Notes: generated from the letters alone by a model not told the origin. Numbered from the stretch's first letter, positions 1 to 43,719 are shown. The stretch is 43,719 bases of DNA from a virus (IMGVR_UViG_3300030382_003089:1-43719); one strand, 5' to 3'. Numbers and translations: made by a program.

Positions 1-2
1 CC

Positions 3-2075
3 TGTCCAAAAACCCATAGTATCGCCAGAACTCTCTTTGATATAAGTATTTGATCCCGAATCAAAATATACTGCCTTACCTGAAGTCACCATTATGTTGT
101 CATTACACTGAATACTCCCAGTAAAAGTATTCGTACTAGCACCAGACACAGCTATTACTCCAGCAAATGTAGCGTTGCCATCTGATGCAATAGTCAATTT
201 GGGCGTAGTGGCAATACACAACTTATGGGAATCGGCTCTGTATTCCATAGATTCAAAAGCACCCCAACCAGTAGTTTGAACATCCATAATTAATGCACTA
301 TTACTGGTTGTCAGTGAAAATAATGCATTTGTACCATCATCAAATACTACATATTTACCACTGTCTGAACCTGTTGTCGTTATTTTTCCAGCAAATGTGG
401 CGTTTTTACCCTTATCAATAGTAAGGGCAGTTGCAGGTGCGCCATCATCTGCTACTCCAAATTCAATTTCTCCTCTTCTTGACGCATTATCTTCTTTGCT
501 AAATTTTATATAACCAGCAGATGCATTAGTACCTCCGCTATGGTCAACATTATAATAATGATACATATCCGATGCATTGCCAGACCCTTCAGCACCGTAT
601 GATATTACGTCCCCAGCAAATGTGGCGTTGCCAGTTACAGTTAGTGTATCATCAACAGTTGCATGACTTCTAAATTTTACATAATCTTCACTGCCCGACC
701 TCCACCAATCTGCCATAAACTGACCATCAGCATATAACTTTAAATCTCCACTAGCTTTTAATGACCTATCTCCCGTCATTTCTATATCACCAGCAAATGT
801 GGCGTTTTGGGATGTGTCAAGGGTGAGAGCAGAGCCACTTCCACCAGTTCTGAAAATCAATTCATCAGATGTATTTGTAAATATCGCACTAGTATCTGCA
901 TTATCTGCATTATTACGCATCCAAATTGCATTATCATTTCCAATGTGTACATTACCACCAAATGTGGCAGTTCTTGTACCACTTACAATTAAATTTTCAG
1001 AAATAGTAACTGGCCCATTGTGTGCAACACTTATTCTTGTTGAATTATTAGTAAATATTTCAAAAGCATGAGTTGTATGTGTCCCAACTTTTCCAACAGT
1101 ATCATCAGCTTGAAACTTACCAGTAACTGTATTCGTTGTATCGGTAACTCTAAAACTTGGACTCCCCGATGCAGATACATATACATCTCCAGCAAATGTG
1201 GCTGAGCCAATTCCGCCAGCACTGTTACCAAGTAGTGTTAAATTGGTAGTAAAAGCATTATCAGTTCCTCTCTGTTGAAATAACAAAGAACCACCACTAT
1301 CAATAATCTTCCAATCAGTGTAGCTATCATTTGTCGCTCCTCTTCTAAAAGTAATAGAAGGAGAATCTGATGTTGATTGTTCTAAAGATATATCACCAGC
1401 AAATGTGGCTTCACCATCTTTTGTTAGAGTAAATACAGTTGCTAATGTTGCAGAGCCACCAGCATCACCATGTGCCGTTGTAGCTTGGTGGTATAAAGAA
1501 CCATCAGCAGGACTGAAATATGTCCTTGCCCCATACTTGTCTGTTCCTTCAGCATATTTCTTTGCCCCTGTATCATAAGTATTCCACCAAATACCTTTTA
1601 CTCCAGTATCAGATGCAATAGACATACCATCTGCTACCTGTAAAACTTTGTACTGACTTTGCCAACCATAGAGAGTTGTACCGTTACCAGCAATTTCCCC
1701 ACCAAATGTCCAAGTACCAGTACCAGTATTAACTATATTATTCTCACCACCAATATTAATAGTAGTCCCATCCATGTTAATTATTTGTTCTTGACCGCTT
1801 CCACCTTTTATTGAGTAACCATTGGCTACTATTAAGTGGCTATTGGATGATAGTATACCAGAAAATGCACCAGTAGTACCCGACAACCCTCCTGTAAGCG
1901 TACCACCAGCTAGAGGTAGGAATTCTGATCCTACTTGCGATAGAGAACTCGCAGCAGTAGAACCATCACCTATGTATAGTTTACTTGTTGAACTATTCCA
2001 TACAGGTTCTCCAGCCGCTGGAGTGCCAGCGTTACTAAGATCAGTTCCCCTCTTTATCTGTAAGGTATTAGCCAC
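3..2075 (-). CDS. Long modular tail fibre / receptor-binding protein, N-terminal part plus module series A (runs off the left end; missing from the ORF track)
   Basis: GTG at 2075 overlaps the upstream TAG. The frame is open to the window edge: MANTLQIKRGTDLSNAGTPAAGEPVWNSSTSKLYIGDG... (Mtd_N-like attachment motif QIKRG..GEP...KLYIGDG), then G/S/T/N-rich modules ending in xATFAG. Confidence 0.9.
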   Translation of the reverse strand, partial: MANTLQIKRGTDLSNAGTPAAGEPVWNSSTSKLYIGDGSTAASSLSQVGSEFLPLAGGTLTGGLSGTTGAFSGILSSNSHLIVANGYSIKGGSGQEQIINMDGTTINIGGENNIVNTGTGTWTFGGEIAGNGTTLYGWQSQYKVLQVADGMSIASDTGVKGIWWNTYDTGAKKYAEGTDKYGARTYFSPADGSLYHQATTAHGDAGGSATLATVFTLTKDGEATFAGDISLEQSTSDSPSITFRRGATNDSYTDWKIIDSGGSLLFQQRGTDNAFTTNLTLLGNSAGGIGSATFAGDVYVSASGSPSFRVTDTTNTVTGKFQADDTVGKVGTHTTHAFEIFTNNSTRISVAHNGPVTISENLIVSGTRTATFGGNVHIGNDNAIWMRNNADNADTSAIFTNTSDELIFRTGGSGSALTLDTSQNATFAGDIEMTGDRSLKASGDLKLYADGQFMADWWRSGSEDYVKFRSHATVDDTLTVTGNATFAGDVISYGAEGSGNASDMYHYYNVDHSGGTNASAGYIKFSKEDNASRRGEIEFGVADDGAPATALTIDKGKNATFAGKITTTGSDSGKYVVFDDGTNALFSLTTSNSALIMDVQTTGWGAFESMEYRADSHKLCIATTPKLTIASDGNATFAGVIAVSGASTNTFTGSIQCNDNIMVTSGKAVYFDSGSNTYIKESSGDTMGFWT
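160..1409 (-). repeat. Seven copies of the 14-17 bp module-junction site (AAC)GCCACATTTGCTGG
   Basis: Plus-strand ccagcaaatgt(g/a)gc starts at 160, 388, 613, 790, 1189 and 1396, with a one-mismatch copy at 955. All are in the same frame and orientation. Confidence 0.95.
1188..1282. repeat. 95-bp exact direct repeat of the contig end (43625-43719)
   Basis: tccagcaaatgtggctgagcc...ctctgttgaaata is identical in both places. Confidence 0.97.
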
Positions 2076-2980
2076 TAGTAAGTGCCAGCATCAATAGTAC
2101 ATGATCCTAAAGTAGCACTTGTTAAAGTAGATGCTGTTACATCATTCCAGGATGAACTTCCTAAACTTCCTGAGAATACTTCAGATGTATTCGTAGCATT
2201 TGGAATAAATTTAAACCTAAAACCATCACTGTCATCCATACCAAAAAATCCTACTTTAGCTGAAGAATCAAAATACCTGAATTCTATACCGCGATCCTTA
2301 CCATCATCGCTTCCAGGGGCAGTGTCTCCCCCTAAAGTGAAAATTGGGTCATCAATTGTAACTGTGGTGCTATTAACTGTCGTTGTGGCCCCATTTACTG
2401 TGAGTGTCCCTGCAATCGTGACATTAGTTGGAAGGCCAATCTGTACCTGATTTCCCGATACAGCAGTTTCAATTTCATTGGCAGTTCCTGCTATTGTAAA
2501 TGTTTCCCCTAGATTAACAGCATCATTAGTTCCACTGTCTGCTGACATGGTAATAGATGAATTAATAAGTTTTCCATTTGCTATGGAACCATTTAACATA
2601 TCATTGGTGATACCACTAGCCTTTACCCTTAAGGCATCATTATATGTTTCAATAGATGATCCATCAACACCAACAGAAAGAACATGACTTGATAAAGCTA
2701 GGCCATCACCAGCTACATTACTGTTTAGCGACAAGGTGTACCCATTATTGTTTGCACTACCAGAGTCTGCAGCTAAAGTAAAACTTGTAGAATTAGCAGA
2801 AAAATCTGTTAACATTGGTAAGTGGTAGGCTTCGACTGTACCCCCACTATTGTTTTCACGGCCTATGTATAATTTCTTACTACCCTGGGCAATCGCGAAT
2901 TCACCAGCCACTACCTGGTTATCCGCTGGGGCAGTAGTACCATTATAGGCACTTCGTTTAATTTTAATTGTATTAGCCAT
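2075..2980 (-). CDS. Short tail fibre / fibre-associated structural protein (301 aa)
   Basis: N-terminus MANTIKIKRS...GEFAI...KLYIG is paralogous to the neighbouring fibre N-terminus. G/S/T-rich, with a LTVNGATTTVNSTTVTIDDPIFTLGG fibre motif. Confidence 0.75.
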   Translation of the reverse strand: MANTIKIKRSAYNGTTAPADNQVVAGEFAIAQGSKKLYIGRENNSGGTVEAYHLPMLTDFSANSTSFTLAADSGSANNNGYTLSLNSNVAGDGLALSSHVLSVGVDGSSIETYNDALRVKASGITNDMLNGSIANGKLINSSITMSADSGTNDAVNLGETFTIAGTANEIETAVSGNQVQIGLPTNVTIAGTLTVNGATTTVNSTTVTIDDPIFTLGGDTAPGSDDGKDRGIEFRYFDSSAKVGFFGMDDSDGFRFKFIPNATNTSEVFSGSLGSSSWNDVTASTLTSATLGSCTIDAGTY

Positions 2981-2999
2981 ATATTTTACCTTTTAGTTA

Positions 3000-3344
3000 T
3001 TAACTATAATCTCCACCATCTATTGTTTTATTAGTTACGCTTTGTGATCCAGCAATAGTTACTACATCAGTAGTGCTGGACCCGCCAAATGTTACCCCAC
3101 CTATCTGGTTAAGTTCTGCTGCAGTTGCCGATACTAATGTACCATTCAACTGTAGCCCATTACTGGAACCATCATGGGATGATATATTCATACTCGTTGT
3201 ACTTAACTGGATCGGAGCCGCGACCCCATCGCCATCAAATACTGTTTTTAAAGTAGCTTCCAACCCTTCATTGTCATCACCATCATAAACTGTTAGTAAA
3301 TCTTTGAAGGTAGTTGCTGGTGCTTTTCCGCTTAAACTAGCCAT
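3000..3344 (-). CDS. Small virion/tail-associated protein (114 aa)
   Basis: GGAG RBS, G/S/T-rich, ATAAELN and NKTIDGG motifs typical of phage fibre proteins, located in the fibre cluster. Confidence 0.6.
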   Translation of the reverse strand: MASLSGKAPATTFKDLLTVYDGDDNEGLEATLKTVFDGDGVAAPIQLSTTSMNISSHDGSSNGLQLNGTLVSATAAELNQIGGVTFGGSSTTDVVTIAGSQSVTNKTIDGGDYS

Positions 3345-3418
3345 ATATATTCTCCGCTATTGTGAAAATATTTGATTATTATAACTTGTTCACAAATGGA
3401 TTCACTGATTTTCATGTT

Positions 3419-6400
3419 TTATTGTGATCGCCTGGTTGATCTAGATTTTTTCTTTTTCTTACGCTTTTTAAAATCTATTGGATTTATACCTTTTGATCTC
3501 CTTTGGTTCTGCAGGAAATCCCTTATAATTCTAGGGACCATGCGACCATAACCATCATCTACCGATTCTGCTTGTTTTTTAGAAAGCTGTCCTGCTCTTA
3601 TAGCATCCCACACATACCTTTTAAATCTTGCTGTCTCAACATGGTTGTATGTTGTGATCTTAGAATATTCAATCATTTCATAAATAAGTCTTTTTTCTGC
3701 CGCTGCAGTTTTATCTGGTTCACCCAGAAATTGTCGTATAAATGGTACATCTTTCTTTGGTGTAGGCTCTCCTTTTAAGAAGTTCATTCCTGTCTTAATT
3801 GATCTTTTAATAAATTTTCCAAGACCACCACCTATAAATTCAAACGCATGATCTAATGTTATAGGATTAACATCAATCCATCCATCTGTGTACTGGTCTT
3901 TTGGTCTACCAAATTCATCCTTACCGCTTCCCTTACCTTTATGTATTTCACCACCCTTCTTCCAGGGAAAATTCAGTTGTGCAAGATATTGTGTAACCAT
4001 CCTTGAAACCCAGCTTGGTGGATTTTTATGGTAATAGTTGGCCCAATCTGGGACATTTCTTGGTCCAAAAGGATTTTTCGCTGGGTACAATGGTGCTTCT
4101 GTAAACTTTTTTCCTTCATATATTTGAGCAGGAAAATCAAGTAATGATGGTGCTACTACCTGTAACGGAGTACCATCGCCAAACGGACTGAATGCATTAT
4201 TAGCAGCAGTTAATATCCTACCCAGTATCACACCATAATCGATATCCTTAGGGTCCGTTCCTTTAATAATAGATTCAGCTACCAGTTCGCCAGTAATTGT
4301 TGCGATAGTATGGAATATGTTTAAACCATATGGAAGTGGATAGCGTATATCATTGCCATCGGGTTTCATAATAATAAAGTAATGATCTCTTTCCCACCAT
4401 GCTTTCTTTTCCCATTCATCTGGTGCCGTTAAAGCGTTTTGGATCGCTATACCCATAGATGCAGCCATAGGGCTGGATAGTAATAGCATTGTTCTTGTGC
4501 GAGTTTCTTTCTTGAAGTTAGAAGCTAACCTAAAGCCACCCTGGACTGTTGCATTCCAGAACCAATAGGCACCATTAAACTGCGAACCCCACTTACCTTT
4601 TTTATTAAAGTTAACTGTTACATTTTTAGCTTCTTGTGCTGCTCTATCTTTACTAATACCTTCATTAACCAGTGTATCATATGTGGCCAGCCTAACACCA
4701 GACTCTATAGCCTCATTAATATCTGACATCAGATTAAATAATGCTTTCCCTAGCTTTTTAATATTTAACGCACTTCTTTCTGTATCTTTTAATTGACTTT
4801 CCAGCTTTAACATATGCTCTTCATAGTTGTCCATATCAAACCAGCCGACTCTTCCACCTTTTGATTTCAGTTCATCGTACTTCTTGGACCATTTGGTAGT
4901 CTTTTCTTTGTGCCTTGCGCTACGCCAAACTCCAGGGACAGCACTGGGAACTTTTGCCAATACTTTTGCTGTTGTTTTTAGGGGATATTTTACTGCTACA
5001 TTAAATAGTGCTGTTGGAACATCACGGAAAAAGTTCTTCCATACAAAATCTAAGTTTAATGTGATAAGCATATTTTTGAAATATGAGTTTAAATTGGTCA
5101 TAGCTTTTGGCCAGTTCCAATTGAGTCCTACATTCTTCAATCCTTCAAGTAAAGGAATGTCGTTTATTTCAATTAAATAAAGTTTCCCATTTCTACGGAC
5201 CGCGAATTCATTGTCCTGTATTTTAAATCGTGGCTCCATATATTGTATTTCACCATACTCATCAAATACTGGTTTAAATCTTTGTCTCCTTACAGTCCAG
5301 GCTTCACTTTCAAATTCTTCAGCTATATCAAGAAACTTCTGGCCAGCAACATTCTTACCTGCTCTTACAATTATATTTTCAAGTTCTATTAATGCAGAGA
5401 ATACTGGATTATATCTTTTCCTAGTTGACCCCTTGGCTCGTTTTATTTCCAGGCCACCAGGCATACTTAATCCCTGGCCTGTACTTGATGACCTATTTTC
5501 TACATCAAGGATAGCGAACAAGGGAACATAATTATCGTAGTATCCAGTTAAATGATCAAATGTCTTTTGCTCTATTAACCCAGCAGCAAGCCTTTCTCTT
5601 AATGCTCTCCTGGTAACCTTCTCGTAAAATTCTTCAGCAAAAGCCTCAATCAGTTTATCGCCCTTATGTTCAGCAATAATTTCTACCCACTCATCTTTAA
5701 ACATACCTGATCCACCATCAGGCATATCATCCCTGATCTTGGCTATATGATCATTTCTTTCCTCCGCATGCCTGGCGTATAAATATTTACCAAATTCTTC
5801 AATAGTATAACCAGCTTTAACAACTCTAGCTAGTAGCGACTTTTTGCCTTTTATAATGTTCCAATTAAGTATATTAATCTTATCTAATGAAGCAGTGGGA
5901 TATAACTCTGCTGCCCTATACGCATCTTCTTCATCAGATAAAGGTCGAACTTCTTCAACCTTTTTCATTACATGACCTAAGCGATTTAATGAGTCCTGCA
6001 TATTTCGCTGCCACAATCGTGGTCGCGATTCAGGATCAAGTTCTAATGGTCTGGTTGCTTTTGTTTTGGGTTTAGATACTAACCGCTTGGGTCGTACCTG
6101 GTAAGCTACTTTTTCTTGAGGCTTTTTAGCTTGTTTAGGTTCTTTAGCTTTTTTACCCCTTCGAGCATCTTTTTTGGTGGGTACTTCTTGTAGAAGCTGT
6201 CCAGGTCTTCCTGAATCATCGCTTCTTCGTTTAACGAGTTCTCTTGCTTCAATTTCATAGTTTGTTTCCTTTTGCCCACGAATAGTTCCTACTTCAAATT
6301 TAGCATATAATCGCTTTTCAGGGAACCAAATAATGGCCTGGGCATCAGCCACTGTAAGGCCCCTTATTTTAGATTTTCTTACTGCTTCTTTCATTACAGC

Positions 6401-9400
6401 CCTGAAAAATATTCTTTCTTGTGCCGTTGGCTGTATATGTAATTCAAATCTATTCATCAGAGTATTTGAAGCCATATTCAACTTGGTTTTAGGTATAAAA
6501 GTTTTTGGCTTTTTAGTTTTTGGGTCTAGTTTACTCTTAGCGTATTCACTTTGAACTTTCTTTGCTACGCTTAACATCTTTGCTTCATCTTTTAAATCTT
6601 TTGCCGTGACCCCATATTTCTTCATCATGGCTTTACTTCTTCTCAGCATAGATACAAATCTTTTTAACTGAACTGAATAATCTTTTCCTTCATCAAGATT
6701 GCCCCTGAGTCTTCCCATTAGCCTCATAAACCAACGATCCATAGTAAGGTATTCAAAATGGCCGTTTACATTAGCCATAAATCCACCTCCAACCTTCGGC
6801 CCAAATACAACAGAACCCATCACCACTTGATCTGCAAGTTCACCGCCCTGGGGTAATCCAGCTTTTTTCAAATCCCTGGCAGTATATTTAGTATTTATAA
6901 AATCATGGACCCATTCTACACCATGATCATTAACTAAATCATTGTAGAACTTGTGGCCTTTTTCCATTGCTCTTCTTTCTTTTCCACCTCTCTTTAGCTT
7001 CTCAGGTAGAATGCCATTCTCTCTCCAAGACTCATAAGAAGTAATAGCGAAGTCTAGATTGTCTTCAACAGCAGCCCCATTGCTTCTTATTGCTAATGTG
7101 ATTTTAAATACCTGGTTATGGATAGGGTCGCTTTTCAGTTCAGGATAAATTTTTGCTAGATGATCTATGGCTTCAGCCATCTTTTTACCGTACCAGCCTA
7201 TAGCATTTTTTTCGTTTTTATATTCTTCTTTTATTTCCTGGGATATTATATCAGATAAAATGTCTCTTACTTCATCAGTGTTTTGTGTTAGGTCTACACC
7301 TAAATCTTTTGCAATAGCTGCTGCTCTTTTATCTAAATACTCTGCTACAGCATTCATATCAGCTAACTTTTCAATAGGTATATTCTGTAAAGATAAGTCT
7401 TCTTTCTTGCGGACCTGGAATAATGGCTGACCTTTTTCCATCACACCCTTCTTCATCTGGCCAGATATTTGCATTGCTGGCTGTGTACTAACTCTTGGCC
7501 CTACAGCTTTCTTCTGGGATTCTCTAGCCTTTTGAATATAATATGACATAGAAATATTTGGATTATATATCCAAGCTGGAATTTGATAAGCTGGGTTTTT
7601 TTCTAGTTCCGTTGCTACATCATATACTTCTTTAATGTCTTTTTCTGACGGCTTTTCTTGCTCATCAACTGGTGACCACCCTTGTGCCAGTTGAGTTGCA
7701 TTGAACAATGCTGCTGCATCAATCTTAGGAAATATGCCCTGGTCACCAGACAGTTCAATTTCCTTAACCCTGACACCCCAGTTGTTCCGTTTAGCCATCT
7801 TATTTAAAGCACTTGGTATTGCCTTATCATAGACCAGCTTATGAAGCTGTCCACCAATAGCTAGATTACCTCCCTCAATTGAACCAGTCCTTTTCTTATC
7901 ATCCCTAATCTTGTTGGCCATTCTTTTGCCAATTAATCTATCAAGAGTTACCTTGGTGCCATTAATCATGGTTTCACCCTCTAGGGGGACAGACTGGTGG
8001 AATACACTCTTCTTATCCTTGATTCCATTTATAATAACAGATTTACCCTCGGCCCAGATACGCTTCATAGCAGGATCAGGATAAAGTGATTCCCATTGTT
8101 TCCTTGATTCCATATCCATCCTTCCCCAAGCATCACCTCTTTCAAACCTTTCATACCATTCCTGTCTATAATAATCATCAGGTGAAAACCTTATATCTAA
8201 CCAGACATCTATTTTGTCTCTAGGAGTATCTCTAGGTATTTCTCGATCAGCCAATAGATCAGTTGCATTTTTATATCCTTTAACTTTTGGCTTCTGCCAT
8301 TGTATTGTATCAAGGTTCTGCCTCAAGTTGCTCTGCCAGCGATCTATCTGTTGTGCAGCAGTTGTCCAGGCTATAGCATCCATATCATTCTCTGCAGCAT
8401 ATCTTAACATGCGTTTCATTACCAGTTCGATCCAACCTGTACCCTTGAATGGTGCATCAATAACTTTGCCCCTCATATCAATTCTTACAGCCTCTTTTGC
8501 TGCTTCTAAATTTTTATAGTCCCTGTTTCTTGTTTTATATATAGGAGTACCATCTTCCCATTTATCATGGGTTAAAAGTTTTATAACAACTTCACCATTC
8601 TCATTTTCCCACTGCGTTCCATCCACTAAATCTACTTTATTAAATGTTACAGGATCAGTTCTATAACCTTCTCTTGCTCCTTCCTGGTGCCAATCAGATT
8701 GTATCTCTTCTATAAATAAAACTTTTTTATCGTCAACAAGTCTGGTATTAAACCGTACATGGGCCATGACATTTGATTGTTTCCAGTGTGTCCCAGTTTC
8801 TTTCCCAAACCCTGGAAGAGTTAACAACAGTTCAGTGTAATCACCAACTTGATGATCACCTTCTAGTTGATGCTCAGAATAACTGGTAGATGTTCCTTCT
8901 TCTAATTCAAATTCAAAATCATCTGTTTTAACACTGTGTATTAATTGTTCTAAATAATCTATTCTTTTATCTGCATCAGAAATTCTCTCCTGAGCTTTAC
9001 GCTCCACTTGCTGACTATCAAAATAATGCCTGGTTCCCCAATGTTCTTTATTTAATTTCTCTTCATTCAGGGTCCCATCTAAATGCATAAGAATTCTGCT
9101 TTGAACAGTCATCCGTAACCTTCCACTCAATTCCCATTTTTTTAGTTCAAAATTTTCTATTAACGACATTTTCAGATTCTCTACAGGGTCCATTGGATCA
9201 AATCTAGTATAATCTACAAGTTCATTATCTCTATATACCTCAAGGTCCCCCACTCTAAATTTTACCTTGTCAGGCATATCGGTGTATTTCACATCTTCAA
9301 CTTTAATATTATGTATATTTATGGCCAGTAGAAGTTGTGCCTTAGTAACCTTCCCATGTTTTTTAATTGCTGGAGTTTCAAGTATTTTATCTATGTCCAA

Positions 9401-12400
9401 CCATTTCAGTTCCTCTGGTTTCACCTGGTTCTTTAACAACCAGTTTTTAACTGATGATATTTTCATACTCTCAGGGAATTTGTCCTGGACAACTTTCTCT
9501 GCCTGGGAAAAGAATGTTGGTTTCGTTTTTCCACGGACCTGGTGCATGATCTTCGGCCCCTTGGTGGGCTTGAGATTGAACTGGCCTTTTATTTGGTTAG
9601 GATTGAAGGTTATAAAAATTCTACCATCACTACCAGATTGCCATATATCTTCACTAGCTATAATTCCATCAAAGCCTTTATCTTGTAATATTTTTTTTAA
9701 GGCTTGATTGTTATCAAAATAATGATATAAAGAATTTTCCTCATAAACTTCATCTAATGCTTGTGCTTCAAGTTCTTTCATTGTGCCATCATAATTAGGC
9801 TTTAAATCTTCTTGAATATTTAAAGCAGCATCTGCTGCAATATCTTCATTTTCTGCTTGTGTTAACTGCCAATTTTTAACACCTTTCTCAATCATTGCAG
9901 CTTCGATAAAAGTTATAAATTCATGGAAATATCTCTTACTACCAAGGTCTAGAACAATGTCTTCATGTGTAAGGTCTAAGGGGTTTTTTATATTTAGATA
10001 TACTGGATATACTTGCCCACCCTCTTCAGTACCAGGTTCTTTTGAACGGCCCCTATGGTCCCTGGCGTAAAAATTGGCTGTTTGAGGGTCTAAAGTAAAG
10101 AAATTCAGAGGGTTTTCATCAAATGCTTCTATATCTTGAATGGTCCCATGATATGCTACTGCTGGCTGCCCCTTATCATCCACTACCTTACTATCTCCGA
10201 ACCAGGACTTGAATTCTTTACTCTTAGGTTTGGCCTTTAATCGCAGATCAGCTTTTCTAACCTGCATCATCTTCTTCTGTTTTTTATTAAGTGGTTTTAC
10301 TGGTCCAGTCTTTTCTCCAAGTTTTCTTATACCTGCTCTTTTATATATGTCCTGTATTTTCTTTGGGACCTTTGCTCCGCGAAGTTTTCTTATCCTGTTA
10401 AATAATGCAAACATCGCCTCTTTTGCATTCTCAAATATCTTGCGTATACCCGCAGCTTCTTCGTGCATCTTTTCACTAAAGAAAAAGTCTCTACCTTCTT
10501 GCCCGAAATGTTCTTCACTGGATCGGGTGTCACCACTTTTGTCGTGGTATGCATCCCATGCTTGTCGGTCTTTTGCATCCATATTGTTGAGCCAGAATTC
10601 GTGGTACCATTCTTCGATAAGGGTGTCCGCATCGTGACCCTTATATAACTGGACCGCTGTTTTGGCGATACCCTTTTGAATATTCGGTGGGAGTGTTGCA
10701 CCGAGTCCTTGGATTCTTCCTTCTCCTTCTTGCTCTTCATATGCTACTCCTTCTAGCTTATACCATTCCTCTGGCTCCATTCCGTATTCTTCTCTGATAA
10801 ACTCATCAGTTACCCAGTTCACCTCATTACTAATTTCTAGTGATGCCTGAGAATCAAAGTCAGGATTATTTTCTAATAAATGTTTTGCTAATACTCCAAC
10901 CCCTTCAGTTGTTTCACCTGCCTCTATTGCAGCATCAACCTCATCCATTGCCTTTTCTTGATGTTTACGAGTAACCTTTAATTGGGCTGGCTTACCAAGG
11001 GATACTTTTCTTCCTTCCTTATCAACACCAGCTACACCTTTAGGGCTTAAACTTGCTACAGCTTCAGCTTCCTGTACAGCCTCATCTACCTTTTCACCTT
11101 CTTCTTCTTTAACCTTATCTAATACCCTACCTGCAGCATAACTCCCTCCAGGTATAACACTGAAAGCAGCCAGTTCAGCTACCGATTGTTTTAAAAAATC
11201 TTCACTTGTATAATCAGGCAATGGGTCCCCAGTACCGATCCCAGGGGTAGCGCGGCCTAGTTCTGCAACTCGTTCTTCAAAGTATTCATTAACCATACCA
11301 TGCCAGCCAACCTTTTCGACATGCTTCTTAAATAAATCATTACTACTACCAGGGAATTTTTTATGCCACCATTTCATAAGCGATGTCCTGGCCACTGCTT
11401 CCTTCACTGGTTTACCAGCTAACTTAAACGCTCCACCAGTACGCTCAGATACCATCTCTATCCACATACCTTTTGTGGCCTTAATTAAAGCCTCACTAGC
11501 TGAATCCCCAGGTCCCGCAATTATTAATTCTTCTTCTTCATTCAGCGTTACACCAGGCATCATACGCTGCAATGCTTCTGCTGGAATTCTAGTGGCACCT
11601 ACTGGTACAGCCTGAACTGAGGCACCAGCAGTAACGCCTATAGCTTCCCTTGCTATTTTACCAGAAGTTTTTTCAGTTGTAAATTTTGCTAACTTTTCTT
11701 TACCTTCTTTTGTAAGCAGTTTCTTTAATGTTGCTTTAGCAGTTTCTGTAGCTGCTTTCCTAACCCCAGTATATATACTACCAGTAAAACCTAATTCTAA
11801 TATAAACGAAGGTAGGCCATGAAGAATATCAAGAATCATATACCCCAGGTTTTTATCTGCCTCAGCATGGTCCACATATTCTTGTAATATTTTTAATTGT
11901 TCTTCACTAGCAGTACCATCTCCCAAGGCATCAGCAGCAACAAGCAATGTTCTCATTTCACCAACATCTACAATACCAGATATGAATGGTAATATTTTTC
12001 CTAATCCTTGCCAGGTACCTATCTCAGCCACCTTATCCATAAACCCTAAGGTAGATACAGGTTTTTTCTTCTTTTTTCTATTTTCCTGGGCTGCTATCGT
12101 TGCGGCTGTAGATAAAGAATAATCCCCATTCTTTTGCAGCTTAGTTATTGTATTAACAGTATGAGGCATACTGGATACGAGTGTTTCTAAACTGTCATTA
12201 ATATCATTATAATTCTTTTGTTTAATTTTTAATTGATCAGCTTTTTTAAATGTTTCTTCTACAGCACCCTTTCCATCATCAATAGTCTGCTGAACTTTAG
12301 ATCCATTTTTAGTATCAACAGACTGACCGTTCTGTTCAATATATCTATTCGGATGATCATCATGTTTATATTGTGAATCCCAATGGTATTGCCCATCACC

Positions 12401-12571
12401 AGGGTCCATCTGTGGAATCACATTAGCTTCAAACGCTGCACGATAATCATACTTGTGTTCTGCGTGATCTGGATCAGGATGAAGCCCTAATTTTGAGGAC
12501 CAACCTTTATACCATTCCTGAAATGATAATTCTCTAGAATTTGGAACTGTATTAGTTTGTGGTAATTGCAT
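3419..12571 (-). CDS. Giant polyvalent internal virion (ejected) protein, 3050 aa, with ART-like, HhH-glycosylase-like and LPD38-like domains
   Basis: ART-PolyVal-like WFGDSKVVD..YHGT..VYPVYLNIKNPL..DGII..FNPNQIK; an EEIQSDWHQ domain; GPKVG..TMDRW..AQAIIW; C-terminal VTVNFNKKG..FWNATVQG..PLPYG (LPD38-like). It lies after the tail and ejection genes. Confidence 0.8.
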   Translation of the reverse strand: MQLPQTNTVPNSRELSFQEWYKGWSSKLGLHPDPDHAEHKYDYRAAFEANVIPQMDPGDGQYHWDSQYKHDDHPNRYIEQNGQSVDTKNGSKVQQTIDDGKGAVEETFKKADQLKIKQKNYNDINDSLETLVSSMPHTVNTITKLQKNGDYSLSTAATIAAQENRKKKKKPVSTLGFMDKVAEIGTWQGLGKILPFISGIVDVGEMRTLLVAADALGDGTASEEQLKILQEYVDHAEADKNLGYMILDILHGLPSFILELGFTGSIYTGVRKAATETAKATLKKLLTKEGKEKLAKFTTEKTSGKIAREAIGVTAGASVQAVPVGATRIPAEALQRMMPGVTLNEEEELIIAGPGDSASEALIKATKGMWIEMVSERTGGAFKLAGKPVKEAVARTSLMKWWHKKFPGSSNDLFKKHVEKVGWHGMVNEYFEERVAELGRATPGIGTGDPLPDYTSEDFLKQSVAELAAFSVIPGGSYAAGRVLDKVKEEEGEKVDEAVQEAEAVASLSPKGVAGVDKEGRKVSLGKPAQLKVTRKHQEKAMDEVDAAIEAGETTEGVGVLAKHLLENNPDFDSQASLEISNEVNWVTDEFIREEYGMEPEEWYKLEGVAYEEQEGEGRIQGLGATLPPNIQKGIAKTAVQLYKGHDADTLIEEWYHEFWLNNMDAKDRQAWDAYHDKSGDTRSSEEHFGQEGRDFFFSEKMHEEAAGIRKIFENAKEAMFALFNRIRKLRGAKVPKKIQDIYKRAGIRKLGEKTGPVKPLNKKQKKMMQVRKADLRLKAKPKSKEFKSWFGDSKVVDDKGQPAVAYHGTIQDIEAFDENPLNFFTLDPQTANFYARDHRGRSKEPGTEEGGQVYPVYLNIKNPLDLTHEDIVLDLGSKRYFHEFITFIEAAMIEKGVKNWQLTQAENEDIAADAALNIQEDLKPNYDGTMKELEAQALDEVYEENSLYHYFDNNQALKKILQDKGFDGIIASEDIWQSGSDGRIFITFNPNQIKGQFNLKPTKGPKIMHQVRGKTKPTFFSQAEKVVQDKFPESMKISSVKNWLLKNQVKPEELKWLDIDKILETPAIKKHGKVTKAQLLLAINIHNIKVEDVKYTDMPDKVKFRVGDLEVYRDNELVDYTRFDPMDPVENLKMSLIENFELKKWELSGRLRMTVQSRILMHLDGTLNEEKLNKEHWGTRHYFDSQQVERKAQERISDADKRIDYLEQLIHSVKTDDFEFELEEGTSTSYSEHQLEGDHQVGDYTELLLTLPGFGKETGTHWKQSNVMAHVRFNTRLVDDKKVLFIEEIQSDWHQEGAREGYRTDPVTFNKVDLVDGTQWENENGEVVIKLLTHDKWEDGTPIYKTRNRDYKNLEAAKEAVRIDMRGKVIDAPFKGTGWIELVMKRMLRYAAENDMDAIAWTTAAQQIDRWQSNLRQNLDTIQWQKPKVKGYKNATDLLADREIPRDTPRDKIDVWLDIRFSPDDYYRQEWYERFERGDAWGRMDMESRKQWESLYPDPAMKRIWAEGKSVIINGIKDKKSVFHQSVPLEGETMINGTKVTLDRLIGKRMANKIRDDKKRTGSIEGGNLAIGGQLHKLVYDKAIPSALNKMAKRNNWGVRVKEIELSGDQGIFPKIDAAALFNATQLAQGWSPVDEQEKPSEKDIKEVYDVATELEKNPAYQIPAWIYNPNISMSYYIQKARESQKKAVGPRVSTQPAMQISGQMKKGVMEKGQPLFQVRKKEDLSLQNIPIEKLADMNAVAEYLDKRAAAIAKDLGVDLTQNTDEVRDILSDIISQEIKEEYKNEKNAIGWYGKKMAEAIDHLAKIYPELKSDPIHNQVFKITLAIRSNGAAVEDNLDFAITSYESWRENGILPEKLKRGGKERRAMEKGHKFYNDLVNDHGVEWVHDFINTKYTARDLKKAGLPQGGELADQVVMGSVVFGPKVGGGFMANVNGHFEYLTMDRWFMRLMGRLRGNLDEGKDYSVQLKRFVSMLRRSKAMMKKYGVTAKDLKDEAKMLSVAKKVQSEYAKSKLDPKTKKPKTFIPKTKLNMASNTLMNRFELHIQPTAQERIFFRAVMKEAVRKSKIRGLTVADAQAIIWFPEKRLYAKFEVGTIRGQKETNYEIEARELVKRRSDDSGRPGQLLQEVPTKKDARRGKKAKEPKQAKKPQEKVAYQVRPKRLVSKPKTKATRPLELDPESRPRLWQRNMQDSLNRLGHVMKKVEEVRPLSDEEDAYRAAELYPTASLDKINILNWNIIKGKKSLLARVVKAGYTIEEFGKYLYARHAEERNDHIAKIRDDMPDGGSGMFKDEWVEIIAEHKGDKLIEAFAEEFYEKVTRRALRERLAAGLIEQKTFDHLTGYYDNYVPLFAILDVENRSSSTGQGLSMPGGLEIKRAKGSTRKRYNPVFSALIELENIIVRAGKNVAGQKFLDIAEEFESEAWTVRRQRFKPVFDEYGEIQYMEPRFKIQDNEFAVRRNGKLYLIEINDIPLLEGLKNVGLNWNWPKAMTNLNSYFKNMLITLNLDFVWKNFFRDVPTALFNVAVKYPLKTTAKVLAKVPSAVPGVWRSARHKEKTTKWSKKYDELKSKGGRVGWFDMDNYEEHMLKLESQLKDTERSALNIKKLGKALFNLMSDINEAIESGVRLATYDTLVNEGISKDRAAQEAKNVTVNFNKKGKWGSQFNGAYWFWNATVQGGFRLASNFKKETRTRTMLLLSSPMAASMGIAIQNALTAPDEWEKKAWWERDHYFIIMKPDGNDIRYPLPYGLNIFHTIATITGELVAESIIKGTDPKDIDYGVILGRILTAANNAFSPFGDGTPLQVVAPSLLDFPAQIYEGKKFTEAPLYPAKNPFGPRNVPDWANYYHKNPPSWVSRMVTQYLAQLNFPWKKGGEIHKGKGSGKDEFGRPKDQYTDGWIDVNPITLDHAFEFIGGGLGKFIKRSIKTGMNFLKGEPTPKKDVPFIRQFLGEPDKTAAAEKRLIYEMIEYSKITTYNHVETARFKRYVWDAIRAGQLSKKQAESVDDGYGRMVPRIIRDFLQNQRRSKGINPIDFKKRKKKKKSRSTRRSQ

Positions 12572-12942
12572 TAATCAGCCACACTCACAAAAGCCATTGG
12601 AATTACATCTGGTATAAGGTGTGGCGAGAATTCAGCTTCAGCAACAAACTCACCCCATATTCTTTCACCACCCCTAACTGTTATAGGCTGTACTCCAACC
12701 CATAATACTGAATCAAAACCATCAACTACATAAGCATGGAAATATGCTGCAAATTCACCTTCGTCTATCGCATATATGAAATAATAAAAAATAGGCCGCC
12801 ATGTATTTTCACCAGCTTGCTCTGCTTCAGTGTAAAAATATACAGGATATTTATTAGTTGAATTTATTATTCTAGTCTCATGGGTCATATAATCATCGCC
12901 ACAGCTAAATAATAGTAGTAATAATAGAATTAATTTTTTCAT
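12571..12942 (-). CDS. Putative lipoprotein (123 aa)
   Basis: Signal peptide with lipobox MKKLILLLLLLFS|C. Its stop overlaps the start of the giant gene. Confidence 0.7.
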   Translation of the reverse strand: MKKLILLLLLLFSCGDDYMTHETRIINSTNKYPVYFYTEAEQAGENTWRPIFYYFIYAIDEGEFAAYFHAYVVDGFDSVLWVGVQPITVRGGERIWGEFVAEAEFSPHLIPDVIPMAFVSVAD

Positions 12943-13178
12943 TTCTCTTTTTTAAACATCTTTTGCAAGAGACTTTTATTTATCTCTTCTAGTTCAGCAT
13001 TCCTGGAATTTTCTATTACCATCAGCCTTTTATCTATAGCTTCGTAATTCATCTTTAATCCAGAGATATCAGACTTAAGAGTAAACCAAGCTGTCACCAT
13101 TGCACCAATAATCCCCACTAATTGGACTAACCAGCGGATATTTATGGTCACATTTAGCGAATCATCTACTTTCGCCAT
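12939..13178 (-). CDS. Small membrane protein with coiled coil (79 aa)
   Basis: One hydrophobic helix (WLVQLVGIIGAMVTAWF) followed by a heptad-rich segment. ATGA overlap with the lipoprotein gene. Confidence 0.65.
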   Translation of the reverse strand: MAKVDDSLNVTINIRWLVQLVGIIGAMVTAWFTLKSDISGLKMNYEAIDKRLMVIENSRNAELEEINKSLLQKMFKKEK

Positions 13179-13194
13179 TTTTTACAATCTGCCC

Positions 13195-13219
13195 AAAAAA
13201 AGGGCCTCTAATTTGCCCT
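13195..13219 (-). terminator. Possible intrinsic terminator
   Basis: Minus strand agggc-aaattagag-gccct followed by a T run, downstream of the 390-aa gene. Confidence 0.5.
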
Positions 13220-13289
13220 ACAAGGACAGATCAGGGCATGAGGCATGCCTATGTTTGCGTATATAAAATAATTTATTGAAGATATCATT

Positions 13290-14462
13290 TTACCTCCCAG
13301 CTTGCTTTATCTTATTTTTTGCGGATTCAGGTAGTTCACCATACTTTTTTAGGTACTCTAATTCGTTTTCTGTAAGAATTTGGTCAGCACTTCCAAACAT
13401 TTTATTAAGTGCTGCTATTATTCTACTAACATTTGGTAAACCTTTTTGGCCAGCAGGTACCACTTGCTGACTTGGGGTGCTTTTGCTAACGCTTTTATAT
13501 GGAACATCATACATAGCGTATAAATCTTCTGATGTCGCATTTAATGGTTGTTCATCTGGTTTAGAAACAGAAGATGGAACTCTTAGCCCCATATCTCTCA
13601 AAATATCAGCCCTGGACCTTGATTCATCTATACCACCATGAGTTGGGTCCCTGTACTCTGGATATTCTATTTTAGATAAACCCAATCTCGCTCTTATAAC
13701 ATTTGACCTATCAACCAAATCTCTTAAGCCTCTCATCCTAGCTTCATTGGTTAATGTATATTGTGCTTTTTCTTCATCCGATAAATTTTCCCAATTTGAT
13801 GGTGGAGTGTGCAGCACTTGCATTTTACGAATCTCTTTTTCAAGATCAGCTAATTGTTCTTCATCACCTGGTCCTGGGTCTTCAGGTATATCCTGATAAT
13901 CTGGATAAGTAATTTCTTCCATGCCTAATGCTCTACGCATTTTATTCTGCTCATCAACATTTTTACGCAGCCTACGCATCTTAGCTTCATTAGGAAGGCC
14001 CCACTGCGCCCTCTGTTCATCAGTCATTTCATTCCAGTTAGTTGGCCTTTTTGATATCTGCGGCATTCCAGCTAATGCTTTTTCTAAGTCTGTAAGTTTT
14101 CCTTTCTTTAACCCCTTATCCTTAGCTGACCAAATACCCATTTGAGTTTCCATCCACTCTGCATGTGGGTCCGTCTTTTCCTTACCTTTAAATAAACTTG
14201 CTAAACCTGATACACCTGCTGATACACCTTTCTGTATTTTACCTGGTATATGATCAGGGGTAACATATCCTGGGTCCTGCTGTTTAGGTCTATTTTCTTT
14301 ATCCCATCTTTTAAGTTTCATCATTAGATTTAAAAAATTAGCCCTTCTCTGTTCCTTTTCAAAGTCAGTGGGTTTAGGCTTTGCTGATCCATCATAATCC
14401 CAACCCCATGAATGCTTTTTCGAAGATGGTTTACTCGGTCCAGATTTTAGTCCTTCTGGCAT
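13290..14462 (-). CDS. Putative internal virion/ejection protein with a duplicated ~70-aa domain (390 aa)
   Basis: Charged, helical composition, position between the tail genes and the giant protein, and a clear internal repeat. Confidence 0.6.
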   Translation of the reverse strand: MPEGLKSGPSKPSSKKHSWGWDYDGSAKPKPTDFEKEQRRANFLNLMMKLKRWDKENRPKQQDPGYVTPDHIPGKIQKGVSAGVSGLASLFKGKEKTDPHAEWMETQMGIWSAKDKGLKKGKLTDLEKALAGMPQISKRPTNWNEMTDEQRAQWGLPNEAKMRRLRKNVDEQNKMRRALGMEEITYPDYQDIPEDPGPGDEEQLADLEKEIRKMQVLHTPPSNWENLSDEEKAQYTLTNEARMRGLRDLVDRSNVIRARLGLSKIEYPEYRDPTHGGIDESRSRADILRDMGLRVPSSVSKPDEQPLNATSEDLYAMYDVPYKSVSKSTPSQQVVPAGQKGLPNVSRIIAALNKMFGSADQILTENELEYLKKYGELPESAKNKIKQAGR

Positions 14463-15145
14463 TATGGGCCTCCTCCTGTTTGACCAGCTAATTGCATTAA
14501 CTGAATTAATATTGCTGGGTCCATATCTGGGTTATCTTTTTGAAATGTTTCCAGAAATGTACCCCACTTCTTTTCCTCTTCTTTACTTAAGAAAAATTGT
14601 GCTAAATCACTTATTCCTTGAACACCCTCTTTGTTTCTTGCATCTTTCTCATACCAACTCTGAAGCTGTTGATTATACTTATTCATTTCATCCTGGTGAG
14701 CAGTTCTGCTGCGGTACTTACCATATTCCCCAAGTTTATCTTCAGCGGAATCTTTCCTATCCTGGTTTATCTTTGCTATCTTCCTTGCAGTCTCAGCCAT
14801 GCTAACCGCGTATGCCATATCAGCATTGCCCTGCATTTCATTAATAACACCAGAACCTTCAATACCCTGACCAATACCCCTACCAGCTATATTTGTTTTA
14901 GCTAAATCTGCTGCAGGTGCAATAGCCCTGGATGAATCGCTCATCATCATTTGCTGCTGTTGTCCAGTTAAACCAGTATTTGCTTGTTGTTGCAAATTTT
15001 TAATGTAACTGTTTTCCCATACAGATGGATTATATCCTGGGACCGATGGCTTTTTACTATGACCACCTTTTTTAAATAGCCAATCATAACCTTGTTTTAT
15101 TACTGGAGCCCACTGGGCGATCTTTGCAACTGCTTCTACAGACAT
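14462..15145 (-). CDS. Putative DNA ejection/pilot protein (227 aa)
   Basis: Q/A/G/M-rich helical protein (AGRGIGQGIEGSG) at the canonical position of podoviral ejection proteins. Confidence 0.55.
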   Translation of the reverse strand: MSVEAVAKIAQWAPVIKQGYDWLFKKGGHSKKPSVPGYNPSVWENSYIKNLQQQANTGLTGQQQQMMMSDSSRAIAPAADLAKTNIAGRGIGQGIEGSGVINEMQGNADMAYAVSMAETARKIAKINQDRKDSAEDKLGEYGKYRSRTAHQDEMNKYNQQLQSWYEKDARNKEGVQGISDLAQFFLSKEEEKKWGTFLETFQKDNPDMDPAILIQLMQLAGQTGGGP

Positions 15146-15149
15146 AATT

Positions 15150-15407
15150 CTATCCTACCTTTATTCCTGTTAATTTGTATAGTGAGCCATCAACTTTAAA
15201 GTATAGCCTACCCTCATCAGTAGAAGGTGATCCTGGTAACTCACTGTCTTTACCAACAACAGAAAAAGCAAACTCACCATCATTTAAATTAGATGAGGAC
15301 AATGATCCAGTTCTAAATTCTATAGGAGGCGTTTCTTGGACTTTACGATTCAATCGCTTTAATGTTTTTTCTGTATTCTTATCTTTACTCTTAGGCGTTA
15401 TACTCAT
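15150..15407 (-). CDS. Small tail protein (85 aa)
   Basis: Overlaps the upstream tail gene. C-terminal GRLYFKVDG beta motif. Confidence 0.5.
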   Translation of the reverse strand: MSITPKSKDKNTEKTLKRLNRKVQETPPIEFRTGSLSSSNLNDGEFAFSVVGKDSELPGSPSTDEGRLYFKVDGSLYKLTGIKVG

Positions 15408-15975
15408 GCTCGATCTCCATTTTATTTATTTCTATATCATTTGACGATGTAGATGACGATACCTCTACTGCCATATATTTTGCTCTTCTTCCAATTTTGA
15501 AAGAATCGTATGGATAATTTGCATAATGAATAGTGACTCCAGAATTGTGGATAGCTGCTGTCGTGCCACGCATTCCTCTCTGGACTCTATGGAATGCTGG
15601 TGCAGTATCCCCAACATCCACTATTTTCATAATTTCTGAATCAGCTTTTATCCAATCTCCACTTTTTAATGATCCGACTGATGCTGTCATTAATATCGTA
15701 TCAGTTGCAGAATTCCAACCTACAACAGTAGTTGTTAACCCAGTTGATCCATCATTTGCTCTCAGAGTAACTGTCTTTACTGGATTGGTACTATCTCCGT
15801 CTACATAAACCTTCACTGTAATATCATCACCACTTTTATACCTTGCATTAATTCTTCTTACAAAAGCACTCCTGGATAAATCTTGTGATATAGAAAACCA
15901 TCCAGTCTTTCTTAATGTTGACAATGTTTCGCTTTCAGTGGTCGGATTAAATTCTCTTATCTTTGCATTACCCAT
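15391..15975 (-). CDS. Stand-alone tail nozzle C-terminal-like domain with an inserted beta domain (194 aa)
   Basis: IREF..RKTGW..RRINARY..VYVDGD..KIGRRAK..IE aligns by eye to the C-terminus of the 730-aa neighbour. The insert GDWIKADSEIM..VQRGMRGTTAAIH is a recurring phage structural motif. Confidence 0.6.
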   Translation of the reverse strand: MGNAKIREFNPTTESETLSTLRKTGWFSISQDLSRSAFVRRINARYKSGDDITVKVYVDGDSTNPVKTVTLRANDGSTGLTTTVVGWNSATDTILMTASVGSLKSGDWIKADSEIMKIVDVGDTAPAFHRVQRGMRGTTAAIHNSGVTIHYANYPYDSFKIGRRAKYMAVEVSSSTSSNDIEINKMEIEHEYNA

Positions 15976-18160
15976 TATCTATTTCTACACCTATATCTTC
16001 AATGCTAGTATTCGAATTTGTACTAGCATCAGTTCCAACTTCTAACATAAAAAACTTTGCTCGCTGTCCTATTCTTATACTCTTATTTGTTGTCTCCTGA
16101 CCTGTTGCAGCAGCTATAGTTTTAGACCAGACTGGATTCGTATTATCACCGTCTATATATATTTTAACATTTAATGGGTCCGAAGAATTGTACTCAACAT
16201 TCAATCTTCTAAGTATAGACTTTTTATTTAGATTATCTGAAGCTGTTAGCCAACCAGTTTTCCTGACCGTACCAAATGATTCTGTACCGCTACTTGAAAA
16301 TTCTCTTACTCTACAACTATGGACCAGGCCAGCAGTTACTGATTCAATAAACTGAGCAACATCAGTATTTGTTCTATATACCAGATTATCAAAGTTTGTT
16401 GTAATGCTCTCAGTGAAAGCAAGTGCTTCTTGTATTATCCTATTCCATTGACTTACTATTGCAGTTACATCATCATCAGCAAAATTCACCTGATCCGTTG
16501 GCGTAGGCATATGGCCCCAGATTCTTGGTACGCCAGAAACCACTTCATGGAAAGATATGTTTTCTAATTCATCAAACTGATACTTCCATAGTGACTTTAG
16601 ATCAGCTATGTTTTCAGTTAAAATAGAATCATCAGTATTAGTAACAAATGTTGCCCAAGTCCTTTTTTCAGCAAAGATAATATCATCGCTAAATGTTGTA
16701 GCCTCATCAATAACTAATGGTTCCGTTTTTAAGAAAATAACCGATTCTGTAAATACACTTCCATCTGTAGCAGTAATGAGAGTTATCCAATCTCTTATCT
16801 CAGTAGTAATAATATCATCGCTGAATGTGGTAATATCATCAAATAAATAATTATGTTTCCATACAGATTTTAGATCAACAACGCTTTCAGTGAATTGAGA
16901 AACATCAGCTTCCTCTAATCTCCACTGTACATTCTTTTGTATTAATACCTGGTCTACAGAAAAACTTGTTTCATCGGATATGCTCTGTATATGTTTATAA
17001 GTAAGCGTCTGAAACGATACATCATCCTCACTAAATGTGGTTTCATCAGCATATATTTTACCTCTTATTAGTACAGAAGAAATATTATCCACAGAGAAAG
17101 CAGATTCATCAGTAAATGATTTTATTGCCTTATAAGTCCTTAAACTTGTTGTTACACTATCGCCAGAAAAGGTTGATTCATCGGCTGCGGTTTGTATCGT
17201 CTTATATGCTCTTTTAATTGTCGATACATCATCATTAGTAAAAGTAGATACATCAGCTAATGTTTGTATTACTTTCCAGGTCCTTGGCTCAGTAGATACA
17301 TTATCATGGATGAAGAGCATTGACTCTTCCCAATCCTCTAAGTGTTTATAAGTAACTTTTAATACTGATATTGTTTCGCCAGGAAATGAAATAGCATCGC
17401 TTGGCGTTTCTAAAACTTTATATATACTGGAAACAGCAGCTATGGATTCTGTCCAATCTATTCCATCAGTAGGTGATTCCAGTTTCTTGTATATTAATTG
17501 TTCACTAAGTACCGTATCAGTGAATAATGTTTCATCAGAATAAGACTTAGCGCGAGCAACATAAAACGAAACTGTGTCAGCAGAAAATGTTGTTGCTTCA
17601 GTTGCTGTTTCCGATAACTTAAATACTCTTGTATCTGTAGCTACAGAATCTGTTGAAAATGTAGTAGCATCAGTTGGTAACTGAGATCGCTGTACAAAGA
17701 ATAATACTTCATCTCTCCAAAACTGAAGGGCATCATCGCCTATTTTTGTTATTTTCCATTCTAAAGGTTCCGTAATAACTGTCTCAGAAAATAAAGTAGC
17801 ATCAGTAGTTATAAGCTGTCTGTAATCATAAATCTGAAAATTGGAACTGTAATCATGTATTGTTCCTAATACCTCTATTATCTTTATTTGATATTCGTCA
17901 TCGCTGCCGCTTAACTGGCTTCCATATACGGTCCAACTATAACTACCATCATTTGGTGTGCTTGATGCAATTGTTGCAGTTTTAGAATTTGAACCATCAT
18001 ATAATTCAATTTTAACATTTCCAATAGTACCAGTAGTGGTCCAGGTAATGTTAACAGTGTCACCATGATATAAAACAGTAGAAGATGTTGGGTTCGTGAC
18101 TGTTATTGATGCAGGTTCACGAATTTCAAATGTGCTTGAATTTTTATAGAAAGTTGGCAT
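15968..18160 (-). CDS. Fibre-like virion protein: N-terminal Ig-like domain, ~25-aa repeat shaft, nozzle-like C-terminal domain (730 aa)
   Basis: ITVTNP...GDTVNITW...VKIELY...NDGSYSWTV (Kre9/GPI-anchored-type Ig-like pattern), then roughly 20 D/E-x-T-x-F-S/T-x-D/E-x-V/I repeats. Confidence 0.7.
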   Translation of the reverse strand: MPTFYKNSSTFEIREPASITVTNPTSSTVLYHGDTVNITWTTTGTIGNVKIELYDGSNSKTATIASSTPNDGSYSWTVYGSQLSGSDDEYQIKIIEVLGTIHDYSSNFQIYDYRQLITTDATLFSETVITEPLEWKITKIGDDALQFWRDEVLFFVQRSQLPTDATTFSTDSVATDTRVFKLSETATEATTFSADTVSFYVARAKSYSDETLFTDTVLSEQLIYKKLESPTDGIDWTESIAAVSSIYKVLETPSDAISFPGETISVLKVTYKHLEDWEESMLFIHDNVSTEPRTWKVIQTLADVSTFTNDDVSTIKRAYKTIQTAADESTFSGDSVTTSLRTYKAIKSFTDESAFSVDNISSVLIRGKIYADETTFSEDDVSFQTLTYKHIQSISDETSFSVDQVLIQKNVQWRLEEADVSQFTESVVDLKSVWKHNYLFDDITTFSDDIITTEIRDWITLITATDGSVFTESVIFLKTEPLVIDEATTFSDDIIFAEKRTWATFVTNTDDSILTENIADLKSLWKYQFDELENISFHEVVSGVPRIWGHMPTPTDQVNFADDDVTAIVSQWNRIIQEALAFTESITTNFDNLVYRTNTDVAQFIESVTAGLVHSCRVREFSSSGTESFGTVRKTGWLTASDNLNKKSILRRLNVEYNSSDPLNVKIYIDGDNTNPVWSKTIAAATGQETTNKSIRIGQRAKFFMLEVGTDASTNSNTSIEDIGVEIDNG

Positions 18161-18462
18161 TATTCTACAGCATCCTGGTATTTCATTCTAAGTCTATATG
18201 CATCTCCATAGTTAGCATACGAATTAGCTAAAGTTACCTGCTTTGAACCTGTAGTAACGCTGACTGCACCACTGTATAGTGTTGATATATCGTTCCAACT
18301 ATTCCCATCATAATATTGCAGTTTAATTTCATTGACTACCCAACTACCAAGCCCACCACTACACATACCATTATTATTCCAGGTTACAGTTATAGTGTCT
18401 CCAGGGTCATACGCTGAAGTACTGGATGGGCTGCTAACTTGCGTTATGGTGCAATAAGGCAT
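18160..18462 (-). CDS. Small Ig-like domain protein (100 aa)
   Basis: SP.....GDTITVTW...IKLQY...YRLRM parallels the Ig-like domain of the next gene. Confidence 0.55.
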   Translation of the reverse strand: MPYCTITQVSSPSSTSAYDPGDTITVTWNNNGMCSGGLGSWVVNEIKLQYYDGNSWNDISTLYSGAVSVTTGSKQVTLANSYANYGDAYRLRMKYQDAVE

Positions 18463-18463
18463 A

Positions 18464-19162
18464 TTACCCTATTGTAATTGTCCATGTAACTTTTAAAATA
18501 TCTTCAACAGCCATAGTGAAATCAGCAGGGTTCGCAGTAGCAAACTCTCCCGATCCTGCCTGTCCACCAGTAGTAACAAAACCAGCAGTCAAGCTAGTGT
18601 ATACTGGTGCATAATATTTTCCAATAAATAATTCACTTACAGAAGTAGAACCTCCATCTGCATATCCACCAGCCCCAGTAGAATCGGCACCACCTGTCCA
18701 TTCAGCCTGAGCGATCCATTGAGCCTGGTTTGCGCTTGGCTGAGTTGTGGATGTTTGGTCCCAAAGTAGAAAATCCTGCACATTGCCCCAGGTACCAGAA
18801 GAAGTCTGAGACACAAAACCAGTGACATCATTCACTCTAGCAAAAATACCATCCTTACCATGCTGCTGGGTTTGTACTGTACCAGCGTGAGCCGATGTTG
18901 TATTAGACCAGCCTGGATGCTGCTGTGGAAACCATACCCCTCCAGTGCCTGATGCATGATTTAGGGTGAAGTCTGTATCACCACTACTGCTATGCATTTC
19001 CGCATTAATCTTTTTTAAAAGATCAACATGGATCGCGTTTTCAAGAACCTGGTCCACTAATGGTTCCATTTGAGCAACATCCTCAGGATGGTATACCTTA
19101 ATATCACATAGACCATGTAAGTCTACATTGCTAATTGTGTTTATATTATAATTACTATGCAT
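18464..19162 (-). CDS. Tail/fibre-associated structural protein (232 aa)
   Basis: G/T/S-rich. The C-terminal DILKVTWTITIG is shared with the upstream 170-aa gene. Confidence 0.6.
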   Translation of the reverse strand: MHSNYNINTISNVDLHGLCDIKVYHPEDVAQMEPLVDQVLENAIHVDLLKKINAEMHSSSGDTDFTLNHASGTGGVWFPQQHPGWSNTTSAHAGTVQTQQHGKDGIFARVNDVTGFVSQTSSGTWGNVQDFLLWDQTSTTQPSANQAQWIAQAEWTGGADSTGAGGYADGGSTSVSELFIGKYYAPVYTSLTAGFVTTGGQAGSGEFATANPADFTMAVEDILKVTWTITIG

Positions 19163-19170
19163 ATTTTCTC

Positions 19171-19683
19171 CTAGTTGTCTGCTATTGTCATGGTCCAGGT
19201 AATATTTAACTGATCACCATCTACTAATGATATTGGATTATTTGCTAATGGTGAACCTGATTGAAATGTGTGGTCACTAAAGGCCACATCAAATTCTTTA
19301 CTGGTTGTATTATATTTATTTCCCAGGTGGCAGGTAGGCAGCGTATAACTTCCCGCTGCTCTTAAAATACCCTTCATTGTAAATGTATAATCACCAGAAG
19401 ACACAAGACTACATTCCGTCTGATACCGAACTGGTGTAGGACTGGTATTGTCCTTAACAAATATCCCAGATGAATTTGCTGATGGACTTGTAAAATCATC
19501 ATCATTCATCAAACTTGTTGTACACCCAAAATTTGTTGTGTCAGCCTGAAGGGCATCTGTTATCTTATTTTTTATTGAGGAATTAACTGTATTGTTACCC
19601 TCTCTGATTTCTCTCACAGTTCCATCTTTACTGATCACTTCGATGCTTACCACACCTTTTGAGAGTATATTGTCACTATACAT
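19171..19683 (-). CDS. Tail/fibre-associated structural protein (170 aa)
   Basis: KGVVSIEV...GNNTV N-terminus and GDQLNITWTMTI C-terminus, as in collar/fibre-base proteins. AGGAG RBS. Confidence 0.6.
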   Translation of the reverse strand: MYSDNILSKGVVSIEVISKDGTVREIREGNNTVNSSIKNKITDALQADTTNFGCTTSLMNDDDFTSPSANSSGIFVKDNTSPTPVRYQTECSLVSSGDYTFTMKGILRAAGSYTLPTCHLGNKYNTTSKEFDVAFSDHTFQSGSPLANNPISLVDGDQLNITWTMTIADN

Positions 19684-19691
19684 ATTTTCTC

Positions 19692-21794
19692 CTAACTAGC
19701 TAAGTTTGAAATTGAAAAAACTTTTAAATCCTCATCTATTGCAAATTTTTGTGCTTCTGATGTACCTAAATCCAACATAGACCAAGACAGGTTTCCTTCT
19801 TCGAGTTTCCTAATATCTAACACATAGATATTTTTTCCATCATCACCAAAGCGGCATAACATTCTACCTTTCTTTGGATCATAAATAAATTCTGATTGAG
19901 CAATGTTCCCTATTTGGGCCTGGTATTTATCCTTTATTGGCTCAGTTATTGGGTGAACATTAAAACCTTGATCCAGCATATAAGCATTATCCTTACCAGC
20001 AAAAAACACCATTTCACCTATTTGTATAATAGAATCGGGAGCCACTGCACCAATATTTTCCTCACTTTCTTCAAGTGTAAAAGATGAAGGATTTGTGCTT
20101 GGTATGCCCAACCTATACACACCGCGTTCCATGAAAACAAGTAAGGACCCGAAATGTTTTAATAATCCAGTTATCTGTCCACCCTGAGTATCTTTTATCT
20201 GGATATAGTTTGTAATAGGTAATACATCAGGTTGCAGTAATTCAGAATATATTACCCAATCCTCATGGTCCTCTGCCTCTCCATCAGGGTCCAGTCTTAC
20301 ATTCCCTACGAACTGCCTACCATTTATAAATGCAGAGTATTTATGATTTACAGTTATCTTAGTTTTTTCACCAAGAGGATGAAGAGTTTTATCCGCATAA
20401 TTATAATCATAGAATCTTAGAGTAACATCATCACTTGAAATAATCCACCTATACCCATTGGTAATAGTTATGTTTTCACTAAGTTGGGCTGTAGTGTGAT
20501 CTGAATCAAATTGAATTGCCTTATCACTACTATTAACAATTACTTTTTCTGTGGCCATATGAGTATCATCTTGTGCTACATTACCATCAGCTTCTCCAGC
20601 AGTCCAGGACCAACTAGAAAAATACATTCCGCTTTTACCCCAATAACCACCTGAAGCCTCATCATATCCCAAGTCACCCGCTGTTGTCTCTGCTCCACCA
20701 GACACAGTATGCTGAATAATTTTAAAACCTTCATTAAAACCATTGTTGGCAAATTTTGCACTATTATATGATTCACTTGGGTGAATAGTTACATAAGCAT
20801 TATTCCATTCAGCATAATGGCCGCCTGAATTACCAGCAGATAATAATTCATATTTAGTGGTATTATTTGTACCACCAGGTGCCTGTACATAAAATTTATA
20901 AGTATCGTTATTGCCACCAGAGCCAGGCCAGTTTGTTGGTTCTGTAGTTAAGGCTTCTGAGTATAACCGCATGCCTAACCATTTTGTGCCAGTGTATGAT
21001 TTTATATCATCGTGGTCACTCTCCGTGTTAACTGGTATTGTATGAATATGATAAAATACTGGATCAATATTCCCTGTAGCTGTAGGGGAATATGATCGAT
21101 AAACTTTTATTGATGTTATCCTGGGATTAAAGTTCCCAGTAGACTTATTCAATTTTAGGTTAACTCTTAAAGTTTTGTCATTGTTCTCCAGTTTAAAATA
21201 ACCATAACCCTCAGGTAATGGTGCCTCTTGGACCCCATCTAATACTGCTGAAAACTTATAATAATAGTGACCACTTGCCCTTAACCCTGCACTAAATTCT
21301 GTCGGAGCCTCGCCAGTCCATGTTGTCGGATACTCTGGGGCAGAATTATCATAATGAAAATCATCAAATGATAAACCACCCAAGAAAAATTTTCGATCTA
21401 ATTGTGAATACCAACCGCCTTTATCAGTTAAACCATTTGCAAATCGCAATATCCTTCCATAGTTACTGATCCGCGATTGAACATTACTACCGCTTAATGC
21501 TTTTATATCTGCCGCCCCAGTAAAATTGGCAGCACATTTTTTTATCTTATTAGCCTGAGGTTCATAATATACCCATATACTGCTGCTTAAATCCTGATTT
21601 GTCCACTTTGTAATATTATCAATATGGTCGTTAGATAGTGTGATGTCTGCGGCCCGACCCTGGCGTTTAACCAGCTTACCGCGAACATCAGTTTCAAAAT
21701 TCTTAGTTTCAATGGTAGCTGTAGTGGATATATCTTCAGGATCACAGTTGGTAATTAAACCTCCATCAAAAATTGGGATTTCTATTAAACTCAT
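19692..21794 (-). CDS. Tail nozzle / stabilisation protein (P22 gp10 / T7 gp12-like beta-propeller, 700 aa)
   Basis: FDGGL..DP.DI N-terminus, GKLVKRQG, GGQITGL..LLVFMERGVY, IGAVAPDSI..VFFAG propeller motifs. Follows the adaptor genes. Confidence 0.75.
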   Translation of the reverse strand: MSLIEIPIFDGGLITNCDPEDISTTATIETKNFETDVRGKLVKRQGRAADITLSNDHIDNITKWTNQDLSSSIWVYYEPQANKIKKCAANFTGAADIKALSGSNVQSRISNYGRILRFANGLTDKGGWYSQLDRKFFLGGLSFDDFHYDNSAPEYPTTWTGEAPTEFSAGLRASGHYYYKFSAVLDGVQEAPLPEGYGYFKLENNDKTLRVNLKLNKSTGNFNPRITSIKVYRSYSPTATGNIDPVFYHIHTIPVNTESDHDDIKSYTGTKWLGMRLYSEALTTEPTNWPGSGGNNDTYKFYVQAPGGTNNTTKYELLSAGNSGGHYAEWNNAYVTIHPSESYNSAKFANNGFNEGFKIIQHTVSGGAETTAGDLGYDEASGGYWGKSGMYFSSWSWTAGEADGNVAQDDTHMATEKVIVNSSDKAIQFDSDHTTAQLSENITITNGYRWIISSDDVTLRFYDYNYADKTLHPLGEKTKITVNHKYSAFINGRQFVGNVRLDPDGEAEDHEDWVIYSELLQPDVLPITNYIQIKDTQGGQITGLLKHFGSLLVFMERGVYRLGIPSTNPSSFTLEESEENIGAVAPDSIIQIGEMVFFAGKDNAYMLDQGFNVHPITEPIKDKYQAQIGNIAQSEFIYDPKKGRMLCRFGDDGKNIYVLDIRKLEEGNLSWSMLDLGTSEAQKFAIDEDLKVFSISNLAS

Positions 21795-22726
21795 ATAAAA
21801 GTTGATCCAAATGCATCGGATATCTGGTGTGGACCATGTATTCCCCTGTTAGGATAATTTGTTCTAATTTTTTCTCTGTTAGCATAATACTTATCATAAA
21901 ATATAGACACCCTGCTATCCGCTTTATCTTCAGCAATACATGCCTTTGCATAATCTGCTAAGTATGCATGGTAGGCCCTGGGAATCTGTGGTTCATCACC
22001 AGCTTCACTATATGTGTAAGGTATTCCCTGGGCATAGGCCATTGCGCCTAAACCAAGTGAAGCCCAGGAAGATAACAAACTTGCCCAACTTCCAAGGTTT
22101 GTTAAAAACATCTCAGATTCGTCAGTTATAGCTACAACTTGCTCATCATCCACAAAAGTTCCTGTTATGCTTTCCAATACTAAATACCCAGCCTTTTGTA
22201 CAATCTTTTGCACATCAGCCACTGTAGCTGTAGCATTGGATGTCAATCCTTTTATGCTGTCCCTAATATGAAATTGGTCAGACTTTAAACCATCATACCT
22301 CATAAACTTATACTGGGTAGTCGAATTAGTTAGCATAGTAGGTTTAGCAGCATAAGAAAAACTAACTAATCCCGCTGTGGCCACACCTGGCACTAAATAA
22401 ACTTTATCACCCATAAGGTAGTAATATTCTGGATTACCAGTTTTTGCTGTTCCATCTGTTCTAAACCTTGAATAATCCTGGTACGCTTCAAAGTGCTTTA
22501 AGGACATTGTTTTAAATTGTACATTGTCCGTCAATTCTACAAAATCTCTTGGCAGGTCTATAAATGTATCACCTGTCTCTGGCCAGAAAGCCCAGTCCTT
22601 TTGATAACATTTCGTATAGAATGCAAAATCTTCTTCAGCTTCCTGAAGATATTTTTGTGCTTTTACTCTTGGTACATTATCATCAAATCCAACTAATACT
22701 CTATCAATTAAAGTTTCCCAATTCAT
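21791..22726 (-). CDS. Head-tail adaptor protein with inserted domain (311 aa)
   Basis: LPRDF, GNPEYY....VYLVP and PQIPRAYH.YL.DYA adaptor motifs, interrupted by a GLTSNATATV..SITGTF insert. Confidence 0.7.
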   Translation of the reverse strand: MNWETLIDRVLVGFDDNVPRVKAQKYLQEAEEDFAFYTKCYQKDWAFWPETGDTFIDLPRDFVELTDNVQFKTMSLKHFEAYQDYSRFRTDGTAKTGNPEYYYLMGDKVYLVPGVATAGLVSFSYAAKPTMLTNSTTQYKFMRYDGLKSDQFHIRDSIKGLTSNATATVADVQKIVQKAGYLVLESITGTFVDDEQVVAITDESEMFLTNLGSWASLLSSWASLGLGAMAYAQGIPYTYSEAGDEPQIPRAYHAYLADYAKACIAEDKADSRVSIFYDKYYANREKIRTNYPNRGIHGPHQISDAFGSTFI

Positions 22727-23394
22727 TACGCAACTCCTTTAGGTGCTTCTGATGGATACCTTGCGTTTAATGTGTCAATCTGCGACATTGCAGTTTTCCT
22801 GGCACTGTTAGCACGATCCTGCTTCGCATCCATTTCCCATAAATGTGCTTCAGCCATGTATATAATTGCTTCATGTAATGCAGCGTTTAATTCGCATTCA
22901 TTGTCTTTAACTATCTGTGTAGCTATAGCAGGTGATGCTGCTACACTAACTATATCAAATGGTTCTCTTATGTACCATACATCTATTGCACTGGTAGGCC
23001 CAAGTCCATCTACATAAATCTTTTCTGAGAAAACATAAGATATAGGATTGCTGTCACTTGCAGCCATATAAGTGTTCTCTAGTTTTTTCTGATCTTCAGG
23101 GGCAATCATCGTTGCCCATTTTGCAGAGCCACCATTTCCAGGATTATCTTTTACTGCAACAATGCCGTTCCGCAATGGAATATAAGTAAGTTCTGAAAAG
23201 GCCAGGGCATTGCTTGCCATTCCTATGTTTGCATCGACAACTTGCAATTCAGTTAAATAACTATTATGCAGTAAGTTTGCAACCGCCCTTAACGCTAAAT
23301 TAATAGCATCTAATTTTATTTGCTCAGGGAAAGAGGCTTCATCTGAATCTTCCAGCCTTAACCCTAGAGTTGATAACATATCGCTACCAGTCAT
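22726..23394 (-). CDS. Head-tail adaptor-like protein (222 aa)
   Basis: Helical N-terminus (LRLED..DAINLA), VWYIREP and CEL..ALHEAII..AE motifs. Located after the capsid genes. Confidence 0.65.
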   Translation of the reverse strand: MTGSDMLSTLGLRLEDSDEASFPEQIKLDAINLALRAVANLLHNSYLTELQVVDANIGMASNALAFSELTYIPLRNGIVAVKDNPGNGGSAKWATMIAPEDQKKLENTYMAASDSNPISYVFSEKIYVDGLGPTSAIDVWYIREPFDIVSVAASPAIATQIVKDNECELNAALHEAIIYMAEAHLWEMDAKQDRANSARKTAMSQIDTLNARYPSEAPKGVA

Positions 23395-23412
23395 ATTTTT
23401 TCCTTTATACTA

Positions 23413-23445
23413 TTGGGTCGGCCTGGCTAAGCCAGACCAACCCAA
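23413..23445 (-). promoter_or_regulatory. Long RNA hairpin after the capsid genes (terminator, stabiliser or processing site)
   Basis: ttgggttggtctggc-tta-gccaggccgacccaa forms a 15-bp stem. Its two mismatches become G-U pairs only on the minus (sense) strand. Confidence 0.65.
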
Positions 23446-23466
23446 CGGTTTATTAAGCAACTAACC

Positions 23467-23736
23467 TTAAGCAGCTTGATCTACCCAAGAAGCATTTCCA
23501 GATGAAGCGGCAACAGATGTTTTTACATACATCTTACCCGCAGCTACATCTACATAAATGCTACCCTTTGGCATCGCATTGCCTTCAGTTCCAGGTACTC
23601 CTGAACCAGTCATAAATTGGACACCACCTATTGGTGTAACAACAAAACTATCAGTAGAACTGGTGCCACCATCAACTCTATCTCCTAGAGAGGCCATACG
23701 CCTTCTATGAGCAGCATCTGATTGTGAAATAGCCAT
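23467..23736 (-). CDS. Putative capsid decoration/head fibre protein (89 aa)
   Basis: Directly after the MCP gene. GSGVP...KGSIYVD...MYVK...W motif. Confidence 0.55.
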   Translation of the reverse strand: MAISQSDAAHRRRMASLGDRVDGGTSSTDSFVVTPIGGVQFMTGSGVPGTEGNAMPKGSIYVDVAAGKMYVKTSVAASSGNASWVDQAA

Positions 23737-23747
23737 ATTATTACTCC

Positions 23748-24740
23748 TTAATAAGTAGTCGGCATGTTCTTAATAATTCCCTGGCGGGATGCGTTTGAAC
23801 AAGTCAAAGCACCTAACCAAAGAATTTTAGCAACAGCCGCATCCTGATTAACTGGTTTCTGGAATCCTTCAAACTTGAAGTTTCTTTTACGATGATGTCT
23901 GAACTGCAGATATTTCTCATTTAAGAAATACATATGTCCACCACCAGCAGAAGCTACATGGTCATCCACAACAATTGGAGTTCCACGATATAGCAAGTTA
24001 TTAAAACCTGCATCTGCTAAAGATTGCGAGGAAGCCCCGAATCTTTTTTGCGCGGTTAACACTTCTTCGTATGCATCAAACACTACTTGCGAACACACAA
24101 TTAAACTAGGGTGGTCGTTATCAACTGTACATGATCCGTACATTTCTCGGATCAGTTTCAGTATGTAGCTTGCATTCGAATCATCTACAAGATTTGCATA
24201 GGTTATAGCTGGGGATGTAGCTAAGGATTTCACCTGAGCATCCCACCATGTATATGCGCTGGAAGTATCAATACCACCAAGAGAGCGACCACTAGCAATA
24301 ATTTTCTGTAGTCCTACAAACTTGTCAGTATCGTCACCTTGCGATCCATACAGCGTTGTACCAAACAAATCTTTAATAGATTTCTCTGCGTTCTTGACTT
24401 TGGCTTCCAATAGATCGATCACACGCTCTGCGCCATCATTCAACATTTCTTCTTTACCAGAAATACTGATTGTAGCGTAGGCTTGTTTCCAGTTATATAC
24501 GGCATCTGTAAATGTCTCAGTTGGACTTGTGTCCATGACATCATACCCGCTGTAGAAACCCTGTGCTTCAGCTTTAGCATATTCCAAAGGTTGTAAAACC
24601 TTATTACCAGAAGCTGCAGCTTTAGATTTCCGCAACATGCGATGCGTTAATACATTGGATTCGAAAATATTATCAACCAACAAAGGGATATACTTGTCTC
24701 TAGTCAATGCACTTAAGTTGTTATAATCAACAACAGCCAT
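23748..24740 (-). CDS. Major capsid protein (330 aa)
   Basis: Follows portal and scaffold. LVDNIF..N.L, WKQAYATISISG.E, LYRGTPIVVD, MYFLN.KYL are HK97-fold MCP motifs. Confidence 0.88.
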   Translation of the reverse strand: MAVVDYNNLSALTRDKYIPLLVDNIFESNVLTHRMLRKSKAAASGNKVLQPLEYAKAEAQGFYSGYDVMDTSPTETFTDAVYNWKQAYATISISGKEEMLNDGAERVIDLLEAKVKNAEKSIKDLFGTTLYGSQGDDTDKFVGLQKIIASGRSLGGIDTSSAYTWWDAQVKSLATSPAITYANLVDDSNASYILKLIREMYGSCTVDNDHPSLIVCSQVVFDAYEEVLTAQKRFGASSQSLADAGFNNLLYRGTPIVVDDHVASAGGGHMYFLNEKYLQFRHHRKRNFKFEGFQKPVNQDAAVAKILWLGALTCSNASRQGIIKNMPTTY

Positions 24741-24755
24741 TTTCTATCTCCTCAT

Positions 24756-25640
24756 TTATCCATATAAGTCGTAATCAAAAGCCATTTTTCTTGCCTCATC
24801 ATAATCCTTCGGCTTCGAGTTAACTGGTGATCTCTCACCACTGTGTTTAGTCGATGCCTCTGGAATTGACTTGGCAGACTTGGCTTTTTCCAGTTTATTA
24901 ACAGCCTTGCTAAAAGCACTATCAACAGCAGTTTCGTGATTGGCCAGGACAAATGCATCCTCAAAATTTAAGGGGACACCATTTGTTCCTTTGTCTATCG
25001 CTAATTGTAAGACTTCCTTTACCGCATCCTCATTCCCATCCAATTCAGGATGTTTATTGATTAACGATTGGATATCTCTTTCTACAGCGACAGCCGCTTC
25101 CTGGTCCATCAATTTATTTTCCAACTCTGCAATTCGCTCTGATATTCGACCATCATCTTCGCTCTTCACTGTGTCCTGTTGGTCACTTTCGCTAGACTTA
25201 ACAGTTTCTTTAAAAAGATTGTGGTCCTCGCCAAGATAGTCTTTAAGGGTATCCATCAATTCTTCATCTTTCCTTAAAGAATCCCACTGTTCGCGTTCAG
25301 ACTCTAAAGCCTTATTACCATCTGACAACTCTTGGGCTTTCTGGGTATTGGATTTTTGCCATTCACTTCTGTTCTTCGAGTCATCTAAAGCTAACTTTAT
25401 ATCCTCAAGCGAATAGACATTTCCATCCACATCTATTTCATCAACTGTAGTTGCATCTTTAGTTTCGATCTGTTGCTCAGTTTCCTGAGGCTGATTTTCC
25501 ACGGCAGCTTCCGCACCGTTGGGTTCTTCTGAAGCAGCATCTTGAGATGATTCCGCTGGTTGGTCACTTGTCATAAGTGACTCCGCGACATCAGACTCGA
25601 TCTCTACTCCATAGACTCCACCTTCAATTTTATCTGACAT
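24756..25640 (-). CDS. Capsid scaffolding protein (294 aa)
   Basis: Very acidic N-terminus, coiled coil, KSNTQKAQELS (YT.KTQ.LA-like) motif, between portal and MCP. Confidence 0.8.
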   Translation of the reverse strand: MSDKIEGGVYGVEIESDVAESLMTSDQPAESSQDAASEEPNGAEAAVENQPQETEQQIETKDATTVDEIDVDGNVYSLEDIKLALDDSKNRSEWQKSNTQKAQELSDGNKALESEREQWDSLRKDEELMDTLKDYLGEDHNLFKETVKSSESDQQDTVKSEDDGRISERIAELENKLMDQEAAVAVERDIQSLINKHPELDGNEDAVKEVLQLAIDKGTNGVPLNFEDAFVLANHETAVDSAFSKAVNKLEKAKSAKSIPEASTKHSGERSPVNSKPKDYDEARKMAFDYDLYG

Positions 25641-25718
25641 AAGTTCTCCTATTCATTATGCTGATTATCATTATTCAAAAATTCTTTACCTATTAAATAC
25701 ACTTGTTTTCCATTTTTT

Positions 25719-27527
25719 TTACACATCCCCTGGGACCCTATTCATTAGATCAGGATTTTGTTGGAGTTGCCGCATTATAGCATCCTCATCAGTACCCATC
25801 CCTTCCATTTCTTCAGGACTCATTGGGTCACCACCAGCCATAGCTTTTTGCTGCTCCACTATGGACCTGATTAATTTTTCCTTACCAGGAAGTTCGATAT
25901 GCTCCAGGAGATATAGAGGATCAGTCACTACGCCCATTTGCATAAGCTGCATAATCTTAGCTTCTATATATTCCCTGTTTTCTGGTAGCATAGAACCTGC
26001 TTTAGCACGAACATCAAAATTCATATCCTGCATCATAGCACCAACATACTTGCGTTCTTCTGGACCTTCGGCCCCATCTATTGTCATGGTATGTTCTTCT
26101 GTCCCTAGAAACTTTATCATAGCAATCCACATTGTCCCTAAGGTTTGAATAGCCTGGTCCACTGATCTTGCTTTGAAGTCAATCTTAGTAGTGGATGCCT
26201 GTCTGTATATTTGTGCCTGGACACCTGAGGTAACATTAGCATCTGCTTTACCTTGGGTCGCTTTGTTCACTCCGCTGATCGTTTCAAACATATCACCCAT
26301 TAATTCATAAAAATTGAACACATAACCAGGCATACTTGCAGGTTGCTGCATCTGTACCATACCAGGACCTTTTTTCCTAATAACGCTACCAGGCTTATTG
26401 GATATCTGATCCACTACATCTGTAGTTTCATCTACCACCCACATTGGATTGGCCATCAAATGGGTGTTGTCCATAATCTGACTGGCCAATCTATCTAATG
26501 ATAAATTAAGAGACTTTAATCTTTTTGGTTCTGGCTTACCCCAGAAGCTATGTGCGGACCCACCATTTTTTAATACAACAAATGGGAATGGGTGTGGCAT
26601 ATGATTTTCTTTATTTAAGAACGGATATTTTGACGGTCCGTCATAGAGGAGAACGCCATTACAAATTGTAGTCTGTCGAATCATCCCTGGATACATATAA
26701 GTTTCCATTTTATCACCAGTTGGTTTACCGTCTATCTCTTCATCAATATATTCCTTGGTGTAATCCCTGGCATAACATTCAATCAACAATGCTCTCTCTT
26801 CCAGTGCTTCCATAGCCCTGGATGTGTCTTCATAATAATTTGTTTCTGTTCCTTTAGTGTCTGTAACCTGGGTAATGTTCGATCCACCCATAGACACATC
26901 ATTAATTTTTAGTGCTTCATATTTTTCGAGTTCAGATTGTGCTTTAACATATTTTCCATTTTCATATTTTTCTCTAATCTCATACAGCGGAGTTGTTGCT
27001 GCATAAGCTATGTATTCCGCGTTTTCCATTTTAGTAGCGGAAGGATTAACATAAACAGCAAAAGGGTCCACAACATCAGCATCTGGTAAATCATCTTCAT
27101 TGTTAAAGTGGACTTTTAATATTCCATTACCATATACTAAATAATCCAGTAACCACTCTGGAACCAAGTTCTGCATATCCCTTATCACCCATAGTTCATC
27201 AATCTGCTTTTGTAAAATTTCGGCAGCACTTAATCCGATTTCAGCATCACCAACTGCTATGATATCTATACGCGGTGGCCTATTGGATAATATTGGTATC
27301 ATTGTATCTATCGCGCTACCAATCATATCTAAGGTTATTTGGTTTTTAAAGTTGGGCATGTTCATGCCTTTCCAGTGTTCTCCCATATATAATTCTTCAC
27401 ACTCACGCCAAACCTTGGTCGTGTGCGATTTTGCTTTAAACGCGACATCAAACATGGTTTGTGTTCGCTTAATTATCCTGCGTTCTTCTTTGCTCGGATT
27501 GTATTCAGCTACTATTTCTTTTGCCAT
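25719..27527 (-). CDS. Portal protein (P22-like, 602 aa)
   Basis: YMGEHW, DYLVYGNGILKV, VDPFAVYVNP.A, PFV...SFWG, ETISGV...QG, TSGVQAQ. Downstream of terL. Confidence 0.9.
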   Translation of the reverse strand: MAKEIVAEYNPSKEERRIIKRTQTMFDVAFKAKSHTTKVWRECEELYMGEHWKGMNMPNFKNQITLDMIGSAIDTMIPILSNRPPRIDIIAVGDAEIGLSAAEILQKQIDELWVIRDMQNLVPEWLLDYLVYGNGILKVHFNNEDDLPDADVVDPFAVYVNPSATKMENAEYIAYAATTPLYEIREKYENGKYVKAQSELEKYEALKINDVSMGGSNITQVTDTKGTETNYYEDTSRAMEALEERALLIECYARDYTKEYIDEEIDGKPTGDKMETYMYPGMIRQTTICNGVLLYDGPSKYPFLNKENHMPHPFPFVVLKNGGSAHSFWGKPEPKRLKSLNLSLDRLASQIMDNTHLMANPMWVVDETTDVVDQISNKPGSVIRKKGPGMVQMQQPASMPGYVFNFYELMGDMFETISGVNKATQGKADANVTSGVQAQIYRQASTTKIDFKARSVDQAIQTLGTMWIAMIKFLGTEEHTMTIDGAEGPEERKYVGAMMQDMNFDVRAKAGSMLPENREYIEAKIMQLMQMGVVTDPLYLLEHIELPGKEKLIRSIVEQQKAMAGGDPMSPEEMEGMGTDEDAIMRQLQQNPDLMNRVPGDV

Positions 27528-27724
27528 CAGTTCCTCACTGGTTTAAAATTTTCTATCCTAATCATTAAGATAGTATTTACCACTTCCTCTAATGCATTCC
27601 TGTAATCATAAGCAGTATGGCCGCTTGGGCTTATACTGTCTAGTTCAGAAATAATTGCACTAACATCAGGAATTTCTTTTTTTTCCCACCTACAAGTATC
27701 TGGGTTAAATACTTCTATACTCAC
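27527..27724 (-). CDS. Hypothetical protein (65 aa)
   Basis: Translationally coupled to terL and portal by overlapping stop/start codons. Confidence 0.6.
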   Translation of the reverse strand: MSIEVFNPDTCRWEKKEIPDVSAIISELDSISPSGHTAYDYRNALEEVVNTILMIRIENFKPVRN

Positions 27725-29094
27725 GCTCTTATTCCAACCACATCTGTTTCCTCTAATAACAATTTGTCTAATTCCTTCTGTAACCAGGGTTTTGTAATCA
27801 CTTTCTTTGGCCGACCTACATAATGCAAAAAATAACGCATTTGATCCGCGTGGTGATCCTCACCAGTGGTATCCATATCTTCTGGTTTTTTTTCGTCATG
27901 CACTAAACTGGGTATTGTTCTTATAAATTCTTTACAAGTAGAAAACACCTTAATTCTAGGTGGTGTATCTGGTGAGTGATCCAAGTATTGTCTACACAGG
28001 TTCCAGCCGTTTACTCTTTCATTATTTGCTTTTATCATATTTATTCCATGCCTACCCATGATGTCCGCAATACTCATATTCGTTGGTGCAACTATATCTG
28101 ACCTATTAGTATTCTGAGGATTACGAATCCACATACTCGGATCGCCAATTGTCATCATATACTGTTCATCTCCACTTAATTCAAGAATCCTATCAATGTG
28201 ATAACTCAATTCCTTTCCAGACTCGTAATGTTCCCTATAGAGGTAAATATTGCCTTTATAATCCACGGCCCACCAGCCACATGCAAAGGGGGCCGCGAAT
28301 CCATAATCGCAACTGCGATATTTATACCAGTCAAATGGTATATCAAAAGGCTCCACTACATGAACATCATGTCTCCACTTTTGAAAGAACTGCCCAGCAA
28401 ATACATCCCAGTCTCCATCAAGCCATGCCCTGCGTAATTCATCAGGTAAAGCCCTCAAACTGTCGATATATTCTGGATCACGCTCCATGATAGTAGGGTT
28501 ATCTGTTACCTTACTAGGTACAAAAATCCTTGATTTTCCGCTTTTTTTATCAAAGTGGGTTTTGTTTCTCGCTACATCCACGAATCTGGCCTTCACCCAA
28601 GCATGTCCAGGACCACCAGGGTTTGTTGTGGCAAATATCTGAGCCTTTACACCAGGTATTGTGCTTCTCGCAGAAGACACTAGCCTTAAATAGTCTAATT
28701 CATTTGGGATTAGAGTTAATTCTTCTATGGCCACTTTCTGGAATTCTTGTCCTAAATATTTTGTCCAGGCATCTTCACTGGATAAGTGACCAGTCCATAT
28801 CTTTGCACCCGATGGAAATTCAAAGGTAGCTGGATTCCCTGTAACCTTTACGCCCATATATCTGTATAAATATTTTGCTCTATCTATCCAGTCCTTTAGA
28901 TCATCATAATTTCTTCTAATTACTAAACCACGATAACGCGGCTCTGTTATATATTCTGGGTCCACTAACCATATAGTCATTGCTTCGGTTTTTCCACCTC
29001 CGCGGCTGCCGCCATAAAGTACCTCCCACTCTGGCCTAGTCAATACCTCAGTCTGGGGACCAGGATGAGGCTGCCATATAATTTTTTCTTCCAT
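27721..29094 (-). CDS. terL: Terminase large subunit
   Basis: Walker A YGGSRGGGKT, Walker B IEELT, coupling motif TTNPGG, nuclease DYGF and EDHHADQMRY. Confidence 0.96.
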   Translation of the reverse strand: MEEKIIWQPHPGPQTEVLTRPEWEVLYGGSRGGGKTEAMTIWLVDPEYITEPRYRGLVIRRNYDDLKDWIDRAKYLYRYMGVKVTGNPATFEFPSGAKIWTGHLSSEDAWTKYLGQEFQKVAIEELTLIPNELDYLRLVSSARSTIPGVKAQIFATTNPGGPGHAWVKARFVDVARNKTHFDKKSGKSRIFVPSKVTDNPTIMERDPEYIDSLRALPDELRRAWLDGDWDVFAGQFFQKWRHDVHVVEPFDIPFDWYKYRSCDYGFAAPFACGWWAVDYKGNIYLYREHYESGKELSYHIDRILELSGDEQYMMTIGDPSMWIRNPQNTNRSDIVAPTNMSIADIMGRHGINMIKANNERVNGWNLCRQYLDHSPDTPPRIKVFSTCKEFIRTIPSLVHDEKKPEDMDTTGEDHHADQMRYFLHYVGRPKKVITKPWLQKELDKLLLEETDVVGIRA

Positions 29095-29519
29095 TACGCC
29101 TTCTTTACAAAGGCTAAAAAGGTTAATCGTTCCCCACTATATGAGGTTATCTTATGCTCTATATCACTACTGTGGATCGCTAGTCCTAAATAATTCTTTA
29201 TTTTGGTGCCATCCCTGTATGCAAGGAAGCCTGGGTCCTCATGGTCCTGTAATAAAATAGAGCAGCCATAATCACACCACTTCATATGTGGCTCTGGATT
29301 ATTGTACGCTCCTCCTGTATCTACATGCCAATCATGGTTACCATTTCTCTCTATTGATAAATAAGATGGCTTGGTCCAGTCTAACTCTTCCCCGACTTCC
29401 TGCTCTATAATCCCCTTTATTTTTGACACAACTGGGTGATCAGATAAAGCAGTACCAGATAAGTTTTTTATACTGTTTGCTTCCTCAGTTGTGATCACAT
29501 TCTCGATATAAGTTTTCAT
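29094..29519 (-). CDS. 2OG-Fe(II) oxygenase family protein (141 aa)
   Basis: HxD (WHVD), distal H (IEHKI) and R (GERLT) of the double-stranded beta-helix fold. Confidence 0.75.
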   Translation of the reverse strand: MKTYIENVITTEEANSIKNLSGTALSDHPVVSKIKGIIEQEVGEELDWTKPSYLSIERNGNHDWHVDTGGAYNNPEPHMKWCDYGCSILLQDHEDPGFLAYRDGTKIKNYLGLAIHSSDIEHKITSYSGERLTFLAFVKKA

Positions 29520-29563
29520 GTGTTATATTTTAGCCTGGTACCATAAAAGCAATTCTGGGACCC

Positions 29564-29968
29564 CTATTCCGAAGGTGGGGGGGTGGCAGATTCCTGGGGG
29601 ATTTCTACTGGGGATGAGTAATTTAGATCATTGTCTCTTACCCCCCCATCGTTTATGGCGGGAAGTGGGGTGGGGGTGGGGGTGGCCAGGGCCTTCTTTG
29701 GTGGCATCAGAATCACACCTACATGATTAACTGTATCTGATTTGATCTCTTGGGCCTTAAGGTCAGGTGCTATCTTAGAGGCAATGATACGCCAGGCTTG
29801 AGTCTGTCTCTCATCATCATCATCTAATGCAACAGTGAATAGCTTCTCAATTACCTTAGGTGTATCAGGATGTTTCCTAATGTAGTCACCAAAGTGATTA
29901 GTTGTGCCTACTGGCCTACCATTCGGATTGCCACTTTGGCCCTTCTTCCATGATGTTTTAGTCTTCAT
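29564..29968 (-). CDS. terS: Terminase small subunit (DUF5681-type N-terminus)
   Basis: WKKGQSGNPNGRP motif, GVILMPPK near the C-terminus, upstream of terL. Confidence 0.8.
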   Translation of the reverse strand: MKTKTSWKKGQSGNPNGRPVGTTNHFGDYIRKHPDTPKVIEKLFTVALDDDDERQTQAWRIIASKIAPDLKAQEIKSDTVNHVGVILMPPKKALATPTPTPLPAINDGGVRDNDLNYSSPVEIPQESATPPPSE

Positions 29969-30203
29969 GTACTACGATAGTACTACTTGAATGATATTAT
30001 TCATTAATTACCCTCGACACAGTCACGCTTAATATGCGTGTTTTTCAGATTCAATGCCCGCTGACCGCCAGAATTTGAAAACAACATAACAGACAGCATA
30101 AAACAACAAATGATCGATTCCATGCACACATTATATATAACTGATTTAATCTCGACAACTTATTTCACTTGACATCCATTATAGATCAATTGTTTAATAT
30201 TGC

Positions 30204-30232
30204 TTGTATAACATGTTAGACAAATGTATAAT
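30204..30232 (+). promoter_or_regulatory. Sigma70-type promoter of the recombinase cassette with overlapping operator-like palindrome
   Basis: TTGTAT-17bp-TATAAT. ttgtataaca/tgttagacaa inverted repeat (9/10) at 30204-30223. AAGGA RBS before 30264. A second TTGACA lies at 30169. Confidence 0.65.
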
Positions 30233-30263
30233 ATAGTATCGATATGAATGAAAGGAACAGCAA

Positions 30264-31532
30264 ATGAGTACTATTTACATAAAAGATAAATACTACTATT
30301 ATGCTCATGGTAGAAAAGGTAGACCTGGCTATATTAAGCCAGAGACAACCAGTATTTCTGTTGTTCAGTTTGGTAAGAGAGAGGCTGAAAGATTAGCCAG
30401 AGAATATCAAATAAAAAGAGATAGCCAGAGGATTAATATTAAAAATGGCAATCCTGATATTATTGATGTTTCCCACTTACCTGCTGATATCAAATTAGAG
30501 ATACGCAGTATCATTAATAACTATACTAATGGTACAATCAATGAGCAAGCTGCTGCGACTGGGACTATTGTTCACAACAAGGTCCAGGACCTGATTAAAT
30601 CAAAGACTTATGAAGAGATTCGTAATTCTTGGTTAAAGGGTGTGAAGGCTCGCGGCACTACACCAACAAAGAAAAGAGTAAAAGTAACTGAGGGTTGGTT
30701 AAAGAAAGAACAAACCTATTATAATGTATTCTCTTCTTTCGTTGGTAAAGACACTCTGATTAATAACATAAGCCTTGAAGTGGTTCAGAACTTCATTGAC
30801 CAGAAGAGTCTTGAAGGCAAGTCAGGTTCAACGATAGCCAAGTATCTGCAAACAACTGGCATGATATTTGATTACGCTATTAAGCATAAATACTATCCAA
30901 AAGAGGATGGTAATCCTACAAGTTCAGAAAATGCTTATAGACCTGATACAATTGCCAAAAGGCGATATGTGATCTTACCGCATGAAGTAGTCAATAAAAC
31001 CATAGCTGAAGCGAATGATGAGGATAAAATATTCTGGACATTCCTTAAGCATACTGGATTAAATCCTGCTGACATTAGCAGCTTAACTCCAGATATGGTT
31101 ATAGAGCGTACTGGACAAAGTGGTAAGAAGGTCAAAGCTATAGTTAAATGGCGTAATAAGACTAGAAGCAGTGCCAAGAAGCCAGTATACATTGTTCTAA
31201 ATGATGCAGTACACAATGTCCTGGATACATACGGCAAGAAATGCTTTGGACTGTACCCCACAAGAAACGAGCAGTACAACTCAACCGAGAGATTCAAGAC
31301 AGCGATAATAAAGCAAGGCCATAAGACTGAAGATGATCTCAAGACTGAGATATTCTCTCTTGGTTGTCTTAGGCATTCCAACTTCACTTATCGCAGGATA
31401 GATAGTGATGCCAGTTTAGAGGAAATAACTCATGTATCTGGCCACAACTCAACGGAAATGCTCACTGATTGTTACATTCAGGATGTGAACTGGGACCGTG
31501 AGTTAGAACTAGCTAACGCGATAGATAAGTAG
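30264..31532 (+). CDS. int: Tyrosine recombinase/integrase with atypical catalytic motifs (422 aa)
   Basis: SAM-like core (STIAKYL....IFDYA), HTGLNPADI, WRNKT, GCLRHS, SGH..EM...Y. Confidence 0.85.
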   Translation: MSTIYIKDKYYYYAHGRKGRPGYIKPETTSISVVQFGKREAERLAREYQIKRDSQRINIKNGNPDIIDVSHLPADIKLEIRSIINNYTNGTINEQAAATGTIVHNKVQDLIKSKTYEEIRNSWLKGVKARGTTPTKKRVKVTEGWLKKEQTYYNVFSSFVGKDTLINNISLEVVQNFIDQKSLEGKSGSTIAKYLQTTGMIFDYAIKHKYYPKEDGNPTSSENAYRPDTIAKRRYVILPHEVVNKTIAEANDEDKIFWTFLKHTGLNPADISSLTPDMVIERTGQSGKKVKAIVKWRNKTRSSAKKPVYIVLNDAVHNVLDTYGKKCFGLYPTRNEQYNSTERFKTAIIKQGHKTEDDLKTEIFSLGCLRHSNFTYRRIDSDASLEEITHVSGHNSTEMLTDCYIQDVNWDRELELANAIDK

Positions 31533-31534
31533 TC

Positions 31535-31726
31535 ATGGATACAGCTAACGACTTCATCTTTGATAGCTTATGTGATCATGTGTTTCCCCTGGTTGAACAT
31601 CTTCTAGGGGAAGCACTTAATAGTGATGTGATAGTGCAATGCATTATTGATGATTTTAACCTGGCTCGCAGTACCGCTGAAAGAGTCTATGAAGCATATG
31701 AGGTAAACAATGTCAAACAAAGTTAG
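31535..31726 (+). CDS. Hypothetical protein (63 aa)
   Basis: Starts 2 bp after the int stop, in the same operon. Confidence 0.6.
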   Translation: MDTANDFIFDSLCDHVFPLVEHLLGEALNSDVIVQCIIDDFNLARSTAERVYEAYEVNNVKQS

Positions 31727-31811
31727 AGATATTCTGGTATCAGCAATGATCACCTGGATCATTATTGTTGAGGCATCCTGGTGGATCGTAAGAACATTTG
31801 GTGATAAATAA
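31710..31811 (+). CDS. Small membrane peptide (33 aa; below the ORF-track cutoff)
   Basis: GAGGT RBS. MSNKVRDILVSAMITWIIIVEASWWIVRTFGDK. Its stop overlaps the next ATG. Confidence 0.55.
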   Translation: MSNKVRDILVSAMITWIIIVEASWWIVRTFGDK

Positions 31812-31975
31812 TGGCTGCGTTTAAAATGATGAAAGTAGAAATCTCAGATAGAGAGCATGCCGAATTGGCTTTTGCTGCCCGACTGGCGAAAATGAGTATC
31901 CAGAAATATCTGGGTATGGCCCTCAGGTCATACATCCATACTACTGCCAGACACGAAATAAGGCGTAAAGGCTAG
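31811..31975 (+). CDS. Ribbon-helix-helix-like DNA-binding protein (54 aa; below cutoff)
   Basis: MAAFKMMKVEISDREHAELAFAARLAKMSIQKYLGMALRSY fits a beta-strand/helix/S-capped helix RHH pattern. Confidence 0.6.
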   Translation: MAAFKMMKVEISDREHAELAFAARLAKMSIQKYLGMALRSYIHTTARHEIRRKG

Positions 31976-32012
31976 TAACCCACTAATAATCGTAAACCTA
32001 TAGGAGGTAATA

Positions 32013-32375
32013 ATGGAAATAAACACACTAGGACAAAAAAGCTATGGTAAGTGGGCAACACATACCCCTTACCGTGACCCCTTAAGAGTAGAATTAGTAG
32101 ATAATGATAGCAAAGATTTTATTAATAGTGGGGAGCGGAAAATCATTTGCACGATAGAACATTCTCCTTACGAGGAAGACTTTGCTGACCTAATAGCAGC
32201 AGCACCTGTAATGCTTGAAGTATGCAGAGAAATTGTGTCTAGTACAAAGAAAAATGCGCCTGTCTTCTATGAAGAGATAGAAGAAGCAGCATTAAAAGGA
32301 AGTGCAGAGCACAGTGATGAACCAATATATTGGGCAATTGAAATTCTCAATAAATTAGGCGAAGAAATCAGGTAA
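32013..32375 (+). CDS. Phage early hypothetical protein of the LIAAAP family (120 aa)
   Basis: Perfect AGGAGG RBS. HTP and ADLIAAAPVMLE motifs are common in phage early genes. Confidence 0.75.
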   Translation: MEINTLGQKSYGKWATHTPYRDPLRVELVDNDSKDFINSGERKIICTIEHSPYEEDFADLIAAAPVMLEVCREIVSSTKKNAPVFYEEIEEAALKGSAEHSDEPIYWAIEILNKLGEEIR

Positions 32376-32395
32376 GAGCAGCCACCCTCCAAAAG

Positions 32396-32425
32396 AAAAG
32401 GCCCCGATTAAGGGGCCTTTTTTTT
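32396..32425. terminator. Bidirectional intrinsic terminator
   Basis: aaaaggcccc-gattaa-ggggcctttttttt between convergent operons. Confidence 0.9.
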
Positions 32426-32610
32426 ATCATGTATCATCCTATACTCTCTGCGACACCTAACAAGAATATTTTCCATCTCTATACGGCTGCACTTCCACAA
32501 TTCTTTGTCACCAACTACCAATCGTTTCAAAATAATTGTTCTTTTAACACCAATGCCATTAGGATAATCCTGTTGGGCAATGGCATATCTAGATATTAAA
32601 TCGTAATGGT

Positions 32611-32757
32611 CTATTTTAACCTGCTATATATCGATTCTATTAATTCACTCAAAGCGATCAATGGGACCACTATTAATGTCAGTAGTAATAGAATCATTAG
32701 TTTAATTGTATAACCAACTTGTATAATAACATTTCTTATAGATGTATTTATTTTCAA
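32611..32757 (-). CDS. Possible small membrane protein (48 aa; below cutoff)
   Basis: TTG overlaps the upstream TGA. Contains LMILLLLTLIVVPLIAL. Confidence 0.4.
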   Translation of the reverse strand: MKINTSIRNVIIQVGYTIKLMILLLLTLIVVPLIALSELIESIYSRLK

Positions 32758-32951
32758 TCGACTCTCCTTTTTTTAGGTAATCCTGGCGCACCTTTACCCC
32801 ATTTTCTTTCTTCAAGATCATTTAATCTTTCTTGCAAAGCAACAGTACTCTTACCAAGTCTGTAGTTTTTATTAATAAGTTCTCTATAAACCGATCTAGT
32901 CTCATACTCTATCCAAGTTTCCTGTTTCTTTTTTTGTTTTGATTGTTTCAT
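32754..32951 (-). CDS. Hypothetical basic protein (65 aa)
   Basis: In operon order, GGAG upstream. Confidence 0.55.
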   Translation of the reverse strand: MKQSKQKKKQETWIEYETRSVYRELINKNYRLGKSTVALQERLNDLEERKWGKGAPGLPKKRRVD

Positions 32952-33162
32952 CTAATCTTTCTCCAGTCTGTGGGTGTCTTGTTTCTTTTAGTTCGTTCTC
33001 CATCTTCTCGCGATCCTCAATATCTTTCTTATACTCTCTAATATCTGTTAAGAGGTTTTTAACCTCAGCCGCATCGGACTTCATAGATATTAGTTTATCT
33101 CTATGATCCTGTAGGGCTTTAATAATAATATTTTGCCTTAGTTTATTAATTTTAATTGTCAT
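32902..33162 (-). CDS. Hypothetical coiled-coil protein (86 aa)
   Basis: Overlaps both neighbours in the operon. Confidence 0.6.
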   Translation of the reverse strand: MTIKINKLRQNIIIKALQDHRDKLISMKSDAAEVKNLLTDIREYKKDIEDREKMENELKETRHPQTGERLDETIKTKKETGNLDRV

Positions 33163-33499
33163 CAGTGTGGCCCTTCATAATAGCGATCACTGTATCAACT
33201 ATAATTTGTCCATCAGGATCATTACGATGTCTTCTAAGAGATGTAATAACAGCAGACCTCATTCGGTCCTCCCAGACATCTTCCAACCACTGAGGATCAA
33301 CAGTGTCGGGATCAATAATAACCGTATCAGTAGTACCATCATTAACACCATCAGCCTTTGGTAAATGTTCCATCATCAGCAGTACTTCATTCAGGCTACT
33401 TTCAATCCTGGATAGTGATTTAAAGATTGATTCGTTAAGAGATTCTGTTACAGTTATATCCACATCTTCTACGGAAGTGCTTATGTTATTATGAGCCAT
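33152..33499 (-). CDS. Hypothetical protein (115 aa)
   Basis: GAGGGG RBS, in operon order. Confidence 0.65.
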   Translation of the reverse strand: MAHNNISTSVEDVDITVTESLNESIFKSLSRIESSLNEVLLMMEHLPKADGVNDGTTDTVIIDPDTVDPQWLEDVWEDRMRSAVITSLRRHRNDPDGQIIVDTVIAIMKGHTDDN

Positions 33500-33917
33500 T
33501 AGGTCCCCTCTCTTTTTTCAGGTTATATAATAATTCTTTTACTACTGCTCTTGCCGCCAGGTCCTTATCCTTTGGTATTTTTATGGTCCGCTTGTCATCC
33601 CTCTGTTGTTGTAGCCATAATATTTCTTCTGGTGTTCTATATTTAGATAATATTTCGTAAGCATCAGCAGGAGACTGGTCCACTTTTATATGGCAGCCGA
33701 CACACAACGACACACAATTCAACGGTTCCCACCTGGTCTTAATGTTGGCCCTACCAAACCATAGGTGAGCGCAATGCAGCTTACGAGAGTCCACACCCTG
33801 TATATACTCATTACCACACTTCTGACAGGTCCAGTCATCTCTCGTCCTGACATACTCAGAAAAGATAATATCAGTCCTAGTCCTCTTAATCTTTTCGCCA
33901 CGGCCACCCCAACTCAT
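33489..33917 (-). CDS. NinG/Rap-like junction endonuclease
   Basis: FSEYVRTRD..TCQKCG...HCAH...R...TRWEPLNCVSLCVGCH zinc/HNH-like pattern. Confidence 0.82.
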   Translation of the reverse strand: MSWGGRGEKIKRTRTDIIFSEYVRTRDDWTCQKCGNEYIQGVDSRKLHCAHLWFGRANIKTRWEPLNCVSLCVGCHIKVDQSPADAYEILSKYRTPEEILWLQQQRDDKRTIKIPKDKDLAARAVVKELLYNLKKERGPNGS

Positions 33918-34726
33918 CTGAAATACTTCAACTCACTCTCTAGCACCAAAGAATTCTGACTACAATTATCACACTTTACCTTCCAAGTAGGCAATGGTGA
34001 TTCTTTCTTGGTATTACATTCAGTACATATGTAGTAATGCATATTAGGGGGGTTGGGTCTATCTACATTAGCCTGGCCATTGAAGCTATTTTTAGATCTT
34101 TTTTCCCAGGTAACAAGTCTTCTAGTAGTGTCCCAGGTTTTTTCCATCTCAAACCTCATCCTGGTTTTAGACTTATTAGGCTCGGTCCAATATTGTATAA
34201 AGTTGGTAAGCATATCTTTTGTATACTGATTTCTTTTTTCCATAACTGAATTTTCAAATTTCGTTTGCCTACTTTCTAATTCTTTTTCATTCTTAACATT
34301 CTTTTCATTCTTACCATTCTTTAGTTGTGTCTTTTGGTTGTCTTTTGGTTGTCCAGTTGGTGTTCTCTTGGTCGTACCACTGGTGTGTGCTTGGTCCTGG
34401 TAAGTGTCGTAGTTACAGATACTTAGCTGTGTGTAATGGTGTGTGCTTTTGCGGTTGATCATTGTGTCCTTTTCGAGTAGGCTTAGAAAATGCCTAACCT
34501 TAGTCCTGGACCACTTTAAATCATGGCTAAGTTTGGTTAATGATGTAATGATTTGACCGCGTTTGATTAACACCAGGTCCTTTTCAACCAGCCATGTCTT
34601 AGTTTTATGATTGGCCATAATAAGTAAATGAATCCATGCTTTTAAGTATTCAGCGTTATCATACACCCAGTGTTTCTTAATATCTCTATGCAGCTTTATC
34701 CAGCCTGTGTTACGATCTTTTTGCAT
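33914..34726 (-). CDS. Replication initiator / replisome organiser (270 aa)
   Basis: GWIKLHR, LLIMANH, RGQIITS..KL...W winged helix, SICNYDTYQ, low-complexity linker, FIQYWTE..MRFEMEKTW.TRRL.TW domain, CxxC...CxxC tail. Confidence 0.85.
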   Translation of the reverse strand: MQKDRNTGWIKLHRDIKKHWVYDNAEYLKAWIHLLIMANHKTKTWLVEKDLVLIKRGQIITSLTKLSHDLKWSRTKVRHFLSLLEKDTMINRKSTHHYTQLSICNYDTYQDQAHTSGTTKRTPTGQPKDNQKTQLKNGKNEKNVKNEKELESRQTKFENSVMEKRNQYTKDMLTNFIQYWTEPNKSKTRMRFEMEKTWDTTRRLVTWEKRSKNSFNGQANVDRPNPPNMHYYICTECNTKKESPLPTWKVKCDNCSQNSLVLESELKYFR

Positions 34727-34922
34727 CTCGCCTAACTATAGCTGCATATAAGTAAAAAACGAGGTCCAGGGCCTCTTCATACGCTTCATCTAGCCAATCC
34801 CTGGGGTCATTAAGCATAGCTGCCTGATCCAATTGTTTTTTACCATAGATATCCCCACCAGCCTTTAACCTGGCCTGGATATCGTTAGCTATTTTCTTAG
34901 ATATTTCCTTATTTGGATTCAT
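34710..34922 (-). CDS. Small all-alpha NTP-pyrophosphatase-like phage protein (70 aa)
   Basis: R..G...YG...DWLDEAYEEALD..YL motif. Confidence 0.5.
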   Translation of the reverse strand: MNPNKEISKKIANDIQARLKAGGDIYGKKQLDQAAMLNDPRDWLDEAYEEALDLVFYLYAAIVRRDAKRS

Positions 34923-35076
34923 TTATTTCCTTTTCAGCTTGTTCACGCAATTCCTTTTTATCTTTATCGCTCAAAGTTTTCCATTCATCCATGAAATCAT
35001 TTTTTCCGTCTATATCAACCCCTAGCATAGACTTTAAGTATAGTAATGGCGTTTTTGGTTTATCAGGTACTGACAT
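34909..35076 (-). CDS. Hypothetical protein (55 aa; below cutoff)
   Basis: AAGGAG RBS. MSVPDKPKTPLLYLK...FMDEWKTLSDKDKKELRE fills the gap in the operon. Confidence 0.7.
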   Translation of the reverse strand: MSVPDKPKTPLLYLKSMLGVDIDGKNDFMDEWKTLSDKDKKELREQAEKEINESK

Positions 35077-35077
35077 A

Positions 35078-35365
35078 TTATTCTCCTTTTATTTTTCCAT
35101 TGACTCTCATATCGTGACCTTTTTTAGATATATCTGATCTACGATTCCTAAGAACTTGATTAGAGTGCCTAGCCATTTTACTGTATTTAATAACTTCAGC
35201 AATTGCTCTACGCTTTTTCGGACTCATACCTTTTAGTACATCTTCCAAAAAAGATACTAAAGTTATAGCTGTATTAGAGTTCATTATTGTTGCATCCAGA
35301 TTCCCAAACTCGGTGTGTTTAGTCCCCTGTACATGTGGTATGTAACTCATTTGAACATCTCCCAT
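35078..35365 (-). CDS. Hypothetical protein (95 aa; may start at the second Met)
   Basis: In operon order, overlapping the upstream gene. Confidence 0.6.
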   Translation of the reverse strand: MGDVQMSYIPHVQGTKHTEFGNLDATIMNSNTAITLVSFLEDVLKGMSPKKRRAIAEVIKYSKMARHSNQVLRNRRSDISKKGHDMRVNGKIKGE

Positions 35366-35859
35366 CCTATTTGTTTTAGTTTAGTGGTTTCTACTAAAGT
35401 AATTTCATCTATTGTCCTGGAATAGACCTTGTACTTTGCATCTCTTCGTCTAGTTACTTTCTTATTACGGTCTACTTCTTTATCTATAAGTGCTTTTAAT
35501 CTTTCTATGGGTACTAAAACCCATGAAGTAAATGTTTCAAATACTACACCATTTGCTCTGCTGGAATAAATCCATCCGTCATCACCTGATACACTTTTCA
35601 ATTCAAGCCAGGTCCAGACATCCTGGACATGGGTATCCTCTCTGCGGATTTTCTTCATATACTTAACATCTATCTTGGTCATAAGATGTATATCCCAGTG
35701 TTCCTTCTTATCTTCTATATTGGGTGCTTTGAAGGCATCGAACCCTACATTGATCATGTAGTCCATAAACCTTCTTTCGGCATCATAGCCTACTTTTTGT
35801 GTTTCCGAGATCATTGGATAAGGCATGTGGTACCTCTGGTATGTGTTAAAGATTGCCAA
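35347..35859 (-). CDS. PD-(D/E)XK-type nuclease (170 aa)
   Basis: GYDAERRF (helix E), HWD, IDVK, WLELK...GW. Confidence 0.65.
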   Translation of the reverse strand: MAIFNTYQRYHMPYPMISETQKVGYDAERRFMDYMINVGFDAFKAPNIEDKKEHWDIHLMTKIDVKYMKKIRREDTHVQDVWTWLELKSVSGDDGWIYSSRANGVVFETFTSWVLVPIERLKALIDKEVDRNKKVTRRRDAKYKVYSRTIDEITLVETTKLKQIGWEMFK

Positions 35860-35914
35860 CCAGGGCAGGACCCCTTTTCACAGTTTGCCCTGCCCTAGTC
35901 ACTTACCAATTAGC

Positions 35915-36208
35915 CTAGAAAGGTAATTTATCCGCAGGTTTTACTGTTTTCGCAGCATAACCTGAAGATTGATAACTTCCTTGACTCTTTTGGCCGTCTT
36001 CAGTTGGTTCCCAAAGGCTAACCTTAGTATACTTGGTGCCAGTTTTTTCTGACACTTTCGGATACAGTCTACCTTTTAGGATTTTCCCACCAACATTAAT
36101 CGTAATGTTTCCAGCATAATTTGTATCTTTATTGTCTGGATCACCATTGGGATCATAATCTTCATTATGAAATATGGTCCCAGTATTCGGCTTATGTTCA
36201 TACGCCAT
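35915..36208 (-). CDS. Putative single-stranded DNA-binding protein (97 aa)
   Basis: NTGTIF..N, YAGNI, beta-rich core, flexible tail ending LPF. Next to the exonuclease. Confidence 0.6.
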   Translation of the reverse strand: MAYEHKPNTGTIFHNEDYDPNGDPDNKDTNYAGNITINVGGKILKGRLYPKVSEKTGTKYTKVSLWEPTEDGQKSQGSYQSSGYAAKTVKPADKLPF

Positions 36209-37157
36209 TGGTTTTGTTCTCCTTTCTGTAGAGATTAAAAGATGAGCGAGGTTCCATTTTTAACCTTGGTACTACATCACCTTTACTGTTTGTATTTTCC
36301 GCAAACCAAAGCCTGGCCGCGTTAACAAATGATTCATAGTCAACCTTCTGATAGTCTAACTTATAAGTAGGCTCAGTGCGATACGCATCAGTTACATAAA
36401 GACTGGCTATATAATCTATCTTATGCATTGGATATTCCATATCCCAACCAGTTTTATAGGCAGCGTTCTGAAGGGCATGGGTCCAGTACTTTCCACCAGT
36501 CTTTAGATCAACCAGCACCAGGCTATTCTTTTTACTGTTCTTAGCCTTTTTCATACTAAGGATCATATCCAGCCTACCAGCAAATCTGAGTTCCGCATTA
36601 TATATAGGATACTCACAAGCTATTGGTGTAGGATTATGTTCTTTCCAAAATGCCACAAACGACTCCAGGTATCTTCTAATAGACATAGAAAATGCCGCCT
36701 CAGTGCCATATGAATACCGCCAAGCCTGATCTTCTTCATTCTGTATTAAGTCTCTTATATCCTGAGCCATTACTTTCTCGCCTTCCACTAAAGCCTTCAT
36801 CCAGTAGTGAACATGGTTACCGCGTATAGCTGCAGCATCCCTGACTTGTGGGGCCAGATGGCCATAGTTGCGGTTCCACTGATTAAACCCATGACCCTTA
36901 TGCAGTATTGATAATAATGTAGTAACACTAGGCCGCCAGTTATTAGTGTCGTTATCACCAACTAAATGATAAAACCTGCCATTACTCAGGTCTTTGTTTG
37001 TGATATGCTGAGTTTCTCGCATTAGTTCTGGGCCAGTGTCAATTTCAGTAGCACCATTCTTTTCTATTTTAAAGCCCTGGGCCGTTAAGGCTTCAATGGC
37101 CTTATCGAGATCAAGACCTTCAAATATTGGTTGCTCTTCTACTTGTTTTTGTGACAT
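36198..37157 (-). CDS. PD-(D/E)XK recombination exonuclease (319 aa)
   Basis: PSVTTLL, RGNHVH, E.PIY, FAGRLD, VDLKTG, LQNAAY. Confidence 0.85.
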   Translation of the reverse strand: MSQKQVEEQPIFEGLDLDKAIEALTAQGFKIEKNGATEIDTGPELMRETQHITNKDLSNGRFYHLVGDNDTNNWRPSVTTLLSILHKGHGFNQWNRNYGHLAPQVRDAAAIRGNHVHYWMKALVEGEKVMAQDIRDLIQNEEDQAWRYSYGTEAAFSMSIRRYLESFVAFWKEHNPTPIACEYPIYNAELRFAGRLDMILSMKKAKNSKKNSLVLVDLKTGGKYWTHALQNAAYKTGWDMEYPMHKIDYIASLYVTDAYRTEPTYKLDYQKVDYESFVNAARLWFAENTNSKGDVVPRLKMEPRSSFNLYRKENKTNGV

Positions 37158-37189
37158 CTATTCTCCTTTATCTTATCTTTTTTAATGAT

Positions 37190-37284
37190 ACCCCCCGCAT
37201 TGAGAATGTGGCCCTAGTTATGGGGTTCGATACGAAGGATGGGCCACTGACCAAGGAGGCTTTGGGTGAAACCACGCGGGGGGT
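37190..37284. ncRNA. Candidate structured intergenic RNA (multi-stem junction)
   Basis: accccccgc/gcggggggt closing stem and gtggccc/gggccac inner stem. GC-rich island in an AT-rich genome. Confidence 0.45.
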
Positions 37285-37289
37285 TAATT

Positions 37290-37847
37290 CTATAAACAAC
37301 ATTTTTTATATTTCTTTTGTGATCCGCACTTACAGGGATCATTACGGCCAGGTAATAGATCAATCTTTATTGGTTTTTTCCTGCGATCTAAAATAGTTTT
37401 ACCATTCAGATGATCTATTTCATGCTGGACCGCTACAGCTTCTAATAATCCATCGGTAATATTTGATCCTCCCATACCATCTACCCCAGAGAAGTACCAG
37501 TTAGCTTCTTCTTGTTCAGTCTTTATAATTACACACTTATACCTAACCGTATCTACACGCTTACCTGGATAAGACAAACACCCCTCACTGGGAAATGGTA
37601 TTTTATCCCATTTGTCTACAATAAATGGATTAATAAGAATCCTTGGTTTTATAACATCGACTACAGCCACTGCCGCCTCAATGCCGATCTGGTTAGCAGC
37701 TAGGCCAACACCAATCATTCCAACAGTAACAGGATTTGCTAATTCAGCAAATAACTCTTCAGCTATTTCCAGGCCCTCTTTAACAGTAACCTTGGGCATA
37801 GGTTTATCTATATGAGGATTTGTATCGGTGTGGCAGTTGATGATCAA
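37290..37847 (-). CDS. def: Peptide deformylase with C-terminal SEC-C zinc motif
   Basis: All three PDF motifs (GVGLAANQIG, EGCLS, QHEIDHL) plus GRNDPCKCGSQKKYKKCC. Confidence 0.93.
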   Translation of the reverse strand: MIINCHTDTNPHIDKPMPKVTVKEGLEIAEELFAELANPVTVGMIGVGLAANQIGIEAAVAVVDVIKPRILINPFIVDKWDKIPFPSEGCLSYPGKRVDTVRYKCVIIKTEQEEANWYFSGVDGMGGSNITDGLLEAVAVQHEIDHLNGKTILDRRKKPIKIDLLPGRNDPCKCGSQKKYKKCCL

Positions 37848-37848
37848 G

Positions 37849-38043
37849 TTAGACTGTTGTCTTAACTATATAATTATCTACTTCTTCTGTATTTATCCTA
37901 TAGGTTCTGTAGCCAAATTTATTGGCTTTAAGTTGGCCAGAATGGATCAAATCCATAACCATTCTGCGAGATATTCCTAGTTTATTTGCTGTCTGTCGAG
38001 TACTTAACCAGGAAATAGGCGAGGTTGTCATTACTTCTTGCAT
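37849..38043 (-). CDS. Excisionase/HTH_17-like DNA-binding protein (64 aa)
   Basis: WLSTRQTANKLGISRRMV..LIHSGQLKA.KFG..YRI. First gene of the early operon. Confidence 0.8.
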   Translation of the reverse strand: MQEVMTTSPISWLSTRQTANKLGISRRMVMDLIHSGQLKANKFGYRTYRINTEEVDNYIVKTTV

Positions 38044-38164
38044 GTGGCGAACTCCAAATCATTAGATTGATCTATAAATAACGATCAGATAATACAAATG
38101 TTTAATTACTTATAAAATACTTTTCTTTACTTAGTTGTATGAATGGGACTATTATTATATAATG

Positions 38165-38208
38165 TAGTAGTACCATAGTAGTACAATAGTAGTACTATAG
38201 TAGTACTT
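38165..38208. repeat. Four tandem 11-bp repeats TAGTAGTACNN
   Basis: tagtagtacca tagtagtacaa tagtagtacta tagtagtactt. Confidence 0.95.
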
Positions 38209-38226
38209 CATCGCATCAAATCATAT

Positions 38227-38256
38227 TTAGTTGTATTTAGTTATACTTACTTGTAT
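38227..38256. repeat. Three tandem 10-bp repeats (TTAGTTGTAT-like)
   Basis: ttagttgtat ttagttatac ttacttgtat, with another ttagttgtat at 38131. Confidence 0.7.
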
Positions 38257-38286
38257 ATCAATTAAGCGTGTTCCCCGAGGGATAAG

Positions 38287-38356
38287 CGAAGAGAGGGGGA
38301 TTCGAACACTCGATACGGAAAAACCGCATAAACGCTTTCCAAGCGTGACTCTCTCC
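38287..38356 (-). pseudogene. Degenerate tRNA-Ser(GGA)-like sequence lacking the D arm (possible attP core)
   Basis: Acceptor GGAGAGA/TCTCTTC-G, anticodon arm CACGC-TTGGAAA-GCGTT, long variable arm ATGCGG/CCGTAT, GTTCGAATC T loop. No D arm, two T-stem mismatches, no CCA. Confidence 0.8.
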
Positions 38357-38383
38357 GAGGATAAACACCGTGGAAATTATCAA

Positions 38384-38405
38384 TAGTAGTACGATAGTAG
38401 TACTT
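38384..38405. repeat. Two more TAGTAGTACNN repeats
   Basis: tagtagtacga tagtagtactt. Confidence 0.9.
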
Positions 38406-38433
38406 TTTTTATAATTGGTGCTGCTAAAAGTTA

Positions 38434-38464
38434 GGGCGGGTGGAGAACAGCAAAAAACCCGCCC
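38434..38464 (-). terminator. GC hairpin after the endolysin gene
   Basis: gggcgggt/acccgccc 8-bp stem with a 15-nt loop, just after the last late gene. The U tract is weak. Confidence 0.5.
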
Positions 38465-38475
38465 CATCGGGTACC

Positions 38476-38961
38476 CTAAAGATATTTGCTTACTTGCTCC
38501 ACATATTCTGAAACTTCTCCAGCCCCTTCTTCTGTATTGTACCATTTTTTCCAATATTTAGCCTGGAGTGATATGCTATCAGGCAGTGGGGCAGGGGCGC
38601 GCCAATACTTAATTCTACAATGCACTATTGCTGCGTACACATTTCCTTCAAGCATTTGGGACCAAGTTAAGACTGAAGGCTTGGTCCAGTACCTTTTTGG
38701 AATAAAAGTAGCGTGAACACACCTTTCTGCAAGCCCTGGTCTAAATGATATAAAGGACTTACAGTTGTCTATTGCAGAGTCCACTTCAATTTGCCAGAAC
38801 GAAATTGCTGGGCCATCACCAATCTGTTTCCAATACTTATACCTGGATTCAATAATACCAGTGCCTAAGATTAGGTCCACTGCTGCATCACTAGCATACT
38901 TGTCTCCAAGTTTACTTAGTGTGCGTTTTATTAAATCCCTCGTTTGGGGAATATTGATCAT
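38476..38961 (-). CDS. Putative endolysin (lysozyme/transglycosylase-like, 161 aa)
   Basis: LILGT..IES (catalytic Glu candidate), GPA..FWQIE, YWKKWYNT..GAG. Follows holin-like genes. Confidence 0.7.
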   Translation of the reverse strand: MINIPQTRDLIKRTLSKLGDKYASDAAVDLILGTGIIESRYKYWKQIGDGPAISFWQIEVDSAIDNCKSFISFRPGLAERCVHATFIPKRYWTKPSVLTWSQMLEGNVYAAIVHCRIKYWRAPAPLPDSISLQAKYWKKWYNTEEGAGEVSEYVEQVSKYL

Positions 38962-39185
38962 TTGCCTTTAAATATGCCAGCGATCAGATCAGTTATTACA
39001 TCAACAACCTGCTTGAATAGTTTCTGCTCATCGGCTTCCGAAACAAAAGGAATGTTTACTTTAGCATTAATTGCTGAAGCAATTTGGTTTTCCATCTCTT
39101 CCGAATTAAGTGCAGACATCATATCATCTTTGACTTTATCGGCCTGGGCTTCTGCAGCCGCGACTAACATTGCTTTAATATCCAT
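38958..39185 (-). CDS. Hypothetical protein in the lysis module (75 aa)
   Basis: AGGAG RBS, VNIPFVSEADE motif, ATGA coupling to the endolysin gene. Confidence 0.7.
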   Translation of the reverse strand: MDIKAMLVAAAEAQADKVKDDMMSALNSEEMENQIASAINAKVNIPFVSEADEQKLFKQVVDVITDLIAGIFKGK

Positions 39186-39206
39186 CTTAGTTCTCCTAGT
39201 TAGGGG

Positions 39207-39527
39207 TTAATGCCTCCCATTAATTCTTGATACCGAACCCTTCACTTCCATCATAACATCACTTAAATCATTTAATTCTTGTACAATTTGCTCTCTATGT
39301 CTGGTAGAGTTGTCATCTACCTTGTTCCACCGATCTAACATCTTCAATAGTATCGATTGCATGTTGTCAATTTTTGTCTCACACTTAGCGAGGTGCTGCC
39401 TTATGTCATCTATATCTTCTGTTTGATCCCTCTGGCTTGATATCAGGTTTACAATTAGGTATAAGAATACGACACAAATGACACCTGCGGCACCAAGCTG
39501 CCCATACAACTCAATATATTCAGCCAT
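39207..39527 (-). CDS. Holin-like membrane protein (106 aa)
   Basis: N-terminal TM (LGAAGVICVVFLYLIVNLI) plus coiled coil, upstream of the endolysin gene. Confidence 0.6.
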   Translation of the reverse strand: MAEYIELYGQLGAAGVICVVFLYLIVNLISSQRDQTEDIDDIRQHLAKCETKIDNMQSILLKMLDRWNKVDDNSTRHREQIVQELNDLSDVMMEVKGSVSRINGRH

Positions 39528-39609
39528 TCGTCATTCCTATGTAATACCCAACGCACCACAATACGCTTGCGCTGCCTAGCAATATCCATCCTAAGTCAAC
39601 ACAGATCAT
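39520..39609 (-). CDS. Possible tiny membrane peptide (29 aa)
   Basis: MICVDLGWILLGSASVLWCVGYYIGMTNG. ATGA-coupled to the upstream peptide and overlaps the holin-like start. Confidence 0.45.
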   Translation of the reverse strand: MICVDLGWILLGSASVLWCVGYYIGMTNG

Positions 39610-39680
39610 TTCTTCTTTTTCTTCTTTTTTATTCTTTTCTTAACAGCTTTTAAATAAGCTGATGGATTACCATAAGGCAT
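39606..39680 (-). CDS. Tiny lysine-rich peptide (24 aa)
   Basis: MPYGNPSAYLKAVKKRIKKKKKKK. GGAG RBS, TAATG overlap. Confidence 0.55.
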   Translation of the reverse strand: MPYGNPSAYLKAVKKRIKKKKKKK

Positions 39681-39919
39681 TACAACACTCCCATCTTTTT
39701 TAACACTCCAGCAGCAGCAGTAAAAATACCAACAAAATAAGTCGAAGCCTTCGCCCAGGTCTTGGCAGTATGAACATCCTTTTCCAGAGATTCAATCCTG
39801 TCGCGATCTTTCTTAAGGTCCTCGACATCATGCCTTAGAAGGTGAACCTCAGTCCACATCTTGGACCTGTATTCTTTCACCTTCTGGGGCATATCGGGAA
39901 TTTTTAGACCATTAGGCAC
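39680..39919 (-). CDS. Coiled-coil protein with C-terminal TM (likely GTG start at 39919)
   Basis: AAGGGAG upstream of the GTG. The ORF-track start at 39970 overlaps a better upstream gene. Confidence 0.6.
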   Translation of the reverse strand: MPNGLKIPDMPQKVKEYRSKMWTEVHLLRHDVEDLKKDRDRIESLEKDVHTAKTWAKASTYFVGIFTAAAGVLKKMGVL

Positions 39920-40088
39920 TGGCTCCCTTTTTCTCATCTTTAGCTGGTTTTTTACCTTTCGACTCTTCAAGCATTTGATCTACAACAGTAATTGCACCAG
40001 CGATCTGATGAAATGTTGCCTCAGCTTGCTTTTGCTGTTCTACCAACTGATCTCTTTTTTCTTTCAACTGTTCTGTACTTTGCGACAT
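39912..40088 (-). CDS. Small coiled-coil protein, possible fibre-assembly chaperone (58 aa; below cutoff)
   Basis: AGGAG RBS. MSQSTEQLKEKRDQLVEQQKQAEATFHQIAGAITVVDQML... Confidence 0.7.
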   Translation of the reverse strand: MSQSTEQLKEKRDQLVEQQKQAEATFHQIAGAITVVDQMLEESKGKKPAKDEKKGASA

Positions 40089-40110
40089 TCTATTCTCCTA
40101 TTGTTATTGA

Positions 40111-40338
40111 TTACGCTTCTACAGCGGATTTGACTTTAGCCATCTCAGCAACGATCTCTGCAATGCGGTCTTCACATTGTTTCTTCTGTGCTTCTTGAGA
40201 GGCTTTCTGACTTTCCAAGGAAGCATAACTAATCATGCTCTTCTGCTTGGCTGGCTGGTGTTCTTTCTCTACCTGTACCTGTTTCCAATCAGGTGCTGGT
40301 GAGGATTCAACAGCTTTTTTTGTGTATTTATCGGCCAT
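40111..40338 (-). CDS. Small coiled-coil protein downstream of the fibre gene (75 aa)
   Basis: AGGAG RBS, heptad pattern. Confidence 0.7.
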   Translation of the reverse strand: MADKYTKKAVESSPAPDWKQVQVEKEHQPAKQKSMISYASLESQKASQEAQKKQCEDRIAEIVAEMAKVKSAVEA

Positions 40339-40375
40339 GATTTCTCCTATTGTTTATTGTTAATTAAATTTTTCA

Positions 40376-43300
40376 TTATGCGTTCTCCAGTGCTTCTATT
40401 CTCTGCATAGCTTCTTGCAATGCTTTTATTGCCTTCATATACAAAATTGAATATTTCAGAACTTTCATTGTCATATCCTCACCATCCTCATCCTTCTTTA
40501 CAACCCATTCTCCATCTTCATTTTGCTCACCAAATCCACACTGTTCTAGTTCATATTGAGTAGGGGGAACTTCTTTGATTAAAGAAGGTGAAACTAATTC
40601 TACTTCTTGTGCTATTGCTCCTAAAAATGTTTCTGCATCTTCACCATACGCTGCAACAGCACTCTTGTATTTGAAATTTCTAACTCTAATATTTTTAATA
40701 TCATCCCATTGAGAATTAGCATCTTCAATATTGGTTTTTATTCTTTCATCTGAAAATGCACCATAACTGTTAGTTCTACTATTTACATCACCATTATTAC
40801 GAACTATAAATTTCCCTTCGGTAGAATCTGCATTATAAAAACTCCACCCTTGATTATTTGGTGATGCCTGACGATAATGTATAAACAAACCTTCAGGGGT
40901 AGAACCTCCGCTATAATCAGAATTAAATCTTATCATGCCAGAACCACTCACAGCATCATTAAATACTTCTAATGCTGTTGCTGCGTTCTCTGGTGGGCCA
41001 CCAATGCCAATAACACCATTCTTATCAATCTTCATTGCCAAATGGTCAGAAAATTCTGCTATGAATAATGGCGAACCAGAGGCATGACCTACTGTACCTC
41101 GATTGCCTCCATTTTTAACATGAAGTATTCCATCTGCCGTGGTATAGTTATCGCCTAACATAGCCAAACACATTCCACCTCCGCTTGGCGTTGTTCCTCC
41201 AGAATTAGATGCAGCGAAATTCCATCCTGACCTTTCTCCAGCATTCCCTACAGATGAACCTTCTGCGGAAGAAACTTTCCCAGCAAATGTGGCGTTTTGG
41301 GAAGAATCGAGTAATAATGCTTGAGTTAAAGTCTTAGAGGCATTAGCTGTATAAAACCTCATTTCACCTCGACCTGCTGTTTCTGATGTCCAATCATGGT
41401 CAAATGTAATTTTACCGATTGTATTTCCTGCATTTGCTCCGTGGTCATACGCAGAAATCATTGCCTTACCATTACCCTGAGTATCACAAGTTATTTCAAA
41501 ATGAGAACTCCAATCAGAAGTTTGTCTCATAAGTGTAAGCGTTCTACCTCCCTGTGAACCTTGGTCAACACTTGTAGTCCCAACAGCCATTTCTGCTTCT
41601 GTATATATATCCCCAGCAAATGTGGCGTTATGATTATGGTCAAGAGTTAAAGCAAGTTGATTACCATTAGTATCTGAATCAGTTCCTGAACCTGGAGATT
41701 TTGTATAGAATTTCATATCCCCACCACCATCAACATTACTATAGTTATTAGATATGTATGAAGTAACCTTTATATATCCTATCGCTTTAGCATCTTGGTT
41801 AGTAGCAACTGAACTATAATTTTTATTATCAACAAATTGAATTTGCGCTATGTCATCTCCGCTTGCAGTACCATGACCTACAATTTCTAATACAGAGGAT
41901 AAACCTTGATGATTTTTAAATGAGTGGTATGATTGACCAGTACCTAAATCTCCAGTCCAAAAAGCACTACTTGAAGTAGTTCCTGCAGATATACTCCCAG
42001 AAAATGTCCCATAACCAGCCGTAATACCTCCAGAAAATACAGCGTTTTGGTTGAGTTTTAGCGATTCGACTACAGTAGAGGGAGCAGTATATGTATATAA
42101 AATTAAATCTCCTCCAACACCAGCATTATAATGAGTGTACTCAGACCTTATTCCTGCTATTCTTTGATTACTCCCCTGTGCAATATTGTTCATAAACTGA
42201 ATTTCAAATCCGCTTCCATAAGCTGCACCATATTTATTAATCAATCTTAATGCTGCATCTGTGTTTGAGCCAGTAGTTGTTTGGTTTTCATCACCTACAA
42301 TAGTCATTCTAGCAGTTGCAGTTCCCCCATCAGAACCTATAAATGCATCACCTAGAGTTACAAAATTAGTATTTGTTTTTAGATCACCAGCAAATGTAGC
42401 GTTTTTACTTGAATCTATGGTTAAAGCATCTTCACCATCCGATACTTCAAGAACAAGACTATCTGTTGCCCCAACACTATTTATTCTCATTTGACTATTC
42501 GCATCATCTGCATGAAAGTCTAAACCTGTATCACCAGCGCCTCGGAATGCCGCAACATGAATATTTGTACTTGTTTGGTCTACATAAAGTAAATAATTTG
42601 AATTCCCTTCAATATGCAACTGATGATTCGGGTTTGATTTATTAATACCAACATGACCCCCAGTTTCAATCCACATACGACCTGTACCACCAGCAAATAA
42701 ACATAAAGTGTGAGCAGACTTTGTCCCAAACCCATCATTGCCTGAAGTGGCTATATAACTTGCTACTTCTCTTGTTCCATCTGAATGAAGGAATCCATAA
42801 TTGTTAGCTATGGTACTTTTTACTTGTCCAGTAGATGTAATTGCTCCTGAACCTATTGTACCAGCAAATGTGGCTGATTGGTCATCCTTATCTATTGTAA
42901 CGGCAGTTGTATTATTAGTTTGAAGTATTAAATGAGCATCTGTATTAGTAGTCCCAAGTGTTAAGCCGTTGTTTCCAGATAAAAATGAATTGGCAAGAAT
43001 AGTACCTCGCAATGATGCACCATTATACAACTCAATCTTACCATTACCACCGCCACCCTTTATCTTAACATTGGGATGTCCACTGCCATCATAAGCCTCA
43101 AAATGGGTATTTCCATAATCTCCAGTGCTAGTGCCAGTTGCTTTAAATCCGCTAGTTGTTCCATTTTGATGAACTTGCCCAGTAAATGTGGCGTTTCCAT
43201 TACTTTCTAATTGCAGTTTGTAACCAGTAAAATTCCCATCATTGGCAGTATCAATGGTAAAATTCCCCGAACTATTTTTTAACTGCCAATCGCCATAATC

Positions 43301-43717
43301 TGTATGTGTACGAATTAACTCAATTTTACAATCGTTATTATCAGTTGATTCAATCGTAAATGTATTACTTCCTGCACTTGATAATTTTACATCACCAGAA
43401 AATTTGGATATTCCAGAAGAACCTTCACAATTAAGAATCCAATTCCCTTTACCATCCCCTATACTAAAATCTCTAAACTGTGTAGTTCCACCTTGATACC
43501 CCCTGTAATTAGCCCATCCACCAGTTACTTCATTATCGTGATATCCAAAATTCAATGTATTTGAATTACCACCGCTACTACCAAAGTATGACCCAGCATC
43601 TGAGCCTACTCTAAACTCTACTAATCCAGCAAATGTGGCTGAGCCAATTCCGCCAGCACTGTTACCAAGTAGTGTTAAATTGGTAGTAAAAGCATTATCA
43701 GTTCCTCTCTGTTGAAA
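40376..43717 (-). CDS. Long modular tail fibre, module series B and C-terminal intramolecular chaperone (peptidase S74); 5'-partial
   Basis: The frame stays open upstream of 43555 to the window edge (FQQRGTDNAF...SATFAGLVEF...). C-terminal SDERIKTNI..W..IK..FKYK..GAIAQEV...P and coiled coil. Confidence 0.92.
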   Translation of the reverse strand, partial: FQQRGTDNAFTTNLTLLGNSAGGIGSATFAGLVEFRVGSDAGSYFGSSGGNSNTLNFGYHDNEVTGGWANYRGYQGGTTQFRDFSIGDGKGNWILNCEGSSGISKFSGDVKLSSAGSNTFTIESTDNNDCKIELIRTHTDYGDWQLKNSSGNFTIDTANDGNFTGYKLQLESNGNATFTGQVHQNGTTSGFKATGTSTGDYGNTHFEAYDGSGHPNVKIKGGGGNGKIELYNGASLRGTILANSFLSGNNGLTLGTTNTDAHLILQTNNTTAVTIDKDDQSATFAGTIGSGAITSTGQVKSTIANNYGFLHSDGTREVASYIATSGNDGFGTKSAHTLCLFAGGTGRMWIETGGHVGINKSNPNHQLHIEGNSNYLLYVDQTSTNIHVAAFRGAGDTGLDFHADDANSQMRINSVGATDSLVLEVSDGEDALTIDSSKNATFAGDLKTNTNFVTLGDAFIGSDGGTATARMTIVGDENQTTTGSNTDAALRLINKYGAAYGSGFEIQFMNNIAQGSNQRIAGIRSEYTHYNAGVGGDLILYTYTAPSTVVESLKLNQNAVFSGGITAGYGTFSGSISAGTTSSSAFWTGDLGTGQSYHSFKNHQGLSSVLEIVGHGTASGDDIAQIQFVDNKNYSSVATNQDAKAIGYIKVTSYISNNYSNVDGGGDMKFYTKSPGSGTDSDTNGNQLALTLDHNHNATFAGDIYTEAEMAVGTTSVDQGSQGGRTLTLMRQTSDWSSHFEITCDTQGNGKAMISAYDHGANAGNTIGKITFDHDWTSETAGRGEMRFYTANASKTLTQALLLDSSQNATFAGKVSSAEGSSVGNAGERSGWNFAASNSGGTTPSGGGMCLAMLGDNYTTADGILHVKNGGNRGTVGHASGSPLFIAEFSDHLAMKIDKNGVIGIGGPPENAATALEVFNDAVSGSGMIRFNSDYSGGSTPEGLFIHYRQASPNNQGWSFYNADSTEGKFIVRNNGDVNSRTNSYGAFSDERIKTNIEDANSQWDDIKNIRVRNFKYKSAVAAYGEDAETFLGAIAQEVELVSPSLIKEVPPTQYELEQCGFGEQNEDGEWVVKKDEDGEDMTMKVLKYSILYMKAIKALQEAMQRIEALENA
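41280..43639 (-). repeat. Six further copies of the module-junction site
   Basis: Plus-strand starts at 41280, 41613, 42387, 42861, 43179 (one mismatch) and 43626, with a degenerate copy near 42030. Confidence 0.95.
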
Positions 43718-43719
43718 TA
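43625..43719. repeat. 95-bp exact repeat of 1188-1282
   Basis: Direct comparison. Identity stops at the junction site. Confidence 0.97.

What the first reader, a model, noticed from the sequence alone, without database searches (positions are those of the whole stretch)
160..1409. Tail fibre built from in-frame cassettes joined by a DNA-conserved 14-17 bp site: candidate module-shuffling system
Seen: 13 copies (12 independent) of (AAC)GCCACATTTGCTGG in the fibre gene at 160, 388, 613, 790, 955, 1189, 1396, 41280, 41613, 42387, 42861, 43179 and 43626. They separate otherwise dissimilar modules of 55-258 codons. Conservation is at the DNA level: Thr is ACA in 13/13, Phe TTT in 13/13, the first Ala GCC in 11/13, and Asn AAC in 8/8, although the gene looks A/T-biased at third positions elsewhere. 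The third base of the Gly codon varies freely (A/G/T), marking a sharp edge. The core reads CCA-7bp-TGG, a short inverted pair around an asymmetric 7-bp spacer. Known: shufflons (Rci) and invertase systems (Gin/Cin) use inverted sites, DGRs use a reverse transcriptase, and tyrosine recombinase cores have 6-8 bp spacers. Inference: these direct, in-frame sites act as crossover points allowing modules to be deleted, inserted or swapped between phages, like an integron array inside a single ORF, diversifying host recognition.
Basis: partly seen in the sequence, partly recalled or inferred. Interest (0 to 1): 0.92.

Follow-up and report, generated by a model that had tools for sequence, protein, structure and literature searches.

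The report
Codon-locked swap joints in phage fibres
The tail-fibre gene of this uncultured marine phage is a chain of dissimilar modules joined by one 14-base word spelled the same even at silent codon positions, related phages carry near-identical modules inserted, lost or reordered at that word, and the swapping likely runs by ordinary short-homology recombination rather than by a dedicated enzyme.

Summary
The 13 copies and their codon counts are real. The contig is probably a chimera: 1-1187, with five of the copies, lies at about a quarter of the depth of the rest and belongs to a second fibre sharing one module. The main fibre has 7 sites. In 90 non-redundant ORFs from related contigs the word is fixed at silent positions (GCC 164 of 200 against 9% background). 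Exchange at the word is shown: of 37 pairs sharing a whole module, 19 differ on both sides, with 3 clean one-module indels and 2 order swaps. Crossovers spread over about 30 bases; CCA-7-TGG is no more palindromic than half of all synonymous spellings; an integrase occurs in 1 of 8 near-complete carriers, a resolvase or reverse transcriptase in none. A second, unrelated word (GNVGIGT) is locked in the same genes. Best reading: self-maintaining short-homology joints, extending motif-mediated exchange known from T-even fibres. This scan noted similar joints, with other words, on other DNA. I found no paper on this word.

The parts
1188..2075 (-). 5' part of the main tail-fibre gene: N-terminal anchor plus first module (296 codons)
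   Evidence: ORF; Pfam Mtd_N at residues 6-40, E 2e-5, below its curated cut-off; depth about 20 in X1
40376..43624 (-). 3' part of the main fibre gene (1082 codons), which follows 1188 on the inferred circle; whole fibre about 1378 aa with 7 sites
   Evidence: PHROG tail-fibre hits
40580..40753 (-). Peptidase_S74 (intramolecular chaperone) domain
   Evidence: Pfam PF13884, E 3e-10, over cut-off
43625..43719 (-). 95-bp exact duplicate of 1188-1282: assembly overlap at a branch that ends exactly at the site
   Evidence: alignment
1..1187 (-). Second fibre path (five sites, low depth), probably from another phage that shares the module 1188-1409
   Evidence: depth 4.8-6.3 against about 20 in X1; next to absent from X2
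1188..1409 (-). Module shared by the two paths; the X1 contig piece 1188-1399 ends at both flanking sites
   Evidence: depth 25.3; X5 and X6 pieces end at 1406 with other sequence beyond
1396..1409 (-). joint GCCACATTTGCTGG (main fibre, site 1)
1189..1202 (-). joint (main fibre, site 2; same site as 43626-43639)
43626..43639 (-). joint, duplicate of 1189-1202
43179..43192 (-). joint with one mismatch (ATFTG), main fibre site 3
   Evidence: X1 pieces meet at 43153-43182
42861..42874 (-). joint, main fibre site 4
42387..42400 (-). joint with one mismatch, main fibre site 5
   Evidence: the strongest aligned stretch with P0001 ends at this ATFAG
41613..41626 (-). joint, main fibre site 6
   Evidence: 93.8% over 128 nt with L010, ending at this site; X2 loose end at 41627
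41280..41293 (-). joint, main fibre site 7
   Evidence: loose ends at 41273-41308 in X2, X3, X4
955..968 (-). joint with one mismatch (ATFGG), second path
790..803 (-). joint, second path
   Evidence: loose ends at 786-820
613..626 (-). joint, second path
388..401 (-). joint, second path; the module 160-404 recurs elsewhere between other neighbours
   Evidence: L035 95.5% over 245 nt, site to site; X6 record 18
160..173 (-). joint with one mismatch, second path
41997..42010 (-). degenerate joint (GTFSG, 3 mismatches) inside the 258-codon module
   Evidence: X2 loose end and X4 piece end at 42007
43395..43408 (-). degenerate joint (SKFSG) inside the 149-codon module
30264..31532 (+). tyrosine-integrase-like gene; not linked to the joints across carriers
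   Evidence: phrog_1 E 7e-20
36198..37157 (-). PD-(D/E)XK exonuclease, a candidate general recombination function (role inferred)
   Evidence: phrog_298, PF12705

Best explanation
The word (AAC)GCCACATTTGCTGG is an in-frame joint at which these phages exchange, insert, delete and reorder tail-fibre modules, likely by short-homology recombination between any two copies, with no dedicated recombinase. Shown: the word is fixed at silent positions; near-identical modules sit between different neighbours; identity switches at the word; crossovers spread over about 30 bases around it. Inferred: two phage DNAs in one cell, or two copies in one molecule, anneal over the 10-25 matching bases of two joints, with the help of general functions (phage Sak or Sak4 annealing proteins, exonucleases, or host enzymes). 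All copies share frame and direction and probably mark the edge of a folding unit, so the product is an intact fibre. Modules whose ends match the common spelling can enter more genes, and each crossover overwrites the joint, so the spelling maintains itself against A+T drift. A change of host range is presumed from the gene's identity and was not tested.
For: Silent-site lock: at 200 peptide-defined sites in 90 non-redundant ORFs (one seed site per ORF dropped) GCC 164/200 (background 0.09), ACA 181/200 (0.39), GCT 113/126 (0.41), AAC 103/121 (0.22). Control: in 53 loci picked by protein likeness only, 2 of 47 similar peptides have the exact word, both in one close relative. Exchange: 275 internal modules in 241 clusters; of 37 pairs sharing a whole module 19 differ on both sides, 6 on one side, 12 on neither. 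Sharp junctions found without reference to the site: 29 of 64 3' ends and 24 of 63 5' ends lie at a site in both genes, about 4 expected each. Clean indel: L226 and L270 are 99.2% identical for 919 nt up to a site and 98.9% for 660 nt from the next, with 294 nt extra in L226; two more indels of 255 and 261 nt. Order swaps: L408/L420 (99.2% and 97.9%) and L051/L276 (90.8% and 85.6%). Spread crossovers: in 24 recent upstream-sharing pairs the first mismatch lies from -11 to +21 (10 at or before 0); in 25 downstream-sharing pairs the last mismatch lies from -6 to +18 (7 at or after 14). Silent mismatches are 15/120 at -12..0 and 8/24 at position 3, against 11/384 further inside the module (P 1e-4 and 2e-6). 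No integrase in 7 of 8 near-complete carriers; no resolvase or reverse transcriptase in 19 of 19 records. Annealing proteins differ: Sak in G002, Sak4 in G003 and G006. A second unrelated word is codon-locked in the same genes.
Against: Two unrelated joints share an exact run of only 10 bases at the median and 20 of 33 bases overall. PMC2327257 (passages) gives about 30 bp as the minimum for RecA and Red, and 1e-8 for RecET at 5-13 bp, so the rate would be low. No annealing protein was recognised in the window or in the proteins scanned from G012, G016, G018 and G019 (103 chosen proteins of 351 listed). The identity switch is very sharp at position 15 (1/35 mismatches at 14, 18/35 at 15) and at 0-1, which a site-specific enzyme would also give. 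More than half of the sharp junctions (35 of 64, 39 of 63) are not at this word; 6 and 10 of these, by eye, come from unrelated repeat ORFs. The pairs are not independent, the ORFs were chosen through the DNA word, and several events at one joint can blur a crossover map. Why this particular spelling was fixed is not explained.
Confidence: 0.62

Rival explanations
1. A sequence-specific enzyme, host-encoded or too divergent to be recognised, cuts or recombines at the 14-mer, as in an integron array or shufflon, and later events blur the ends.
For: Sharp edges at positions 0-1 and 14-15; a specific mixed spelling that is not simply GC-rich; natural homology below what general recombination usually needs; clean one-module indels; the window has an integrase and an excisionase.
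Against: No fixed crossover. Palindrome score reached by 51% of 1024 synonymous spellings, and no compensatory pairs in 375 junctions. No recombinase family shared by 17 records plus the window. Integrase in 1 of 8 near-complete records. A second unrelated word behaves alike. A host enzyme could not be tested because the host is unknown.
Confidence: 0.15
2. The DNA word has no causal role: breaks are random, only those at the structural boundary give a working fibre, and the codons are alike by descent from duplicated repeats.
For: The peptide is common in other fibres, and junctions also occur at other boundary motifs. A boundary role for the peptide is plausible, though the structure model was useless (pLDDT 37.6).
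Against: Rare codons (GCC 82% against 9%, AAC 85% against 22%) persist between modules that share no detectable protein similarity, across phages with two different capsid and terminase sets. Descent alone would have erased silent identity first. The same peptide in other fibres uses ordinary codons.
Confidence: 0.13
3. The spelling is kept for a reason unrelated to recombination, such as a translation pause between folding units, an RNA structure, or a Chi-like host signal.
For: The codons are rare and lie at module edges; the word ends in GCTGG, as the E. coli Chi site begins (Chi recalled).
Against: Fold energy is -0.3 kcal/mol, reached by 71% of synonymous spellings. Sub-words of the site and the Chi octamer are not enriched in 721 other coding sequences once codon-pair context is kept (29 against 25.0); the excess came from a cruder null. 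TTT and ACA are common codons.
Confidence: 0.06
4. The swaps are assembly chimeras made at a short repeat.
For: The window itself is probably chimeric through a shared module, so whole-gene order can be wrong in single contigs. Only contigs were available, no raw or long reads.
Against: Unrelated joints share a median exact run of 10 bases, 17 at the 90th percentile, shorter than usual assembly words (general knowledge). A chimera through a shared module needs both junctions to exist already. Alternative architectures recur in several records: L001, L053, L260 against L002, L013, L254. Paired joints often differ inside the 14-mer.
Confidence: 0.04

Closest known systems
Recombination at conserved motifs in T-even distal tail-fibre and adhesin genes, gp37 and gp38 (Tetart 1996, 1998 as cited in PMC3157838; I read passages of PMC3157838, not the originals)
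   Same: Exchanges fall in or near short conserved motifs that separate variable segments of a receptor-binding protein; no dedicated recombinase.
   Different: In gp38, four hypervariable segments lie between five glycine-rich motifs of one small domain. Here one word occurs up to 16 times in a gene, joins whole modules of median 86 codons in any order, allows gain, loss and reordering, and is locked at silent positions. The passages I saw report no such lock.
Conserved DNA motifs around receptor-binding domains of E. coli phage tailspikes (PMC10408124, passages)
   Same: DNA-level motifs shared across phage genera and proposed as recombination hotspots.
   Different: Those are 44, 95 and 20 nt long, 63-81% identical, and flank the single receptor-binding domain; the authors saw no correlation with the number of events. 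Here the word is short, near-invariant and repeated, and junctions map to it.
Relaxed homologous recombination by phage Red-beta / Rad52-like proteins (PMC3945230, PMC2327257, passages)
   Same: Proposed engine: general annealing across short or diverged homology builds mosaics.
   Different: The stated minimum is about 30 bp; the joints here offer 10-25 matching bases. No enzyme was tested.
Integron cassette arrays, Rci shufflons and Gin/Cin tail-fibre invertases (defining features recalled)
   Same: Interchangeable cassettes between repeated short sites; direct repeats as in integrons; a fibre gene as target as for Gin/Cin.
   Different: No linked recombinase, no inverted sites, no hairpin, no fixed crossover; every module is translated within one ORF.

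Membership tests
Motif-mediated fibre exchange (T-even type) | Short conserved motifs separate variable segments of a tail-fibre or adhesin gene | tested here: met
Motif-mediated fibre exchange (T-even type) | Exchange points fall in or near the motifs | tested here: met
   29/64 and 24/63 sharp junctions at the word, about 4 expected each
Motif-mediated fibre exchange (T-even type) | No dedicated recombinase; general recombination does the exchange | tested here: inconclusive
   no shared phage recombinase and spread crossovers; host enzymes not examined
Motif-mediated fibre exchange (T-even type) | Exchange changes host range | not testable with these tools
   uncultured phages; host not identified
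Integron / tyrosine-recombinase cassette array | A linked tyrosine recombinase in carriers of the sites | tested here: not met
   phrog_1 in 2 of 19 records, 1 of 8 near-complete; PF00589 in 1 of 28, below cut-off
Integron / tyrosine-recombinase cassette array | Crossover at a fixed position or within a fixed 6-8 bp spacer | tested here: not met
   crossover bounds from -11 to +21
Integron / tyrosine-recombinase cassette array | Inverted binding arms or attC-like hairpin with covariation | tested here: not met
Integron / tyrosine-recombinase cassette array | Excised circular cassettes | not testable with these tools
   only contigs were served; no backward joint is listed, which is no proof of absence
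Shufflon (Rci) / Gin-Cin invertase | Inverted sites flanking invertible segments | tested here: not met
   all 13 copies on one strand; in each of 16 of 17 records all copies on one strand, the other with none in the part fetched
Shufflon (Rci) / Gin-Cin invertase | Adjacent serine invertase or Rci | tested here: not met
   PF00239 in 0 of 19 records; no recombinase next to the fibre in the window
Diversity-generating retroelement | Reverse transcriptase | tested here: not met
   PF00078 in 0 of 19 records
S74-chaperone tail fibre | N-terminal anchor and C-terminal Peptidase_S74 domain | tested here: met
   PF13884 over cut-off; Mtd_N weak, below cut-off
S74-chaperone tail fibre | Trimeric fibrous structure | not tested
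   single-chain model pLDDT 37.6; no trimer prediction was obtained

The most novel reading that the evidence does not exclude
The 14-mer is the target of an unrecognised sequence-specific recombination or nicking enzyme, supplied by the host or by a helper phage, that lets a community of marine phages with different capsids draw on a shared library of hundreds of in-frame fibre cassettes: an integron inside a single reading frame, with a second enzyme-site pair for the GNVGIGT word.
Probability: 0.15. Interest if true: 0.88.

Novelty: new variant of a known kind. Interest (0 to 1): 0.6.

Why it matters
It shows how a phage community can rebuild a host-recognition protein module by module: one short joint, repeated along the gene and shared by phages with different capsids, gives access to at least 241 module clusters in this small sample. 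It makes an old question testable: whether short conserved motifs in fibre genes are kept because they promote recombination. The silent positions can be recoded without touching the protein. It also explains why several of these phage contigs break inside the fibre gene, and warns that assembled fibre genes can be chimeric, as this window probably is.

Tried and rejected
Fixed-cut recombinase model: rejected by crossover bounds. CCA-7-TGG palindrome or hairpin: not above synonymous alternatives, no covariation; a possible ACATT/AATGT arm pair showed no coupling. Chi-like signal: the excess vanished with a codon-pair null. PF00589 search is insensitive here, since it also misses the window's own integrase, so phrog_1 was used. 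The 17-mer in GTDB genomes gave 38 single matches and no ORF with two sites. Host search led nowhere: no cultured relative above 60% identity and no organism names. Single-chain structure prediction failed (pLDDT 37.6), so no fold search was run; no trimer prediction was obtained. The search of 1.84 billion representatives gave 364 hits at E <= 0.001. The best 150 match only parts of the query; 25 of them hold ATF[AGST]G and 69 hold G[NKR][VI]GIG, so the modules are spread wider than this joint. Runs with small shares that I did not lay were not used as evidence. Earlier-finding searches by sequence and by place found nothing.

Full report
Setting. The window is a near-complete temperate phage genome: P22/SU10-like portal, terminase, major capsid protein, integrase, excisionase, exonuclease and a tail fibre with a C-terminal S74 chaperone domain. 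The runs that hold it are marine. No cultured phage is close, and the host was not identified.

Observation. The 14-mer GCCACATTTGCTGG occurs 13 times with at most one mismatch, all on the minus strand and in frame as ATFAG, ATFGG or ATFTG; 0.01 would be expected by chance. Against the rest of the same gene GCC (7%), AAC (17%), ACA (37%) and GCT (37%) are informative; TTT (87%) is not. No copy with two or fewer mismatches lies outside the fibre.

The contig is probably a chimera, and the chimera is itself evidence. The last 95 bases repeat 1188-1282 and part from it right after the site. In run X1, which may be the source of the window, pieces in 1-1097 have depth 4.8-6.3, the piece 1188-1399 has 25.3, and 1414-1595 and 2031-3400 have 20.4 and 19.8. 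Pieces in 40360-43654 have 18.8-25, one 38.7. The piece 1188-1399 starts at one site and ends inside the next. Run X2, from another study, bridges 43282-43709 with no difference and has next to no cover on 1-1140. I read the main genome as a circle of 42,437 bp with a fibre of about 1378 residues and 7 sites, and 1-1187 as part of a second fibre that shares one module. Contig depth is a coarse measure and no raw reads were served, so this is a strong inference, not a proof. The same runs show more exchange. An X6 contig of 1427 nt matches only 160-404, one module from site to site. An X2 contig leaves the window at 41627 with 30 letters that match 1410-1439 at 26 positions by my own comparison, as if an anchor end were joined straight to site 6.

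DNA-level conservation in relatives. Pattern scans fetched 60, 125, 86 and 80 viral loci, 69 metagenome loci and 38 genome loci. From the first 291 loci and the window, 133 ORFs had two or more in-frame sites and 90 were non-redundant; none came from the GTDB genomes. At 200 sites defined by the peptide ATF[AGST]G, with one seed site per ORF dropped, GCC is 164/200 (background 0.09), ACA 181/200 (0.39), GCT 113/126 (0.41), the preceding AAC 103/121 (0.22) and GGG 109/200 (0.11). These ORFs were found through the word, so the figures lean upward. As a control, 53 loci found by protein likeness to the anchor or the C-terminal part hold 47 similar peptides; only the 2 in one close relative have the exact word, the others differ at 2-7 positions. 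Carriers include two groups with different capsid and terminase sets; one gene has 16 copies.

Exchange at the word. Of 141 BLASTN matches of at least 100 nt and 88%, 38 of 125 internal 3' ends and 24 of 102 internal 5' ends fall at a site in both genes, against about 8 and 7 expected. BLAST runs on into a shared word, so I repeated this by asking only for sharp junctions (95% or more on one side, 55% or less on the other): 29 of 64 and 24 of 63 are at a site, about 4 expected each. The others lie, by eye, at GNVGIG-like motifs, in N-terminal repeats, or (6 and 10 rows) in unrelated repeat ORFs that entered the set; no rows were dropped. Cutting the 90 ORFs at the sites gives 275 internal modules (median 86 codons) in 241 clusters; of 37 pairs sharing a whole module, 19 differ on both sides, 6 on one and 12 on neither. 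L226 and L270 are 99.2% identical for 919 nt up to a site and 98.9% for 660 nt from the next, with one 294-nt module extra in L226. L229/L288 and L102/L437 show indels of 255 and 261 nt. L408/L420 and L051/L276 carry two modules in opposite order. L001, L053 and L260 share one arrangement and L002, L013 and L254 another.

Where the crossover lies. Among 375 distinct junctions, 35 pairs share only the upstream flank and 34 only the downstream flank. Identity switches sharply: 1/35 mismatches at position 14 and 18/35 at 15 in the first group, 17/34 at position 0 and 2/34 at position 2 in the second. No single cut fits. In 24 recent upstream-sharing pairs the first mismatch lies between -11 and +21, in 10 of them at or before 0. 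In 25 recent downstream-sharing pairs the last mismatch lies between -6 and +18, in 7 at or after 14. Silent mismatches in the upstream-sharing pairs are 15/120 at -12..0 and 8/24 at position 3, against 11/384 further inside the module; in the downstream-sharing pairs 5/50 at 15 and 18 and 5/25 at position 3, against 14/400 (P 1e-4, 2e-6, 0.05, 0.003; pairs not independent). Crossovers therefore spread over about 30 bases centred on the word, as expected of annealing over short homology.

No dedicated enzyme. The integrase family matches 2 of 19 carrier records and 1 of 8 that are at least 90% complete; resolvase and reverse transcriptase match 0 of 19. Clustering 870 proteins from 17 records and the window showed no shared recombinase. 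Of 103 proteins chosen from 351 listed for 7 near-complete records, one is Sak-like, two are Sak4-like and several are exonucleases or junction resolvases. CCA-7-TGG scores no better than 51% of the 1024 synonymous spellings and shows no compensatory change. Sub-words of the site are not enriched in 721 other coding sequences. A second word, GNVGIGT, is also locked in the same 90 ORFs: of 83 sites GGC 58, GTC 60, ATC 42, GGG 47, each against 10-12% background. I took that lead from earlier notes of this scan. Two unrelated locked words in one gene family suit a general process better than one enzyme.

Against my reading. Two unrelated joints share only 10 exact bases at the median and 20 of 33 overall, below the roughly 30 bp given for RecA and Red in PMC2327257, which also cites 1e-8 for RecET at 5-13 bp. 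No annealing protein was recognised in the window. A host enzyme cannot be excluded. The structural role of ATFAG is inferred: the single-chain model was useless.

What is known. Exchange at conserved motifs in T-even fibre and adhesin genes is established (PMC3157838, passages; Tetart 1998 not read). Longer, looser DNA motifs around tailspike domains were proposed as hotspots (PMC10408124, passages). Relaxed recombination by phage annealing proteins is described in PMC3945230 and PMC2327257 (passages). I also read passages of bioRxiv 10.1101/2025.05.13.653841, which did not bear on the joints. I read no supplements; the motif alignments of PMC10408124 are in supplements and could bear on how strictly those motifs are spelled. 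Eight full-text searches (listings and abstract starts seen) found neither this word, ATFAG in a phage fibre, nor GNVGIGT; the library lacks most subscription journals. Features of integrons, shufflons, invertases, DGRs and Chi are recalled. Earlier notes of this scan describe similar joints with other words in other phages; they are unchecked and are not used as support.

Verdict. A real and well-mapped module-shuffling joint, a new variant of a known kind: repeated, interchangeable, locked at silent sites, and shared across phage groups. Mechanism most likely short-homology recombination (0.62); dedicated enzyme 0.15. Interest 0.6.

Noticed in passing
90 non-redundant fibre ORFs (e.g. L259, L345, L349, L389, L497): A second codon-locked joint, G[NKR][VI]GIG, n=83: GGC 58, GTC 60, GGC 40, ATC 42, GGG 47, each against 10-12% background; several sharp junctions fall there.
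   Followed up: partly
window 30264-31532: The integrase-like protein lacks the Arg expected in the TG.R box (HTGLNP) and the His of H..R (GCLRH), as do P0005 and the G008 homologue; the catalytic motifs are recalled.
   Followed up: partly
window 3419-12571: 3050-aa polyvalent protein with LPD38 and ART-PolyVal domains.
   Followed up: no
window 37290-37847: Phage-borne peptide deformylase fused to a SEC-C motif; 306 relatives at E <= 1e-30, none with an organism name.
   Followed up: partly
window 15968-18160: 730-aa protein with an N-terminal Ig-like domain followed by many imperfect acidic repeats of the type D.T.F.E.
   Followed up: no
window 42861-43192: An X1 piece covering 42903-43182 has double depth (38.7) and branches inside site 43179-43192, so another abundant genome in that run probably shares this module.
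   Followed up: partly
G002 (L515) and G007 (L541): Three separate ORFs in one record carry the word, so exchange between paralogous fibre genes is possible.
   Followed up: no
L391/L392 9933-9968: Two copies of the 18-base word only 18 bases apart, a tandem duplication of the joint itself.
   Followed up: no
G003 (L019, L045) and other records: Several carrier contigs begin or end inside the fibre gene, as the window does.
   Followed up: no
L021, L276, L372 (G004): A 132-kb record whose fibre joins collagen-like repeats to modules bounded by the word, including the two modules that stand in opposite order in L051.
   Followed up: partly
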